Shown: positions 1 to 64,000 of the stretch, piece by piece
Numbering within the stretch: position 1 is the first letter of the stretch
Layout: each line of letters begins with the position of its first letter
IMG/VR virus record: IMGVR_UViG_3300031867_005256
Coordinates: 4,636-68,635 of that record
From: a virus
Taxonomy: Duplodnaviria; Caudoviricetes
Direction: 5' to 3' (one strand)
DNA: 64,000 nucleotides
The notes under the pieces: model-generated
What the model was told of the DNA's origin: nothing
The model's input: the letters and a program-made list of their open reading frames with translations, nothing else
Database searches by the model: none
Made by a program: the position numbers and the translations under genes

Positions 1-3000
1 ACAGCTTATGCGGGTGCGGTTTTACAGAGCCGCGCCCTCGTTGATGTAAGAGATTGTATTAAGCCTTCCGCTCGACAAATTTTTTATTGTCTATATACAG
101 ATAAATTTTTACCTAATAAGCCTTTTAAAAAGACACTTAAAGCAATAGGCTCTGCAATGAGGACTTATATACACGGTAGACAAAGCGTCTGAAAATAGAG
201 AATATAAATTTTGGTCTAATTTAAAGAATGTATATTTGAGTTTTTCTAATATAAATAGATAAGAAAATAAAGGAGTGCTATTTATGGAAAAACTTAAAAA
301 AGATATTATTAATGCTATTACTTATTTAAAGCAAAACCCCCATACAAGTGCAACTAAAGCTGGACAAATTTTTAATGTCAGTAGAAAAATTATTGCAAAG
401 TATTTAAAAAATGATGAATATAAAAAATTTATATATGAAAGCCCTACCGAAGAAGAGTATCTTTATTATTTCTCTGCAGAAGAAAAAGCTGCAATAGATG
501 ATTATGACTATTGTTTAACTTATGGATATTCTCGTTTTAAAGAAAAACATCCCAATGCTCCTGCAAGGAAAGAGACTTTAATTCGTTGGCTTGTTATTTT
601 AGGGATAGACCCAAAAATATAGAAAAGGAATAGTTATCATTTTAATAGAAATGCTTTTCAAACTATCAAAACTGAAGAAGATGCTTATTGGTTAGGCTTT
701 ATTACCGCAGATGGTTGTATTGTTAATGAGCAAAGATTGTCCATAAATCTTGCAGAAAAAGATAAAGAGCATTTAGTTAAATTCTGTAAGTATTTACAAA
801 TGCCAGAAGAAGAAATTGATATGATTATTAAGACTTCTACTGGCGGAGCCTACACTAGAGACAATCCAGTAAGCGTATTAAATATTTGTTCAGTAGATAT
901 TGTCCATAATTTAGAAGATAAAAAAATTTGTGCAAGAAAGTCTGGAGCAGAAATTCCTTATATTTGTAGTTCTATAGAATTAGAAAAATCCTATATTAGA
1001 GGTTTAATAGATGGCGATGGCTATATTAGAGAAACCCAATATGGATTAGGATTAGTAGGGAGCTATGATATATGTCAATATGTACAAAATTTTATTTCGC
1101 AAAACATTAAAGATATATCTTCTAATAATATCCGAGAACATGGAACAATTTATAAATTAGAATTAACAGGTAAGTTATAGTCTTAGTAGATATTAGATTA
1201 CTTATATAAAGATGCCAAAATTTATTTAACTCGTAAATATTCTCTTTATAAAACACGATATTGCCGTGGCTAAATTCCGGAATTAAACGGGAAGGCTAAG
1301 TCGAAAGATATGCTAATCCGAACCGAAGGCTAATCTAAGATTAGTCAGGGGCAACGCATAGGGAGTGAAAAGATATAATCTCCCCACGAGGCCGGAACAT
1401 TCTAATTTAATAAGAATGAAAAGATATGCTGAACTTATAGGAAACTATAAGAGCCAAAGGATAAAAAGCCTTTGGGATAACAAATTGGACAGTAGCGCAG
1501 AGGGAGTTATGCTTAGAGCCTCACAGGATTTTGCAATGCGTTATCCTCTTGTTGAAGTTGAAGGTAATAATGGTAATTTAATGGAAAGCGGCAACTGGGC
1601 GGCTTCGAGATATACTTCTTCTCGTTTAACAAATGTTTGTGTATCTATGTTTAATAGCATAGACAAAGAGACAATAGACGAGTGGAGAGATAATTATGAT
1701 GATACTGAAAAGTATCCCGCAGTTCTTCCAACCAAAGGCTTCTATAATATTGTAAATGGAAGTTTTGGTATAGGAACTGGTGCTGGCGCAAGTATCCCGC
1801 AGTTTAATCTTAAAGAAATTAATAAAGCAATGGAGAAACTTCTCCTTAATCCTGATATTTCTTTTGATGAAATTTATTGCTGCCCCGATTTTGCAACTGG
1901 CGCATATCTTTTAAATGAAGCAGAGGTTAAGGCGGCACTTGAAAAAGGCAATGGCGGGTCTTGTAAGCTCAGAGCAAAAATGAAGTTTGATGAAAAAGAC
2001 AAATGTTTTATTGTGACAGAAATCCCTTATGGTGTTTATACGAACACTATTTGCGGAGAACTTGAAAAGATACTTGAAGACATTGATAATCCCGGTGTTG
2101 AAAGATTTAATGACTTAACAGGTGAAAAGCCTCTTATTAAGATTTATTTAACAAAAGATACAGACTATAAGAAAGTAGAGAAATATCTTTATAAGAAGAC
2201 TTCTTTACAGTATCATTATACAATAAATCTTACAATGTTAAAAGATGGAAGATTTCCTAAAGTATTTACATGGAAAGAGACTCTTCAAGAGCATATAAAT
2301 CATGAAATAGAAGTCTATACAAGAGGTTATCAGTATGATTTAAAGAAAATCCTTGCTCGTATTCATATAATTGAAGGTCTTCTTATTTGTCTTGCTTCTA
2401 TTGACGAAGTTATTACTGAAATTAAAACTTCTTCTTCAACAGCAGAAGCAAAACAGAGATTAATAAAGAAGTTTAAACTTTCAGATGAGCAGGCAGATGC
2501 AGTTCTTCGTATGAAGTTAGCAAGTCTTGCTAAGCTTGAAGTTAAAAAACTTGAAGATGAAAAGAAAGAATGCGAAGAAGAAAAGGCCAAGATAGAAGAA
2601 ATACTTAATGATAGAGACAAGTTAAATGAACAGATTATTAATGGTTGGAGAAATATCTCTGTGACATACGGCGATTCCCGCAGAACTGAAAGTGTTACAA
2701 TTATAGATGAAAAGGAAGAAGAAGTTCTTCCAGAACCTGAAGATATTGTAATAACGGTATCAACTAATAATAAGATAAAGAGAACACCTGTAGGAAAAAT
2801 CAAGAGACAAAATAGAAATACCAAGGGAACACAAGTAAACAGTGAGGTACCTCTTGTAGTATTAAAGACTAATACTATTGATATACTTTACCTTTTTACA
2901 GACAAAGGAAGAATGTATAGTCTTAATGCGGGCGCTCTTGAGGACACAGATACTTTTGTTCATTTCTCTCGTTATCTCAATATAGAAAATGATGAAACGA

Positions 3001-3611
3001 TTATTGCAGTAACAGCAAAACGCAGAGAAATAACAGACAAATATGTAGTATTTTTTACAAAGAACGGTTATCTTAAAAAGTCAAGTATGGATGAATATAA
3101 GATGGCTAAGAAGAAAGTTGGTCAGCAAGCAATAAAACTTGAGACTGGTGATGTTATAACCAATGTTGTCTTTGCAAATGATAGTGATGAAGTTTTTGTG
3201 ACAACAGAAAATGGCATGAGTATTAGATTTGACCTTGATACAGTTAATCCAATAGGTCGAGTAGCACGTGGAGTAGTCTCTATAAAACTTGATAAAGACG
3301 ATAAGGTTCTTGCAGGTATTATTCTTAATGCAGAAAATCCTTTCATTCTTGCCATAACGGAACAAGGTAATGCAAAGAAAGTATCTATTGCGGAGTTTCC
3401 CTCACAGAGACGCGCAGGTAAGGGTATTACTTTAAGCAAAGAAAAACTTGCAGGCGTTCTGAATATAAATGGAAATGAAGATATAGCTGTAAATAGTGGC
3501 ATCCGTAGTATTTGTATTCCTGTAAATACCATTCCTGAAATGAATAGAACTGCTCTTGGTGTAAAGACCATTAAAGACGGCAAAGTTTCATCTGTCGCCA
3601 TAGTAAGATAA
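1..3611 (+). CDS. gyrA: Type IIA topoisomerase subunit A (GyrA/ParC-like), 5'-truncated by the window; exon 1 = 1-177, exon 2 = 1488-3611
   Basis: Exon 1 reads ...RALVDVRDCIKPSARQIFY...TYIHG and exon 2 resumes DSSAEGVMLRASQDFAMRYPLVEVEGN. Splicing restores the HG-D motif. Active-site AASRYT and C-terminal beta-pinwheel repeats (QRRAGKG) are present. Confidence 0.93.
178..1487 (+). ncRNA. Group I intron in gyrA (1310 nt)
   Basis: Exon 1 ends in U (cacggt) and the intron ends in G (caaattg). IGS GCCGUG (1263-1268) pairs with CACGGU. Core at about 1270-1487 with Q-like aatccgaaccgaag, R-like gcaacgcatag and S-like aagatatgctgaac (P7 GCAUA/UAUGC). Confidence 0.9.
284..1273 (+). CDS. Intron-encoded LAGLIDADG homing endonuclease, 329 aa with 4 in-frame TAG read as Gln
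   Basis: Reading through TAG joins ORFs 275-622 and 737-1180. Motifs AYWLGFITADG and YIRGLIDGDG, C-terminal ILDYLYKDAKIYLTRKY. RBS AGGAG upstream of ATG 284; ends in TAA. Confidence 0.9.
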
Positions 3612-3612
3612 G

Positions 3613-3636
3613 ATAAGGGGCTTATGCCCCTTATTT
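3613..3636 (+). terminator. Rho-independent terminator after gyrA
   Basis: Hairpin ataagggg-cttatg-ccccttat followed by a T-rich run. Confidence 0.7.
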
Positions 3637-3663
3637 GATTTATATAAAAAAATATGTTATAAT
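3635..3663 (+). promoter_or_regulatory. Sigma-A/70-type promoter upstream of ligA
   Basis: TTGATT-N17-TATAAT with an extended -10 TG. Confidence 0.8.
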
Positions 3664-3698
3664 TATTATAGAAAATGAGAAATAAAGGATGTGAAAAA

Positions 3699-5648
3699 AT
3701 GGATGAACTTCGTTCACTCATAGATTGGTTAAATGCTCGTACGATAGAGTATGATAAAGGTTCACCAACTGTAACTGATAAAGAGTGGGATGAAAAGTAT
3801 TTTGAGTTAAAGAAGAAAGAAGAAGAAACTGGAATATATTATCCCGATTCTCCAACACAAAGTCTTACAACAGATTTTGAAGTTGTTTCAGAATTAAAGA
3901 AGGTAGAACATTCTCATCCTATGCTTTCTCTTAACAAAACAAAAGATATGGATGAACTGAAAAATTTTATCAGAAGTACGAAAGAAAGCTGTATTATGAT
4001 GCAGAAAATGGATGGTCTAACAGTTTCTCTGGAATATAAAGATGGCTACCTTATAAAAGCGGAAACCCGCGGCAATGGATATGTGGGAGAAGATGTTCTT
4101 CATAACGTTAAAACAATAAGAAATATTCCTACTAAGATACCTTATATAGATCCTCTCATTGTAGATGGAGAAGTAATTAGCACATATAAGGATTTTGAAC
4201 CTTTCTCTGATATGTATTCTAATACTCGTAATTTTGCGGCAGGCAGTCTCCGCCTACTTGATTCCAGAGAGTGTGCAAAACGTAATCTTACTTTTGTAGC
4301 ATGGGATGTTCCCTCATCCGCATATGATAATTTAGCTGATAATTTGCAGTTTCTTTCAGACTTAGGTTTTACAACTGTCAATTGGCATCTTATACTACCT
4401 AATAATTGGACAGACGATTGGATTGAGTCAAGTGTTTCTTATTTGAAGAAAGAATCACAAATTCATTCTTATCCTATTGATGGATTTGTCGTTAAAATTA
4501 ACGATAAGAAAAGGTATGCGGAGGTAGGCACTACCGCACATCATCCAAAGGGAGCGTTGGCACTCAAGGAGTACGATGAAGAAGTAGAAACTGAACTGAC
4601 CGATATTGAGTATACAATGGGTAAAAGCGGAGTTCTAACTCCCGTAGGCATTTTCCGCCCTGTAAATATTCTTGATGCTGTTGTTTCAAGAGCAAATCTT
4701 CATAATCTTTCTGTTATGGAGAACACTTTAGGAAAACCATATAGAGGACAGAAGATAACTGTTTTTCGTGCAAACATGGTAATACCGCAGATTTCAGGAG
4801 GAGAAATACCTTTAGAGCAAGTTGATTTTTTTGAAGTTCCCAAGACTTGTCCTTATTGCGGCAGTCCTACACAAATTATCACAGATAATATAAAATCTGT
4901 TTTAACTTGCACGAACGAGAAATGCGGAGGTCGCATAAACAATATTATAGAACACTATTGCTCTAAGAAGGGCTTGGATATAAAAGGTTTTGGTGAGAGA
5001 ACAATTAACTTTCTTCTTGGAAAAGGATGGATTACAGATATCTCAGATTTGTATACTCTTGAGCAGTATAAAGATGAGTGGGTAAAGTGTGATGGTTGGG
5101 GAGTTACCTCAGTCAATAATCTATTATTTAATATATTGAATAGTAGAGAGTGTGAACTGCCTAACTTTATTGCGGCTATTGGTATCCCCGATATTGGTAT
5201 AACAATAGCAAAGAAGATTTGTGAACACGTATCCACTTATGAAGAGTTTAGGAATCTTATAAATAGTAATTATGACTTTACTCAATGGTATGGATTTTCT
5301 TATGAGACACAGAAGAAGCTGGTCAACTTTGATTATTCTATTGCAGATAGAATTTATAATAATTACCTAACAATTTCTGAATATAAGAAAGAAGAAATTC
5401 AGGAGTCTCCGCTTAATGGAGCGAAGATAGTTATTACTGGTAAGCTATCAAAATTCAAATCAAGAACACTTGCAAAAGATTATTTTACAAAACTTGGTTG
5501 TAGTGTTACTGACACTGTAACAAAATCTACTACTTTTCTTTTGAATAATGATAAAAATTCTACAACAGCAAAGAATAAAAAGGCGCAAGACCTTGGTATT
5601 CCTATCTATACAGAAGAAGAAGTGTATGAAAAATATAATTTGACATAA
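3699..5648 (+). CDS. ligA: NAD-dependent DNA ligase
   Basis: HSHPMLSL, KMDG adenylation motif, TRGNGYVGEDV, Zn finger CPYC...C...C and C-terminal BRCT (KIVITGKL). Confidence 0.95.
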   Translation: MDELRSLIDWLNARTIEYDKGSPTVTDKEWDEKYFELKKKEEETGIYYPDSPTQSLTTDFEVVSELKKVEHSHPMLSLNKTKDMDELKNFIRSTKESCIMMQKMDGLTVSLEYKDGYLIKAETRGNGYVGEDVLHNVKTIRNIPTKIPYIDPLIVDGEVISTYKDFEPFSDMYSNTRNFAAGSLRLLDSRECAKRNLTFVAWDVPSSAYDNLADNLQFLSDLGFTTVNWHLILPNNWTDDWIESSVSYLKKESQIHSYPIDGFVVKINDKKRYAEVGTTAHHPKGALALKEYDEEVETELTDIEYTMGKSGVLTPVGIFRPVNILDAVVSRANLHNLSVMENTLGKPYRGQKITVFRANMVIPQISGGEIPLEQVDFFEVPKTCPYCGSPTQIITDNIKSVLTCTNEKCGGRINNIIEHYCSKKGLDIKGFGERTINFLLGKGWITDISDLYTLEQYKDEWVKCDGWGVTSVNNLLFNILNSRECELPNFIAAIGIPDIGITIAKKICEHVSTYEEFRNLINSNYDFTQWYGFSYETQKKLVNFDYSIADRIYNNYLTISEYKKEEIQESPLNGAKIVITGKLSKFKSRTLAKDYFTKLGCSVTDTVTKSTTFLLNNDKNSTTAKNKKAQDLGIPIYTEEEVYEKYNLT

Positions 5649-5823
5649 TTATAAAATTATGTTATAATTATTATAGAAAATGAGAAAAGAAATAAATTAA
5701 GTCATAAAGAAAATATTTGATAACAAATAAAATTTATGATATAATTTATATATAAGAAATAAAAAAGTTTTTAATTGTATCGTAAAGAAAATATTTGACA
5801 AAAAATAAAATTTATGATATAAT
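5640..5823 (+). promoter_or_regulatory. Three tandem sigma-A promoters (5640-5668, 5717-5745, 5795-5823)
   Basis: TTGACA/TTGATA-N17-TATAAT three times, each with an extended TG. Confidence 0.8.
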
Positions 5824-5830
5824 TTATATA
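5705..5830 (+). repeat. Near-identical ~48-bp direct repeat (5705-5752 and 5783-5830), each copy containing a promoter
   Basis: taaagaaaatatttga(t/c)aa(c/a)aaataaaatttatgatataatttatata occurs twice, 78 bp apart. Confidence 0.85.
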
Positions 5831-5870
5831 CAATAAAAAACAAAATAAAATTTTTAAGGAGAGATTTATT

Positions 5871-6137
5871 ATGGCAAAGACAAGTGCAAAGGCAATCGAG
5901 ATTTATGAGTATGTGAAGGCTCACGAGGCAGAGAATATTACTGCGGCAGACATCGCAGAGGCAACTGGCTACGATGTAAAGGTAGTCAATGGTACTATCA
6001 CTGGTGCATTTTCTAAGAAGGGCTTCATGGAGAGAGTTCCCGCAGAGATAGAGCTTTCTGATGGTTCTCATAAGCCTATCAAGCTGATTAAGCTCACTGA
6101 GGCTGGTAAGTCTTGGGTTCCTGTTACTGAGGACTAA
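5871..6137 (+). CDS. Small winged-HTH-like DNA-binding protein
   Basis: ITAADIAEATG helix-turn-helix pattern and C-terminal LTEAG wing; strong RBS AAGGAG. Confidence 0.65.
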   Translation: MAKTSAKAIEIYEYVKAHEAENITAADIAEATGYDVKVVNGTITGAFSKKGFMERVPAEIELSDGSHKPIKLIKLTEAGKSWVPVTED

Positions 6138-6235
6138 TAACTAAGGCGGCAACGCCTTTACATAAGAAGAAAGGGAGAAAAAGAACCTAATGAATAATTA
6201 GCGGACTTTTCTCCCGCTTTTTATTAATAAGTAAT

Positions 6236-7132
6236 ATGACAATATTTTTAATAATTATAAGTTTAGTCTTATGCGGATTTCTTATTTACACTTATTCTTT
6301 ATCAAATCAAGAGAAGATAAAAGCTAAAAAATTTGAAGAATAGTTAAATGTCGCTTTAAAATAGCAGGCTATTTGTTAGAAAAATTATGAATAGCAGAAA
6401 TTTTTAAGTGCGGGCTATGAGCATACGATAGAACTATTAAGATAGAATATTATTGAAGAGTATACTTCCGAAGAAGCGAAACTTCAACAAGAATTAGAAA
6501 CTTTAAAATATGAATTAGAGAATACTAATTAGTTATATGATTAGGCTTTTCATAGATTACAAGAAACAGAAATGAAAGCGGATGCTGTTCAGTGTCAAAT
6601 GGAAGCACGAGTTGCCGCATTACAGAGAGAACAAAAGATAAAAGATAATCTTTCTGACTATTGCTTGCAAGTTTCAAATGCGGACTTACAAGATATTGAG
6701 ACATTAGAAAAAATTAAATCAAAACTTAACAAACCCCGCATTTTATGTATGTTAATTTGGTAGACATATTTTTAGAAGCAATTAACCACTTTAAGCAATA
6801 AAATCCTTGGAAGCAAGGTTGTCTGTGGTATCTATAAGATAACAAATCAGCTTGATAATCAGTGCTATATTGGTTAGAGTACGAATATCAAGGATAGATG
6901 GGCTGATCATGTTAAGTGTGGATTAGGGATAGACACCCCCGCAGGAAATAAACTTTATGATGCAATGCAGAGAGACGGAGTTTGGAATTTCTCTTTTGAA
7001 TTATTAGAAGAATGTTCAAGAGATATGCTAAATCAAAAGGAGAGAGAATATATTTCAATATATGATTCATATAATTTGGGATATAATAGCACTTCTGGTA
7101 ATAAAACCATTAATCTGATAATAAGAAAATAA
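6236..7132 (+). CDS. N-terminal TM + coiled coil + C-terminal GIY-YIG nuclease, 298 aa with 10 TAG
   Basis: One open frame when TAG=Q. N-terminus MTIFLIIISLVLCGFLIY is hydrophobic. CGIYKITN...CYIG[TAG]STNIKDRW is a canonical GIY-YIG motif. Confidence 0.8.
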
Positions 7133-7161
7133 TTGATTTTTATTATAAAATATGTTATAAT
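7133..7161 (+). promoter_or_regulatory. Sigma-A-type promoter
   Basis: TTGATT-N17-TATAAT. The same architecture occurs at 8457-8485, 10962-10990, 16721-16749, 19897-19925, 24239-24267 and 30690-30718. Confidence 0.8.
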
Positions 7162-7196
7162 ATATATAGAAAATGAAAAAGGATGGTACTTTAACA

Positions 7197-7826
7197 ATGG
7201 ATAAGATATTTAGAGAGATTGATATAATTGATAATATTTTTAATTGCAAGAGAGATAATGTTGATGTTGCAACAGTAATGGATTTGTCTGCATCTCTTAA
7301 CCGAGAAATTCATATTCCTGAAGTTCTTGAGGGATGCGGCGGAGAGGTTGACCTTGCTGTTCGTTACTGGAACAGACTTGATGAAGAGAAGAGAATACCC
7401 GTTGAAGAGAGACAGCCGATTCTTTTCTATATAGATTGCTCTGGTGGTAATCTTACGGATGCTTTTATGATTTCTGATACTATTAAGCAGTCTAAGACTC
7501 CTGTTTATACAATTGTTACAGGCGCCGCGCTTAGTGGAGGATTTATAATCGCTATTTCTGGTCATAAGAGAATAGCTTATCCTCATGCTTCGTTTCTTTT
7601 CCATGAGGGCAGCGGAGGTTTCGGTGGAGATGCCAATAAGTTTGCTAATTTTGCTCTTTTTTATAAGAAGCAGCTTGAGCAGATGAAGGATATTATTCTT
7701 AATCAGACTTCTATAACAGAAGAGAAGTATAAGGAAATAAAGAATGATGACTATTGGATGACTGCGGATGAAGCGCTTGAACTTGGTGTAATTGATGAAA
7801 TTTATGGGAGTGATACAGTAATATGA
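7197..7826 (+). CDS. clpP: ClpP-like (S14) peptidase
   Basis: PILFYIDCSGG, TIVTGAALSGG (catalytic Ser), FLFHEG (His) and DDYWMTADEALELGVIDEI. Confidence 0.85.
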   Translation: MDKIFREIDIIDNIFNCKRDNVDVATVMDLSASLNREIHIPEVLEGCGGEVDLAVRYWNRLDEEKRIPVEERQPILFYIDCSGGNLTDAFMISDTIKQSKTPVYTIVTGAALSGGFIIAISGHKRIAYPHASFLFHEGSGGFGGDANKFANFALFYKKQLEQMKDIILNQTSITEEKYKEIKNDDYWMTADEALELGVIDEIYGSDTVI

Positions 7827-8455
7827 AGATAATTGAACCTTCTGTTGAGATTATTGATTGTCCCGCATGGTAGGAAATGTTTGAACGCATTGAGAAGTGC
7901 GGAAGAACTTGTTATAAGAGTGAAAAGAGCGTTACTCCTGAAAGTGCAGAAAAGTTTATCAGACAGATTATTAAGAGTGGGCATGAAAGTGTTCTGGAGC
8001 ATGAAAAGATAACAGTTAAAGTAGTGTGTGACAGGGGAGTCACTCATGAAATTGTAAGACATAGACTTGCAAGCTATTCTCAGGAAAGTACAAGATATTG
8101 CAATTATGCTAATGATAAGTTTGGGGCAGAACTTACTTTTATTAAACCGATTTTTTGGGATGAAGATAGCGTTCCTTTTCATGAATGGGTAGCTATGATG
8201 GAAGATATAGAAGAAATTTATCTCCGCCTTATAGCGTATGGAGTAAAGCCAGAAGAAGCAAGGTCTATCCTTCCTAATTCCCTAAAGACAGAAATCGTAA
8301 TAACAATGAATCTTAGAGAGTGGAGACATTTCTTTAAGATGAGACTTTCAAAGCGGGCGCATCCGCAGATGAGAGAAGTAGCTAATCTTATTTGGGAGAC
8401 ACTGAAAGAGAGAGTTCCTATTGTTTTTGATGAAATTCAAACACAGGAAACCTGA
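7823..8455 (+). CDS. thyX: Flavin-dependent thymidylate synthase (1 TAG at codon 17)
   Basis: GHESVLEH, HEIVRHRLASYSQESTRY and EARSILP. The N-terminus MKIIEPSVEII is in frame through one TAG. Confidence 0.93.
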
Positions 8456-8491
8456 TTTGATTTCTAAGAAAATTTATGGTATAATAATATT

Positions 8492-8905
8492 ATGACAAAG
8501 AAAAAGAAAATATTTCTAAGTGAATTTTGGGGTTTGGTTCATGCTGCTCAAGAGAATGGAGAAGAGCCGCCCTTTTCAGAAGAGTCTATTTCTTTTGTTG
8601 AAGAAACTCTTATGGAAGAGCCAATATTGACAGATGCGGCAAGAGCAATTCTGTATTATTTGCAAATAAAAGAAAAAGAAAATAATAATTTTACATTAGC
8701 TTCTGATTGCGCAAGATTTTTACATACAACTGGTTATAGTTTAATTCCCTCTTTTAAAATTCTTGCTCGTTACGGACTTATTACTCATTCTTATGTTGGA
8801 CATGATGAAATAAGCGGATACAGTTTAACAGATAAGGGAAGAAAATTTGAGCCATTAGGAAAAACAAAAAATATAAATGATATAATTTTAAGTATTATAG
8901 ATTAA
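8492..8905 (+). CDS. Hypothetical protein, possible winged HTH
   Basis: Intact ORF behind a promoter; C-terminal YSLTDKG wing-like motif. Confidence 0.5.
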   Translation: MTKKKKIFLSEFWGLVHAAQENGEEPPFSEESISFVEETLMEEPILTDAARAILYYLQIKEKENNNFTLASDCARFLHTTGYSLIPSFKILARYGLITHSYVGHDEISGYSLTDKGRKFEPLGKTKNINDIILSIID

Positions 8906-8920
8906 AGGAGATATATAATT

Positions 8921-9868
8921 ATGAAGAAGCATTTTATTAACGAAGCAAGAATTGAAGGATATGTTTATCAGCATACTCTTCAGGAAAAGACGGTGCAGAA
9001 CACAGCTTCCGCAAATTTTGGTAAGCCTTTTATAAATGGTTCTGTGTTTGTAGCAACTGATGAAGATGGTCTTAATGTTGTAGAAGTACATTATTCTTAT
9101 GTACCGCCCGTAACAACTAAGGAAAAGGCAAATCCCAATTATAAGGCTCTCAAGAGGATCATGGAAGGCCCGACATGGATAGAAAATGGCAAGGATGAAG
9201 CTACTAAGGTTATCCTTCAGCCCTCTGTTGCTATAAATGATTTTTATGACCCCGAAGGAACTCTGGTTAGCGCAAAGAGACTGGAAGGCGGATTCGTTAC
9301 AATATGTGAAGGTCTTGTAGAACTGAATCCTAAGCTGGAAGATAGAAATAAGTTCATTGTTGATATGGTAATTACTTCTGTTAAGTTGGTCGAGGCGGAT
9401 GAAGAGAAGGGGTATGCTGAATATGCAGAAGTAAGAGGTTGTATTTTTGACTTCAAGGGAGCACTTTTCCCTCTGGATATCCGCATGAGAAATTCTGATG
9501 GCATAAACTGGCTGCTTAATCTGGACATTTCTCCGCAGAACCCTTATTTCCTCAAGCTGTGGGGTAAGGTAGTTTCTGAAACAGTTACAATAGAGACGAC
9601 AGAAGAATCTCCTTTTGGTGAGCCTCTTGTTAGGACAGTTCAAAGAAGTCATAAGGAATGGGTTATGACTGGTTGTAATCCTGATACAGAGCCTTTCGGT
9701 GAGGATAGCACAATCAATAAGGAAGAGCTTGATGCAAAGGTTCAGGAAAGAAATGTATATCTTGCTACTGTAAAGAAGAAATCTGATGAGTATCGTGCTC
9801 AGAAGAACAGTGGCAATAAGACTGTGGCATCTGTTCCCGCATCTTCTCCTGATGGTTTTAATTTTTGA
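8921..9868 (+). CDS. Probable phage ssDNA-binding protein
   Basis: Position before an AAA ATPase and helicase; OB-fold-like beta pattern and a C-terminal ...DGFNF tail. Assignment is inferred. Confidence 0.55.
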   Translation: MKKHFINEARIEGYVYQHTLQEKTVQNTASANFGKPFINGSVFVATDEDGLNVVEVHYSYVPPVTTKEKANPNYKALKRIMEGPTWIENGKDEATKVILQPSVAINDFYDPEGTLVSAKRLEGGFVTICEGLVELNPKLEDRNKFIVDMVITSVKLVEADEEKGYAEYAEVRGCIFDFKGALFPLDIRMRNSDGINWLLNLDISPQNPYFLKLWGKVVSETVTIETTEESPFGEPLVRTVQRSHKEWVMTGCNPDTEPFGEDSTINKEELDAKVQERNVYLATVKKKSDEYRAQKNSGNKTVASVPASSPDGFNF

Positions 9869-9889
9869 TTGAAAGAGGAGGAATAAATT

Positions 9890-10885
9890 ATGGCTATTAA
9901 TTTACTTACTCTTGAGCCTCATAAAGTATCCAGAGATCTCTCTGGATACATAACTTACGTGTATGGTGCGCCTAAGGTTGGAAAAACAACACTTGGTTCG
10001 CAGATGCCATCTCCCCTCCTCCTTGCTTTCGAGAAAGGCTACAATGCCATCCCCGGAATTATCGCCCAAGATGTTACTTCATGGGCAGAAGTAAAGATGG
10101 TTCTTCGTGAACTCAAGAAGCCAGAAGTAAGAGAAAAGTTCAAAACTCTAATAATAGATACCGTAGACCAGGCGGCAGCCTGCTGTGAAAAGTATGTTTG
10201 CTCACAATACGAGGCTGACAGTATAGCCGCGGTGGGAGCTTACGGCCAAGGCTGGAACATACTAAAGAAGGAGTTTGAAGACCCCTTCCGTCAGATGGCT
10301 CAGCTTGGCTATGCAGTAATGTTCATTTCTCATGAAAAGGAAGGAACATTTAAAAAGCAGGATGGAACAGAGTATTCGGTTATAAGACCTGCTATTACAA
10401 ATACTTATAATGCAATCATAGAAAATATGGTTGATATATATGCAAGAATGTATACAAAGATTGAGAACGGACAGACAGCGGTAAAGCTCATGCTTCGTTC
10501 TCAGGATGGCTCCGTGACGTGCGGAGGCCGCTTTAAGTACATTCCTGCTGAAGTAGACGGAACTTACGATGCACTGGTTGCCGCTTTAAATACTGCTATT
10601 GACAGAGAAGCAGAAGAGAGAGGTAACAAGTATGTTACGGAGTCAAGAGAATCCTCTGTTATAAAGACAGAATATAATTATGACGAACTCAAGACTTCTA
10701 TTAATAAGAAGATTGAAGAACTCACTCAGGGTCATGACGAAAATGACTTTAAGGAGAATATTGCTCCCCGTATAACTCAGATAGTTGAGCGTTATCTTGG
10801 TAAGGGTAAAAAGATTTCACAGACATCAAGAGAACAGGGCGAACAGCTATTCCTTATTAATACAGACTTGCAGGAAATAAATTAA
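9890..10885 (+). CDS. AAA_24 / Sak4-like recombination ATPase
   Basis: Walker A YGAPKVGKTT, LLLAFEKGY, Walker B LIIDTVD and FISHEK. Confidence 0.8.
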   Translation: MAINLLTLEPHKVSRDLSGYITYVYGAPKVGKTTLGSQMPSPLLLAFEKGYNAIPGIIAQDVTSWAEVKMVLRELKKPEVREKFKTLIIDTVDQAAACCEKYVCSQYEADSIAAVGAYGQGWNILKKEFEDPFRQMAQLGYAVMFISHEKEGTFKKQDGTEYSVIRPAITNTYNAIIENMVDIYARMYTKIENGQTAVKLMLRSQDGSVTCGGRFKYIPAEVDGTYDALVAALNTAIDREAEERGNKYVTESRESSVIKTEYNYDELKTSINKKIEELTQGHDENDFKENIAPRITQIVERYLGKGKKISQTSREQGEQLFLINTDLQEIN

Positions 10886-10941
10886 CTGCTTGGGGCGAAC
10901 TCTATCGTAAGTTCAAAATTAAAAATAGGTTTATAACTTTT

Positions 10942-10965
10942 CAAGCGGGCATTTTGTCCGCTTGA
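10942..10965 (+). terminator. Hairpin terminator after the AAA ATPase
   Basis: caagcgggc-attt-tgtccgcttg followed by a T run. Confidence 0.6.
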
Positions 10966-11020
10966 CTTTTTATATAAAATATGTTATAATATTAATAGGA
11001 AAAAGAATGGAGTTGATATA

Positions 11021-11551
11021 ATGGCTCACATGGTTAAATGTCTGTACTGCGGAGAACATTTCGATGCAGATAAAATAGCTTTTATAAAAATTGGTAGACG
11101 ATATGCTCATGAAGAATGTGGCAATAGACAGAATACGGAATCTACAAAGAACGGTATTTATCAATTACAGCAAAATAAAGAGCAAGATGTAGATGAGAAG
11201 CGTATTTTTTTTGATTGCATTAATGAAACTTGTAAAGGTCGCTGTGAAGTTGATTGGGCAATGATAACAAAAGAATATAAAAGACTTGAAAAAGCGGGAT
11301 ACTCAATTAACAGTTTAACAAAAACATTTTATTATGTGTATGAAATTATCCGACAGCCGCTTCCCGAAAAATTAAACAATTTGTTTTTAGTAGAAAAATA
11401 TTATGAAAATGCGAAAGAATATTATAAAAATGTTTTTCTTATAAATAAAGCAAATAAGACAAAAGCAAAAGCAGATTATGAAACAGATATGATTGAAACT
11501 TCAATCGTATCTTATACTAAACCACTAAAATTTTTTGATATAGGAGAATAA
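11021..11551 (+). CDS. Hypothetical Zn-finger protein upstream of the helicase
   Basis: CLYC...HEEC motif; intact ORF. Confidence 0.55.
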   Translation: MAHMVKCLYCGEHFDADKIAFIKIGRRYAHEECGNRQNTESTKNGIYQLQQNKEQDVDEKRIFFDCINETCKGRCEVDWAMITKEYKRLEKAGYSINSLTKTFYYVYEIIRQPLPEKLNNLFLVEKYYENAKEYYKNVFLINKANKTKAKADYETDMIETSIVSYTKPLKFFDIGE

Positions 11552-11552
11552 T

Positions 11553-13841
11553 ATGATAAGATATGTTGATATACCCTCTATTATGCAAGTTATTGGAGGG
11601 GTCTTTATAGATAATTCTCTTTTGGATAATGATAAATATGTTTTTTCAGAAGATGATTTTACAGAAGAATTTCATAAGATTCTCTTTGGCTCTATCTATA
11701 ATATTCATCTTTTGGGTGGAGAAAAAATAGATATTACTTCAATAGAGCATTATATAGAACAAAGACCAAAGGCTTATGGAATATATAATGCAAACAAAGG
11801 AAGAGAATATTTACAGAGGCTGGCGGAAATCACCCAACTTTCAACTTTTGATTATTATTATCAGAGGATGAAAAAGATGACCCTCTTCCGCAGTTATCAA
11901 AAGATTGGAATGGATGTCTCTTGGTTATATAATCCAGACGATGTTCTAAATATAAAGAAGAAGCAGTCTCAAGAAGATTGGTTAGATAGTACTTCTCTTG
12001 AAGAAATTGCGGATATCATTAATGATAGAATTGAAGATATTCGTCAGAAATATGCGGAATGTGGCGCGGATAATACTGTTCAAGCAGGCGCGGATATAGA
12101 TAATTTTCTTGAAGATTTAAAGAAGAATCCTGAATACGGGTATCCGCTTTATGGGCCTCTTATTAACACAATAACGAGAGGAGCAAGATTGAAGAAAGTA
12201 TATCTGCGGTCTGCTGTAACGGGTCTTGGAAAGGCTCTTGATAATGAAACAGTTCTTCCTACTCCAAATGGTTTTTGTCAAGTCAAAGACATTAAAGTAG
12301 GAGATAAACTATTTGGCGCAGACGGAAAGCCTACTACTGTCATTGGCGTATTCCCGCAGCCTGAGCCGAAGCAAGTCTATATTGTTCGTCTTGTTGATGG
12401 TAGAGAAATAAGATGTTGTGAAGATCATTTATGGCAAGTAAAAATTTTAACGAGAGGAACATCTCGTTGGATAATTAAAACTACAAAAGAAATTTTTGAA
12501 GAAGAGCAAACGTCTGACACACCTTTCTGTTTTATCGACCAAAAAGGTTATACACGTCCAAAATGGGGAATACCTCAAAACAAACCAGTGGAATATGAAT
12601 ACAGAGAATTGAATAGAGATATTGAAGATTATGCACAAGAAGCATATGGATTTAATACGATGATACCAGAAGAGATAATGTTTAATACTTCCGAAATTAG
12701 ATTTAAATTTGCGAAAGAATATTTAAGAGGTAGAAAACATTTGGTATATTTAGAAGAAAATTCATATTGGTGCTATGTAAGTTTTTTCAGAGGATTGGGA
12801 TATACTGTTCATACTTCTGAAATATATGATGAAGAAGAAGAGAGATTTGTTTATGTCTTGAAGATTCCAGGGAACACTTCTAAAGTTCATTGCGCTATAC
12901 AGAAAATAATAAAAACAAATGAATATGCGGAAATGACTTGCTTTACTGTTGATAATAAAGATTCTCTATTTTTATGCGGCGACCATGTTGTAACACACAA
13001 TACTCGTATGATGATTGCGGATGCTTGTAATTTCGCTTGCAAGAAAATTTATGATAAGGAAAAGCGGAGTTGGCAAGAGAAAGATTATCAAGTACCTACG
13101 CTTTTTATAGCAACAGAGCAAGATATAAGAGAAATTCAAACGATGTTAGTAGCTTTTGTTGCAGATGTTGATGAAGAGCATATTCTTACAGGTCAGTATG
13201 AAGATGAAGAATGGGATAGGGTAAAAGAAGCGGCAGACATAATTAAAAATGCTCCCTTATATGTAGAAGAATTACCAGACTTTTCAATGCAAGATATTGA
13301 AAAAATTATTAAGCGAAATATAAGAGAACATCAAATAAAAGCAACTTGTTTTGACTATCTGCATTCGAGTATGAAAATACTAAGCGAAGTTTCTGGTAAA
13401 GCAGGCGTTAAAGGTTTAAGAGAAGATAATGTATTATTCATGATTAGTGTGCGTTTGAAAGACCTTGCTAATCAATATAATATTTTTATCATGACCTCGA
13501 CTCAGTTGAACAGTCAATATTTGGACGGAAAGCTTGACCAGAATTCCCTTCGAGGTTCAAAGGCTGTCGCGGATAAAGTCGATTTTGCGTCTATCCTTGT
13601 TAAGGCAACTAAGCAAGATTTGGAATATTTGCAATCTATAATAGAAATGGGTTTTCCCGCACCAGATATTAAAATGTCTATTTATAAGAACAGAAGAGGA
13701 AGATATAAAGATGTAATTTTATGGTGCCGTAGCCGCAGAGAGAGCTGCCGCATTATTCCTATGTTTATGACAGATTCAAATTATGAATGGATAGATATTA
13801 AAGATACTAATATAAAAATAAAGAGTGATGAAAATGTTTGA
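11553..13841 (+). CDS. dnaB: DnaB-like replicative helicase with an intein
   Basis: Walker A RSAVTGLGK|T is split by the intein. Also FIATEQ, FDYLH, MTSTQLN, LRGSKAVADKVD and KNRRG. Confidence 0.9.
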   Translation: MIRYVDIPSIMQVIGGVFIDNSLLDNDKYVFSEDDFTEEFHKILFGSIYNIHLLGGEKIDITSIEHYIEQRPKAYGIYNANKGREYLQRLAEITQLSTFDYYYQRMKKMTLFRSYQKIGMDVSWLYNPDDVLNIKKKQSQEDWLDSTSLEEIADIINDRIEDIRQKYAECGADNTVQAGADIDNFLEDLKKNPEYGYPLYGPLINTITRGARLKKVYLRSAVTGLGKALDNETVLPTPNGFCQVKDIKVGDKLFGADGKPTTVIGVFPQPEPKQVYIVRLVDGREIRCCEDHLWQVKILTRGTSRWIIKTTKEIFEEEQTSDTPFCFIDQKGYTRPKWGIPQNKPVEYEYRELNRDIEDYAQEAYGFNTMIPEEIMFNTSEIRFKFAKEYLRGRKHLVYLEENSYWCYVSFFRGLGYTVHTSEIYDEEEERFVYVLKIPGNTSKVHCAIQKIIKTNEYAEMTCFTVDNKDSLFLCGDHVVTHNTRMMIADACNFACKKIYDKEKRSWQEKDYQVPTLFIATEQDIREIQTMLVAFVADVDEEHILTGQYEDEEWDRVKEAADIIKNAPLYVEELPDFSMQDIEKIIKRNIREHQIKATCFDYLHSSMKILSEVSGKAGVKGLREDNVLFMISVRLKDLANQYNIFIMTSTQLNSQYLDGKLDQNSLRGSKAVADKVDFASILVKATKQDLEYLQSIIEMGFPAPDIKMSIYKNRRGRYKDVILWCRSRRESCRIIPMFMTDSNYEWIDIKDTNIKIKSDENV
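12234..13001 (+). mobile_element. Class 3 intein (256 aa) in the DnaB P-loop
   Basis: Starts ALDNETVLPTPNG (Ala1) and ends VVTHN|T. WCT signature is present: DHLW (block B), MTCFTV (block F), THN (block G). Confidence 0.88.
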
Positions 13842-14922
13842 TAAAGATGAAATAAAAAACAATCTAACAATAGAGCAAGTAGAAGCCTATGTTGCGGAAC
13901 TCGGAGGGGAGCCGCAACAAGGCAGAGGTTGTTTAATGTGTAAAACAATTTGTCATCATGATGATGCAGATGCCGCAAGTCATAAATTATATTATTATCC
14001 GAACACTCATTTATTTAAATGTTTCACTCATTGTGAGCCTTCTTCTTTTGATATTTTTGATTTAACTCTAAAAGTCAAGAGTAGGAATAATCCTTCTTTT
14101 TCTTTTGGTAACGCTATTCAATATGTCGCTAATTATTTTAATATCAGTTCATTTTCTTTTGTGGGTGAAGACTTTCAATTACCAGATTGGAAAATTTTTG
14201 ATAAGATAAAAGGAGAAGAAAGAACTTCTTATTCATCAGGTCAACTTGGTACTTATAAAGATGATATTCTGAAATATCTTCCGCAACCTTTAATACAAGA
14301 TTGGCTTGATGAAGGAATATCAAAAGAAGTGATGGATGAGGCGGGCATTCGCTTTGACCCAGTTACAGATAGTATTATTATTCCGCATTATAATATAAAC
14401 AATGAATTGATTGGAATAAGAAGAAGAACTCTAATAAAAGAAGAAGAAAAATATGGAAAATATCTTCCCGCAATTCTTAACGGAACCATGTACAATCATC
14501 CTTTGTCTTTTGCTTTATATAATTTAAATTTATCAAAAGAGAACATAAAGGTCGCGCAAGCCGCTGTTATCTATGAATCAGAAAAAAGTTGTTTAAAGCA
14601 TAGAACTTTCTTTGGCGCGGATAATGATATAAGTGTAGCGTGTTGCGGAAGTAATTTGATTTTACACCAAGCAAATATATTAAAAGATTTGGGTGTTAAA
14701 GAGTTTATTATTGCTTTTGATAAACAATGGCAAAAAGTTGGAGATGAAGAATATCATATTTGGACTAAAAAGTTGATTGAAATTAATAACAAATATAAAG
14801 ATGATTTTTTAGTGTCTTTTGTTTTTGATAAACAGAATGAATATTTAGGATATAAAGATAGTCCTATTGACAGAGGTGGCGAGGTATTTTTAAAATTATT
14901 TAAGGAGAGGATATATCTATGA
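13828..14922 (+). CDS. DNA primase
   Basis: Zn-binding CHH...CFTHC, IIIPHY...LIGIRRR, TOPRIM VIYESEKS and IIAFD; adjacent to the helicase. Confidence 0.88.
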   Translation: MKMFDKDEIKNNLTIEQVEAYVAELGGEPQQGRGCLMCKTICHHDDADAASHKLYYYPNTHLFKCFTHCEPSSFDIFDLTLKVKSRNNPSFSFGNAIQYVANYFNISSFSFVGEDFQLPDWKIFDKIKGEERTSYSSGQLGTYKDDILKYLPQPLIQDWLDEGISKEVMDEAGIRFDPVTDSIIIPHYNINNELIGIRRRTLIKEEEKYGKYLPAILNGTMYNHPLSFALYNLNLSKENIKVAQAAVIYESEKSCLKHRTFFGADNDISVACCGSNLILHQANILKDLGVKEFIIAFDKQWQKVGDEEYHIWTKKLIEINNKYKDDFLVSFVFDKQNEYLGYKDSPIDRGGEVFLKLFKERIYL

Positions 14923-16724
14923 AATATACATTATTAGGTAAAAATAGTTTATCATTATATGATATATTAGAAAATAGAAATATAACAAACCCATAGAAGT
15001 ATTTAAATTTAACAGATGCAGTTATAAATAATTATGAACTATTGGGAATAGATAATCTTAAAAATGCGGCGACCACCTTACTTAATACGATACAGCAAGG
15101 TTAGAAAGCGGTAATCGTGGTTGACTGTGATGCTGATGGTTTTTGCTCCTCAGCATTGTTTGTCAACTATCTATGGCATTATTTCCCATCATGGGTAGAA
15201 AATAATCTTGATTTTTTCTTACATGAAGGCAAAGTTCACGGTCTTGCAGATTGCTATGAGAGTTTTATTGAAAAACGATATAATTTAATTATCTGTCCAG
15301 ATAGTTCAAGTAATGATTATGAATATCATGAAGCCTTGGCTAAACATAATATCAAGGTTATTATTCTTGACCATCATGAAGCTGAAAAAGTAAGCCCTTG
15401 TAAGAATATCATAACAATTAATAATCAGCTTAGCGATTATCCAAATAAAGATTTTTGCGGCGGAGGTATTGTTTGGCAGTTCTGCCGCTTTCTGAACGAC
15501 AAACTTTTTCATGATGATTATTATTTAAAATTTCTTGATATTGTAAGTTTAAGTTTAATTAGTGATATGATGAGTTTAACTTCGCCTGAGACTGCTTACC
15601 TTGTCAGAAAAGGTCTTGAAGAAAATAATCTCCATAATCCTTTTATTACTTATATAAGAGAGAAAAACTCTTATTCGATAGGGCCTGTATCAACTCCGAT
15701 GGGATGGGCTTTCTATATTACTCCTTTTGTAAATGCAATTGTGCGAAGTGGCACAATGGAAGAGAAAGAATTAATTTTCAATTCTTTTATCGAATATAAA
15801 GCCTTTCAAGAAATCCCCTCTACCAAAAGAGGATGCAAAGGACAGCTTGAAAAACTTGTAGAATAGGCTGTTAGAACTGCTACAAATGTTAAAGCAAGAT
15901 AGACAAAAGCTCAAGATGCGGGAATGGCATTAATTGAAAAGAAAATAGAATAGGAACATTTACTTGAACATAAAGTAATTTTATGTTTGTTAAATAAAGA
16001 AGATATCGCCCCAAGTTTAGCGGGTCTTTGCGCAAATAAGATCATGGCAAAATATCAAAGACCAGTTTGTGTATTAACAAAACGAGAAGAAAAAACACTA
16101 CCTTGGGAAAATGAACAAGAGACAATTGTAAGCTATGCGGGAAGTGCGAGAGGATGCCCGCGAGTTGGAGCAGATAATTTTAGATAGATTAGTCAAGATT
16201 TTGATGGCACAATATATGCGCAAGGTCATACGTCAGCATTTGGCTTATCCTTAAAGGGAGAGGCAATTAATGAGTATCTTGCCTACACAGATGAAGCGTA
16301 TAAGGACATTTCAGATGAAGCTGTTTATTATGCTGATTTTATTACGGATTATGGAAATTTATTAAGCGATAGTTTCATGCTCTCAAAAGAAATAATGGAA
16401 ATAGGTAGTGCAGATGAACTTTGGGGTCAAGATGTTACCGAGCCATATATTGTAATAGAAAATGTCACTGTTACACCTGATATGGTTAATATTTATGAGA
16501 AAAAAGATATCACTTTAAAGTTACAGCTTACACATGATATTGCGGCAATGAAATTTAAAATATCAACAGAAGAATTAAAGTTATTTAGAGATATAGCGGC
16601 AACTGGCTCAATTACTATTACTATTGTTGGACAGTGTAGAATTAACACTTTTAATGGAACGACTTCCGCATAGATAGAAATAAAAGATTTTGATTTATTA
16701 GCTACTAAAAAGTATGATTTTTGA
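14919..16724 (+). CDS. recJ: RecJ-like DHH/DHHA1 ssDNA exonuclease, 601 aa with 7 TAG
   Basis: VDCDADG, ICPD, ILDHH, FCGGG, SDMM, YAGSARG and AQGHTSAFG lie in one frame with TAG=Q. ATGA overlap with the primase stop. Confidence 0.88.
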
Positions 16725-16782
16725 TTTTATAAGAAAAATATGTTATAATAATAATAGAAAATAAAAAGTAGGAGTTAATAAC

Positions 16783-17973
16783 ATGGAACTTAATAGCGGA
16801 CAGCAGAAAGCGTTAAAAATTATATTAGATAGATATGAAAGCGGAGCAAGGTTTGTTACCATAGCAGGGTATGCAGGTACAGGTAAATCATTCTTGGTCA
16901 GACACGCTATCCAAGAAATGGCAGCTCGATATGATATTGACCCCGAGACTGATATTATATATACTGCATATACTGGCAAGGCTTGTGAAGTGTTAGCAAA
17001 GCGAGGTAATAATCCAACCTCTACTTTGCATAAATTACTTTATTATTCAAAATTAAAGCCTAATGGAGACTATGAAAGAACAACCGTAGACTATTTGCCT
17101 TATAAAATAGTTGTTGTAGATGAAGTATCTATGGTTCCGCCTGAAATGATAAAAATATTGGCATCGTTTAATGTTTTTTGTATCTTTTTAGGAGATAGTT
17201 TTCAGATTCCTCCCGTATCAGAAGATTCAGACAATGGATTATTGAATAGTCCTCATTGTACTCTAACGCAAATCATGCGGCAAGAGGAAGGTGGAGAAGT
17301 TGTTCAAGTAGCTACAAAAGTAAGAAATATGGAAGCTGTTCCTTGTATGAATGGTGAGAACGTTATGATTTTGCCAAAAGATAGTTTAACAGACGGTATG
17401 CTTTTATGGGCGGATGTCATTATTTGTGGAACGAATAAGAAAAGACAAGAAATTAATCAAAGAATTAGATTACTTAAAAATTACGATGGAGACCTTGTAC
17501 AAGGAGAAAAAATAGTGTGTCTTCATAATAATTGGCATAAGTTTAGCGATAAAGGAAGCTGTCTTATGAATGGTATGCAAGGTACAATTGTTTCAGAAGT
17601 AGAAGAATACGAGGAAAGAATACCGAGAAAAACAAGAACATCTGGTGTTATTCCAAAATATAAGTTTAATTTCCAAACAGATGAAGGAGAAATTTTTTAT
17701 GGTTTAACCGCAGATAAAAATATGATGTTAAACGAAAAGGCTTCTTTATCTTCCAATCAAATTTATAGTATTGTACATAGCAATTATGCTTTCATTCTTC
17801 CAGAATATTTTACTTATGGAAATGCAATAACGTGTCATCGAGCGCAGGGGTCTCAGTGGGCTAAAGTTCTCGTAATTGAAGAAAAATTTCCATTTGATAA
17901 GACAGAACACGCAAGATGGGTTTATACAAGTCTGACAAGAACAACAGATAAAGTAGTGTGGATAAAATGTTAA
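16783..17973 (+). CDS. SF1B helicase (RecD/Dda-like)
   Basis: AGYAGTGKS, VVDEVSM, LGDSFQIPPV, QIMRQ, AITCHRAQGSQW and YTSLTR. Confidence 0.88.
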   Translation: MELNSGQQKALKIILDRYESGARFVTIAGYAGTGKSFLVRHAIQEMAARYDIDPETDIIYTAYTGKACEVLAKRGNNPTSTLHKLLYYSKLKPNGDYERTTVDYLPYKIVVVDEVSMVPPEMIKILASFNVFCIFLGDSFQIPPVSEDSDNGLLNSPHCTLTQIMRQEEGGEVVQVATKVRNMEAVPCMNGENVMILPKDSLTDGMLLWADVIICGTNKKRQEINQRIRLLKNYDGDLVQGEKIVCLHNNWHKFSDKGSCLMNGMQGTIVSEVEEYEERIPRKTRTSGVIPKYKFNFQTDEGEIFYGLTADKNMMLNEKASLSSNQIYSIVHSNYAFILPEYFTYGNAITCHRAQGSQWAKVLVIEEKFPFDKTEHARWVYTSLTRTTDKVVWIKC

Positions 17974-18443
17974 ATCTTAAAACTTCATATTTTTATTAGA
18001 TTAGAAATTTTTCACCTTATATGATACCTGTGTCGGTTTGTATATCAGACCCCGCATGGTATCATAAAGAACGCGGCAATGCGTATATTTATAAGGATAA
18101 AAGAAACGTAGTGAACGGTCTCCGCTTTGAATATATGATTGTACAAAATAAAGTTTTACATAAATGTCCTTGTAAAATGGAAGAACCGATGGAATGTGAT
18201 TTTTTACAAGAGTATTATAGAGAATTAAATAAATTAGATTTTGATTATATAAAAGAATAGCTAATTTTATTAACAGAATTTGAAAAAGAAAAACTGAAAT
18301 TACAAGAAGACCCCGTAATTGTTTTTATGTTACACGAAGCATGGTATAACCCCTGTTCAGAAAGAAAAATAATACAGAAATATTTTAAAGAACATGGAAT
18401 TGATTGTTCAGAATTAATATATCCAATATCGAAGGAGGAATAA
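17967..18443 (+). CDS. Conserved phage hypothetical protein (DUF488-like TSYFY start), 2 TAG
   Basis: MLNLKTSYFY[Q]IRNFSPYMIP...HEAWYNPCSER reads in one frame with TAG=Q. The family label is from memory. Confidence 0.6.
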
Positions 18444-18449
18444 AATTAT

Positions 18450-19118
18450 ATGCCCAGTCAGTATGATAACAAAGGCGGCTATGCAGGCTATAATAAAAAT
18501 AATAAAGAGAGAGCGGCTCTTGATTATTATGCTACGCCAACAGAAGAAGTTACAAATATTTTAAATATTCTTAATCTTGATTTTGAAGCGGACGATATTA
18601 TCCTCGAACCTTGTTGCGGCGGCGGTCACATGATAAGAGGTATTGAAGAATATTGTAAAATTAATAACGTATATCCTTCAATTGTTGGAACAGATATTAA
18701 AGATAGAAACCCTTCTGTCACCTTAACCAGTACCTCTTGTTATAGCGGAGAAGAATATGATTTTCTTCCTCCTGATTATCCGATAAAAGAAGCTGATTAT
18801 ATTATTATGAACCCTCCTTTTTCAACATTGGAATTTTTTGTAAGCAAAGGAATAAAGATGTCAAGAAAGGGCTTGCTTGTTTTTGGTAGGCTGCAATTTC
18901 TTGAATCAAAGACAAGATTTGAGAACATCTTTAAGGATACTCCACCTTCTAAAATATATGTATATGTTGATAGAATTGGTTGTATTAAGAATGGAGATCC
19001 AGATATCAAAGTACCAAAGATTCAAGCATATATGTGGGCATATTGGGACTTTCTACCTAGCGTGCCTTTCACTTCATTAAATTGGATTACAAGTGCCAAT
19101 TATAAAGGGGCAAAGTAA
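18450..19118 (+). CDS. DNA amino-methyltransferase
   Basis: DYYATP, LEPCCGGG (motif I) and IIMNPPF (motif IV). Confidence 0.85.
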   Translation: MPSQYDNKGGYAGYNKNNKERAALDYYATPTEEVTNILNILNLDFEADDIILEPCCGGGHMIRGIEEYCKINNVYPSIVGTDIKDRNPSVTLTSTSCYSGEEYDFLPPDYPIKEADYIIMNPPFSTLEFFVSKGIKMSRKGLLVFGRLQFLESKTRFENIFKDTPPSKIYVYVDRIGCIKNGDPDIKVPKIQAYMWAYWDFLPSVPFTSLNWITSANYKGAK

Positions 19119-19120
19119 TT

Positions 19121-19900
19121 ATGAAGTATATGGGAAGTAAAAGAAAATATTGGAAAGACATAGTTCCAATTATACAAAGATATATAAATGAACATAATAT
19201 AGAAGTTTTTATAGACGCTTTTGTTGGTGCAGCAAATTTGTCAGAGCATATAATAGCCCCTATTAAAATAGGTAATGATTTAAGTTTTAGCTTAATAGGT
19301 TTGCATAAACAAGCACAAGCAGATTTTTCTAAAATACCAGCAGAAGGTAGCAGAGAAATGTGGGATAAATGCTATTCTGAATGGAAAAGGATTAATGCTT
19401 TGCCGCTGGAAGAGAGAAAAGAATCTGAGATACCTTTCTATGAAATTGGTGCAATTGAATGGTATGGGAGTTTTAGCGGAAGAGGCTTTCCGGGCGGATA
19501 TGCAAAACCGAACGAAACAAGAAATCCTTATGTTTCAAGTAGAAATACTCACGAGAAAGAAGCTAAAACTTCTCTGTATCAAGATATAATTTTTACTTGC
19601 GGAGACTACCGTACAATACTTGAAAGATTCAAAGAATTATCTGATAAGAAAATCCTGTTTTATTTTGATAGTCCATATAAAGGGACAAAAGCCTATGGAA
19701 TATCCCCGCATTTTAATTTTGAAGAGTATTATGATTATTTGAGAAAAATATCCCAAACTTATCCTTGCTTTATTTCAGAATAGGAAATGCCAGAAGACTT
19801 TCCTATTGTTTGGGAGAAAGCAGCAGAAAGAACTGTTGGCTTAGATAATCATTATCAAGCAACAGAGAAGCTCTTTCTATTAGAGCCTGCAATCAATTGA
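19121..19900 (+). CDS. D12-class (Dam-like) adenine methyltransferase, 1 TAG
   Basis: MKYMGSK, FIDAFVG, DSPY (DPPY variant) and FISE[Q]EMP...EKLF. Confidence 0.8.
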
Positions 19901-19979
19901 ATAATTTATAAAAATATGTTATAATTATTATAGAAAGTAAAAATTATAGCATATTTTTATTTTGAAAGGGGATGGTTAA

Positions 19980-22900
19980 ATGGCTACTCTGAAAAGAATG
20001 GAACTCCACTCTCATACAGAGTATTCTTAAAAAGCTAATCTTCGCATTGTGGATAGTATTAACAAGCCAGAGGCGCTAATAGACAGAGCAATAGAATTAG
20101 GCTTGGCGGGTATTGCAATAACAGACCACGAGAGTTTGTCTGGCAGCATCCGCATAAATAAATATGCTAAAAAAATCAGAGAAAAATATCCAGACTTTAA
20201 AATTGCAATTGGTGACGAAATTTATTTAGTAGATGAAAGACCTACTGATAAGCATTACCATTTCATATTAATTGCGAAAGATGCCGTTGGGCATAAGCAA
20301 CTTCGTTATCTATCTTCTCTTGCATGGATGAACTCTTATTATGCGAAGGGTCTTGAAAGAGTAGATACTCTGAAATCCGATTTGGAGAAAGTAATAAAAG
20401 CAAATCCCGGTCATATTATGGCGTTTTCAGCGTGTCTCGGTTCAGAGATCGACCAAGCTATATTAAGATTGACAAAAGCAGAAAAAGTAGACGATGAAGA
20501 AGAGAGAAAGAAAGCTCATAATGATATTGTAAAAATGGTTCTTTGGTGCAAGGAATTGTTTGGAGAAGATTTCTACCTCGAATGTCAGCCCGCCTGTTCA
20601 AAAGAGCAGATTACTGTAAATAGAAGATTACTTTCAATTGCAGCTTGTTTTAATGTAAAGATGACAGTTTCTTGCGATGTTCATTATTTAAAGAAAGAAG
20701 ATAGATATATTCATAAGGCTTTTCTGAATAGTAAACAAGGTGAAAGAGAAGTTGATGCTTTTTATGAGTATACATATCTTCAATCAAATGAAGAAATATA
20801 TGAAAATTTAAAAGCCTGTGATTATGATGAATTATTTGTTAATCAGCTTTTTAATAATACGATGGAAGTGTGGAACAAAATTGAATTTTATGATTTTGAA
20901 CACACTCAGCAAATCCCCTCAGTAGAAGTGCCGATTTATAACAAGCGGCAGCCGCCCGCAGAATTAATAGAAAAGAATGAATTATCAAGAATGTTTCAAT
21001 CTGATGACGATGTAGAACGTTATTGGGTAAATTATTGTTGGGATAAGTTACAAGATTATTGCAAGAAAAAGAATAAAGATATCGTTCCTTATATTGATGA
21101 ATTAGAAGAAGAAGCCGAAGTAAAAACAATAGTAGGAAAGAAACTTGATACAAATATGTTTTCTTATCCTGTCGTTTTACAACATTATATTGATTTAATT
21201 TGGGAGTGCGACAGTATTATTGGGGCAGGTCGTGGAAGTGCGTGTGCTGCTTTAAATCATTTCTTGCTTGGAATTACCCAGCTCGACCCATTGGACTGGT
21301 CTTTTCCGTTCTTCCGATACATGAATAGGGAAACAACCTCGCTTGGAGATATAGACATTGATGTACAACCGAGTCGAAGGCCCGCAATTATGAAAGCTAT
21401 AAAAGAAGAGCGAAGTAAGAATATTAAATCTACATATGATGATAAAACGAAAACTGAGCTTGGTTGTACTTACGTAGCAACATTTGGAACAGAATCGAGC
21501 AAAAGTGCAATACTCACCGCCGCAAGAGGATATCGTTCAGAAGAATTTCCTGATGGAATTGATAGTGATATTAGTAAATATTTATCTTCTCTTATACCTT
21601 CTGATAGAGGTTTTGTAAGAACTTTATCTCAAGTCGTTTATGGAGATGAAGAAAAAGATTATAAGCCTATTGCTCCATTCGTTGCGGAAATCAGCCAATA
21701 TCCTGGCTTATTAGAAATAGCTATGGGAATTGAAGGGCTAATATCAAGACGTGGTATTCACGCATCTGGTATTATTATGTTTGATGAAGATCCATATGCA
21801 AGATGTTGTTTTATGAAAGCCCCGAATGGGAGCATTACGACTCAGTTTGACCTCCATGATGCGGAATATATGGGCAATGTAAAGTATGACCTCCTTGTTA
21901 CGGAAGTCTGCGATAGGTTAGGTCAGACTCTCAAGATTATGCAAGAGAAGGGAATTTTTGATAAAAATTTAACTTTAAGAGAATTATACAATCAAACCAT
22001 TCATCCTGATGTTTTAAATATAGAAGATGAATCAGTATGGAAATCTATTCAAGAAGCAAATGTTTATGCTATGTTTCAGCTTGACTCAAATGTTGGCAGA
22101 CAAGGGACAAAAGCAATCAAGCCTACTAATATGTGGGAATTGAGTAATACAAATGCTTTGATTAGACTGATGGCGGAAGAGGGTGAAGAACGCCCGATGG
22201 ACAAGTATATCCGCTATCGTAAGAATCCAGTCTTTTGGGAAGCAGAAATGGATAAATATGAATTAACAGAAGAAGAAAAAGAAGCCGTGCGGAGACAGCT
22301 TGATAAATCTTCTGGGGTAGGTCTTTCTCAGGAACAGCTTATGAAGATTTTGATGAACGAGCATCTTTGTCATTTTAGTCTTGCTGAAGCCAATGCAGCG
22401 AGGAAAGTCGTTTCAAAGAAGAAGTTCAAAGAAATCGAGACTTTAAAAGAAAAAGTATTTAATCATGCCAGAAATGAAAAGCTTGGTCAATATATTTGGA
22501 CTTCGGTTGTACAGCCTCAGCTTGGATATTCCTTTTCCGAGATACACTCGCTTAGTTATAGCTACATTGGTTATCAAACCGCATATATCTCAACCCACTG
22601 GAATCCTGTGTATTGGAACACGGCTTGCTTGATTGTCGATTCAGGCTCTCTCGATGCAGAAGAAGGAGAAAAAGAGAAGAATACAGACTATTCTAAAGTT
22701 GCTAAAGCAATAGGAATGATGAAATCTCAAGGAATAGAAGTTTCTTTGGTAGATATTAATAAATCTTCTTTCGGTTTTGAAGCAGATGACAAAAATAATA
22801 GAATATTGTTTGGTTTAAAAGGATTGTCAAAGATAAATGATGAGTCAGTAGAAAAAATAATAAGCGGAAGACCATATACAGGAATAATTGATTTTATGAA

Positions 22901-23909
22901 CAGATGCCCACTTACAAAAACTGCAATGCTATCTTTAATAAAAGGTGGAGCATTTGATGAAGTCGATTATGAATGGGCTTCAAAAATAAATCCCGAGCCC
23001 CGCGTTGCAATTATGGCATATTACATTTCTATTGCTTGTGAGCCTAAAAAGAAATTAACAATGCAAAATGCGGCAGGTCTTATTAAAGCGGGATTCATAC
23101 CAGATGATTTTGATGTTCAAAAAAGAGTCTTCGCTTTTAATAAGTATTTAAAGAATAATAAAAGTGGAGAATATTATATCTTAGATGCTCCATGTCAAAA
23201 CTTTTATTCAAAGTATTTTGACCAAGATAAACTTGTTATAGATGAAAACCAGAATATAAAGATACTTCAAAAAGAGTGGGAAAAAATATATAAAACCGAA
23301 ATGGAAAAAATCAAAGTATGGCTGATTCAAAATCATGACGAAGTTTTAAAGAAATATAATTTTCTTCTTTTTAAAGAAATGTGGAATAAGTATTGCGAGA
23401 ATACGATTGCTGCATGGGAAATGGAAGCTTGCTGTTTCTATTCTCATCCGCATGAATTGCTTAATATAGACAGGGGAAAATATGGATTAAGCGATTTTTC
23501 TCAATTGCCGCAAGTCCCAGAGGTAGAATATTATTTTAAGAGAGGCGGAAGAGATATTCCTATCTATTGTCTTACAAGGATTGTAGGAACAATTTTGAAT
23601 AAGGATGATGTTCGCTCGTCTATATCATTACTTACTCTTGACGGTGTTATTACAGTGAAATTTACGAAAGAATATTATGCAAATTATAAGAAGCGTATTT
23701 CTCAAGTAAATCCCGATGGAACAAAGACTGTTATTGAAGATGGTTGGTTCAAGAGAGGAAATAAAATAATGGTTACAGGTTTCCGCAGAGAGGATACTTT
23801 TGTAGCAAAGAGTTATACAAATACTCCTACACATCAATTGTATTTAATTACTTCTATTTCAAAAGACGGAACAACTATGGAACTTGAACATGAGAGAGCG
23901 GATGTATAA
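19980..23909 (+). CDS. dnaE: DNA polymerase III alpha (DnaE-type); N-terminus interrupted by an in-frame TAA at 20028-20030
   Basis: PHP motifs HSHTEYS and ITDHE, GAGRGS, catalytic DIDID, RGIHASG, KYDLL and a C-terminal OB fold. Promoter and RBS precede ATG 19980. Confidence 0.9.
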
Positions 23910-23921
23910 TCCGCTTTCTTT
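23892..23921 (+). terminator. Hairpin terminator at the end of dnaE
   Basis: gagagcgga-tgtataa-tccgctttc followed by Ts. Confidence 0.6.
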
Positions 23922-23936
23922 TAGGAGGAATATTAT

Positions 23937-24221
23937 ATGACTAATTATCAAAAAATAATAGAAATGCTTTTAAAATATGGGACACCAGAGATAGAAGCAG
24001 AAGTTGTATCTTTAATTAGTGATTGCATTTTTAAATATTCAGGTATAGATAAAATAGAGTTAAGTGATGATACTATTTATAGATGCCCGTGGAAACATGC
24101 AATAGCGAAAATGGAAGAAGCTTTTCCTACGCCAGTTCTTTCAGAAGAAGAAAAAATTGAAATGCTAAATTTTCTTAAAGAAATGAAAGAAGAAAACTAT
24201 CGTAATCTTTTTAGAAAATAA
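23937..24221 (+). CDS. Hypothetical protein
   Basis: Intact ORF with AGGAGG RBS. Confidence 0.6.
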   Translation: MTNYQKIIEMLLKYGTPEIEAEVVSLISDCIFKYSGIDKIELSDDTIYRCPWKHAIAKMEEAFPTPVLSEEEKIEMLNFLKEMKEENYRNLFRK

Positions 24222-24298
24222 ATGAAAATATTTTATGTTTGAAAAAAAATAAAAAATATGTTATAATATATATAGAGAATGAAAAAAGGAATGATTAT

Positions 24299-24667
24299 AT
24301 GAAAGATATATATAGATTTTTTGCGAAGTTAACAAAAGAAGCGTATGATATGTGGGACAATAATCAAAGAATAGCTTATATAGATTTTACAGAGGGCTTT
24401 TCGGGTAATAAAATATTTTATAATATGCGAAAATTGATACCTCTGTTAACGGTTTATTTACATCATTTTTCTAATGAAGTTCTTAAAGAGCCTGCAACTA
24501 TTCAGCAAGTAGAGAGATTTTTACATTTTTATATTCCTGATAAAAAATGTTGGTATAATATTTCTTGTTATATGTATAATGATAGAACTGATTGGGATAT
24601 ATACAAAGGAGATAGTTGTTATTCAATGTCTGAAATATTTTCAATGTTGCTGAAGGTGAAGAAATGA
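24299..24667 (+). CDS. Hypothetical protein
   Basis: ORF downstream of promoter 24239-24267 with an AAAGGA RBS. Confidence 0.55.
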   Translation: MKDIYRFFAKLTKEAYDMWDNNQRIAYIDFTEGFSGNKIFYNMRKLIPLLTVYLHHFSNEVLKEPATIQQVERFLHFYIPDKKCWYNISCYMYNDRTDWDIYKGDSCYSMSEIFSMLLKVKK

Positions 24668-24807
24668 GATATAAAATAAAAGACATTAAGGTAATAATTA
24701 ATAATGAAGTTTATAAAGTAAATACTAAATTTCTTAATTTCCCTAAGAGTATTAGAAAAAGCATTATTAAAGATTTTGCTAATTTAATAGAGGAGAGATA
24801 TAAGTGA
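24664..24807 (+). CDS. Small hypothetical protein (47 aa)
   Basis: ATGA/GTGA overlaps with both neighbours. Confidence 0.4.
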   Translation: MRYKIKDIKVIINNEVYKVNTKFLNFPKSIRKSIIKDFANLIEERYK

Positions 24808-25310
24808 TAATAATGCATGGCGATTTGTTAGAGACTCCTTTTCAATTTATTGCACATCAAGTTAATTGTATGGGTGTTATGGGGGCGGGCCTTGCCAAGC
24901 AGATAGCTCAAAGATATCCTTTTATATATGCGGCATATAGAGATTATTGTGCAGACTGGGATTTTAGTGAAGAACTTTTAGGTAAGGCATTTGGAGTAGG
25001 TTGTAATGATGGGCATACTGGTCATATAATATATAATCTTTTTGGTCAATATAAATATGGCAGAGATAAAAAATATACAAATGAAGCAGCTTTAGAAGAA
25101 GCTCTTTGGAGAATGATAGATGATATAAGATTTGAATGGAGTCAGCAAGGTGATTCTGGTATAGGTCAAATCTGTATTGCAATCCCTTATAAGATAGGTT
25201 GCGGCTTAGGTGGCGGAAATTGGGAAGAAGTAAAAGCGATATTTGAAAATATTGAGAAAAGTCATAATGTGTTATTTGTAGCGTATGATATAAGGAGAGA
25301 AATTTTATGA
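24804..25310 (+). CDS. Macro domain (ADP-ribose-processing) protein
   Basis: HGDLL...IAHQVNCMGVMGAGLAKQI and IPYKIGCGLGGGNW. Confidence 0.88.
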   Translation: MIIMHGDLLETPFQFIAHQVNCMGVMGAGLAKQIAQRYPFIYAAYRDYCADWDFSEELLGKAFGVGCNDGHTGHIIYNLFGQYKYGRDKKYTNEAALEEALWRMIDDIRFEWSQQGDSGIGQICIAIPYKIGCGLGGGNWEEVKAIFENIEKSHNVLFVAYDIRREIL

Positions 25311-25531
25311 AAGTTTATATAGATGATGCAAAGTTTACAGTCCCATTTAAAAACCTCATTCCTGGCGATTGCTTTACAGTTCCTGGCCAAGATAATAATT
25401 TGCTAATGAGAGTTGAAACTTATAATGACTATATTAATGCTGTTAATCTTAGAACAGGAGAGCTTCTGTATTTTAGATTAGATGACCAAATCTTTGAGGA
25501 AAAAGACTATGTAATATTGAAGGATGAGTGA
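25307..25531 (+). CDS. Hypothetical protein
   Basis: Intact ORF coupled to the macro-domain gene. Confidence 0.55.
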   Translation: MKVYIDDAKFTVPFKNLIPGDCFTVPGQDNNLLMRVETYNDYINAVNLRTGELLYFRLDDQIFEEKDYVILKDE

Positions 25532-25536
25532 TAACT

Positions 25537-25809
25537 ATGGCAATAGAAAGTAAAACTGAAAAAGAAGAATACTATCGAGATACGATGGTTAATCACCCCC
25601 CGCATTATACAGATGGCGGCATTGAGGTTATTGATTATATAAAAGCTAAGAATCTTGATTTTTGTCTTGGAAATGCCGTTAAATATATTTCAAGAGCGGG
25701 AAAGAAAAGCGATGCGGATATGACATAGGTTGAGAAAACTATACAAGATTTAGAGAAAGCTATTTATTATTGCAAGAAAGAAATCGAATGGCTTAACAAT
25801 TCTGATTAA
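25537..25809 (+). CDS. DUF3310 / SaV-like protein, 1 TAG
   Basis: VNHPPHYTDGGIEVIDYI...FCLGNAVKYISRAGKK...DLEKAIYY. Confidence 0.85.
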
Positions 25810-25880
25810 TTTTATTGAATAAATTTTTAAGATAATTATAGGTATCCCCTAAAATAATTTATATAATGGAGGAATCATTT

Positions 25881-28031
25881 ATGATTATTATTAAACGTGA
25901 CGGAACAGAACAAGAGTTCGATAAAAACAAAATAGTTTCCGCAGTTCTCAAAGCGTTTTCCGCAGTTGACGGAAAAATTACAGAGTATGCAGAAAAGAAA
26001 GCGGAAAACATTGCATCTTTTATTGAAGACTTGTGTGAAACAGAAGATGTAGCTTTGGATGTTGAGACGATCCAGAACTATGTAGAACGGGGCTTAATGG
26101 CAACAAAAAGACGAGATGTAGCTAAGGCTTACGTTCTATATAGAAATGAAAGAAATCAATACAGAAATGCAAAAGAAAATTTATCTAAGAAATATGAACA
26201 ACTTAATGCTCTCTTGAATGGAACGGATGAAGAGAGTAATAAAGAAAATTCAAACAAAGATACAAGAATTATTCCTACAATGAGAGATTATATTGCGGGA
26301 TTTACTTGTAGAGAGTTAGCTAATGAATTTCTTTTGCCAAAAGATATATCTGAGGCTCATACTCAAGGTATTATTCATTTTCATGATAGCGATTATTCAC
26401 CGACAATGCCGATGCACAATTGTGATCTAATAAATCTTGAAGATATGCTTCAAAATGGAACTGTTATTAGCGGAACCCTGATTGAGAAGCCTCATAAGTT
26501 TAGTACTGCTTGTACAATAGCTACACAGATTATTACTCAAGTTGCTTCTTCACAGTATGGCGGACAGAGTGTAAGCGTTGAACATCTTGCTCCTTTTGTA
26601 GAAGAGACAAGAAAATCTCTTAAAAAAGAATATCCAGAATTAAGTGAAGAGACAATAGAAAAAATGACAAGAAGAGACATAAAAGATGGTATTCAAACTA
26701 TTCAATATCAGCTAATTACAATGTCCACTACGAATGGACAAGCTCCTTTTGTAAGTTTGTTTATGTATCTTGGTGAAGCAAAATCAGAAAAAGAAAAAGA
26801 AGATTTAGCTTTAATTATCGAAGAGATTTTAAAGCAGAGAATAGAAGGCGTAAAAAATCCTCAAGGAGAACCTATTACAACAGCTTTTCCTAAATTACTT
26901 TATGTTCTTGATGAAGAGAATATGAGAGATGGAAAGTATTATTATCTTACAATGCTTGCGGCAGAATGTTCTGCGAAGAGGCTTGTTCCAGATTATATTA
27001 GTGCAAAGAAGATGAGGGAGCTAAAGCAAGGTGACGTATACCCATGTATGGGATGTAGGTCGTTCCTACACGCCGACCCCATCAATCATAAGTATTATGG
27101 AAAATTTAATCAAGGTGTGGTTACAATAAATTTGCCTTATCTGGCTTGTCTTGCAAGAGAAGAATATCCAGATGATACAAACGAAAGAATGAAGTCTTTT
27201 TGGGGTTATTTATACAAGTATCTGAATCTTTGCTATGATGCCCTAATGATTAGGCATAACAGTTTAGTAGGAACAAAATCTGACGTTGCCCCAATTCTTT
27301 GGCAGCATGGAGCGTTAGCAAGATTAAAGCCCGGCGAAGAGATTACACCACTTCTTTATAATGGAAATTCATCTATTTCTCTTGGTTACGCAGGTCTTTG
27401 GGAATGTGTTTATGGTCTAATTGGGGAAGAACTAATTTCTGCGAATGGAAAAGATTTAGGCTTAGAAATTATGAAGTGCTTAAACAATGCTTGCGAGAAG
27501 TGGAAAAAAGAAACAAATATTTACTTTTCAGTATATGGATCTCCTATCGAAAGCACTACTTTTAAATTTGCCAAAGCACTACAAAAGAAATTTGGAATAA
27601 TAGAAGGCGTTACAGATAAGAAATATGTAACAAATAGTTATCATATTACACCATCAAAAGAAATAGATGCATTTAGTAAGTTAAGTTTTGAATCTGAGTT
27701 TCAGGTGTTAAGTCCGGGAGGTGCGATCAGCTACGTAGAAGTGCCTAATATGACTAAAAATATTCCTGCAATGCTTGAAATTATTAAACATATATATAAT
27801 ACCATTCTTTATGCGGAAATAAATACTATGACTTCTTATTGTCAGGTTTGTGGGTGCAAAGACATAAAAATGCAAGATAATCTTGAATTTAAGTGCCCTC
27901 AGTGCGGAAACACTGATTTTAATAAGATGAATATAGCATTAAGAATATGCGGATATATCTCGACCAATCCTTTCAATGAAGGTCGTGCAGCAGATATTCA
28001 TGATAGAGTATATCATGTCGGAATGGAATAA
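25881..28031 (+). CDS. nrdD: Anaerobic ribonucleoside-triphosphate reductase (class III)
   Basis: ATP cone IIKRDG, YPCMGCRSFL, GYAGLWE, CQVC...CPQC and glycyl-radical RICGYI. Confidence 0.95.
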   Translation: MIIIKRDGTEQEFDKNKIVSAVLKAFSAVDGKITEYAEKKAENIASFIEDLCETEDVALDVETIQNYVERGLMATKRRDVAKAYVLYRNERNQYRNAKENLSKKYEQLNALLNGTDEESNKENSNKDTRIIPTMRDYIAGFTCRELANEFLLPKDISEAHTQGIIHFHDSDYSPTMPMHNCDLINLEDMLQNGTVISGTLIEKPHKFSTACTIATQIITQVASSQYGGQSVSVEHLAPFVEETRKSLKKEYPELSEETIEKMTRRDIKDGIQTIQYQLITMSTTNGQAPFVSLFMYLGEAKSEKEKEDLALIIEEILKQRIEGVKNPQGEPITTAFPKLLYVLDEENMRDGKYYYLTMLAAECSAKRLVPDYISAKKMRELKQGDVYPCMGCRSFLHADPINHKYYGKFNQGVVTINLPYLACLAREEYPDDTNERMKSFWGYLYKYLNLCYDALMIRHNSLVGTKSDVAPILWQHGALARLKPGEEITPLLYNGNSSISLGYAGLWECVYGLIGEELISANGKDLGLEIMKCLNNACEKWKKETNIYFSVYGSPIESTTFKFAKALQKKFGIIEGVTDKKYVTNSYHITPSKEIDAFSKLSFESEFQVLSPGGAISYVEVPNMTKNIPAMLEIIKHIYNTILYAEINTMTSYCQVCGCKDIKMQDNLEFKCPQCGNTDFNKMNIALRICGYISTNPFNEGRAADIHDRVYHVGME

Positions 28032-28047
28032 TCAAGGTGAGATAATA

Positions 28048-28524
28048 ATGGCAAGATATTCTAAAATAAAGACATATGATATTTCAAACGGAAGAGGTCT
28101 CCGCACTTCAATCTTCTTTAGTGGATGCCCAATTCATTGTAAAGGGTGTTTTAATCAAGAGCTGTGGAATCCTAATGTTGGACAAGAGTACACAGAAAAG
28201 ACGTATCAAGAAATAAAGGATAGTATGAATGAACATATTGATGGCTTGTCTATCTTAGGAGGAGAACCGTTAAGTGATTATAATTTATCAACGGTAATAA
28301 AACTTTGTAAAGAATTTAATAAAGATTTTCCAACTAAATCCATATTTCTTTGGACTGGATATGAAATTGAAGATTTCACAGAACAACAGAAAGAAGTATT
28401 AAATTATATTCATGTTCTTGTATGCGGACCTTTCGTTGAAGAATTAAAAGATTTGAATTTAAAGATGAGAGGAAGCTCTAATCAAAGAGTGCTTCCTATT
28501 AGATACACAATATTTAAGGAGTGA
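28048..28524 (+). CDS. nrdG: NrdD activating enzyme (radical SAM)
   Basis: GCPIHCKGCFN, LGGEP and RGSSNQR. Confidence 0.93.
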   Translation: MARYSKIKTYDISNGRGLRTSIFFSGCPIHCKGCFNQELWNPNVGQEYTEKTYQEIKDSMNEHIDGLSILGGEPLSDYNLSTVIKLCKEFNKDFPTKSIFLWTGYEIEDFTEQQKEVLNYIHVLVCGPFVEELKDLNLKMRGSSNQRVLPIRYTIFKE

Positions 28525-28916
28525 AAGCAATGAGTGAGAATATAGAAATAGGTAATCTTTACGATTTAAATAAAGATATTATGAAGAAAGCGCCTCCTCT
28601 TACGTCAAAAGAAATAGAAGATAAGAAAATTGCTTTGCAGAACTTTTTCTCAAAAGAGAATGGATATTATTATATGCTGCTTTGTAACGAGCAGAAAGAT
28701 TATACAGTATTTCATCTTTCTTTTTCAGCAATGGAAGGTATCCCGTCATTTGTTGCCGCCGCAGAAGAAGTAATAGAGTGTCTTAAAAATCGTGGTAAGA
28801 TTTTGGCTATTGATTATATAGAAGAAACTGGCGCATATGAGTGTTGGATAAAGAGAAGCGGGCTTTGTTATATGTATGCGTTATTCCCCTATGATGCGGC
28901 AGTTATAGAGTGCTAA
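28521..28916 (+). CDS. Conserved phage hypothetical protein
   Basis: Intact ORF; YYMLLCNEQKDYTVF...YALFPYD. Confidence 0.6.
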   Translation: MKAMSENIEIGNLYDLNKDIMKKAPPLTSKEIEDKKIALQNFFSKENGYYYMLLCNEQKDYTVFHLSFSAMEGIPSFVAAAEEVIECLKNRGKILAIDYIEETGAYECWIKRSGLCYMYALFPYDAAVIEC

Positions 28917-28928
28917 AGGAGAGCAAAT

Positions 28929-29201
28929 ATGAACATATATGTAAATATTAAGCCTTTTGAAAGACTCCAAGAAATTTTAATGGAAAATAATGGAGAAACT
29001 TTCCATCACTATGTTTTTCTTGAAGACATTCCCGCTACGATTTTAAATGATTATAAGCATAAGACACCTTCTGACTCTTGTACGATAAGGCTTATCGGTA
29101 ATATTACTTTTAATCAAGAGTGCGAAAGAAAAATTAATGAATGTTTTATAAAAGAGTATGGCATAGCAGATTATATTCTTATTAAAGAAAAAGGAGAATA
29201 A
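28929..29201 (+). CDS. Hypothetical protein
   Basis: Intact ORF with RBS. Confidence 0.55.
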   Translation: MNIYVNIKPFERLQEILMENNGETFHHYVFLEDIPATILNDYKHKTPSDSCTIRLIGNITFNQECERKINECFIKEYGIADYILIKEKGE

Positions 29202-29203
29202 TT

Positions 29204-29449
29204 ATGAGTAAGTATCTTATTAGTTCAGTTGATACATATAGAGTAGATAGCGAAATGGAAGCTAAGGAACTGATTGAAAAGGCAAAAGCAGATCCTATGT
29301 TTAATATAAAGAAGTACACAACAGAAAAAAGATGTACAAAGTCTAAAGGAGAAATTATTGATGAGTGGATAAGAATTTAGATCACTCGTGAATTTACTTC
29401 CGAGAAGGAACCCGACAGACAGGTTGAAATTAATTTTGAGGAGCTTTGA
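29204..29449 (+). CDS. Hypothetical protein (81 aa), 1 TAG
   Basis: MSKYLISSVDTYRVDSE...EKEPDRQV is open with TAG=Q; AAGGAG RBS. Confidence 0.65.
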
Positions 29450-29452
29450 TTT

Positions 29453-29914
29453 ATGATAGAAGTAGATATGAATATGTGTACAGTACCAACTGTAAATTTT
29501 AAGAAGCTCACTCCCTTTGCAACGACTCCTACACGCGGGACTCCTGACTCCGCAGGACTTGACCTTTATGCGGCAGACACGATTGTTATTCCGCCTCGTA
29601 AGTGTGGGAAAATACCGACTGATATTGCAATGGAAATTCCCAGAGGCTATTTTGGCGGAATTTATTCAAGAAGCGGTGTTGCTACAAAACGCGGACTTCG
29701 TATTGCGCAGGGGACAGCTGTGATTGATGCCGATTACCGAGGTAATATAATCGTACCTCTCTTTAATGATTCCGATGAAGAGCAGATAGTTGAAAGAGGA
29801 GAACGTATTGCACAACTGATAATTCAACCTTATCTTGAAGTTAATCTTTCTCTTGTAGATGAACTCAATGATACAGAACGCGGCAACGGCGGATTCGGAA
29901 GTACCGGTACGTAA
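29453..29914 (+). CDS. dut: Trimeric dUTPase
   Basis: SAGLDL, SRSG, VIDADYRG, RIAQL and RGNGGFGSTG. Confidence 0.95.
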   Translation: MIEVDMNMCTVPTVNFKKLTPFATTPTRGTPDSAGLDLYAADTIVIPPRKCGKIPTDIAMEIPRGYFGGIYSRSGVATKRGLRIAQGTAVIDADYRGNIIVPLFNDSDEEQIVERGERIAQLIIQPYLEVNLSLVDELNDTERGNGGFGSTGT

Positions 29915-29929
29915 TATAAAGGTGGTGAT

Positions 29930-30589
29930 TTGATGAAAAAATTAAAAGGCTTTACTTTAATAGAATTAATGATTGTTATTGCTATAATTGGTATTTTAGC
30001 TTGTTTGTTAATTCCTGCAATGGCACAATATATTCGTAAAGCGCAAATCACCACCGATGTTACTAATGCAAAAGAGATATATGACGCTGCGCAATTCATT
30101 ATGATGACAGATATGCAAGCATATAATGAAGTTATGGGAAATGGTCAAGATAGTCGCGGAGGCTTCCGACCAAGCGATGGCGGATGCTCAGATTTGATAG
30201 GCAAGGATAACCGAAAACGCTTGACAGTCGCAAAAATACAAGGCGCCCGCACGCAGTATGGCAATGATAATTACTGGATGTGGACTCTTGATCGTAATCA
30301 TCATACAGATACTTTTTGTTACGATTTAAATTAGGCAATGGGATTTGTACCAAACAGAAAGCCTAATGTACATATGAAATGTAGATCTCATTCACAAATA
30401 GGTAATACAAATAGTAACAAGAATGGCGGTCGTAGTTCATCTACAATAAAAACCGATAGATATTTAATAGCTCGTGTTCAAGGTACTGATACAATAGAAA
30501 TATGGGCTAGCAGTAGTTATGGTGCAGGCGGAGGTCAATATGGACTATTTAGACTTTGGCCTTCTCCAGATATAGAATATCAAGTTTAA
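29930..30589 (+). CDS. Type IV pilin-like protein with prepilin cleavage motif, 219 aa with TAG at codon 135
   Basis: KG|FTLIELMIVIAIIGILA. ORFs 29930-30334 and 30338-30589 are in the same frame, separated only by TAG. Confidence 0.85.
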
Positions 30590-30612
30590 ACCACTCTTTT
30601 GAGTGGTTTTTT
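30588..30612 (+). terminator. Terminator after the pilin-like gene
   Basis: aaaccactc-tttt-gagtggttt followed by Ts. Confidence 0.8.
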
Positions 30613-30739
30613 CTTTATCTTGCCAATGGGGCGCTTACGCTCGTCAAACCAAAATCAAAAAATGCTCTACAACTTTTTTTAATCAAAACTTGACATATTA
30701 AAAAATTTTTGGTATAATAAAGAAAAAGGAGTTGAGAGC

Positions 30740-31252
30740 ATGATTATCATGTCAATAGATGCAAGTACAAAATCAACTGGAATAGCTATCTTTAATGAAG
30801 ATAGTCTTATATATAAAGACTGCTTAACTGCAACCGCATCATGGTCTTTATTAAAAAGGATAGTGGCAATAGTTAACAAAATAAAAGATGTATTAGATAA
30901 ATATAAGGTTGATAAAATTATTTTGGAAGAGGTGCGTCCCGAAGCGGCAGCCGCGAATATAAAAACATGGAGAGCTTTAATGTGGTTACAAGCCGCAATA
31001 AATTTAATGCTCTATGAAGAATATCCAACGATAGATGTAGATTATCTTTATCCCAGTGAATGGCGGAAATATTGCAAAATAAAATAGGGCAGAGGAACCA
31101 AAAGAGAAGAATTAAAAGCGGCAGATATTGAATGGGCATAGAAATAGTTCAATGTAGAAAATATAAATGACGATATTGCGGATGCTATTGGAATTGGTTA
31201 TGGATATTTAAAGCAAAAAGAAGAAAAATCGCATGAATTAAATTGGGAATAA
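30740..31252 (+). CDS. RuvC-like Holliday junction resolvase, 3 TAG
   Basis: SIDASTKSTG, ILEE, PSEWRK and DDIADAIGIG; the last motif is reached only with TAG=Q. Confidence 0.85.
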
Positions 31253-31253
31253 A

Positions 31254-31280
31254 AAAGCGGAGACAATTAGTCTCCGCTTT
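31254..31280. terminator. Bidirectional terminator where the two arms converge
   Basis: aaagcggagac-aatta-gtctccgcttt. Confidence 0.75.
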
Positions 31281-31524
31281 CTTCATACATAAATAAAGCC
31301 TTCTCTGCACTATCTTCCCCTGCGGATATACTTACAACTTCTGTAACATCTATTTTATCAAACATTTCATAGATACAAGTTGCTCCTACTTTTAGAACTT
31401 CTGTACTATCTGTTTTATTTATATAAATGTCCATTGGATAAGGTGTTTCAATAGAGAGTCTTTCTAAAGAATTTATACTTTCTAAGCTAAGAGTATGCGC
31501 AAACCTGCTTTTTATTTTCCCCAT
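31267..31524 (-). CDS. Hypothetical protein, last gene of the morphogenesis arm
   Basis: Intact ORF with AGGAGG RBS. Confidence 0.6.
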   Translation of the reverse strand: MGKIKSRFAHTLSLESINSLERLSIETPYPMDIYINKTDSTEVLKVGATCIYEMFDKIDVTEVVSISAGEDSAEKALFMYEESGD

Positions 31525-31536
31525 TTTCTTTCCTCC

Positions 31537-31785
31537 TTAATTTACAACATAGTGATAATCTACAATAACCGTAGCGGAAGAAGGAATGGATAAAGAAGTA
31601 ACTGGCATCTCTATTTCAAAAGTACCCGAATTGCCAATTATAATTTGCTAACCATTAAGGATTATCGCAGTTCCCGCCTGCGCAGTAATTCCAATATGGT
31701 CAGTCGTAGAAGGTAAATCAACAGTAAGATAATCCGAAGAATCTTCTTTAAGATGATAATATTGACCAAAAGGCGGTATAAGCAT
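31537..31785 (-). CDS. Small tail/baseplate-region protein (82 aa), 1 TAG
   Basis: Open with TAG=Q; contains ING[Q]QIIIGNSGTFEI; GAGGAGG RBS. Confidence 0.6.
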
Positions 31786-31796
31786 AAAAATCCTCC

Positions 31797-34211
31797 TCAT
31801 ATTTTAGATAATGCTTTTGTTGCATTAATTGTCATTGTGCTTCCTAAGCCAAGAGACAAATTGATAGATTTTATTAAGAACAAGTCATTAATATTTGTCT
31901 TATCATCTTTTACTTTTATCAAAGTGTTTGGCTCAAGGTGATAGATAGGCACTGTGGTTAAGCTGATCGTCTCATTGAAACAAGTATACTAATAAAGCAA
32001 GTCTTTTGCCGCAACGTCTGCGCCATTGGGAGTTGATTTCATTGACAAGGAAGGATAATCTTCACGAGAAATAAGCACATAATGATTAGTTGTCTCTTTA
32101 CATATGTCAATTTGGTCTTCCTAATCTTCTCTACTATAATATAAATCTTTCGCTGCGGCAATCACAGCGTTGCTCAATGCTCCCATAAAGTCGTCTCTTG
32201 ATTTATAAGGTGTCCACTAAGAAAGGACGCTATCAGGATTATCTGAACTAAGTAAAAATGTCCATACATCATCTTTTTTATTAACGTATTTTCCATTAGT
32301 ATAATCCTCGGCATATGATTGAATAGTATCTATTGTTGTTCCCATAACAGTATTGAAATACGAATCTAAATCTTGTAAATTCGTTATCGTAACTCCGCTA
32401 CCTGTCATATGACTATAAATAGCATTACGGAAATTAGTACAAGGAGAAATAAGCGCAACATCAGGAGTAACAGGTTCAAAAAGACAATTTATACTATCGT
32501 TAGTTAAGACTTTTGTTCGACGACCAATTTCAGAGACACTGTATTTTCCTATGTCCGAAGTAGTATCAATAAAATCCAAGAAATAATTTAAAGTTTCAGG
32601 CTTGTCTCGAATTTCTTCCTTATAATGTCCTTCTTCAATATTATATATCTGAGGCCAGAAGGCTGACAATTCAGAAAAATAATATCCAGGCTCGGTGCCA
32701 TTCTCATATGCAAGCTCACCCTAAAAGAATAACTCTGTTCTCCAGTCTCTTGCTTCTAAGATATTTCCGCTTGTATTAATGTTATCTTCTGTGATTTGCA
32801 TTAAATCTTTGTAAATTATGTCTCCATAAGCATCCTCAGAAGCCTCTCCAATATATTTTCCGCCGAAAGGAGGCTTTTTGTCAATAGCTAAATGATAGCG
32901 GATAGCTATACTTTCTCCTGTACTGGTCTTCCTTTTCCCTTGAATAATGAAATCATTTTTAATATTGTCATAGTTAGGGCTATTCGATATTGCAACGATT
33001 TTAGTTCTGTCAGAAAAATCATAAGCTACTTTTCCTCTTGTTCTATCTACAATATAGCTACTATTGTTATCTGTTACATCTCTATCATAATAATATACCG
33101 TATCTGATATGTAACTTCCTTGCTCTCCAGGCTCGTAATTAATTTGAGTCATCAGGTTACTACTTAAAGAAGTATTTAAATAATTTTTCACTTCCTAAAA
33201 TCTAAAGTTACCAAGAGTATCATAAAAATATTCATAGTTTCCTAAAGCATCTCGAACTTTATCTAAGACTGTCGTTACTGCGGAGCCCGCCTCCCCTGTT
33301 AAAGTTCCAGGGTAAGTAAAGTCTGTAATCTCATATCCAACTGTGTTTAAATTTGAATAAGGTTTATAAGCGCCCCAATCAGTAGGAGGAGATGAGGAGA
33401 TGGCATATCTTACTTGTAAAGTATCTGTCGAGTTTAAATCATCTGTACTAAGATAGAAGTATTTCGTTTCTTCTTCATCTATTGCTATTGCGGTTTCGCC
33501 AGTTTCAGTAGTGGTCATTGAATAAGAATAAGGCTGAGAAGTATCTGTATAAGTTTGTGTCCATGTTATGACTTTTTTACTTGTCTAAAGTAAATCCCCG
33601 ATTAAAATTTTACCAAGCTGCTCTCCGCCCCAATGGTTAACAGCTTCCATAATAATTTGATACATAGTTACTTCTTTATCGACAGTATCTTTAAGTCGTT
33701 CATCATACAATCTTTTTGTACTAAAATCAACCGTTGCGGGAAGTACACCGCCAAGCGTACCATTAAGTAAGCCCATCTTATCTACTAAATTTAAAGATAC
33801 TGTATAATTATCCAAAGAGTGAGAAATAGAGCAACCTGTAATACAAAATTCTCCTTGCGGGAACCAGATATAAGGATATTCTTCTTGTGTATAAACAGTC
33901 TCTGTAACTTGCTCGTTCTTCACGCCTATCAAAAGAAGAAGTCTCTTGTTCAAAGCAAATTTTGCTGTTAAATCGTTGTAGCCAACAGACTGATTAATTG
34001 GACAGAAAGTAATTGAGCCAGTCCTTCTTAAACTTGAACTTCCATCAATATTAATATTTCCATCTACTATCAAGCCTTGAACTTCCTCTATCTCTCTATC
34101 ATACTAATCTAAAAGAATACATTTTATTTTTGTCCTCTGCACTCTCTAATCGTCAATCTTTTTTAAAAATCCGTTATCTAATAGGTATGGATATTCGTAT
34201 AGTAAGCTCAT
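31797..34211 (-). CDS. Tail-tip / baseplate hub-like protein (DUF5048-like), 804 aa with several TAG
   Basis: Four track ORFs plus the flanking sequence form one frame with TAG=Q: GNINIDGSSSLRRT...LLY[Q]YT...PIYHLEPNT. Function inferred from position. Confidence 0.75.
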
Positions 34212-34214
34212 TTC

Positions 34215-34892
34215 TCACACCCCTTTCTTGTATAAATGAAGATGTATTTCTGTGGGAACTTCTTCAACACTCGTTTCTTCATCCGTGACTTCATCAATAT
34301 CTATGACACCTAAAAATCTTAAATCAGTTACTTTTTCCTCAAGAGAGCAAAGTTCAGTCCATCCGATTGTTATCTATTCTTCATTTACAAGAAACTGACT
34401 ACCTTTTCTACTCTCTATTTCAACTTTATCATAACTTTCTCCTTGCGGCAACAGATTAGTATTTAGAGTAAGGCTTTCCGCGGGAACTACTAAATCGAAA
34501 CAAGAAGTATAAGGATTTGAAGAAAGAGATGATGGAAAATCTACATCTGTTATTTCTGCATCTGACTTCTTTTCAAACTTTGCTTTATATTTAATATCAA
34601 CATCATCTTCTTTAAAGAAAGTTAAAGAAGTTATTTCAAAAAGAGAGTCAGATTCAAGGTGATATTTGCATTGTTCTCCAACAAGCACTCTTTCTCCATT
34701 TAAATAAAAATAATATCCATAAAAAACCGCATTTTCTTCATCTATATTAAAATTTTCATTAAAGTAATGAGGCGCAACATAAGAAGTATTAAAAGTAATG
34801 TCTAACATATAAAACCCCATTAATTTTACTTCTTCGGTAGTCCAGTGTTTAGTTATAATTGTAGCTATGACATTTTCATTAGGATGCTTCAT
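34215..34892 (-). CDS. Tail/baseplate-region protein (225 aa), 1 TAG
   Basis: ORF 34374-34892 continues through TAG to a TGA that abuts the next start. Confidence 0.65.
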
Positions 34893-37078
34893 ATCAGACC
34901 CACCTCTGTTACATATGCGGTATAGGTGTAAACATGGGCGCCGCTGCCTTCTTCTTCTGTATAAGCCAAATATTGTATATTATATTTATTATAGTTATCA
35001 ACAGTGCAATCATCCAATTCAACAGCAGTACAAGTAAAGTCATAAACTAAATTATCCAATTCTGTTTTTGGAGTGAAAGTCATATCTGTAAGTCTAACTA
35101 AAACGTTTCCCTCTGCCGCAGTTTTTAAGAGGAAAGAGTTGCCACTTTGTAAGAAAGACATAACAGCTTTTCTATATTCTCTTTCAAGAGTAATATCATT
35201 AAGATTATTAATTCTGTTCTTACCATTAAAAGTAGTATAATTATCAAGAACTCTGTCATACTTAAATAACTGTTCTTTTGTGCGGAAACCCTTGTTTACA
35301 TTTACTGAAACAAGATTATTGTTTTCTATAACCGTAGATTCTTTATCAAAGCAGTCTTTAGAAAAAACTAACTCTTCATTATTGTCATTATATGATATTG
35401 TTCCACTTAAAGAGAGGGTTCTATAATTAACTATATCATTTCTATAAAAGTAGGGAAACTGAGAGCCAATTGTCTCTATTTGAGCTTCTCGAATATTATT
35501 ACTATAACTCGTTACAGACTCTCCAAAAGAAATCGCTAAATGACCAAAAGCATTAGATAAAAACATTCCATCGTAGAAAGGAAATAAAGTTTTTGGATCT
35601 TGCTCTTCCTCTCCTGCCTCTTTCATACTTCCATCTTCTTGAACAATATAAACGCTACTTCTTGAGCCAGTAGCATTTTCAATAGCCTATAAGCCATACC
35701 AATACTGAATCCCGCTTTCCGTAGTTACATCCTAAGTATTGATTATATGAGCGCCTTCTTCTAAAACTATAATATTTAATTCTTCCCATTCTGAAAAATT
35801 CGTTGTGCTGTCTGTTCTTATAACAGCAAAAGAACAATCATATTCTTCTCCGTCACCAATAACGACCGGTTTAAATTCCTCCGTTGTACTAACCGTTAAA
35901 TCTACCTATCCTCTTGGATCGTCTTCTGAACAAGAGAGAAGAATGTTAGAGAAAGAGCCTTCTAACGGTTCAACGTTCGCTGTAAAATGTAGAGTTCCGC
36001 TCCATCCATTACGAGTCTCCGCATAAATAGAAATTGAATAGTTAGCCTTATCAAGCATCTTTTTGATTTTATAAGAAAAAGAATTATCAATATTCTAAGT
36101 GCTTAAAGAAATATCTCCAGAATCATCAATAAGCTCTCCTGAAAGAGTAGTTGTTTTAACTCTGATTTTCTTTAAAGTCTCTGGCTCTAAGCCATCTTCA
36201 GGAATAGTTAATCTACCTATAATATTAATAAGAGGAGTTCCGAAAGTTAGTATACTATTTTCTGTAATAGGCTAAGAATTGATAACCCATTCTGGAGAAT
36301 AAATACTTTTAACAAGTACTACTGTTGACCATTCAGATACAAAGTTGTTTTCTTCTAACCAATCTATACATTCTCTCTTTCGCGGCATTACCTAACGTAA
36401 AAGAGTTAACGGATTTTCTTGGCTTCCAGAAGTTTTTGCACTGTTTGCCGCATTTTTATATAAGTCTGATAAATATTTAATCGCCATATCTTTAAAGCCA
36501 TATGCGTCTTTATGAAGAGTGCAGTTTTCCTATGAAGATTCTTCTTTTTCTATCAGAACATTGTGAGTAAAAATATCCTCTAAAGAATCATCATAAGTCC
36601 AAGAAGGTACGCTATTGTAATAAACAGGGTCTTTGGTAAGCCTTGCTTGAACTCTATAATATTGCCCAGGCATCCACTATCCTGCATCAAGCTGTCGTGC
36701 GGCAATAGCATAAGAAAAAAGATTGTAATTATACTTTCCTTTTCCCATTTTTGTATCTCTAAAGACAATCTAATGATAACTTATTTCTTCCGAAGCAAAC
36801 TATCTTGCTAATATAGTAGTATTATTCCTTACTGTGTTGGCAATAGATTGGATAGAATAAGTTGACTTATAATATCCTTTTTCATCTACTTCCCGCGGGT
36901 CATTCTCTCTCGCGCTGTAATAATAATATTTATTATCTCCGTTTGAACTGCTCCTCTATTGAAAAGGTGACAAATCAAAATAAAAGCGTGCGTTCTGTTT
37001 GACTCCGTCTATTTCTGTTTCAAATACGGGTATCATCGTATCGACAATAGGCGGATATAGTGGTTCTCTATTTGCCAT
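34889..37078 (-). CDS. Distal tail / baseplate protein (729 aa), many TAG
   Basis: MANREPLYPPIVDT...SEWSTV...ETIGSQFP forms one frame with TAG=Q; RBS upstream. Confidence 0.7.
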
Positions 37079-37108
37079 TCCTTCTCCCTCCTTTATCTCT
37101 TTAACATA

Positions 37109-37555
37109 TTATTCCGCTCTATGCGGCAATGCTCTTAATTCCTCCATTAATTTTAAAATAAAAGAATTGCCGCCTTCTTCCGTATAATGCGTAAATCTTT
37201 TTTCTAATATTTCTAATGAATAGTCATCTATCCATCCCTATTCTCTTACATAAAACTTATATTCTTTTGTTATAAAAGATTTAATAGCATCCCTATCAGA
37301 CTCCTTCAAGATTCTTACAGCATCCTTTAAATCATTTAATTCGGCTAAAATCATTTCCTATTTATCTAAAATGGAACTGATTTTTTCATTCTGTTGAAGT
37401 TCTGCATTCTTTTCTTTCTCTTGCTTTTTGAAGTGGGCGCCCGTCCTGTCCATCAACCAATCAAAGAAAGAAAATGCTCCTCTTATTGAAGTAGCTAATA
37501 AAACAATAAAAAGAACTATCTAAGAGACAGAAAACTATTCAAATAACTTTTCCAT
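37109..37555 (-). CDS. Holin-like membrane protein (148 aa), 4 TAG, the first two at codons 7 and 12
   Basis: N-terminal TM (IVLFIVLLATSIRGAFSFF), a coiled coil and the EGGNSFI C-terminal motif of gut-phage putative holins. Not in the ORF track because of the TAGs. Confidence 0.6.
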
Positions 37556-37577
37556 TTTCTATCTTTACCCCCTAAAA

Positions 37578-37796
37578 TTAAATATCTGTCCAAATAAGGC
37601 GACCTGCACCACCTTTGAAAGTTGCAACTTTTTCTAAACCTGATAATGTTCTTCTGTATAGTCCACTATCTTCTTCACAAGATACATATTTCCCATAATC
37701 TATCTATAATAATGAACTTGTCATTTCTTCAATAGTAAGAAAATCACGAACAATTTCGACTCCCGCACCTCTACGTCCTCCATAGAAAGAACTCAT
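37578..37796 (-). CDS. Small structural-region protein (72 aa), 1 TAG
   Basis: MSSFYGGRRGAG...DYGKYV; AGGAGG RBS. Confidence 0.6.
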
Positions 37797-37808
37797 AAAA
37801 GCACCTCC

Positions 37809-38357
37809 TTAAAAATCGAATCCTTCTAAGCTAATAACACTTCCATCTGGTTTCTGAATTGCTATTGCTTCATCTTCATCATCATTTAAATGTATATAAT
37901 AAGTTAAAATTGAACCATCTTTGTACTCTTCCGTTATAATATAATATTTTTGGTCTTCTGGCTTTGTCATCGTTGCTTTCATACAAGCGATAGTCTTTTC
38001 TCTTCCGACTGTTCTAATAATAACGTTATCTCTCTCTTGCCCATTCTAAGAGGAAAGTATCTAAACAGTTGAGCCAGTAGCTAAAAGACCCCATTCGTTA
38101 TTATCATAAGCAACTATTTTTCCGCCATCCTCTAATTTAATTTCGTACTAATGATTTTTAGCATCCTTTACCCTTACAATTTTCCCTATTAAGGTTTTAT
38201 TAAAATCAGCTTTTTCTATTTTTTTATCTGTAATATAGTCTACGACTTGAACAATAGCATCTGCCATTTCATCCGAAGTCATTTCATCAAAACTTTTCTT
38301 TTCTTTATCTACCTTAGGAGAACTTGTTCCAGGCTTTTTCTCATCTACTTTGTCCAT
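37809..38357 (-). CDS. Tail-region hypothetical protein (182 aa), 3 TAG
   Basis: ORF 38148-38357 extends through TAGs to TAA at 37809. Confidence 0.6.
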
Positions 38358-38422
38358 ACATAGACCTCCTTTAACTCCTTAATCTCTTAAATTCTTCAAA
38401 AAACAAACAATAGCATTAAACA

Positions 38423-38450
38423 AAAGCGGCAAGTTGTTACCTTGCCGCAA
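38423..38450 (-). terminator. Terminator after the tape measure gene
   Basis: gcggcaag-N7-cttgccgc hairpin with a T run on the minus strand. Confidence 0.7.
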
Positions 38451-38455
38451 TTATT

Positions 38456-41400
38456 TTACTTATTATCTGTCATTTCTGTTGCTGCTTTATTATAGAGTTT
38501 CTCAAATGCGGCAGCTATTTCATCTGCACGAGTTTTTCCATCAAAAGTAGCATCTATTTCAACAAGTTGTTTAAGTATTTGTTGACGGTCTGCTAACAGT
38601 TGTATAATTCCTGCTACACCTTGTGCAATACTTGCTTGCGCACCGCCCTGCTCTGCTGCAGCAGTCATTTTGTCAAAAATGCCATTAGCTATGTTAACAG
38701 CTCTCTCATGAGCTTTCTTTTCTTCTTCTTCCATCTAAGCGGCATTAGCAGCCCTGATTTCTTCTTTTGATACTTCGGAGGCTTCTTCTTCTTTCTTCTT
38801 TGTGCGGTCATATGCTCCTAAATCTGTTGAACGATGAGAGTATCCGAAGGCTCGAGGGTCTTTCTTTGCATTTCGAGAGTCTTTGTCATAGCTTCCTAAT
38901 GTGGAGATATCTTGAATAGTGCTGATGCCTTCCATTGCTTCAATTTTGCTTCTTCCTCTGTCTCCATAGAGACTTTCGTCGTAATAAGCAATACCATCCT
39001 TCATCCAATAGTCAACAGTGCCACCATAGTCAACTGCAGGAACTGTTCCAGTCGAAGACCCTGCATCCGCATTCCCGAAATCAAGAGCACTGATTTCCTG
39101 TTCTCTCATCAAGAGACTCTCTTCATAAGCGTTTAAAGCCGCATCTATGAGCTACTGTAAAAGATCTTCTACTCCTTCAAGTTCTTCAAGGACTTTTTCC
39201 ATTTGAGCGAGTTGGTTTAACATATTATCTACTTCAGAAGCAAGATAATCAGCCATTGTCTGTTGAATACCAATATCACTCTCAATATAGCTTTCAAGCA
39301 TACTCTGAATACTTGCAGCTTCACTTTCTCTTTCTGCAGATGCCGCAACGGATTCTTCAATATCTTCTTGAGAAAAATCTCCAGAAGTATCTAATTTATC
39401 TTTATATAAATCAATGAAGCCTTCGTCTCCGCCCTTAGAATAGGTCTGCATATCTTCAAGAGATTGACTTAAATCTCCTCTGAGTTTTGTGATTAATCCA
39501 TCTGCTCCAAAATATTCTTCCCACAGAGAATTTGCTTTTCCGCTCTTCTCTTCTGTCGTTAAGCTGTCATCTTTAAAGATAGACTCCATAAGAGAAGTAA
39601 ACTTTGTTTGTAAAGAATCGATGGTATTACCTGTCTCTTTTACATTGTCACGAGCTAAATTGTAAAGCTCATTTTCAGCTTTCGCAACCTCAGCCTCCGC
39701 CTTTTTCGTCTCTTCTTCATCCGCAACATATTCATATCTATAATTACCTGCCGCGTCTCTTCTCAAGCGCATCTTAGATTTATTTTCTTTTGCTTCATCA
39801 AGAGCCATCTGCTTTAAAGTTAATTCATAAAGTTTATTTGCTCTCTCTATTTCATATTTACTTATTTCTTTTGTTGTATTTAATCTTTCATTTAATCTTT
39901 CATTAATTTCTTGCTGCACTTTAAGTAATTGTTCTGATGCGGCGGTATCCGTCATTTCCGCAAGAGAATCATTAATTTTTTGATTTAAAGCATTGATTTG
40001 ATAAAGAGAATTAGTATAATTATAAAATGCTTTATCTTCGCCTTCTTGTAACTCATTCATCCAAGAATATTGTAAAGAAGTTCCTGATAATTCGTCTTGC
40101 GCCTTCTTAACTCTTTCAGTAATGCTATTAATAGTATTTTCAAATTTCTCATTAATAGAGTTCAGAGCAGTTTCAAAATATCCATAGCTTGAAGATGCGG
40201 CATCCTAAAATGCGGACATCCATTTTTGAGCAGCATCTTTATTCCCCTTTGCAACTGCCTCAGCAAACTTCGATGCATATAAATCAGCCTAAGAACGTGC
40301 GGTATTTGCAACAGCGAGGTTTGTGCTAATAATTCTCTCTAAATAACCATTCAATCTATCATATGCTTTATCGCCATAAGCTAATTTAACGCTATTTGAG
40401 AGAGTGCCTAAAGCGGAAACAATTTGATTAAGACTCGAAAGAAGCTGACTGTTTGCGGAAATGATAGCGTCAATAGCAGAAAGATAAGTTTCTTTCATCT
40501 ATTTTATATTATCCATTGCCGCCTGTGCATTGCTTCCAAGCTAATCTCGATATTTCTCTAAATCACTAAAAGCGGCAGACTGATCTGTTCCGTAAATTTT
40601 TGAAGTACCCCCGCCCTGCATTGTACGGATTTCCGCCATTATATCATTAACATGATCTGTTAAAATCTGAATACTTCCACCAGGTAATGTCGAATTAGGA
40701 TTTGTCTTTATGTATTCTTGAAGTTGCTTGAATTGAAGATTGAGATTTCCTAAATAATCATCATCTCTTAAACCTTCTAACTCTGCACGCAGTTTGTGCA
40801 GGTTTCGCCATGCTTCTTCGATATTTACTTCTACATCAACTTTTGCATTAAAATTATTAGACAATTCTTTTGCCATAGCATCTTTAATAGCTTTCGCTGC
40901 ATCCGAGGCAGAATCTTTAGCAGATTGTACCGTATCAAACTGGGAAGCCACTTCTGCCCCCTATGAATTAAGAGCCTCAAGATTACTAAGAAGAGCATCT
41001 CTTTCATCCCTTCTTAAGCCTACCGCACTCTCAATTGCGGCAACCATCTCATAATAATTAGCAAGAGAGGCATCTTCATTAAGGACTATCTATGCTTCTA
41101 TACCGGCTTTGGCTAACGCCATCTAAAAATCTTTAATTCTTTCTTGCATCTATTTTTTCAATATAGCAAGTTTCTTTTCTTCTTGTGCTACGATCTTTTC
41201 CTGCACTGCAAGTTGTTGACGCAAGTTATTAACCAGGGCTTGTCCAGTTAAGTCAGATTGAGCTTTCTTCAATTTGCTTAATTCCCTATTTAGTTCTTTT
41301 ACTCTCTAATCTACTTTACTTGTCTCGATTTTGTCTTCCGCAGCTTTAACTTTTTCCGAACTTACGGCAATGTCGTCCATAATTTCTTTATATTTTTCTG

Positions 41401-44400
41401 CGGAATCTCTTGCGGACTCTATCTTTTTCCGAATGTCTTCCCATACTTCAATTAATGAATTATTTTTACCATCTGCATTATTGTCTTTAAGTTCTTTTAA
41501 TTTGTCATCTATTTGGTCTATTGCATTATCAAAACTTTCAAGACTCTCAATATCAAGAGAATCTATGTCAACACCCGCTTCTGACAGCATCTTTCCTAAG
41601 TCATCTTTACTAAGAGTATTTTTTAATGCGGTAACTTGATTTTCGTATTCTTTTAACTTTTCTTGCTCTTTTTCAAAAACTTCTTCTTCAATTTCAATCT
41701 TGTCTGATAAACTTAAATTTTCTGAATCACTACGGAGTCGTTCAATGCTTTTATTTAATTTATCAACATCTTTAGAAGATTCTTCTACTATACTATCAAA
41801 TGTTACCCACTGTTTAGAAATATTATTCTTAAAAAGAATCTCTTCGGATTCCGCAATGTTCTCAAGACCATCATCTATCGAATCAACACTGCTGCTAACA
41901 TCGGAAATCAAAGATAAAAGTGAACGAGACTACGCTTGTATTTCTGAAAGTTTTTCTTTTGCTTCTTCAAGGGGTTGTTTTGCAGATTCATCGCCTTCAT
42001 CAACACGCCTTTGCAATTCATTTACAACATCGGTCTGTGCGGAGCCAGCTTTATTTAAGACATCTACTGCAGTCTATACAGAATCGCCAGTGAATCTTCC
42101 CTTTTTGTCAGTAGCTAAAGTAACTCCATATTGAGAAGCAATTTCCTAAGCCTCTTGACGTTTATTCTTAAGACTCTCTTCTTCTAAACTATTTGACTAT
42201 TTCTAAAGCTCAATTCTTTCTTTTTGTTTTGTGTTTATCTCTTCGTATATTGAGAGGAGTGCGGGACCTGTCGCGTTTTCAGCTCTTTTTTCTAATTCAG
42301 TAATTTCTTTATCTTTATCTTTTATTAAAGTATCGATATAATTATAATTATTTTCTGTGTCTTCCCATTCAACAGCTTTAGTATAAGTAACGGTTTTTGA
42401 AGTATCTTCTAAATTGGGAGAAGCATTAAATATTTCATCAGATGCTCTTAAGGCATCCTAAAAAGGTTTTATACTATCAAGCCAGTCTTGATAGTCTTGA
42501 TAGTCTGAGGCTGAATTAATTGCTCTCGAACGTCGAAGTTTCTCTTCTTCTATTTCTTGAAGAGATAATAAGTTAATAGAATTTCTTATCAATCCCTGCT
42601 CAATTGCTTGCTATGCTAAATACTCTTGATAAGCCTCTTTCCTTTTCTCTGCTATTTTTTCAATTTCATTTTCTTGAACTACAAGCTGTCCATTAATTAC
42701 AGAAAATGCATCCTAAAATTCAGCAGGTAAAGAAAATAAAGATTCCATTGTTGAGCGAGAAATTTGACCGTATTTTTCCTGTTCTTCTCTTGCCGCTCTA
42801 ATAGTTACTACATTTTTGTCATAATCAGATAAATCAATACGCTTTATTTCGGAAGAAGTATCTAAAAGGATGTCTTTAAAAATAACAAAATCTTGATTAA
42901 CACTTTTCTACTACTCTTCTAAGTCAGCTAACTCTTCATTTAAGTCAGCTAACACTTTATTATGCTCATCTTTGTTATGATAATCAATACCAAACCTTAG
43001 CTGACTATTTTTTTCTATCTAATCTCTTTTCTCCTAAATCTTTTTATCTAAATCTTTATTTATTTTATCTAAAGTATCTTCTGCGGTAGATAAAATTGTA
43101 TCTGTTACTAAATTAGCTATTCCAGAAGTATTAAAACTAAGTTCTCCATCTTTCATAAATAATTCTTCATAAGCTGGAGATATATCCGTTTTTAGTTTCG
43201 CCCATGTTTCAGGAGAAATTTTTCCATCTTTGTTATATTCTTCTTCCGCTGCCTAAAGAATCTTTTGCTGTTCTCTTAAGGATTCTATCGATTCTCCAGA
43301 AATAATATTTTGAAATTGCGTCATATAACTTGAAAAATCTCTACCTTCTGAAGTTTTCTCTAATGAAGATATAGCTAATTCAAGTCTATCAATGTCTTTT
43401 GCTGCACCTTTAGCTTTTTCAAAATCTTCAATAGCCTTAACGTAGCTTTCTGCATATGCTAATACTGGGTTTGATCCATTTTCCTCTTCAAAAACAGAAA
43501 GATCTGATAAGACTTTTTCTGAAAGCCCCTCGTCCTCTATCCGCTTTATTAAATCGTCTATCTCAGAATCGGTTAATTTACCTTCTAAGATGTGCCTTAA
43601 AGAGGATTCTTCCTTTTCAATTTTTTCAAAACTTCCTTGACTTTCTATCTCTCGAAGTTTATCAATTTCTTCTTCCATTAAGGAAATATTTTCGTTTTTG
43701 TTTAGCTCTGCTCGTTTCGTTGTATAAGAAAAATATCCATCTACAAGATTTTTTCTCTCTTCAAAAGAGGCTTTCTCAAAATCTTCTATTGTCTGTATAG
43801 AAGATTCTTCCTTCTCTATATATTCTTTAAAGGATGTCTAAGCAAAAAGGGTAGAAGCATCTTCTTCATTCTAATAAGAAGATTCTATTAATCTTTTAGC
43901 AGCATTTGCACCTGAGTTATCAGAGATAGCTTGAGAAGTTATATTATAAGAAGCCTATTGCTTTTTAATACCTTCAACGGATAAATCAGTTAAGCCCTGG
44001 CTATAAGAAGAATATAATGATAATACCTCTTCATCTGTAAGCCCCTCAATAGTCTCTTTAACAGCTGGATCCTTAGTAAGTTTTAATAAGAAAGCTCTGG
44101 ATTCCATTGCGACAGTATCAGATAATTTTAGAAAATAGTTATGGACATATTCTTCGGCTTCCTCTTCGGAGAGTCCTAAATTTTCCATATAGCGGATAAA
44201 AGCACTTCTATCAGTAGAGAAGTCTGAAAAATCTTCAAAAGAATCTCCCATTCGCAAAGCAAATAATTTCGCGCTTTCTTCAATACTATTATCCACAGCA
44301 GAGATAATAGCATCTAAATATTCTTTATTATCTGCATATATTTTTTCTATGTCTTTATAATATTTTTTAGATTTATTAGAAGCATCTTCAAGCCAAGCAA

Positions 44401-47400
44401 TCAAAGATTTAATATTTTCTGGATCAGATAATTCTCTGGAACTTATGTTAAACGACGTTCCCTGACTATCCATTGTAGGAGTAAAACCTATTTCCCTTAA
44501 GTCATTCTAAAAAGCTGCTGTTCCTCCCTACTTGATAACACGCCCACCTACCTTTAGATGGTAAGCGTCTCCTTCTTTATGGAAAAGTTTCTCTATTACA
44601 TCTGCTCCTATATTAGTTTCCGCATTTTCTTTAGCAGCATCCAAATTTTTCTTAGCAGTATCTACAACTTCTTTCTGTTGTTTTAACTCCATATTTGACA
44701 TTATATCATTTAATTCTGCTTCAGATGCCGTAAGAGCTTGTACTGCTGTATTTAACTCTCCATATTCAACAAGTAAATCATGGGTCTTTTTTCGAACTTC
44801 CTCTAAAGAGGTTTCTCCGTCTTCATAGGTCTTATATAAATTTTTGTATTCAGAAACGAGACTCTCTAAATTCTTTGCCTCTTCTTTTTTCTATTCATAC
44901 AATTTAGAAGATTCTTCGGCATTTTCCTTTGCTTTTTGACTTTCTTTTTCTATCTCGCTCGTTAAATCTCCATAAGCTACCCCTAAAATACCTATTATAA
45001 TAGTGATCGCAGCAGCTGCTATATTACTAAATCCAAGTGCTGTTGTAAGAAGTTTTATTCCCTATGCGGCTCCCGTTGCAGCCATGCCAATAGAAGTGAG
45101 TCCTGCAGCAAAATTTCCTTGCTCAAGAGCTTGTGCAGCGCTTGCAGCACTGCTTGTTAGAATCATAAAAGAAGTTATTCCTTGAGAAATTCCTGTAAGA
45201 GCTGCTTCAAAATTAAAATTTTTAAGTTTTTCAAGAGCATTCTCTGCCCTCTTCGTTTCTATAACTACACCAGAGATACTCTCGGTAAATTCTTCAAATG
45301 CAGCTTTTCCTTCCTCTGCGCTCATCCCTGCGGCTTCTGCAAGTTTTAAAAACTCTTCCTTTAACGAAGGTAACAGATTCTTAGCATCTCCTCCTCTTAG
45401 TACAATATCATTTAACATGGAAGTCATTTTTTGTTTTATCTAATCAATTTGTTCTGTAAACTGTCCTTTATCTGTTAAAGATTTAAATAAAGGTACCGCA
45501 TCTATTGTTTTGCTTGCTAATTGAGTATTGATTTTATTTACATAGGCTTCAACGAGTCGTTTTCCAGCTTCGCTCCCCGCATCTTTACCTTGTAACTTGC
45601 TTATCACGTTCTTCTTAAACTCTGCGGCAGCTGCCTTTAAGGGAGAATAATTGCCTGTCTATATATAATAAGAAAATTCTTTAATAAAATCATCAGCCTT
45701 TTTCTGTACAGAACCATGCAAATAAGCTGATTCTGTTCCGCCTAACTTTGAGGATTTTGTGTCAATTGCTGAAAAATCTATCTATCCTGTTAACTTGTCT
45801 AATGGCGCCTACATTGAAGAATTTCCCCATTTAGCTGATTCCCAGGCCTTTAAACTGTCAATATTTTTCTTTATTGCGGCAGAAAATTGTTCATATTCCT
45901 TTTTTGCTCTTTCTATCTCCTGCTGCTGTTCTTTTAAAGATTTATTATTTAAATCTATCTTTAATGTATTATCTGTCTATGTTTTGTTCCATTTTGTTGT
46001 AGAAGTCTGAATTTCTTGAAGTTTTACATTTATAGTAACTAAATCATTTGTATAGTTTTGTAAAATTTGCCTGCTCTGCTCTAATGATTCTTGTGTAAGA
46101 TAAGGAGCATTTCTAAAATAGCTCTCTTTATTATTTAAAAGGTCATCTACACCCGCATTTTTACGTAACTGCGGGTCAATCTTATCGCGAACACTCTATA
46201 AAGATGCAAATCCTGTTTCTATAACTTGCTTATTATATCTTGGAGCAACAAACATATTATTATATGTTTGATTCATTGCCTAAGCAATCTGCTTGCTAAA
46301 CAACATTCCCATTAATGGAGCAACTTGGCTTAAAATACCCTTTAAGCCACCCATACCGTCAACAATTTTTTCAATAACCTGTAAAACTTTTGTTGCGGCA
46401 TCCGCTACGTCATTAATGCTATCCGCATCAAGCAAACTATTATAAACACCCTCTGCGGCAGTCCTTACTTGCTGTAAATGTGCAGCAGTAGTTTCCATAT
46501 AGATATCTTGCTGTTGATTTAAAGTTCCTGCTGCGGTTGCGCTATCCTCCAAGGCTTGTTCATACATATCCCAGTTTTCAAACAAAGCCATGAGGTTGTT
46601 ATATTGTCTTGTCGTAAAACCTTATATGTTTCCATATGAGCCAGACTATATCTTCACTTATCTCTAAGTGCCCCCCATTTCGGAGTTATGCTCCTACTTC
46701 CTCTCGGAATAGTCGTTGAGCCTTATTCTCAAAGAGAATCTTGGTTGCGGATTACCCAATCTTTAATCTTTTTACCATACCTGAGTAGTTAATTCAGCCA
46801 CTAAATATATCACTATTTTAGTTTGGTAATTAAAGCTCTAAGGGACTCCCCGCAGTTAAAGGGGTTTTACGCGAGCACAAAATCAATTATTTTTACCCGC
46901 CATAACTTGAGCAAGAGCAATCTTCTATTCTCTACCCATTGACTACCATTTTGTACCAACTTCGTCAATGACATCGCCCATATCTCTTAAATGTCCAGTA
47001 GCATCAAGTACATTAATACCGAAGCCCGCCATCTTTTCGGTATAACTATCAAGAGTAGCACCATCTTCAACATCTTCTCCTGCGGAAATAGATGTCATAC
47101 GAGCAAGGATTGTCTTGTACGCTGTACCAACTGTTTCTGGAGATTGTCTCGTTACAGAAATAGTCGTTGCGAGGATTGCGTTCATGTGGTCAACATCAAC
47201 ACCGACAGTATTTGCGGCAGAAGCAACTTTAGACATACCTGTTGATAGCTCTTCAAGGTCTGCGGCAGTCGTTGCGGCAACCTTAGCGAGTTTATCAACA
47301 TAAAGTTCTGCTTCTTCTGAACTTACTTGATAACCATTCCAAAGAGCGGTGAGCTATTCAGATACAGCCGCAGTTTGTTGTTGCGTAACGTTTGCCGCCT

Positions 47401-48088
47401 TGATAGTAACGTCTGTCCTTGCCTTTGTTTCTTCATCAGACAAACCTTGCTGATAGTAAATTAATGCGGCATTGGTATAGTCTTTAGTGCCTTTACCTAA
47501 ATTAATAGCAGTTTTATTAGCTACCTCCGCAAATCTACCCATCTCATCTGCAGACTTACCAGTTACAATTCTTATATTATTTAAAGAAGAATCTAATGCT
47601 TGTACATAACCATATGCTTCTCTCACAGAATTAAGAATTGTATTAGAAATAGAAGAATAAACTGTCCATTTTAAACTTTTAAATGCTTCCTCACCTATCT
47701 TATCTAAAAATGTCTCTGTCTTCTATAAATTAAGATTAACAGTAGTTAACTGATTAATTGTAGAAGCTAATGCGCCATAGCCTTGAGAACCAACTTTATT
47801 AAAACTTTGCGCAACTTGATTTAAAGACGTTCCAGACAGCTTTAATTTCGCATTTAAAGTATCCACATTATAAGTGTTTAATTTTACATTATATGCGGCA
47901 GACATTGCCCTTTGCAACTTAGTAGCTTCTTCTGATGCTTCTCTAAGTTTTTCTTTCATAGGGTCGCCCGCAGGTGTCTTCTAATAGGCTTGCTAAATCT
48001 TATTTATTTCGTTTTGCAAAGTCCTAAAAGACTAAGAATCGGTTTCTGCACTAAACCGAATCTTATATTCCTCAGTTTTGCTTGCCAT
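38456..48088 (-). CDS. Tape measure protein, ~3116 aa after splicing (exons 46895-48088 and 38456-46612), about 45 in-frame TAG
   Basis: All minus-strand track ORFs here share one frame. A codon-by-codon check of the gaps found only TAG, with no TAA or TGA outside the intron. TMP motifs LNNIRIVTG, GTAYKTILAR and AG|TRQYNNLMALFENW. Confidence 0.9.
46613..46894 (-). ncRNA. ORF-less group I intron (282 nt) in the tape measure gene
   Basis: Exon ends GCGGGU and pairs with IGS GCUCGC. P10 UUUUGU pairs with 3' exon ACAAGA. Core P aactgcgggga, Q aatccgcaacc, R tcaacgactat, S aagatatagtct; terminal G. Confidence 0.92.
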
Positions 48089-48175
48089 ATAATATTCCTC
48101 CTTTTACTCATCAAAATAAAAGTCTCCTTTGTTATTCTTAACAAAAGAGACTATATGATTATTTAATTAAGACCG

Positions 48176-48751
48176 TCACTTTTTAATTATAACAGGTTTA
48201 TTAGTCTTTATATCTCTATTTCCGTTAGCGGCTTCCGCAAATTTCTTAACAGCTTCAAATTTTTCAGGGTCAAACTGATTTACAAAATTCATTGCAGCTT
48301 CCGCATTTTTAGGCATATCTTCAATTATAGTATTAATAACTGCTGCAGTTGTCTTGCTATATTCCTGTATTCTCTCTATTGTTTCTTCAACAAAAGAAAG
48401 AATAGTTTGATAGTATGTGGAAGGTATTAAGTTTATAATTTCTTGCATCAATCCGCTACTCTCTAACTGATCATAAAGCGCGAGTTCGTCTGCGCGGTCA
48501 TCCGCATCAAATACAATATCTGTCATAAGATACACTATATTTAAATGAGTATATAAATCTACCTTAAAAGGTGAAAAATAACCATTCTCTCTTGACTTCT
48601 GTAATACGGAATTAATTAAATCAAGCATATCCTGCGCCATTATGTACTAATAAACTTTAATTTCTATTCCATTATAATTTAAAGTTTTATACTTAAAATA
48701 ATTTTCTTTCTTCATATCCTTATAATTAAGGACTTCTACATTTTCTGACAT
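48176..48751 (-). CDS. Probable tail assembly chaperone (191 aa), 1 TAG
   Basis: Immediately upstream of the TMP; open with TAG=Q; GGAGG RBS. Confidence 0.6.
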
Positions 48752-48805
48752 TTTAGCCAGCCTCCTTCTTCTCTGGCAAGATATTTTAATCTTGCTTTTT
48801 TCTTT

Positions 48806-48834
48806 ATTATATCATAAATTTTTTAATTTGTCAA
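48806..48834 (-). promoter_or_regulatory. Sigma-A promoter upstream of the chaperone and TMP genes
   Basis: Perfect TTGACA-N17-TG.TATAAT on the minus strand. Confidence 0.8.
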
Positions 48835-49964
48835 AAAGTTTTTTTAATAAGGTTTACAAAATATCGTACACTTTCTTGTGTACTATCTCGAACAAGTTTA
48901 GCATATGCTGTCTATAAAGGTTCTTTCATTTCTGTTTCAAAAAAGAAATTTACAATATCTGTCGCATTAGGATTCTCAAAGATTCTTCTCATTTGTACTA
49001 ATGCATTATAAGTTGCCTAAATGGAAATACTTGCAGTAGAACCTATTTTAGCTTGTAAATATATAAAAGTTCTATCCCCTTCTCCATTAATTGCCTAAAA
49101 CACAACGTCAGCTCCTTTGTAAAAAGGTACATCATTTTTAGACTATTTAGCAAGAGTGGTTACGAAAGGACCGTACGCTGGTATTGATTTATGAATAGAC
49201 AAATCAGAAGCTCCTCTAAGCATTGCCTCAAATAGTTGTCCTTGATTCAATTCACGAACAGTCTTATGAGTATTTTCTTCTGCTCTATTATAAGTTTTTA
49301 AGAATACAGTAACAGAACGATCCAAAAACTACAATATTGTTTCTCGAATATTATCTAAAGCTTGTTGTTGTTCCATTTCTTTAACAGCCTTAACGCTGGG
49401 AACTCCTATCTTATTAATTCTTGAAGTTACCTCTTCTAATGTTCCAGTTATATTTACTCTTTTACTTGCAACCGCCCTTATTTTAGTATTTTTTAAAAAA
49501 GTTTCGCCTTCTGAAAAAGCTATTTTATCAATAATTTTCTCTTTAGAGAAATCGTCAGTTTTTTTACCTTCTAAATTTACCAAGCCCGCTGTTGCAACGG
49601 TATAAATAATTTTTTGTCCCGTTAATTCTTCACGTATTTCTTCTACAAGTCGAACACCGTCCTAAGCAAGAGCCGTAAATTCTCCCGTCGTTTCCCCTTC
49701 CTTAATTTTATTATTAGCTTTTACTATCTTCCGTAGGGAACGGACAATTTCAGATTTAGAGTCTTCTGTTAAAAGTATAGATGATTCTAATTGCTATATA
49801 TGCTATTCTACAACTGACTCATTCCTAATTTTACTAATATACTAATTATATTTAATAAACCAATTATTAATCTTAGACAAATAAGGTAACATAGCTTCTT
49901 TTAAATCGCTTGAAGAAATATTAGCTAAATCTTTTAAAATATCTTTTGATAAAACTGAAGCCAT
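48831..49964 (-). CDS. Hypothetical tail-region protein (377 aa), several TAG
   Basis: Track ORFs 49329-49583 and 49143-49325 lie in one frame from ATG 49964 (GAGGAGG RBS) to TGA 48831. Confidence 0.65.
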
Positions 49965-49994
49965 TCTCCCACCTCCTCATTAGCATAAAAATAA

Positions 49995-50020
49995 GCGGCG
50001 GTAGTCGCCTACCACCGCCA
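49995..50020 (-). terminator. Terminator after the major tail gene
   Basis: gcggcggtag-N4-ctaccaccgc hairpin followed by Ts on the minus strand. Confidence 0.6.
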
Positions 50021-50051
50021 AAACACTAAATCTATTGATAAAGTGCTATTA

Positions 50052-51212
50052 TCAAGTATTCTTTGTGTACAGGCCTGCTGCAACAAGAGTTCCCCAAGTT
50101 TGCTCGGTAACTGCCTGAGTAACAAATCTGGTTGCTTCCTTATTATCAGCCGCATCAGCAACAAACTTGTAGTAAGTACCAGATGCATATTCTGCGGAAG
50201 TAGGTACTCTTGTGTAACCATAGGCCTTAGCCCAAGCTACCGCAGTATTAGGAACGTTGTCGTAAGGAACTGCGCCTGCCTCTTCCTCAGTACCCTCAAT
50301 TCTGTTCTCTTCCCCATCGGTATGAGCCATAACAGAAGTATAAGTTACATCAGAATCATCTGCATCTTCTATAATCTGAATAACAACAAGGACTTTCTTA
50401 GTCTGGTCAAAATACGTATAACCAGGCATAACATCCATTGTGAAAGTAAATGTACTGGGATCGCCAGTTGCCGCCATTGTGAATGTCCAGTTAGACTGAA
50501 TCTTTGCATTAGGTATTGTGATATTAGCAGGGTAATCCTTACCATCTATCTGCGCTCTAAACAGAGTATCTGCTTCTATGTAGAAGTAGCCACCGAAGTT
50601 AGCTGCATCTACCTGAAGTTCAGTTACCTTTGCGGCATCCTTAAGAATGTAGTAGTCAACAAGAACATTAAGACCTGCTTCTACACTTGCGGCATCCGTT
50701 ACTTCAATCTTCTTACCAGTAGTATCAACAGCGCCAGGCTCATAAGTAACACCAGTGATAGAACCATCACCTTCTACGCCCATTATAAAAATAGGAGCAG
50801 TTGCGCAAACCTTATCATTTCTGCCAAGAGCATCTGTTAAATCTACCCAATACTTATCATTAGAATCTTTGCTAATAGTTGTAGCAGTGGTCATATGAGC
50901 ATGAACCTGGTCATATGTAGAAGTTGCGCCCTTTACTACACCTGCACCAGAGAGCATTGCGAATGAAATGGGGGAGATAAGAGCATCCTCAACAGTCATG
51001 GTAATGACCTTTTCTCCTTCCCAGGCAACGAGTCGCACGTTACCTCTTCCTCCTGTTGCATAAACGGAAGTAGCAGAGCCTTCAAGAGTAGAGGTTTTTG
51101 CGGAATCCATGAAGAATACGGGCTGACCCTTACGGAATACAGCGGAACCTATCTTCATGTCATTCTTCGCACGGAAAACGACATTACATATTTCGCGTAC
51201 ACCATACCTCAT
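50052..51212 (-). CDS. Major tail (tube) protein, no TAG
   Basis: MRYGVREICNVVFRAK...YATGGRGN...GDPSTFTFTMD; position upstream of the chaperone and TMP; strong RBS. Confidence 0.7.
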   Translation of the reverse strand: MRYGVREICNVVFRAKNDMKIGSAVFRKGQPVFFMDSAKTSTLEGSATSVYATGGRGNVRLVAWEGEKVITMTVEDALISPISFAMLSGAGVVKGATSTYDQVHAHMTTATTISKDSNDKYWVDLTDALGRNDKVCATAPIFIMGVEGDGSITGVTYEPGAVDTTGKKIEVTDAASVEAGLNVLVDYYILKDAAKVTELQVDAANFGGYFYIEADTLFRAQIDGKDYPANITIPNAKIQSNWTFTMAATGDPSTFTFTMDVMPGYTYFDQTKKVLVVIQIIEDADDSDVTYTSVMAHTDGEENRIEGTEEEAGAVPYDNVPNTAVAWAKAYGYTRVPTSAEYASGTYYKFVADAADNKEATRFVTQAVTEQTWGTLVAAGLYTKNT

Positions 51213-51268
51213 AATAAAATTCCTCCTTTATGAGTATACTTTAAAAAATATTTTTTAAAATATAAAGA

Positions 51269-52039
51269 TTATCTTTCTTTACTATCTTCATATTCTTTAC
51301 AATGAATATCCTACATCCAGTTTTTAGGTTCTTCATTCATCTTCGCGCCTGCAAGCGCCGCAGACATATTCATATCAAATTGTGATTTCAAAATAAAACG
51401 TTCAAATTCATCATATAATTGATATACAGAATAATTTAATAAACTATTCATATCTTTATGTTCTCCAACAGAAAGAACTGAAACGTAATTACTTAATATG
51501 GAAATTTTTTTATTTCCATCACCTTTTTGCTATGCAATTTTCTATCTTCCTTTTTCTAATTTTTCTGCAATTCTTCTTGCTAAACTTCCTTTCGGATTAT
51601 AGCCTTCTTTTTCTAACGGTTTTAGACAAAAGAGAGATATAAGAATATTTTTAAACTCTTCAAAATTTTTTTCAGAAATAATAAATACAGAGTTATCTTC
51701 TGAATGTAGTTCTATCACATCAGTAAAATGAATAGTCATATTAGGAAATAGTAAAGATAACAACATAGTAACACTATTTTTAGCTTTTTGAATTTCTATT
51801 GACTATTCATCGTGTAATACTGACATTAATATATTAAAATTAGAGTAAGACTCTAAATTAACATTGTCCTATTTTGTTAAAAATTTTTGCTTATCAAAAT
51901 TTAACATCTAACAACCTATATAAAAATCATCTTCTCCAATAAAACCTATCTCTTTAATAGTGGGAGTATGAATTGTTAAATTAGCTTCTATAAATGGAAT
52001 ATCATTTCCAGACAAGAGTAAAAGGTTAGATAGCTCCAT
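51269..52039 (-). CDS. Conserved structural-module protein (256 aa), 6 TAG
   Basis: LLLLSGNDIPF...PTIKEIGFIGE...LAGAK; one frame with TAG=Q. Confidence 0.65.
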
Positions 52040-52610
52040 CTGCAATCCAATCGTCAGAGCCGTGAGTTGCGGAATAAATTAAACTATATCCGCTTAACTT
52101 CTCATCTAAAACTATCTTACTGCAACCCAAAAATTGCAATGTACCAATGCCTGAAAGTTTTGAATTATTAAGTATTCCATCTATATATCCGCATATTTTA
52201 AGCGGACGCATCCTATAATTACCGATGTCCCAATAATCAGTATTGCATATAACATCAAAAGTTACAACACAATCTCTAAACTGCGGGTTATGGTAATCAG
52301 GAGTAAAGTTATCAAATCCTATTAAAATATAAGATTTAACTTCCTCATGCTCAGGTAATTTAATAATCGGCGCTAATCTAATGTAGCCTTCATCTAAAAG
52401 ATTTTTAATAGATGTATTGTTAATTTTATCTTTATATATCTGACTATCTTGATTGTCTAAACAATCTTTTGTTTCAATAATCAGAAGTCTTTTTAAAATA
52501 TCTGAAAAAGGTCTGCTTTCAATGAACAGCTTCCTCATGATAGTTTCAAAATCTTTCTCACAAGAGAGAAAAGATGATTTTATATCTAATTTTACCAAAT
52601 CTTTTCTCAT
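52026..52610 (-). CDS. Probable tail terminator / completion protein
   Basis: Intact ORF two genes before the tail tube; RPLKICGYIDGILN. Function inferred from synteny. Confidence 0.55.
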   Translation of the reverse strand: MRKDLVKLDIKSSFLSCEKDFETIMRKLFIESRPFSDILKRLLIIETKDCLDNQDSQIYKDKINNTSIKNLLDEGYIRLAPIIKLPEHEEVKSYILIGFDNFTPDYHNPQFRDCVVTFDVICNTDYWDIGNYRMRPLKICGYIDGILNNSKLSGIGTLQFLGCSKIVLDEKLSGYSLIYSATHGSDDWIADGAI

Positions 52611-52627
52611 AAATTTTCTCCTTTATC

Positions 52628-53635
52628 TCACAGAGATTCAATAGTAATGGGCAATTGTGCAGCAACCTCTCCGTCAATATAATATTGTAAATCTATAAAA
52701 CCGCTTTTTCCAGTTATTATCTCAATCTTTACCCAATTAGAATCTTCTTTTAAAATGCGGGCTTTCTTCGTGGCGAGTACCCAATGTCCGCCTCCCGCAT
52801 TTTCAATTTTATATTCTTTAATATCATAGGGATAAACAACATTATCTCCTATAATACTCGGAAGACCCGCCTTTCTTCTTCTTTCTCTTGTTTCCTCAGT
52901 CTCTTCTTTTCTTTCTATATCTATTGTGGACTGCTGTTCTTGAATAGTATTATTAAAATCTTCCATTAAAGCAACTTTAATAATACCTTCTCCACTTGCG
53001 CTATTTACTGCAACAACTTCCCATGTTTGTCCATCAATTTTTACTTTCTAAAAACGGTGGAAGAACTCAAGAGTTTCCGCATTTTTAGTAATATATATCT
53101 CTGAGGAATAGTTCATGTCATTCCATTCGATATTCACTTTCTGATTCCAAGGAATAGAAGTTTCATCAGGTCCTTTATAATAAACATGATATGTATGTTC
53201 ACCTATTATTATCTCTTTCTCGCACATACGAATATCCGCACGAAAATAAGCTAACTCTTCTATAAACTAAAGATAAACTATCCAATAACTATTCGTTTCT
53301 TTCCAGTAAAAGACGTCTCCACATTTTATACCAACGTCAACCTACCCCTATGTGGTAGTGCCTGCTCTTGGTTTATTAATTTGAACATCTCTATAAGGAA
53401 TAGATAAAAATTTCTAATCATAGTCATTCTTTAATTTATCAGGATTAATTAAACATTTAAACCCTCTTGTAAAACTATTATCAGTCTAATTTTCTTGTAA
53501 AAATATTGTGGCTGTCTAATAAGATTTTCCAATAGAAGATTTCAATGTGCGGAGTTTATCAAGTATCATTCTGTCCTACTAATAACTTCCACCATTGTGG
53601 TTCAGTCTTTGGTGCAAATTTTCATATCCGTACAT
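52628..53635 (-). CDS. Probable head-closure/neck protein (335 aa), 9 TAG
   Basis: GGSY[Q][Q]DRMILDKL...HRF[Q]KVKIDGQTWEV in one frame with TAG=Q. Confidence 0.65.
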
Positions 53636-53934
53636 TTTGACCTTAACCTCCCCATTATATTTAAACAATCAAATATAGTCTTACGATAAAGCGGGAAGTC
53701 GTCCTCTAAAAGGCGCAACCCCTACAATTTACACAATAGCTGAAAAACTAATTCCTATTCTTCAATAAGAGTATATTCCATTCCCGCTATTTCCTCTGTT
53801 ATTGTAAGAAGCAGTTGCCGCCATTCTTGACCTTCCTCTTTCATCGGCAAAAGCTTATATATTTGATTTATTAATCTCTTTAAATTGTTATCTATCGCCG
53901 CATTGGAAAGTTCTAAAGAATGTATTAAAACCAT
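53602..53934 (-). CDS. Conserved neck-region hypothetical protein (110 aa), 2 TAG
   Basis: NQIYKLLPMKEEG...LLCKL[Q]GL...YRKTIFDCL. Confidence 0.65.
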
Positions 53935-55743
53935 GTCTACACTTCCCTTGTCGAGCGAAGACAATCCATTGTAGAATCGTAAATACCATCATCATTTTTT
54001 AATCTGCGGCTATATAGACGCTGGAGATGAAAACCTTCCCTCTCATAATCTTTCTTGAGTGTGAGTAACTTCGAGAGATGGTTGGCCTAACTTGTAAATT
54101 TGAAATCTGCAAATTGTTATCTTAAAGGCTTTTTATCCTTTAATTCTTATACTTCTTATTCGTATAAGTTCGGCATATCTTTTTACTCTTGTGGAGTATT
54201 TAGGCTCGTGGGAGTCTATATCTTATTGAGTATAGAAAAATATTTTTCTTTCTTCCGAGGCAGACTTAAATAATCATTTTCATAAAATAATTTTCCTAAT
54301 TTTAGAGTATCTTGTTTACAATAGCATATTGCAAAATTATTATGGTCATTCACAATATTTTTAGGAGACAGTCCCTTGCCTTGTAAGAATGTTGCAAATT
54401 CTTGTAGTAAATTTTTATTTGCACAAGTAAAACTCATTCCAATACGATAGCGACCATTTTTTTCGTAGGTTTCGTAAATACTGCCATCTCCGTCAAAAAA
54501 TCCTCTGATAAAATCTAAAACATATTCTTCTGGAATATCAGGTATATGATTAAATTGAAAGGTCTTTGCATTAACAATTCCGTAACTTTCGCACTTCTCT
54601 CTAAGCACTTTAGAAGTAATTGATAAACTTGAATTATAAAAAATTTTACCGTTAAGAGATACTTCATTCTAATATATAGGCCCATCATAATTTAGTTCTT
54701 CTTTTATCAATTGCAATACTTCTTCGTCCTTCCGAGCCAAAGTTAAAACAATTTTATTTTTTGCGCCTTTTGTAATTGGTAAATATCCATCTGCGGCCAA
54801 GAAACCTAAAAGCCAAGCTCCATTATGACTTTCTAAATTATAATTATCATTAAGATGATATTTTCTTAAATCTGGCATAACTCTAACTTGCGCAGATTCT
54901 TGCACATTTCTGATATATATGTTATTATCAATTAAAATAGACCTTACTTTATCAAAACTAAATGTTAAATGCAAGGACTCTACAATTTTTTCTAAACCAT
55001 ACCCTTCTTCATACAATGCAATTATTTGATTTTGAAGTTCTTGAGGAACTTCAAGTTTAGGACATCCAACTTTAGCCTCTTGATAAGTCCTAATATGAAT
55101 ATTGTTTTCTTTTAAAACTCTTTTTACAACACTTTGATGAAATGGAAGGTTTAATGTTTTAACAATTCTTCCTAATCCATATTGTTTATTAACATATAAA
55201 TCAATAATTGCATCAATCTGTTCTTGTGGAACAATAATTTTACTCATAAGTTTGTCACTCCTATGCTCTGTGCGTGTTAAGGCTTTTAAACCTTAACTTC
55301 CGCTCGGATTAGCATTTCAGCTTTCCCGTTTTTCCTAAAATGATATTCTCTTGTGGAGAACAGGCCCATTATATTAAGCCACTGTATTTCATTCTTGTTA
55401 ATTCAACAGATGCAAGTTGGTAATCAAGCCAACCAACTATCATATAATATACAAGAATCTCTATCTCTTCCTGAGATAAATTATTCTCAAACTAACCACC
55501 AGTATATATTATTAAAGAGACTAATTCATGATTACTTTCAACACCTGAATAGGTATCAGAATCAACAGCATCAAACAATTCATAAGTTGATATATCATGG
55601 CGCGGGAACTCAAAATTTGGAATTGCGGAAACCAGTAAATCTTGAAGTATCCGCCATGTATCAAGTTCACTAAACTCCATAAACATATCATCTGTTATTC
55701 TGTTTAAAAAGGTGTCATACACTTCTGAAAAAAGTGTTCCCAT
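53925..55743 (-). CDS. Probable head-tail adaptor, split by an intron (exons 55377-55743 and 53925-54109; 183 aa)
   Basis: The spliced product reads ...RMKYSG-S-DFKFTS[Q]ANHLSKLL...YSRR. Exon lengths (367 + 185 nt) sum to a multiple of 3. Confidence 0.75.
54110..55376 (-). ncRNA. Group I intron (1267 nt) in the head-tail adaptor gene
   Basis: Exon ends GGCU with IGS GGCC. Q aatccgagcggaag, R cagagcatag, S aagatatgccgaac; ends gataacaatttG. Confidence 0.88.
54183..55247 (-). CDS. Intron-encoded LAGLIDADG homing endonuclease (354 aa), 2 TAG
   Basis: AWLLGFLAADG and FIRGFFDGDG with N-terminal HTH-like repeats. Track ORFs 54669-55247 and 54216-54608 join through TAG. Confidence 0.9.
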
Positions 55744-55759
55744 TTTTCAACACCCCCTA

Positions 55760-56320
55760 TTAAGTTACAATATTGTACTTCCTTATCTTCTTTTCTTCTG
55801 TCTTTATCGGTTCTGCCTTACGAGTCTTTTCTGCGGCAGCCTCTTCCGAAAGATCATCCTCCGCAAGCGTCTTATTTACTCTAATAGCATTATCGACAGA
55901 AAATCCAGTCTTCTTTTGAATGAGTTCTCTCTTTCTTATATCGGGTATTTCAAGTGAAACTGCGAGAGACTTTACTAAATCAATTACCCCCTGCGGAGCA
56001 AAGTTTAAGCAATCTTCTAACTGATCAAGATTTCCCTCAAGGAGCAGCTTCTTAATTTCTGCTTCGGTGTAAAAATATTCGGGTTCTGTTTCTATATTAA
56101 GATATTCCAAAGCACTTTTGTCTTTTATCATCAGATAATTACGAAGAAGATACTCTCCGCCAGGAACTACCATAAGTTCATTTAACTCGTCAATATCTAT
56201 CTTCTTAGTTTCATTTAAGTTAAAGTCTCTATGAAGTCCGCTTGAAAGAGTATAACCAGTTGTACCATTATTTCTATTAGTAACTTCTACATAATTCTTT
56301 GATGTAATTTTCTCTTCCAT
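55760..56320 (-). CDS. Conserved hypothetical protein downstream of the MCP
   Basis: Intact ORF with no TAG; AAGGAG RBS. Confidence 0.7.
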   Translation of the reverse strand: MEEKITSKNYVEVTNRNNGTTGYTLSSGLHRDFNLNETKKIDIDELNELMVVPGGEYLLRNYLMIKDKSALEYLNIETEPEYFYTEAEIKKLLLEGNLDQLEDCLNFAPQGVIDLVKSLAVSLEIPDIRKRELIQKKTGFSVDNAIRVNKTLAEDDLSEEAAAEKTRKAEPIKTEEKKIRKYNIVT

Positions 56321-56353
56321 AATAATAATCTCCTTTATCTCCTGTAAAATTAT

Positions 56354-56379
56354 GACCTCTCCTCTCTCAAGGAGAGGTC
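56354..56379 (-). terminator. Hairpin after the major capsid gene
   Basis: gacctctcc-N8-ggagaggtc. Confidence 0.6.
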
Positions 56380-56393
56380 TATATATTTAAACA

Positions 56394-57425
56394 TTAAACA
56401 CGAGTAAGCTGAGTATTCTCGTATACGCAGATATCATTGCTGAATATCGCACGCACGCCAACCTTTTTGTAGACCTGTACTTCCTTAGACCTATCATAGT
56501 TGGTATATTCATCCACGACAGTACCGCCCTCAAAGGCTATCTTTACGGGCTTGTTTGCGCCGTCAGGAATAATCCAAGCGTACTTAGGATCAATAACCTT
56601 AACCATATTGGTCTCATCCTCATAAGACTGAGAAAGAACAATAACTTTATGGTTCTTGTAATTTGCAAGATAACCATTGTTCCACTTCTCATTTCTCATT
56701 TCATCAGAAACCCAACCAGTTGCGGGAACCATAGTTGCCGCAAACTCAAAAGTGCAATAAATAGTAGACTTTCCACCGTAAGAATCAGCAATAGAAATCA
56801 GCTTATCCATTGCAGATTCAACGAAACCAGTCTGAGAAGTCTTGTTAGCAGTCTGTACATTAGCAACTGCGCCAATGAGCTGCTTCTCAATCTCTACATA
56901 AATGCACTCATCAATACCCTCAAGTACGATATCAAGGACATCCGCAAAGTCTACACGACCATCAAGATATTCCTCGAAACCAATCTGAGCAGCACCACCA
57001 ATAGCATTAGTAGTTACTTCATAAGACTTACCATCGAGCTTAAATACTTCGTAGATACCTGCAAGACCAACCTTGCCGATAAACTGCTTTGCGCGTCTCT
57101 TTGCAGCCTGGGTTATCTTCTGTGTAAATATAGGCTTGTCGCCCTGATTAAATGTCTTAATTTCAGCAAACTGACCATACTGCTCCAGAACTCTCTTGGG
57201 AAGTACATCATCAATTACCTGCTCAATAAGAGAGAACAGCTGATTCTTGTTTTCTCTATAAAGAGCATAAGTACCAACGAGTTCCTTTAACTCTGCTCTA
57301 AGAGTTGTATCCAGGTCTTCGTATGAATAAGTCTTATCACCAAGAGAGAAAGCGGTTGCTGTCATAGGCTTAGCATTAGCTGTTGCCTTTGCGAGTTTTA
57401 CTAACTCATTAAATTCAAGTGCCAT
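56394..57425 (-). CDS. Major capsid protein, no TAG
   Basis: 343 aa, located after the protease/scaffold and decoration genes; codon usage typical of highly expressed genes. Assignment by synteny and size. Confidence 0.75.
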   Translation of the reverse strand: MALEFNELVKLAKATANAKPMTATAFSLGDKTYSYEDLDTTLRAELKELVGTYALYRENKNQLFSLIEQVIDDVLPKRVLEQYGQFAEIKTFNQGDKPIFTQKITQAAKRRAKQFIGKVGLAGIYEVFKLDGKSYEVTTNAIGGAAQIGFEEYLDGRVDFADVLDIVLEGIDECIYVEIEKQLIGAVANVQTANKTSQTGFVESAMDKLISIADSYGGKSTIYCTFEFAATMVPATGWVSDEMRNEKWNNGYLANYKNHKVIVLSQSYEDETNMVKVIDPKYAWIIPDGANKPVKIAFEGGTVVDEYTNYDRSKEVQVYKKVGVRAIFSNDICVYENTQLTRV

Positions 57426-57442
57426 AACTACTTACCCCCTTA

Positions 57443-58144
57443 TCATACTATCCTCTGAACCTTAAGACCAGGCTGACCATCAGGCATAGTGTAAACCTTT
57501 ACAACTACAACCTTAACAGTGCTAATAGTGCCATTCTTAGAAAGTTCAAGAGTATTTCTTGTAGTCAGCTTAGGAGAAAGAACATCTCCAACAGCGTAAT
57601 CAATAGTTCCATCAACTTCTACCATGTTCGTAGTCCAAATATCACCAACGTTGGTCTTTACGAGGCGGGGAGCGATGCCGTCCATCCTGTAACCATACTC
57701 AACGTGACCATCAAGGGTAACAGTCTGACCAGAAACAGGGTCGGTATAAGTTGCGGAAGGTACTACGCCAACGGTAAGAGAACCGTCACCATAAACTGTG
57801 CCATCTGCATTTGCGGAAGTAAGACGACCAATCATAGGAGGATTTGTAACGTAGTTATCACCAACTCTAAACATTGCAAAATCCTTATAAGAAAGCCAAT
57901 CCTCATAAATCTTAATCTCATTATAAACAAGATAAGGCTCTGCATTAACAGAAGCATCTGTACCATCAGTTGCGGAAACGCAACCAGTTACATAATCATA
58001 AAACATAAACTCACCATTCTGGAGCAGGTCTACTTTAGAAGCAGTTCTGCTATCCAGAGGAAGAGACGCGAAAATCTAACCAGTCTTTATACCAGAAAGC
58101 TGATTAGCCTCAACCTAACCATATCCTATACGTGTGAAAGGCAT
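57443..58144 (-). CDS. Probable capsid decoration / minor capsid protein (233 aa), TAG at codons 10 and 23
   Basis: MPFTRIGYG[Q]VEANQLSGIKTG[Q]IFASLP continues in frame into track ORF 57443-58006. Confidence 0.65.
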
Positions 58145-58165
58145 ATTTTATTCCTCCTTCAAAAA

Positions 58166-59512
58166 TTATCTATTTTTATTACTTTCAACAGCCTTAACCC
58201 AATCGGGAACGTCTGACTCCATTTCCTCAACAGCCGCACCCATAGTTAAAGTAAACATTGTAGGCTCTTCTAGTGTATTATCATTTTTCTCAGAATCATC
58301 TAAATTAAAGTTGACCTTTTTTCTAAAACAAATTACTGCCAACTTAGATTCAATATCTTCTAAAGAATATTTATCTTTATTATCAATGACATCTTTCTTA
58401 TCTTCATCAGAAAGCATATAGAACTTATCTATAAGAGCATCTTTCCGCTTTGTCATTTCAGCATTATAAAAAGTTTCGAGTTCTGCAACTTTATTCTGTA
58501 AAGCAGCATAAGAATTTTCTAAAGCAGAATATTTGCTTTGAAGTCCAGCATACTCTGCTTCAATAGACAGAGAGTGTTCAGATGCGGGCTTGTCTTCCTC
58601 ATCTTCATCTTTTTTCTCTTCTTCGTCCGCTTTCTTATCTTCCTCTTCTTCCTTCTTCTCTGACTCTGTTACATCAGGAGTTGCGGAAGTCGTGGAAGTA
58701 TCAGAAGTCTCTTCAACTTTTTCGGACTCGGTGGGAACCTCTGCCTCCTCGGGAGTTGCCGCAGACTCAAGAACTTCCTCAGTAGTCTTTTCGTTGTCCA
58801 TCTTATTACCTCCTTCTAAAGCAAATTTTAATGTATTTATCATTTCTGAAAATTCTGCTTTAAAATCAACATCTGAATTTTCTATAAAAGAGAACGTACT
58901 TGCGGGAGCTGCAATACTTGCGCCTTCAAAGCAAGGCTCTACATCGTCTCCTAAAATACATAATTTAGAAAATTCGGCATCAGTTATTATGAAAAAATCT
59001 CTACCTGTATTGCTATCATTTGCCCAATGTCCTTCAAGGGTTGACCCCTCTATTTCCATCGACTGCGGCTATCCTTCTTTTAAAATTTTATCAGCTTCAT
59101 TAAACTAACCGTTCCAAATGTAGCCTTCACACATCAGATACTCTCTTTCAACAGTATTACCAAATTCATCAGTATCTTCAAAAACTTGGAACCATACTTT
59201 TGCGTCAGTAGAAACAAATCCGTATGGAATGGTTAAAACTTCTTCTTTAATACCATCCACATCAAGTATCATTCTGTGTCCGTGATCTCCAAAGTCCTCC
59301 TTGTCTTTTCTATAATACCCAACAATAGGAGAACCTCTTAAAGTATCCGCCATCTTAGTTGCGACTTCCTTAGAAATCATTGAACCATTTCTATTCTTTC
59401 CCGTATATAATACTTTAATATCACATTTAGACATTAGAGTATTTACAGCAAGGGGAGAAAGATTAAGAAATTCAGGATTTCTAATTGCAACACTTTTATT
59501 CTTTATTGCCAT
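58166..59512 (-). CDS. Prohead protease-scaffold fusion (448 aa), 2 TAG
   Basis: N-terminal GSPIVG...GDHG...QSME protease-like domain, then an acidic coiled-coil scaffold; between portal and MCP. Confidence 0.7.
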
Positions 59513-59528
59513 TTTTGTTTTCACCTAC

Positions 59529-61058
59529 TTAACTCATAGACTCTCTATTCTAAATTGTCTTTTCTGATTTTTCATCATCTGGCTTCTCAGGGCGGCCGCC
59601 CGTATTGTCATCATTATTCAAAGATTTAGTTCTATTGAGAACATCCGCGTTCATAACGTTTGAGCTAATAGGCGGAATAAATACATTAACCAAATCAAGA
59701 ATATCATTTTCAAATACTGCGTTTGCGAGTACAGACGATTGAGATTGACCGAGAGCGATTTGCGGCAGCATCTTTGAATAACCTAATTGGGTCTATTCTT
59801 TATATAATTTTGCCATTTCTTTATAATTATAAATTGTAGTTGTTAATATCTATACTCTAAAAGTAATTTTCTTTGTCGAGTTAAATGGCTAAATAAGAAG
59901 ATTAAGAAAATCTTCAAATTTCAGAATTAAATTATATATAGAAGCCTCATCGTTTAAGATAGATTTTTCAAGAGCAATATTACCGTCAGTGTTGAATTGC
60001 ATTTGAGAAACGCCCGCCTCATTATAAACAGCTCTTTCAATTCTTTCCAAATCATCTGTTGCGGTAGAAGTTGAATTATCTGCCATATCTTCTACATCAA
60101 CATCCGCAAAAGTAGTTAAGACATCAATACCAATAGCTCTACCAATCATAGCAACCGCATTATTGTGCATTTGTTTAGCTTCTTCCATGTCGAAAAGCAT
60201 ATCGCCATTTTTGTCAAGCGGCAACTTCTGTATAATTATTTTGAGAAGCTCTTGTTCAAGTTTCTTTTTATCTAATTCCTATGCCGCATCCAAATCTATA
60301 ATTGCGGGGATTACCGACATCATAAAAGGCTAATCGTCGTCATTTAAATTGAATTTTACGGCATTATGAATATCTAAAACGTACCAACCATTTGAATCAC
60401 CAGGATATACGGGTTTTAACTTTCCTTGTTTATAAAGGCGGTAGCCTTTTCTAAATTCTTCTGGAAACAGTTTTAACATTTGATATCTATATGCCGCATC
60501 TCTAAAATAATCATCAAAGAATTTCATATTAAATTCAACGACAGGTCTGTTATCAACACAGAAACGAGAACGACAATATTTAATAGGTAACTCTTGGATT
60601 GCCGCTTTGTTCTTATATCTTATAATATATCCATAATAGCATCCGTTTTTTACTACCTTTAAAGCAATCTCACCAAGAATCCTTTTAATTTTAAATTCGT
60701 CTAAGAAAGTTAAGATTTTAGAAAATTTAGTTGTTAGCTTTTCTCTATCTACTTCTTCTTTATCAAAGTAAGGAGTAACCATCCAATCATATCTATATAA
60801 GTAAGCAATATATCTACATAAACGAGAATATATTCCGCTAATCTTAAAAAAGTAATTTGATATTTTATACATTTCTTCATAGCTATTCTTCTACATTGCG
60901 GATAATACTTTCATTTTTGTAGCTAAGTTATTACTTACCTTTTGATAATCTCCAATAGTCAAAGTAGCATCTTCCAGCTTTTTTGCGCCTATTCTAATCT
61001 TTGAATAATCTATGGGAGCCGCTACTTTATTAGACATTAACTCTTGTCTATTCTTCAT
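59529..61058 (-). CDS. Portal protein (509 aa), 7 TAG
   Basis: Three track ORFs and the flanks form one frame with TAG=Q (KE[Q]TQLGYSK, SEKTI[Q]NRES); position between terL and the protease. Confidence 0.8.
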
Positions 61059-61079
61059 TATTTCACTCCTTTCTAATTA

Positions 61080-61108
61080 ATTATAGCATAATTTTTTTAT
61101 CTTGTCAA
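61080..61108 (-). promoter_or_regulatory. Sigma-A promoter upstream of the portal
   Basis: TTGACA-N17-TG.TATAAT on the minus strand. Confidence 0.8.
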
Positions 61109-61112
61109 AAAA

Positions 61113-61476
61113 TTAGTAGCCTGCCGCGTGCATAATATAGTCATAATTAACGCGGGCCTCATCCCAGTAAGGCACAAGCACTAAGGTTATACCATGCTTT
61201 TTACAATATTCACGTTTACGCATATCATTATATTGCTATTTCCGCAGCCCACTAAAACCGCCAAATTTACTTTTAGGCTCATAATGGTAGGTGCTGGATT
61301 CCCTAATACTCTATTAAGAAATCCAACTCATTATTATCATCGAAAACAGCAAAATCAAACCTAAGCGGAGTCCCTGATTTTGTGGTTAAATCTGGGAAGC
61401 TATATTCTTCTTTATAAACTAAGCCCGCTTGGTCAAGTATATCACAAATTTTAATTTCTCCTCTACTTGCTTTCAT
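61113..61476 (-). CDS. PD-(D/E)XK / DUF559-like nuclease-fold protein (118 aa) carrying a 7-nt frameshifting insertion
   Basis: MKASRGEIKI...LRFDFAVF...LIEY[Q]GIQH, then HYEPKSKFGG...ND..KREYC...VPYW in another frame. Span is 357 + 7 nt. Confidence 0.7.
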
Positions 61477-61596
61477 GATAATCCTACCCTCCTTTCCAAC
61501 CTCGCTAAATAGCCCAGGATACTCTTGACAGAGTATATTTTTGATTTACTATATATTACTTAAAAATTGTGAAATGTTTTAACACAATTTTGACCA

Positions 61597-61625
61597 AAAA
61601 AATAAGGGCTTGCGCCCTTATTTTA
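61597..61625 (-). terminator. Terminator after the secreted-protein gene
   Basis: aataagggc-ttgc-gcccttatt hairpin with a T run on the minus strand. Confidence 0.75.
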
Positions 61626-62786
61626 TATTTCAACACTATTATCAAGATAGCCCGCGGCCGCACTAACATCCTCTATGCTTTCAATAGATTCTACAATCAG
61701 TGAATCCCAATACCAATCTCTTGTTGTGTATAAAGACATCGAAAGGAATAAGTCTTTTGCTGCGGAAGCTGAGTTACTGGTAAGCCCACTCCATGTAAAA
61801 GTCAGGCTATCTTTACCCCAATAGAAAGAATCAGTGTCTTGTAAAGATAAAGTATAATTATCATTTACGACCAGACTTCCAGAGAATAAATCTATATTAA
61901 CATAAGAATATGGATTATAAACCTGTTGAGTATCGTAATAAGAGACAAAAGTAAACGATACATCATCACTTTTTGCAATTACATCATTAATATGGGCAAT
62001 TGGATTAAAATAGTAAACACCATCAATATTTTTAGGAGACTTTAATGCGTACACAACATTGTTTGTATAAAGGGTGAAGCCCTCTTCTGTAACATAGGGG
62101 TACGTCCGCATAGAAGTCTTAAAAGGATAAGCCTTTATCTCTGTCGAAAGATTATTTGAGCGGCTAAAGTATGCGCGAGTAGGAAGAACTTTTTCTCCTT
62201 TTCTATTGACAAAAGAAGAAGAATTTAAGTTACCATATCCCTGCTCATCTTTAAGGTTCTTAGAGATCTTACAAGTTAATTCAACTTTAATATGGCTAAA
62301 GCCATAAAAATATTGCGATGAATAACCTAAAGAAAGAAGCGGAGAACCAAGAGCAAAGCCATTAGTTGTACCGTAAGGTAACTCAACATAAGTTCCATAA
62401 AACACCTTCGGATTATAGGTATAATAAGCGGAATCACTTGCGATCGCCGCACTCTTAGTATATCCATATCTATTCGTTGCCATACTTGCAAGACGACCAT
62501 CTGTTGATGCCATCTGCTCCGTTTCAATAGAAATAGAGAAAATATCCGTTACGTTAGTATTAATAAAACCTACTGTAAAATTACTCTCTGCATCTTCTAT
62601 CATGAAGCTATCTCCGGTTAATGCAGGGCCATATTCAAGAGTATAAGTAACGATTGCGCTACTATCAACTTTGTTGTAAGTTTTTAAATCATAAGTATAC
62701 TTTTCTGCGGAAGCCGCAACGCCCGCAGAACTCATGACAGCAGTTGTTAATGCAACCGCAATGGCTAAAATTTTCTTTAAATTCAT
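61623..62786 (-). CDS. Secreted protein with Sec signal peptide (387 aa), no TAG; cargo gene
   Basis: MNLKKILAIAVALTTAVMSSAGVAASA|E; AGGAG RBS; own terminator; Ser/Thr/Tyr-rich, beta-rich body. Confidence 0.8.
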   Translation of the reverse strand: MNLKKILAIAVALTTAVMSSAGVAASAEKYTYDLKTYNKVDSSAIVTYTLEYGPALTGDSFMIEDAESNFTVGFINTNVTDIFSISIETEQMASTDGRLASMATNRYGYTKSAAIASDSAYYTYNPKVFYGTYVELPYGTTNGFALGSPLLSLGYSSQYFYGFSHIKVELTCKISKNLKDEQGYGNLNSSSFVNRKGEKVLPTRAYFSRSNNLSTEIKAYPFKTSMRTYPYVTEEGFTLYTNNVVYALKSPKNIDGVYYFNPIAHINDVIAKSDDVSFTFVSYYDTQQVYNPYSYVNIDLFSGSLVVNDNYTLSLQDTDSFYWGKDSLTFTWSGLTSNSASAAKDLFLSMSLYTTRDWYWDSLIVESIESIEDVSAAAGYLDNSVEI

Positions 62787-62868
62787 AACTATAATCTCCT
62801 TTGTAAAAATATGGAAGAGAAAACCCAAATATTATTGAATTTTCTCTTCATAACATTATATACATTTG

Positions 62869-63398
62869 TCAATTGAACAGCATCATATCTGCCATAGAAA
62901 AACGCTTGTGTTTCCGCTTGCTTTCATCTTCCTTTTTAATAAAATATAAACCATAAAGAAAAGCGGAAACCTTATCCTTTTTAATAGATTTAGAAGATTG
63001 TTTAAGGATAATATTTATACCGTCATTGCTTTGAACCAAGTTTGCCATTTGCTCTTTTAATATAGTTGTAGCAATGTAGGGTCTTAAATATTCGTTTCTC
63101 TCGTGTGGGCGCATATTCGCGCCTTTTTTTGTTTCAAGCAGATTATTCTTTGCCTATGTTTCATCTATTAAGAAATGCACTCTTCCGCCCATTATTTGAG
63201 CCTAAGCAAAAGCATACATCTCTGTATTCATAGGAGCATTTGCTTTTATTATAAATACTGCATTTTGTTCCATATCAGTAGTTCGATATTTTTTATAATT
63301 TCCATCATCATCATTAATAATACCAAAAGGAACAAGTGTTTCACCTGTCTCTGGATCTATCTAAGATTTTACTAAATAGTCCACAAGACCCGCACCTA
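62869..63398 (-). CDS. terL: Terminase large subunit, last exon (3 TAG)
   Basis: Reads (L)GAGLVDYLVKS[Q]IDPETG...IKKDKVSAFLYGLY, a nuclease-domain C-terminus; upstream of the portal. Confidence 0.8.
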
Positions 63399-64000
63399 CA
63401 AATATCTTCTATATAAAACGCTACTTTTATATACGTTCTCTTATGAACTGCTCTATGTTTCCATAGAAGTTGAGACTATATCATATTCCTAATTAGGAAC
63501 CTTTCCACTTCCGCCGCCAATCGCTTGCGGCGTACTCTCTTCCGAGATAGTCGTTGAACTTTCTTTTAAATATTTCTGAATAACATTTTTCCAAGATTTC
63601 TAATATTTTATTCTGTATAAACTATCTTCTTTTACTTTAAATTTTTTCATTAATTCTTTATATGGGTAATTAGGATTCTTCTAAAAAATTTTAAAAATTT
63701 CAATAACTTCCTTTTCTGCTAATTTAGCAGAACCATTTACTTTCGCTCGTAAATTATTCTCTATTGCATGATGAATATTTTCTTTTGAAGTTACCCATTC
63801 TAAATTGCTTAGTTTATTGTTGCTTTTATTCCCATCTATATGATTCACCTATAATTTATCCATCCCAACAACGGGAGAAAAATTCTCTAAAACTAACCTA
63901 TGAACAGAATATCTATGCCTTTTTCCATCTGCTGAAATTAATCTAACTTTTTCATATCCATCTTTATCTGTTTGTGTTGTTAAGAACTTACCAGTTACTT
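63399..64000 (-). ncRNA. Group I intron in terL, 3' part (continues beyond the window)
   Basis: R ttcaacgactatc and S gatatagtctcaac; P9 hairpins; terminal G at 63399 before the exon TA-GGT-GCG-GGT. Confidence 0.85.
63441..64000 (-). CDS. Intron-encoded HNH homing endonuclease, 5'-truncated by the window, multiple TAG
   Basis: [10 protein letters not shown]...L[TAG][24 protein letters not shown]; the frame runs through the R and S core elements to TAA. Confidence 0.88.

Follow-up and report, generated by a model that had tools for sequence, protein, structure and literature searches.

How does a phage make its replicative polymerase when the gene that encodes it carries a stop codon at codon 17? 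The question is raised by the dnaE gene of an uncultured cattle-gut phage, of which we analysed a stretch of 64,000 nucleotides (the window) from a 68.6-kb contig that represents about 44% of the genome. The gene opens at the ATG at 19980 and proceeds through 16 codons (MATLKRMELHSHTEYS) that end in TAT TCT (20022-20027); a TAA stop follows directly, then AAA GCT, and from the AAT at 20037 the same frame resumes for 1,290 codons, up to the TAA at 23907-23909. We consider it probable that these nine nucleotides (Table 1) are an inherited coding gap, of a type that is spreading among herbivore-gut phages together with an upstream homing-endonuclease gene, and that the ribosome skips the gap.

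The nine bases are real, and the interrupted gene is under purifying selection

The protein is a DNA polymerase III alpha (DnaE) of the SPbeta YorL type. Pfam finds the PHP, DNA_pol3_alpha, finger and HHH_6 domains in order on the long frame (E-values 2e-34 to 2e-15), and the sequence is 38% identical to YorL and alignable to Taq Pol III alpha (2hpi). The signals that the original prediction had assigned to the start at 19980 are in place, with a promoter-like TTGAAT-17-TATAAT element and a purine-rich AAAGGGGA ahead of the ATG. The promoter-like motif is repeated through the phage genome, with seven more copies on the contig, and a spike in contig depth at 19906-19939 falls at this site. The nearest cultured relatives (the SPbeta group, and Enterococcus and Staphylococcus phages) lack the interruption and show about 38% identity. 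A DNA search of deposited phage genomes gave only a weak match to a Staphylococcus phage, a metagenome scan for close relatives of the window gave just two loci, both already in our set, and the bins that hold related contigs bear the mutually contradictory labels Bacilli, Clostridia, Mollicutes and Methanobrevibacter, so that we assign no host.

The original prediction had proposed that removal of nine bases restores the motif HTEYSN.R..DS of related phages, and the aligned phage homologues agree with this. Four annotated phage homologues, 70 unique uninterrupted metagenomic relatives and 105 of the 120 database proteins listed all read H.H...S-N.R with zero extra residues, and the window therefore holds exactly nine extra bases; a three-residue insertion at this place is absent in all 70 of the uninterrupted relatives. 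An assembly error or a miscalled base is ruled out, because independent Logan contigs from four runs, belonging to four different bovine-gut studies, cover 19974-20084 with the identical nine nucleotides. Between 19895 and 20083 these contigs show zero indels and zero base changes, although elsewhere they depart from the window at 5-16 positions per kb. The insertion is genuine and fixed. Among the runs listed as containing this DNA, none is recorded as an RNA run.

Purifying selection acts on the interrupted gene. In the frame after the gap, seven of ten strain differences are synonymous and three are non-synonymous. When the window is compared with L013, its nearest gap-bearing relative, the His and Leu codons of the mini-ORF ahead of the stop differ only synonymously (CAC/CAT, CTC/CTG), and across such changes the mini-ORF retains its start, its ribosome binding site and the H-x-H motif. 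Gene-calling programs cut gapped polymerase genes of this kind short or misplace their starts; for the window's own protein (P0004), the called start is an internal Met that lies 93 residues into the ORF.

Table 1. Features in and around the interrupted dnaE gene (window coordinates)
Feature	Position	Strand	Basis
Two adenine DNA methyltransferase genes, in the slot of the 328-aa homing-endonuclease gene of L013	18450..19900	+	Pfam, synteny
Promoter-like TTGAAT-17 nt-TATAAT, with TG ahead of the -10 hexamer	19897..19925	+	Motif scan
Shine-Dalgarno-like purine-rich AAAGGGGA, 7 nt 5' of the ATG	19965..19972	+	Read from sequence
dnaE codons 1-16 (MATLKRMELHSHTEYS), with the PHP-domain H-x-H metal-binding motif	19980..20027	+	Translation, homologue alignment
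Candidate take-off codon TCT (Ser16)	20025..20027	+	TCT/TCC in every gap-bearing relative
9-nt coding gap TAA AAA GCT, stop at 20028-20030	20028..20036	+	Sequence, alignment, contigs from four studies
Candidate landing triplet GCT, matching TCT at codon positions 2 and 3 only	20034..20036	+	Gap ends of relatives
Rest of dnaE, from AAT (Asn), 1,290 codons to TAA	20037..23909	+	Translation, Pfam, strain differences
65-aa truncated remnant of the same endonuclease family, distant from dnaE	61279..61476	-	tblastn 48% over 75 aa; ORF listing

Gap variants at the same junction in related phages

At the same Ser|Asn junction, related phages carry 15 other gap variants of 5-10 nt, in which all three frames and all three stop codons are represented and in which, as in the window, the stop stands directly after the take-off codon. 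The junction reads TCT TAA ACT AAT in L013, TCT TAG TCT AAT in L126, TCT TAG GTA TCT AAC in L169 and TCT TAA CC AAC in L034; L023, L155 and L158-L161 have TCT-stop-N-TCT, L111 and L147 have TCC TGA/TAA TG TCT, L189 has TCT TAG TG TCT, and L191 has TCT TAG TGTG TCT. A take-off codon of the form TCY is found in 11 of the 11 variants that were recovered without codon bias, as against 9 of 70 uninterrupted genes (13%; Fisher 1.4e-8), and the landing codon is an exact TCT in 12 of 16 variants, with ACT, ACC or TTT in the others and GCT in the window, counts that are not fully independent because spread of a cassette may give shared ancestry. The interior of the gap varies among the variants while the landing codon is mostly TCT, and between the close relatives L159 and L161 the difference of TGA and TAA is a change from stop to stop. 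The series appears to fit re-pairing of the peptidyl-tRNA across a stop (a "stop-hop"), not readthrough. The short translational bypass of the original prediction thereby gains comparative evidence from the gaps of 15 relatives; because the landing GCT is only near-matched and a hairpin is absent, hopping in the window itself is what we infer from such comparisons, and we regard it as the probable reading.

If the ribosome hops here, a Ser-tRNA on UCU in the P site, with a slowly decoded stop in the A site, would leave UCU as peptidyl-tRNA, the mRNA would slip by 9 nt, the tRNA would re-pair on GCU with two of three bases (the mismatch is at the first position of GCU, G opposite anticodon A36), and decoding would restart at AAU. 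The product would be the normal HTEYS-NLR protein, probably in lower yield. No hairpin is predicted at the gap of the window, with an MFE of 0 kcal/mol from the take-off codon to the Arg codon and a z of +0.4 over 81 nt. An 8-bp hairpin does occur in some relatives (L159 and L161 at -3.5, L147 at -7.2), and no conserved RNA structure was found around the gap in the window, L034, L111 and L155, so that structure is not a general requirement. The nascent chain before the stop has only 16 residues, and no signal like the gene 60 peptide was seen in it. A perfectly matched UCU is present out of frame at 20039-20041 and could be a decoy landing site.

Downstream of the site, the frames contain no stop within 280 codons in the 98 rows examined, among them 13 gap-bearing rows of type A and 4 of type B. 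On the tree of DnaE, the 13 gap rows require at least nine changes; because of recombination at the gap, the downstream tree is uninformative on gap history, and a single origin of the gap on this tree was dropped as a useful test.

Other ways of reading the interrupted gene

In readthrough, the UAA at 20028 would occasionally be decoded by a near-cognate or suppressor tRNA, giving DnaE with three additional residues, x-Lys-Ala, in the loop that separates the Asp ligand from the H-x-H motif. Because the gap of the window is in frame, as are the gaps of L013, L126 and L169, this also yields a full-length protein. The phage already depends on stop suppression for TAG, which alone behaves as a sense codon, and the loop in the phage family is already three residues longer than in Taq Pol III alpha, so its length is not rigid. 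TAA, however, is a normal stop in this phage, as the original prediction held; it terminates 20 of 37 large ORFs, and its reassignment to sense is ruled out. No tRNA gene, and hence no suppressor or unusual tRNA, was found in the window or on the whole 68.6-kb contig, an absence that is not conclusive because the genome is only about 44% complete. For gaps of 5, 7, 8 and 10 nt at the same junction readthrough is impossible and is therefore excluded for those loci, extra sense codons at the site occur in 0 of 70 uninterrupted relatives, and in L126 and L169, where the gap is in frame, it nevertheless closes with an exact TCT that readthrough does not need. With the gap in frame and the landing codon unmatched, readthrough retains some probability for the window, and we judge it unlikely.

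We find it distinctly improbable that the allele is dead or dying, the insert having knocked out dnaE, perhaps as collateral of an endonuclease, with replication left to the polymerase of the host or of a co-infecting phage. The stop does stand at codon 17, with rescue only presumed, and a second polymerase could be elsewhere, because the contig is only about 44% complete; no other polymerase is seen within the 64-kb window. But the 1,290 codons after the gap form an intact frame, most of the strain variation is synonymous, the same allele is present in four studies, the frames are open in all gap-bearing relatives, and conservation at the take-off and landing sites extends to the codons themselves.

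Termination followed by re-initiation, for example at the in-frame GTG at 20049, would produce a DnaE without the H-x-H strand, a lack that the free 16-residue peptide might make good. The TGATG and TAATG overlaps in L111 and L147, which place an ATG two codons ahead of the Asn, are likewise compatible with stop-start coupling. Most gap variants, though, have no nearby start codon, and the GTG at 20049 lacks a Shine-Dalgarno sequence, nothing purine-rich preceding it, as had been noted at the outset. The first and third residues after the gap (Asn1 and Arg3), which are invariant in the dnaE family, are both encoded upstream of this GTG, and re-initiation leaves the second TCT codon without a reason, making this route more doubtful still.

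Removal or correction at the RNA level, by a micro-intron, editing or transcriptional slippage, is very improbable. The nine nucleotides can be parsed as U followed by CUUAAAAAG, in the manner of the collapsed group I intron scar that the original prediction had entertained, and there is a run of five A residues at 20029-20033. The scar finds no support, as the gaps of relatives lack a terminal G and vary in length among close relatives, and slippage on the A run is unable to remove the TAA. A self-splicing intron is ruled out, since gaps of 5-10 nt with variable ends are far too short for a ribozyme fold, whose core takes hundreds of nucleotides. The probability of an assembly or sequencing artefact, for which the single metagenomic contig as source might speak, is practically nil given the identical, indel-free gap in contigs from four studies. 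A +1 or -1 frameshift at the stop, against which the stops inside the gaps do not argue, was also rejected; it would need three different mechanisms at one site, with the invariant TCT left unexplained.

Homing endonucleases and known systems of recoding

The gap type travels with a free-standing homing-endonuclease cassette upstream of dnaE. In L013, L036, L111, L126, L160, L169 and L044/L068, an endonuclease gene of about 320 aa (328 aa in L013) lies directly upstream of dnaE; its product has a Cys-rich N-terminal part and a DUF2726-like PD-(D/E)XK C-terminal part, and it matches phrog_374 (7e-52), phrog_9084 'homing endonuclease' (3e-27) and, weakly, Pfam DUF2726. L191 has an HNH-type gene in this position, and such an upstream gene is found in only 2 of 70 uninterrupted loci. 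When L111 is compared with L102, and L013 with L162, the sequences are 98-100% identical just 3' of the gap and divergent 5' of it, with the recombination breakpoints exactly at the gap; between the window and L013, the mini-ORF is 89% identical and the remainder of the gene 76%. A gap does not need the endonuclease in order to persist: one gap is common to L034 and L068, which are set apart by a 1.2-kb endonuclease indel. In the window, no endonuclease gene adjoins dnaE by Pfam and synteny, and with methyltransferase genes in its place the gap persists on its own.

The target and the protective role that we infer for the endonuclease would combine as follows. The enzyme would cut the DNA of the conserved PHP motif I in phages without the element, and a few extra bases between the Ser and Asn codons would make its own copy uncuttable. 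Extra residues in the metal-binding loop would probably be harmful, which would be why the insert begins with a stop and is skipped. The gap of the window may survive as immunity against the endonucleases of co-infecting relatives.

To our knowledge, T4 gene 60 is essentially the one natural case of programmed ribosomal bypassing that has been studied well, to which inserts in yeast mitochondria can be added. The gene 60 bypass within the MobA homing-endonuclease element is reportedly described by Huang (1988) and Bonocora (2011). The dnaE gaps resemble gene 60 in several respects: a stop comes directly after the take-off codon, an essential replication gene is interrupted within a conserved metal-binding motif, relatives have a free-standing homing endonuclease gene next to it, occurrence is patchy and recent and sequence identity breaks off cleanly at the insert, and loss of the endonuclease leaves the gap in place. 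They differ in their length (5-10 nt versus 50 nt in T4), in the gene (an unsplit dnaE versus a topoisomerase gene), in the 16-residue nascent chain without a gene-60-like signal, in the type of endonuclease upstream (DUF2726-like PD-(D/E)XK, or HNH) and in the biological setting (TAG-recoding phages with Bacillota-type gut bacterial hosts); in the window, moreover, there is no take-off hairpin and the landing codon is unmatched. In T4, the MobA/gene 60 bypass guards against self-nicking and outlives the loss of the endonuclease (Manning and Atkins, bioRxiv 10.1101/2022.08.31.505936). The dnaE gaps would carry the notion of a selfish endonuclease that shields its own target with untranslated inserted bases over to further nuclease families and to a further essential gene.

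The 'stop-hops' of Weiss et al. (1987) in E. coli are synthetic constructs that worked with low efficiency (as described in PMC5009743), and according to the 2016 recoding review no natural in-frame stop-hop was known (PMC5009743). In those constructs, as in dnaE, a stop stands between identical or nearly identical codons, and a single amino acid takes up 6-9 nt; L126 (TCT TAG TCT) and L169 fit this form exactly. Unlike the constructs, the dnaE arrangement is natural, recurrent and under selection, and our literature searches found no publication on dnaE gaps of this kind. For the terminase of Streptomyces phage phiHau3, bypass has been proposed over 10-nt inserts after UUA (Antonov et al. 2023, PMC10732093). 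There too, short inserts (7-10 nt) occur in a conserved phage gene with homologues that lack them; the trigger, however, is a rare sense codon dependent on the bldA tRNA, a role in sensing lysis or lysogeny is proposed, and no link to an endonuclease is reported.

Hopping over a gap is a very rare way of reading genes, and the dnaE gaps would form a large natural series (5-10 nt, all frames and stops, with or without hairpins, landing codons matched or unmatched) that could be used in reporters to define the minimal requirements of hopping. It is conceivable, and we put it forward tentatively as a less likely extension, that the window represents a stripped-down natural minimal stop-hop, in which an efficient 9-nt skip supplies the replicative polymerase without a matched landing codon, a hairpin, a long nascent-peptide signal or an adjacent endonuclease. 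If so, something in the cell would actively favour hopping, with release-factor limitation tied to TAG recoding, or a property of the host Ser-tRNA or ribosome, as candidates, and short gaps would be portable marks of immunity against homing endonucleases.

The prfB gene for RF2 is autoregulated through a +1 frameshift at CUU UGA C. A comparable TTA CTT TGA C is absent from the window and is carried by dnaE of six relatives (L118, L120, L131, L146, L184 and L207), five codons 3' of the window's site, where a +1 shift restores the dnaE frame. Unlike that of prfB, the site in these relatives has no upstream Shine-Dalgarno stimulator, and it is tied to an upstream HNH endonuclease gene, not to autoregulation.

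The interrupted dnaE gene

The long frame of the window's dnaE contains the PHP, DNA_pol3_alpha, finger and HHH_6 domains in a domain search, and its protein shares ~38% identity with SPbeta YorL and with the DnaE of Enterococcus and Staphylococcus phages. The original prediction described a stop-led gap of 9 nt inside the PHP motif, and sequence, translation and an alignment with four annotated phage homologues show this description to be right in all details: in the window the Ser and Asn of H.HT.YS-N.R are set apart by exactly three additional codons, and dropping the 9 nt restores the motif, as had been claimed. The closest uninterrupted relatives (75-79% identical) read M..RME(C/L)H.HTEYSNIRLVD.

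The stretch was found in bovine-gut metagenomes of 11 studies, and independently assembled contigs from four runs in four studies span 19974-20084 with an identical gap, which confirms the bases; these contigs have zero indels and zero base changes over 19895-20083, against 5-16 differences per kb from the window elsewhere. After the gap, dnaE has 10 strain differences, of which 7 are synonymous; of the 3 amino-acid changes, two are conservative (K to R, V to I). Because the four studies agree and most differences are silent, the interrupted dnaE is the fixed form in the phage and is under purifying selection. A promoter motif of ~40 nt (TTGAAT..TGTTATAAT.., 19897-19943) recurs in seven further copies in the contig, throughout the early region, and is the site of a tenfold contig-depth spike in all four runs.

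Features of the window and of related dnaE genes (window coordinates unless given as aa)
Feature	Position	Strand	Basis
Promoter-like site TTGAAT-17-TATAAT	19897-19925	+	motif scan
Purine-rich AAAGGGGA	5' of ATG 19980	+	read from sequence
Mini-ORF, 16 codons, MATLKRMELHSHTEYS	from ATG 19980	+	sequence and translation
Stop TAA that opens the gap TAA AAA GCT	20028-20030	+	sequence
TAA that ends the rest of dnaE (same frame, 1,290 codons from AAT 20037)	23907-23909	+	translation
Truncated remnant, nuclease family of the ~320-residue upstream protein	61279-61476	-	
TAG read as sense	38456-46591	-	
TAG read as sense	31797-37078	-	
TAG read as sense	6236-7132	+	
TAG read as sense	14919-16724	+	
Larger dnaE insert, L019, L021, L022	~aa 425-450		
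Larger dnaE insert, L018, L024, L029	~aa 825		
Larger dnaE insert, L159, L161, L162, L163	~aa 817-904		

Gap variants and their codon signature

Alignment of the region in metagenomic relatives (L-numbered dnaE loci) revealed 15 further variants of 5-10 nt at the same Ser-Asn junction, pooled from protein-guided scans (viral contigs, genome bins), one DNA pattern scan and database proteins with gene-caller artefacts. Of 78 loci in the unbiased profile scan, 6 carried a gap of this type and another 6 a different interruption, described below. In every variant the exact family consensus YS-N[IL]R returns once the gap is skipped. For 280 codons past the site, all of the 98 rows compared are free of stops, among them the gap-bearing rows, 13 of type A and 4 of type B. 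The gap in the window is confirmed as genuine, and it belongs to a class of stop-led coding gaps that recurs in phage dnaE and is associated with endonucleases. We found no report of dnaE gaps of this kind in the literature, and they should be of high interest to the fields of recoding and mobile elements.

Gap variants in relatives, with the codons before (take-off) and after (resume) the gap
Length	Locus	Take-off	Gap	Resume
5 nt	L034 group	TCT	TAA CC	AAC
6 nt	L013	TCT	TAA ACT	AAT
6 nt	L126	TCT	TAG TCT	AAT
7 nt	L023	TCT	TAA C TCT	AAT
7 nt	L155	TCT	TAG G TCT	AAT
7 nt	L158	TCT	TGA G TCT	AAT
7 nt	L159	TCT	TGA A TCT	AAT
7 nt	L160	TCT	TAG T TCT	AAT
7 nt	L161	TCT	TAA A TCT	AAT
7 nt	L036	TCT	TAA A TTT	AAT
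8 nt	L111	TCC	TGA TG TCT	AAT
8 nt	L147	TCC	TAA TG TCT	AAC
8 nt	L189	TCT	TAG TG TCT	AAC
9 nt	L169	TCT	TAG GTA TCT	AAC
10 nt	L191	TCT	TAG TGT G TCT	AAT

Since the variants fall in all three frames and use each of the three stop codons, they cannot all be decoded by a single readthrough or a single frameshift. Among the uninterrupted relatives (70 unique), the Asn follows a Ser codon that is TCA in 23, AGT in 18, AGC in 11, TCG in 9, TCT in 7 and TCC in 2, whereas the take-off codon is TCT or TCC, a pair decoded by one tRNA, in 11/11 variants found without bias on that codon (Fisher 1.4e-8). The last codon of the gap, on which a hopping tRNA would land, is exactly TCT in 12/16 and ACT, GCT or ACC (NCY) in three more, while the gap interior varies freely; between the close relatives L159 and L161, TGA against TAA is a stop-to-stop change. 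These patterns point to a constraint that acts at the codon level rather than the amino-acid level. The synthetic stop-hops made by Weiss et al. have this arrangement; a 2016 recoding review knew no example of a natural in-frame stop-hop (PMC5009743).

Decoding of the gap

Hopping is the best-supported decoding mechanism, and we consider it fairly probable from the codon pattern and from analogy. As in the proposed decoding of the whole family, UAA would wait in the A site while Ser-tRNA comes off UCU (20025-20027), the mRNA would shift by 9 nt, Ser-tRNA would re-pair on GCU (20034-20036) through codon positions 2 and 3 only, and AAU would be decoded next. The window has weak points as a hop site: its landing codon does not match the take-off codon (GCU against UCU), a matched UCU at 20039-20041 is out of frame, and no local RNA structure was found at the gap (0 kcal/mol; z +0.4). 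Hairpins of 6-8 bp enclose the gap in L147, L159 and L161. In the 8-nt gaps of L111/L113 and L147 the stop overlaps an ATG (TGATG, TAATG) in frame with Ser-Asn, and stop-start coupling could operate there beside or in place of hopping.

Readthrough would likewise yield a full-length protein, because the window's gap is in frame, and the insertion might be tolerated, since an alignment with Taq Pol III alpha shows 3 additional residues already present in this loop throughout the phage family; however, TAA is the phage's main terminator, extra sense codons occur at the site in no relative, and L126 and L169, with in-frame gaps, retain the exact landing codon. Reassignment of TAA is ruled out as the cause of the gap, as 37 large ORFs end in TAA (20/37) or TGA (17/37), in keeping with the original prediction that TAA is not recoded elsewhere in the window.

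The phage does recode TAG as sense, in a code 15-like manner as in its relative Phass-1: with TAG read as sense, long ORFs cover 65.2 kb instead of 44.7 kb, and a 2,711-codon ORF with 38 TAGs opens (38456-46591, minus strand). The RecJ-like gene holds 7 in-frame TAGs and dnaE 0. No tRNA genes were found on the whole 68.6-kb contig, itself 44% complete by CheckV. The gap begins with TAG in L126, L155, L160, L169, L189 and L191; if these phages also recode TAG, the stop would become sense once the suppressor is expressed, productive hopping would end in out-of-frame gaps, and this could provide a temporal off-switch for DnaE.

Endonucleases and other mobile elements

Directly upstream of dnaE in L013, L036, L111, L126, L160, L169 and L044/L068 lies an ORF of ~320 residues with Cys-rich repeats and a C-terminal nuclease domain, which matches phrog_374 (E 7e-52), phrog_9084 'homing endonuclease' (3e-27), phrog_7140 'intron encoded nuclease' (4e-22) and, weakly, Pfam DUF2726; L191 has an HNH-type gene in this slot. 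Before later additions, 6/13 gap loci and 2/70 uninterrupted loci had an upstream endonuclease neighbour (p 1e-4). In DNA alignments of gap-bearing with gap-free close relatives, identity switches precisely at the gap. L111 matches L102 at 98% of positions downstream and at ~75% over the 16 upstream codons, beyond which the two are unrelated; L013 matches L162 at 100% for ~110 nt downstream, and upstream the pair diverges. A gap can persist without its endonuclease, because L034 and L068 keep a common gap despite a 1.2-kb endonuclease indel between them.

The window and the contig of L013, its nearest gap-bearing relative, are syntenic on both flanks of the upstream slot, which holds two adenine methyltransferase genes (18450-19900) in the window and the endonuclease gene in L013. 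Their gaps are a 3-nt indel apart (TAAA[AAG]CT), and their mini-ORFs are 89% identical (5 differences in 45 aligned bases) against 76% for the rest of the gene. Given the shared mini-ORF, the difference in the slot and the nuclease remnant, the window appears to have received, or to descend from, an L013-type cassette, with the 5' module and gap retained but not the endonuclease.

The closest known system is T4 gene 60/MobA, in which the endonuclease element brings an insert into a conserved metal-binding motif; the insert stops self-nicking, is bypassed and outlives the endonuclease, and identity to relatives free of the element breaks cleanly at it (bioRxiv 10.1101/2022.08.31.505936). The dnaE gaps differ in gene, nuclease families, phage lineage and length (5-10 nt against 50 nt) and lack the gene-60 peptide signal; the gene-60 hairpin is also absent in the window. 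For short distances, the nearest precedent is the phiHau3 terminase, with 10-nt gaps after UUA (PMC10732093).

A second interruption, ..AAT ATT CGN TTA CTT TGA C.., lies ~five codons past the equivalent of window 20037 in L118, L120/L121, L131 (=L021), L146/L148, L184 and L207. Its CUU UGA C is exactly the prfB-type shifty stop, and a +1 shift gives back LL-D(S/C)IN. In the first set, 5/6 of these variants and 0/83 other loci have an HNH endonuclease gene (above the Pfam HNH cut-off) immediately upstream (Fisher 4.5e-7). Larger inserts also break relatives' dnaE at two conserved places; the break is followed in L159, L161 and L163 by ORFs that match LAGLIDADG_3 or GIY-YIG of Pfam faintly or weakly, and in L027 the end resembles that of an intein (..VHN|C). 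The gene is a hotspot for mobile elements.

Free-standing homing-endonuclease genes also occur in the window, a LAGLIDADG gene before gyrA (275-1270, plus strand) and a GIY-YIG gene with 10 in-frame TAGs (6236-7129, plus strand); another, a GIY-YIG-like ORF, adjoins a gyrB-like ORF upstream of it (contig bases 3270-4037). In-frame TAGs in the endonuclease genes suggest that these enzymes are made only once TAG suppression is active. The DnaB-like helicase (11553-13838, plus strand) has ~400 unassigned residues between its N-terminal and C-terminal domains, which may be an intein or other insert.

Follow-up and report, generated by a model that had tools for sequence, protein, structure and literature searches.

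A 7-nt insertion beside matched histidine codons interrupts a conserved portal-adjacent nuclease gene in one TAG-recoded phage lineage

To our knowledge, natural short translational hops are almost undocumented: besides T4 gene 60 with its homologs and yeast mitochondrial byps, only the phiHau3 terminase has partial experimental support. The 50-nt bypass of T4 gene 60 joins matched take-off and landing codons across an insert that is absent from relatives, and it is accompanied by a take-off stop codon, a take-off stem-loop, a nascent-peptide signal, an efficiency of 30% to 50%, and a cassette conserved in homologous cases. Bypassing triggered by a rare codon was reportedly proposed for the phiHau3 terminase by Smith et al. 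2013. In the phiHau3 gene the frame is disrupted by two 10-nt inserts, and in the terminases of the S. catenulae / StrepC.1 prophages by one of 7 nt; the inserts directly follow a rare UUA codon (Antonov et al. 2023, PMC10732093). The bypass junction peptide of the phiHau3 terminase was found by mass spectrometry in E. coli (PMC10732093).

Hops of another kind run on no dedicated signal. In the stop-hops and hungry-codon hops of E. coli, a peptidyl-tRNA at a slow A site re-pairs with a nearby synonymous codon across a short gap; such unprogrammed events are said to go back to work by Weiss et al. 1987 and by Gallant and Lindsley. Unstimulated hops in E. coli run at about 1% or less. They are low-level events of synthetic or over-expression constructs with no known natural use in bacteria, and CUU UAG CUC is a classic stop-hop layout (review PMC5009743). 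A further precedent is the "savior" type of compensated indel, as in the G-run of herpes simplex thymidine kinase, where a frame-breaking indel persists on low-level non-standard decoding, in that case +1/−1 homopolymer slippage (PMC5009743).

The locus described here lies on the minus strand of a 64,000-nt stretch of phage DNA (hereafter the window), which is part of a 68.6-kb viral record. TAG is a sense codon (Gln) in this phage, and its read-through fuses late genes; the frame at 38456..46591, with TAG read, is 2,711 aa long and holds 38 TAGs. The broken gene (61113..61476) is of a 118-codon type encoding a small nuclease and contains 7 additional nucleotides. A strong Shine-Dalgarno sequence read directly from the DNA, AAGGAGGG (61487..61494), stands 10 nt 5' of the ATG (61476-61474). 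The frame-0 ORF that starts there (61279..61476) encodes 65 aa ending in ...GIQHLPL, followed by UGA (61281-61279), and it includes one in-frame TAG (61303..61305) at consensus Gln58, which is CAA in MT836163 and Gln in 71 orthologs. The C-terminal 56 codons (YEPKSKFGG...AAGY; 61113..61283) lie in the +1 frame, with one TAG (61238-61236) and a terminal TAA (61115-61113). Because both in-frame TAGs of the gene align with Gln codons of MT836163.1 (CAA and CAG), and with Gln in about 70 other orthologs, reading TAG as Gln is justified. Directly downstream is the portal gene (59529..61058; PHROG 2739, E = 7e-83), which anchors a conserved gene order.

A preliminary description of this DNA proposed that a 7-nt frameshifting insertion between two His codons might be skipped by a ribosomal hop, and the insertion itself is borne out by DNA alignments. 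Aligned with MT836163.1, the nearest GenBank ortholog (77.5% aa identity), and with the IMG/VR locus L006 (88% aa identity), which together are its closest orthologs, the window has exactly 7 extra nucleotides in a single gap, reading CAG|CACCTAC|CAT TAT GAG against CAG/CAA CAT TAT GA(A/G). Because CA occurs on either flank the gap can be slid by 2 nt: written as CACCTAC it covers 61287..61293, equivalent to the CTACCAT (61284-61290) that a hop would skip. Frame 0 runs ...TAG(61305-03) GGA ATC CAG CAC(61293-91) CTA CCA TTA TGA(61281-79), with UGA as the fourth codon after CAC, as had been stated, while the +1 frame runs TAC CAT(61286-84) TAT GAG CCT... and stays open as far as the TAA (61115-13). 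The candidate take-off codon is CAC (61291..61293), the A-site codon after it is CUA (61288..61290), and the candidate landing codon is CAU (61284..61286), the first CAY met on scanning 3' of take-off, leaving a gap of 4 nt between take-off and landing codons.

The two His codons are matched for one tRNA, as proposed; related phages show a single tRNA-His (GUG), and bacteria have a single tRNA-His isoacceptor. The product of a CAC-to-CAU hop, GIQHYEPKSKFGG, would be exactly what all orthologs encode (family consensus QHYEPK or, more fully, GIQHYEPK), and the last His of the N-terminal half and the first His of the C-terminal half fall in one PHROG profile column. An exact-protein, same-tRNA +7 hop is, however, possible in 5.8% of random 7-mers placed at random gene positions, so the matched His codons are real but, taken alone, non-significant. 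The insert is not a tandem duplication, and no second copy of GCACCTACCA occurs above chance in the window, leaving no templated origin in view.

When the two halves are joined, the reading matches PHROG 9084 ("homing endonuclease", E = 1.4e-26) and PHROG 559 (E = 1e-25); both halves match, and the C-terminal matches resume at the profile column where the N-terminal half leaves off. Pfam DUF2726 gave a weak match under its cut-off, and a PDB sequence search returned nothing significant. The nearest intact ortholog, modeled with AF2 (pLDDT 92.7), consists of a helix, three strands, a long helix, a strand, and two helices. It aligns with the Vsr endonuclease 1cw0 (Z = 10.8, rmsd 2.6 Å, 104 residues aligned) and with the catalytic domain of the homing endonuclease I-Bth0305I, 3r3p (Z = 10.2, rmsd 2.6 Å, 92 of 97 residues aligned); Foldseek E-values were weak, at 0.02-0.04. 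The gene product is thus a Vsr / I-Bth0305I-like PD-(D/E)XK nuclease with an alpha-beta-beta-beta-alpha-beta core. Among 26 diverse orthologs D41, E56, and H62 never vary and Q58 hardly does; these four residues are probably catalytic. The junction falls between H62 and Y63, within the invariant Q61, H62, and Y63 of the ortholog alignment and just past strand 3, which bears E56-x-Q58. The 65-aa fragment keeps helix 1 and strands 1-3, and on the model it is presumably inactive because it ends before the long helix 71-91, strand 95-100 (strand 4), and the C-terminal helices.

The gene is universal in the clade as sampled here. With the nuclease as query, all 80 loci recovered encode ...Y(Q)G(I/V)QHY... 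without a change of frame. With the portal as query, which selects loci independently of whether a nuclease is present, an intact nuclease sits directly upstream of the portal in 79 of 79 and 79 of 80 loci; in the sole exception the contig breaks off within the locus, and at three loci a second copy stands in tandem. In total some 200 further contigs from the clade hold the gene intact, always just upstream of the portal, and none has the insert. The order PHROG 24618 - nuclease - portal recurs in Enterococcus phage VRE9_3. The portal and four other genes of the same loci showed no frameshift in 588 gene-locus comparisons, and 120 short database proteins of the nuclease family lacked a frameshift tail, all of them ending at a TAG that replaces a conserved Gln, Glu, or Tyr. 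Some 62-aa database products ending in ...GIQH were at first taken as same-site inserts; they end at a TAG at the Tyr63 codon, in a lineage with TAG opposite Tyr.

PHROG 9084 and 559 are annotated as homing or HNH endonucleases, and Staphylococcus phage homologs of the nuclease sit under a terminase-gene (ter) annotation beside I-MsaI. The window gene shares its fold with I-Bth0305I and Vsr, but it is free-standing, encodes only 118 aa, and lacks an additional DNA-binding domain. Rather than the patchy presence of a mobile homing endonuclease, the portal-ascertained relatives show the gene at the same place throughout. With these traits and its single fixed locus in every relative, the nuclease behaves as a core gene and not as a sporadic selfish element. 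The region around it is crowded with mobile nucleases and introns, and several related phages co-occur in sample 3300037400.

The broken copy does not look like a decaying pseudogene. Both halves had been described as undecayed, which agrees with the counts against the nearest ortholog L006: 6 non-synonymous and 21 synonymous differences in the N-terminal half, 5 and 22 in the C-terminal half. The gene has a single lesion and the C-terminal half is as constrained as the N-terminal one, a pattern that would fit either a very recent break or continued translation.

Several assemblies carry the insert. The JGI contig Ga0392372_0006330 (sample 3300037400, 10,519 nt) is 100% identical to the window over 5,698 nt (58303-64000), insert included, and it is a separate contig because it reaches 331 nt beyond the end of the 68.6-kb record. 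The exact 65-aa product is called in the ENA assembly ERZ27256863 (on a 100.8-kb contig) and in the Logan assemblies SRR12668996 and SRR9036512; in the ENA contig and SRR12668996 the spacing from nuclease to portal equals the window's 418 nt. All carriers belong to one near-identical lineage, and the allele is present in at least four datasets. At the level of assemblies, the insert is genuine DNA fixed in one circulating lineage and absent from the roughly 200 other contigs. A gapped junction pattern had 0 matches in JGI metagenome contigs, in a search that probably did not span the near-identical records, and the 36-aa C-terminal ORF had no record in an exact-protein look-up. The one IMG/VR match to a junction 18-mer (L005) is a chance match in an unrelated gene.

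Only one other broken copy of the nuclease was found, in IMGVR_UViG_3300028591_002104 (loci L074, L181, L210; here L181). A 6-nt insert there gives CCT CTT TAG CTC AGA, which turns the P-L-R shared by all orthologs into P-L-stop-L-R. TAG acts as a stop in this phage, which uses the standard code: the 1,610 codons of the neighboring genes include no in-frame TAG, and the portal ends in TAG. The resulting CUU UAG CUC has the stop-hop layout described above. Random 6-nt inserts that create a stop are hop-restorable in this way in 2.9% of cases, and both lesions found among about 200 contigs are exactly hop-restorable; the joint chance of this is about 0.002 under random insertion, a figure that a mutational mechanism based on 2-nt flanking repeats would raise several-fold. 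The 38-aa L181 fragment had no record in the exact-protein look-up.

The codons at the window junction are uncommon ones. CUA is the rarest Leu codon in the window (3.9 per 1000; 72 uses in 18,633 codons), and CAC is the second rarest sense codon (2.0 per 1000). Related phages encode their own tRNA-Leu(UAG); no tRNA genes were found in the 64-kb window. Pairing of UAGG with CCUA of the insert, suggested as a feature of the hop, amounts to an insignificant 4-bp helix of −2.9 kcal/mol (z = +0.8) and loses out to a 16-bp hairpin in which the same UAGGGAAUCCA is paired. The "SD-like AGGGA" seen just upstream turns out to be the Q-G-I codons, unchanged in the insert-free ortholog L006. RNA folding places the 16-bp hairpin (UUGGAUUUCUUAAUA GAG UAUUAGGGAAUCCAG) at 61294..61326, its 3' end 1 nt short of the take-off codon. 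This hairpin is a palindrome of the coding sequence (family median only −3.9 kcal/mol). Orthologs without the insert, L022 for example, form it just as strongly, so hopping is not what it evolved for. There is no stop codon at take-off, where CUA (Leu) comes next and UGA three codons later, and no gap-specific stem-loop, the 4-nt gap being too short for one. No dedicated or insert-specific stimulator is present at the junction.

The nuclease insert had also been grouped with a 9-mer in dnaE as a family of micro-insertions skipped during translation, potentially a regulatory layer of its own. The dnaE 9-mer is real (...GAG TAT TCT TAA AAA GCT AAT..., 20028-20036) and is absent from 7 relatives, five complete ones plus L086/L087, which read H-x-H-(T/S)-x-(Y/M)-S-N. 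It is in frame and not a tandem duplication, and no second copy of the dnaE 13-mer occurs above chance in the window. The 1286-aa dnaE ORF had no record in the exact-protein look-up. The ENA contig agrees with the window in having 4,788 nt between the start of the methyltransferase gene and the end of dnaE, and its sole dnaE call begins at an internal ATG, so that lineage also carries the 9-mer. Its flanking codons UCU and GCU are unmatched, the first true UCU downstream resumes out of frame, and a restart at GTG 20049 is a simpler route to DnaE. In L086/L087 an HNH gene lies directly upstream of a dnaE 5' end that has a lesion of its own.

In a scan for further insertions, every ORF from two complete relatives was set against the window, and the nuclease alone proved to be split by a frameshift; the other splits are known introns. 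Overlapping ORF pairs considered as frameshifted genes proved to be normal neighbors, for example NrdD/NrdG and helicase/primase. With the dnaE flanks unmatched and no other frameshifted gene in the window, the proposed family reduces, as far as comparison of these genomes indicates, to two unlike inserts and no genome-wide layer. All three micro-insertions, the L181 insert among them, have 2-nt flanking repeats (CA..CA in the nuclease, CT..CT in dnaE, CT..CT in L181), which may point to how such inserts arise.

Compared with the described systems, the window gene has the matched codons of T4 gene 60, likewise in a phage gene and likewise with an insert missing from relatives, and none of its stop codon, stem-loop, peptide signal, efficiency, or conserved cassette; it fails most of the defining features of that bypass. 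The phiHau3 type is closer. In both, a phage gene is put out of frame by a short insert, and the sequences on its two sides are contiguous in orthologs and meet at an invariant junction, with a rare Leu codon right after take-off and a matched landing codon a few bases on; one of the known inserts is also 7 nt long. The differences lie in the codon and in the signals: vegetative hosts essentially cannot decode UUA, and the phage genome has it nowhere else, whereas CUA in the window is rare but used 72 times, and the phiHau3 type has proposed stimulatory structures and a junction peptide, whereas the window nuclease has no evident stimulator. A hop at the window junction would resemble the unprogrammed hops of E. 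coli in its short gap and its lack of a dedicated signal, and as a frame-breaking indel that persists the insert resembles the thymidine kinase case, with a putative hop in place of slippage.

Taken together, the evidence makes it somewhat probable that the insert is a recent knock-out, or a strong knock-down, which the phage tolerates, any hopping being incidental at most. The 7-nt insertion frameshifts the small nuclease gene in one TAG=Gln phage lineage; ordinary decoding reads CAC CUA CCA UUA and then stops at UGA, and a spontaneous CAC-to-CAU hop past the rare CUA may occur in a minor share of ribosomes and yield the normal protein. Any such hop would be a by-product of where the insert lies, not an evolved recoding signal. 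We infer the loss of activity, the recency of the break, and the low hop efficiency. A knock-out or knock-down is the most likely outcome given that the insert is found in several datasets and absent elsewhere, that the fold is truncated, that there is no programmed signal and a single lesion, that all three micro-insertions have 2-nt flanking repeats, and that the matched codons would arise at the chance rate given above. Set against it, a null allele persisting across datasets is unexpected in a universal gene under strong purifying selection, the portal and four other genes of the same loci are free of frameshifts, the only other broken allele is also exactly hop-restorable at a low joint chance, and the rarest Leu codon after take-off is analogous to the phiHau3 terminase layout (PMC10732093). 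A serious, though rather unlikely, alternative is that the indel is compensated: peptidyl-tRNA-His would leave CAC at the rare CUA, re-pair with CAU, and resume at UAU, giving the 118-aa nuclease at a reduced but sufficient level, and selection on the product would leave only hop-restorable lesions to be seen. The terminase genes of Streptomyces phages and prophages provide a precedent (PMC10732093). In favor of this reading are two codons read by the same tRNA, with CAU the first cognate codon 3' of take-off; a product that is the invariant consensus QHYEPK; the rarity of both CUA and CAC, to which the relatives' own tRNA-Leu(UAG) adds a hint that the host serves CUA poorly; an unrelaxed C-terminal half in a universal gene whose broken allele has reached at least four datasets; and a second, independent allele, CUU UAG CUC, in a standard-code phage. 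Against it, the window genes use CUA 72 times, so that it is decoded like any ordinary codon, which does not hold for UUA in vegetative Streptomyces. An insert-specific stimulatory element is lacking, unstimulated hops in E. coli have the low rate noted above, and confinement of the insert to one near-identical lineage provides no evolutionary test. If the flanking repeats are mutational in origin, matched codons would be expected in about a quarter of cases and not in 3-6%.

It is quite improbable that the insert was selected for breaking the most conserved DNA stretch of the gene, a possible target of a competitor homing endonuclease or of a CRISPR spacer, while the phage either bears the damage to the gene or limits it by hopping. 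The logic of target-site immunity has reportedly been proposed for the T4 gene 60 insert and MobA, and the window insert does lie within the stretch coding for the invariant EYQGIQHYEPK, in a region and a sample where mobile nucleases, introns, and related phages meet; the HNH gene upstream of the lesioned dnaE of L086/L087 would also fit. The idea is entirely inferential; no nuclease or spacer is known against the site, and no relative has an intron or insert at this position. Rescue by +1 frameshifting (giving QH-YH-YEPK or QHLPL-EPK), or by re-initiation with two complementing fragments, is very improbable. A +1 shift anywhere from CAC to UGA would restore the frame, and UUA UGA G is a "shifty stop", but no P-site tRNA re-pairs in +1 at CAC, CUA, CCA, or UUA, and the products would gain 2 residues beside the invariant H62-Y63. 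For re-initiation, the AUG created at 61282-61280 is in the wrong frame, and the only in-frame restart (M at 61223) would give a 36-aa piece without most of the long helix. Both were therefore rejected, on codon-anticodon and frame grounds. That the insert is an assembly or sequencing artefact, or a rare variant picked by the assembler, is hardly credible: different assembly programs produced the JGI contig, the ENA assembly, and the two Logan assemblies, and all of these share the sequence or its product. Introns aside, the in-frame dnaE 9-mer is the only other ORF interruption in the 64-kb window, so the window assembly is not error-prone. A bolder proposal, which we regard as unlikely, is that lesions of the core nuclease persist in this clade only where the exact protein can be regained by a short hop from one codon to a synonymous one (+7, His to His over CUA; +6, a Leu-to-Leu stop-hop in CUU UAG CUC). 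In that case the two alleles would be the first examples of natural short hopping from phages other than those of Streptomyces, and the inserts may have been selected for destroying a conserved nuclease or CRISPR target.

What had been observed at this junction is thus confirmed, the hop reading is possible, and the broader micro-insertion layer is not supported. The two broken alleles, both from uncultured phages, lend themselves to clean test constructs: their inserts, of 7 nt and 6 nt, interrupt invariant positions, and the gene has been sampled very well. If ribosomes do not hop, the window allele would be a lineage-specific, dated knock-out of a universally kept gene, and the nuclease would be dispensable at least in the short term.

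Between the nuclease and the PHROG 24618 gene, the window carries a 401-aa ORF (61623-62828, minus strand; 387 aa when started at the ATG that the gene caller chose). It has no TAG in frame and no PHROG match, and the same stretch of L006, the nearest relative, shows only a weak 209-nt match to it. The portal of the window (59529-61058) shares 40% identity with the portal of Phass-1 (OQ749652.1), a proposed Phassvirus with TAG suppression (PMC10607447). This identity places the window's phage in a wider, mostly undescribed group around Phass-1.

Three relatives (L230, L251, and L255) have the nuclease gene in two tandem copies upstream of the portal gene. In a relative that uses the standard code, the nuclease gene contains a 6-nt insert by which two Leu codons are separated by a TAG stop, CUU UAG CUC (L181:875-1237, the same as L074 and L210; IMGVR_UViG_3300028591_002104). 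This is the classic layout of a stop-hop, where peptidyl-tRNA re-pairs from the codon before a stop to a nearby synonymous codon, and the consensus PLRFDF is regained once the 6 nt are taken out. The insert is carried by one contig only, with no further record of it found.

Lesions were also seen in dnaE. The PHP motif of the window's gene (19980..23909) is interrupted between ...HSHTEYS and NLRIVDS by a 9-nt insert, TAA AAA GCT (20028-20036, plus strand), which is lacking in 7 relatives and, judged by gene spacing, present in an ENA contig of the window's lineage. The codons flanking it, UCU and GCU, are unmatched, and a DnaE restart at GTG 20049 would lose the HxH motif. In 2 related contigs that come from separate samples (L086:1447-1510, identical in L087), the start of dnaE (MKRFECHSHSHYSNIRLL) leads into CTT TGA C, the RF2-type +1 shift site. 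The +1 frame then holds the remainder of dnaE, and directly upstream of this start sits a gene for an HNH endonuclease.

According to the preprint of Borges et al., the recodings observed in phages are TAG to Gln and TGA to Trp only. Within the clade of the window's phage, an in-frame TAG opposite conserved Glu is a trait of a large sub-lineage of about 40 loci (L064, L067-L071, L079, L082, L084, L175, and L199-L269), with up to 24 such sites per locus; in the nuclease these include the invariant E7, E24, E56, and E104. Three near-complete genomes (133 kb each) encode a tRNA with anticodon CUA (L300:5092-5168, minus strand; L302:3857-3932, plus strand; L303:9240-9315, minus strand) within arrays of 13 to 33 tRNAs, and 1 of the 3 additionally has a tRNA(UUA).

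In another sub-lineage, TAG replaces the codon for the invariant Tyr63 in the nuclease gene, within CAG CAT TAG CTT CCT (L189:1501-1850; NCBI GCA_037194205.1, contig JBANSD010075327.1, 136,940 nt; listed with it are the short database proteins P0010, P0012, P0014, P0021, and P0024). This replacement, together with 3 portal TAG sites opposite Tyr or Phe, suggests that TAG is decoded as Tyr there. L065 has TAG opposite Trp at 5 sites. In 20 related loci (including L055, L080, L114, L117, L118, L121, L122, L131, L136, and L155, and further L163, L165, L167, L168, L186, and others), the portal gene and the one after it have in-frame TGA opposite Trp, a pattern consistent with decoding of TGA as Trp.

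Since TAG stands opposite Glu, Tyr/Phe, or Trp depending on the locus, a single clade seems to use several meanings of this codon, reading it as Gln, Glu, Tyr, and perhaps also Trp (L065), besides lineages with TGA as Trp and with the standard code.
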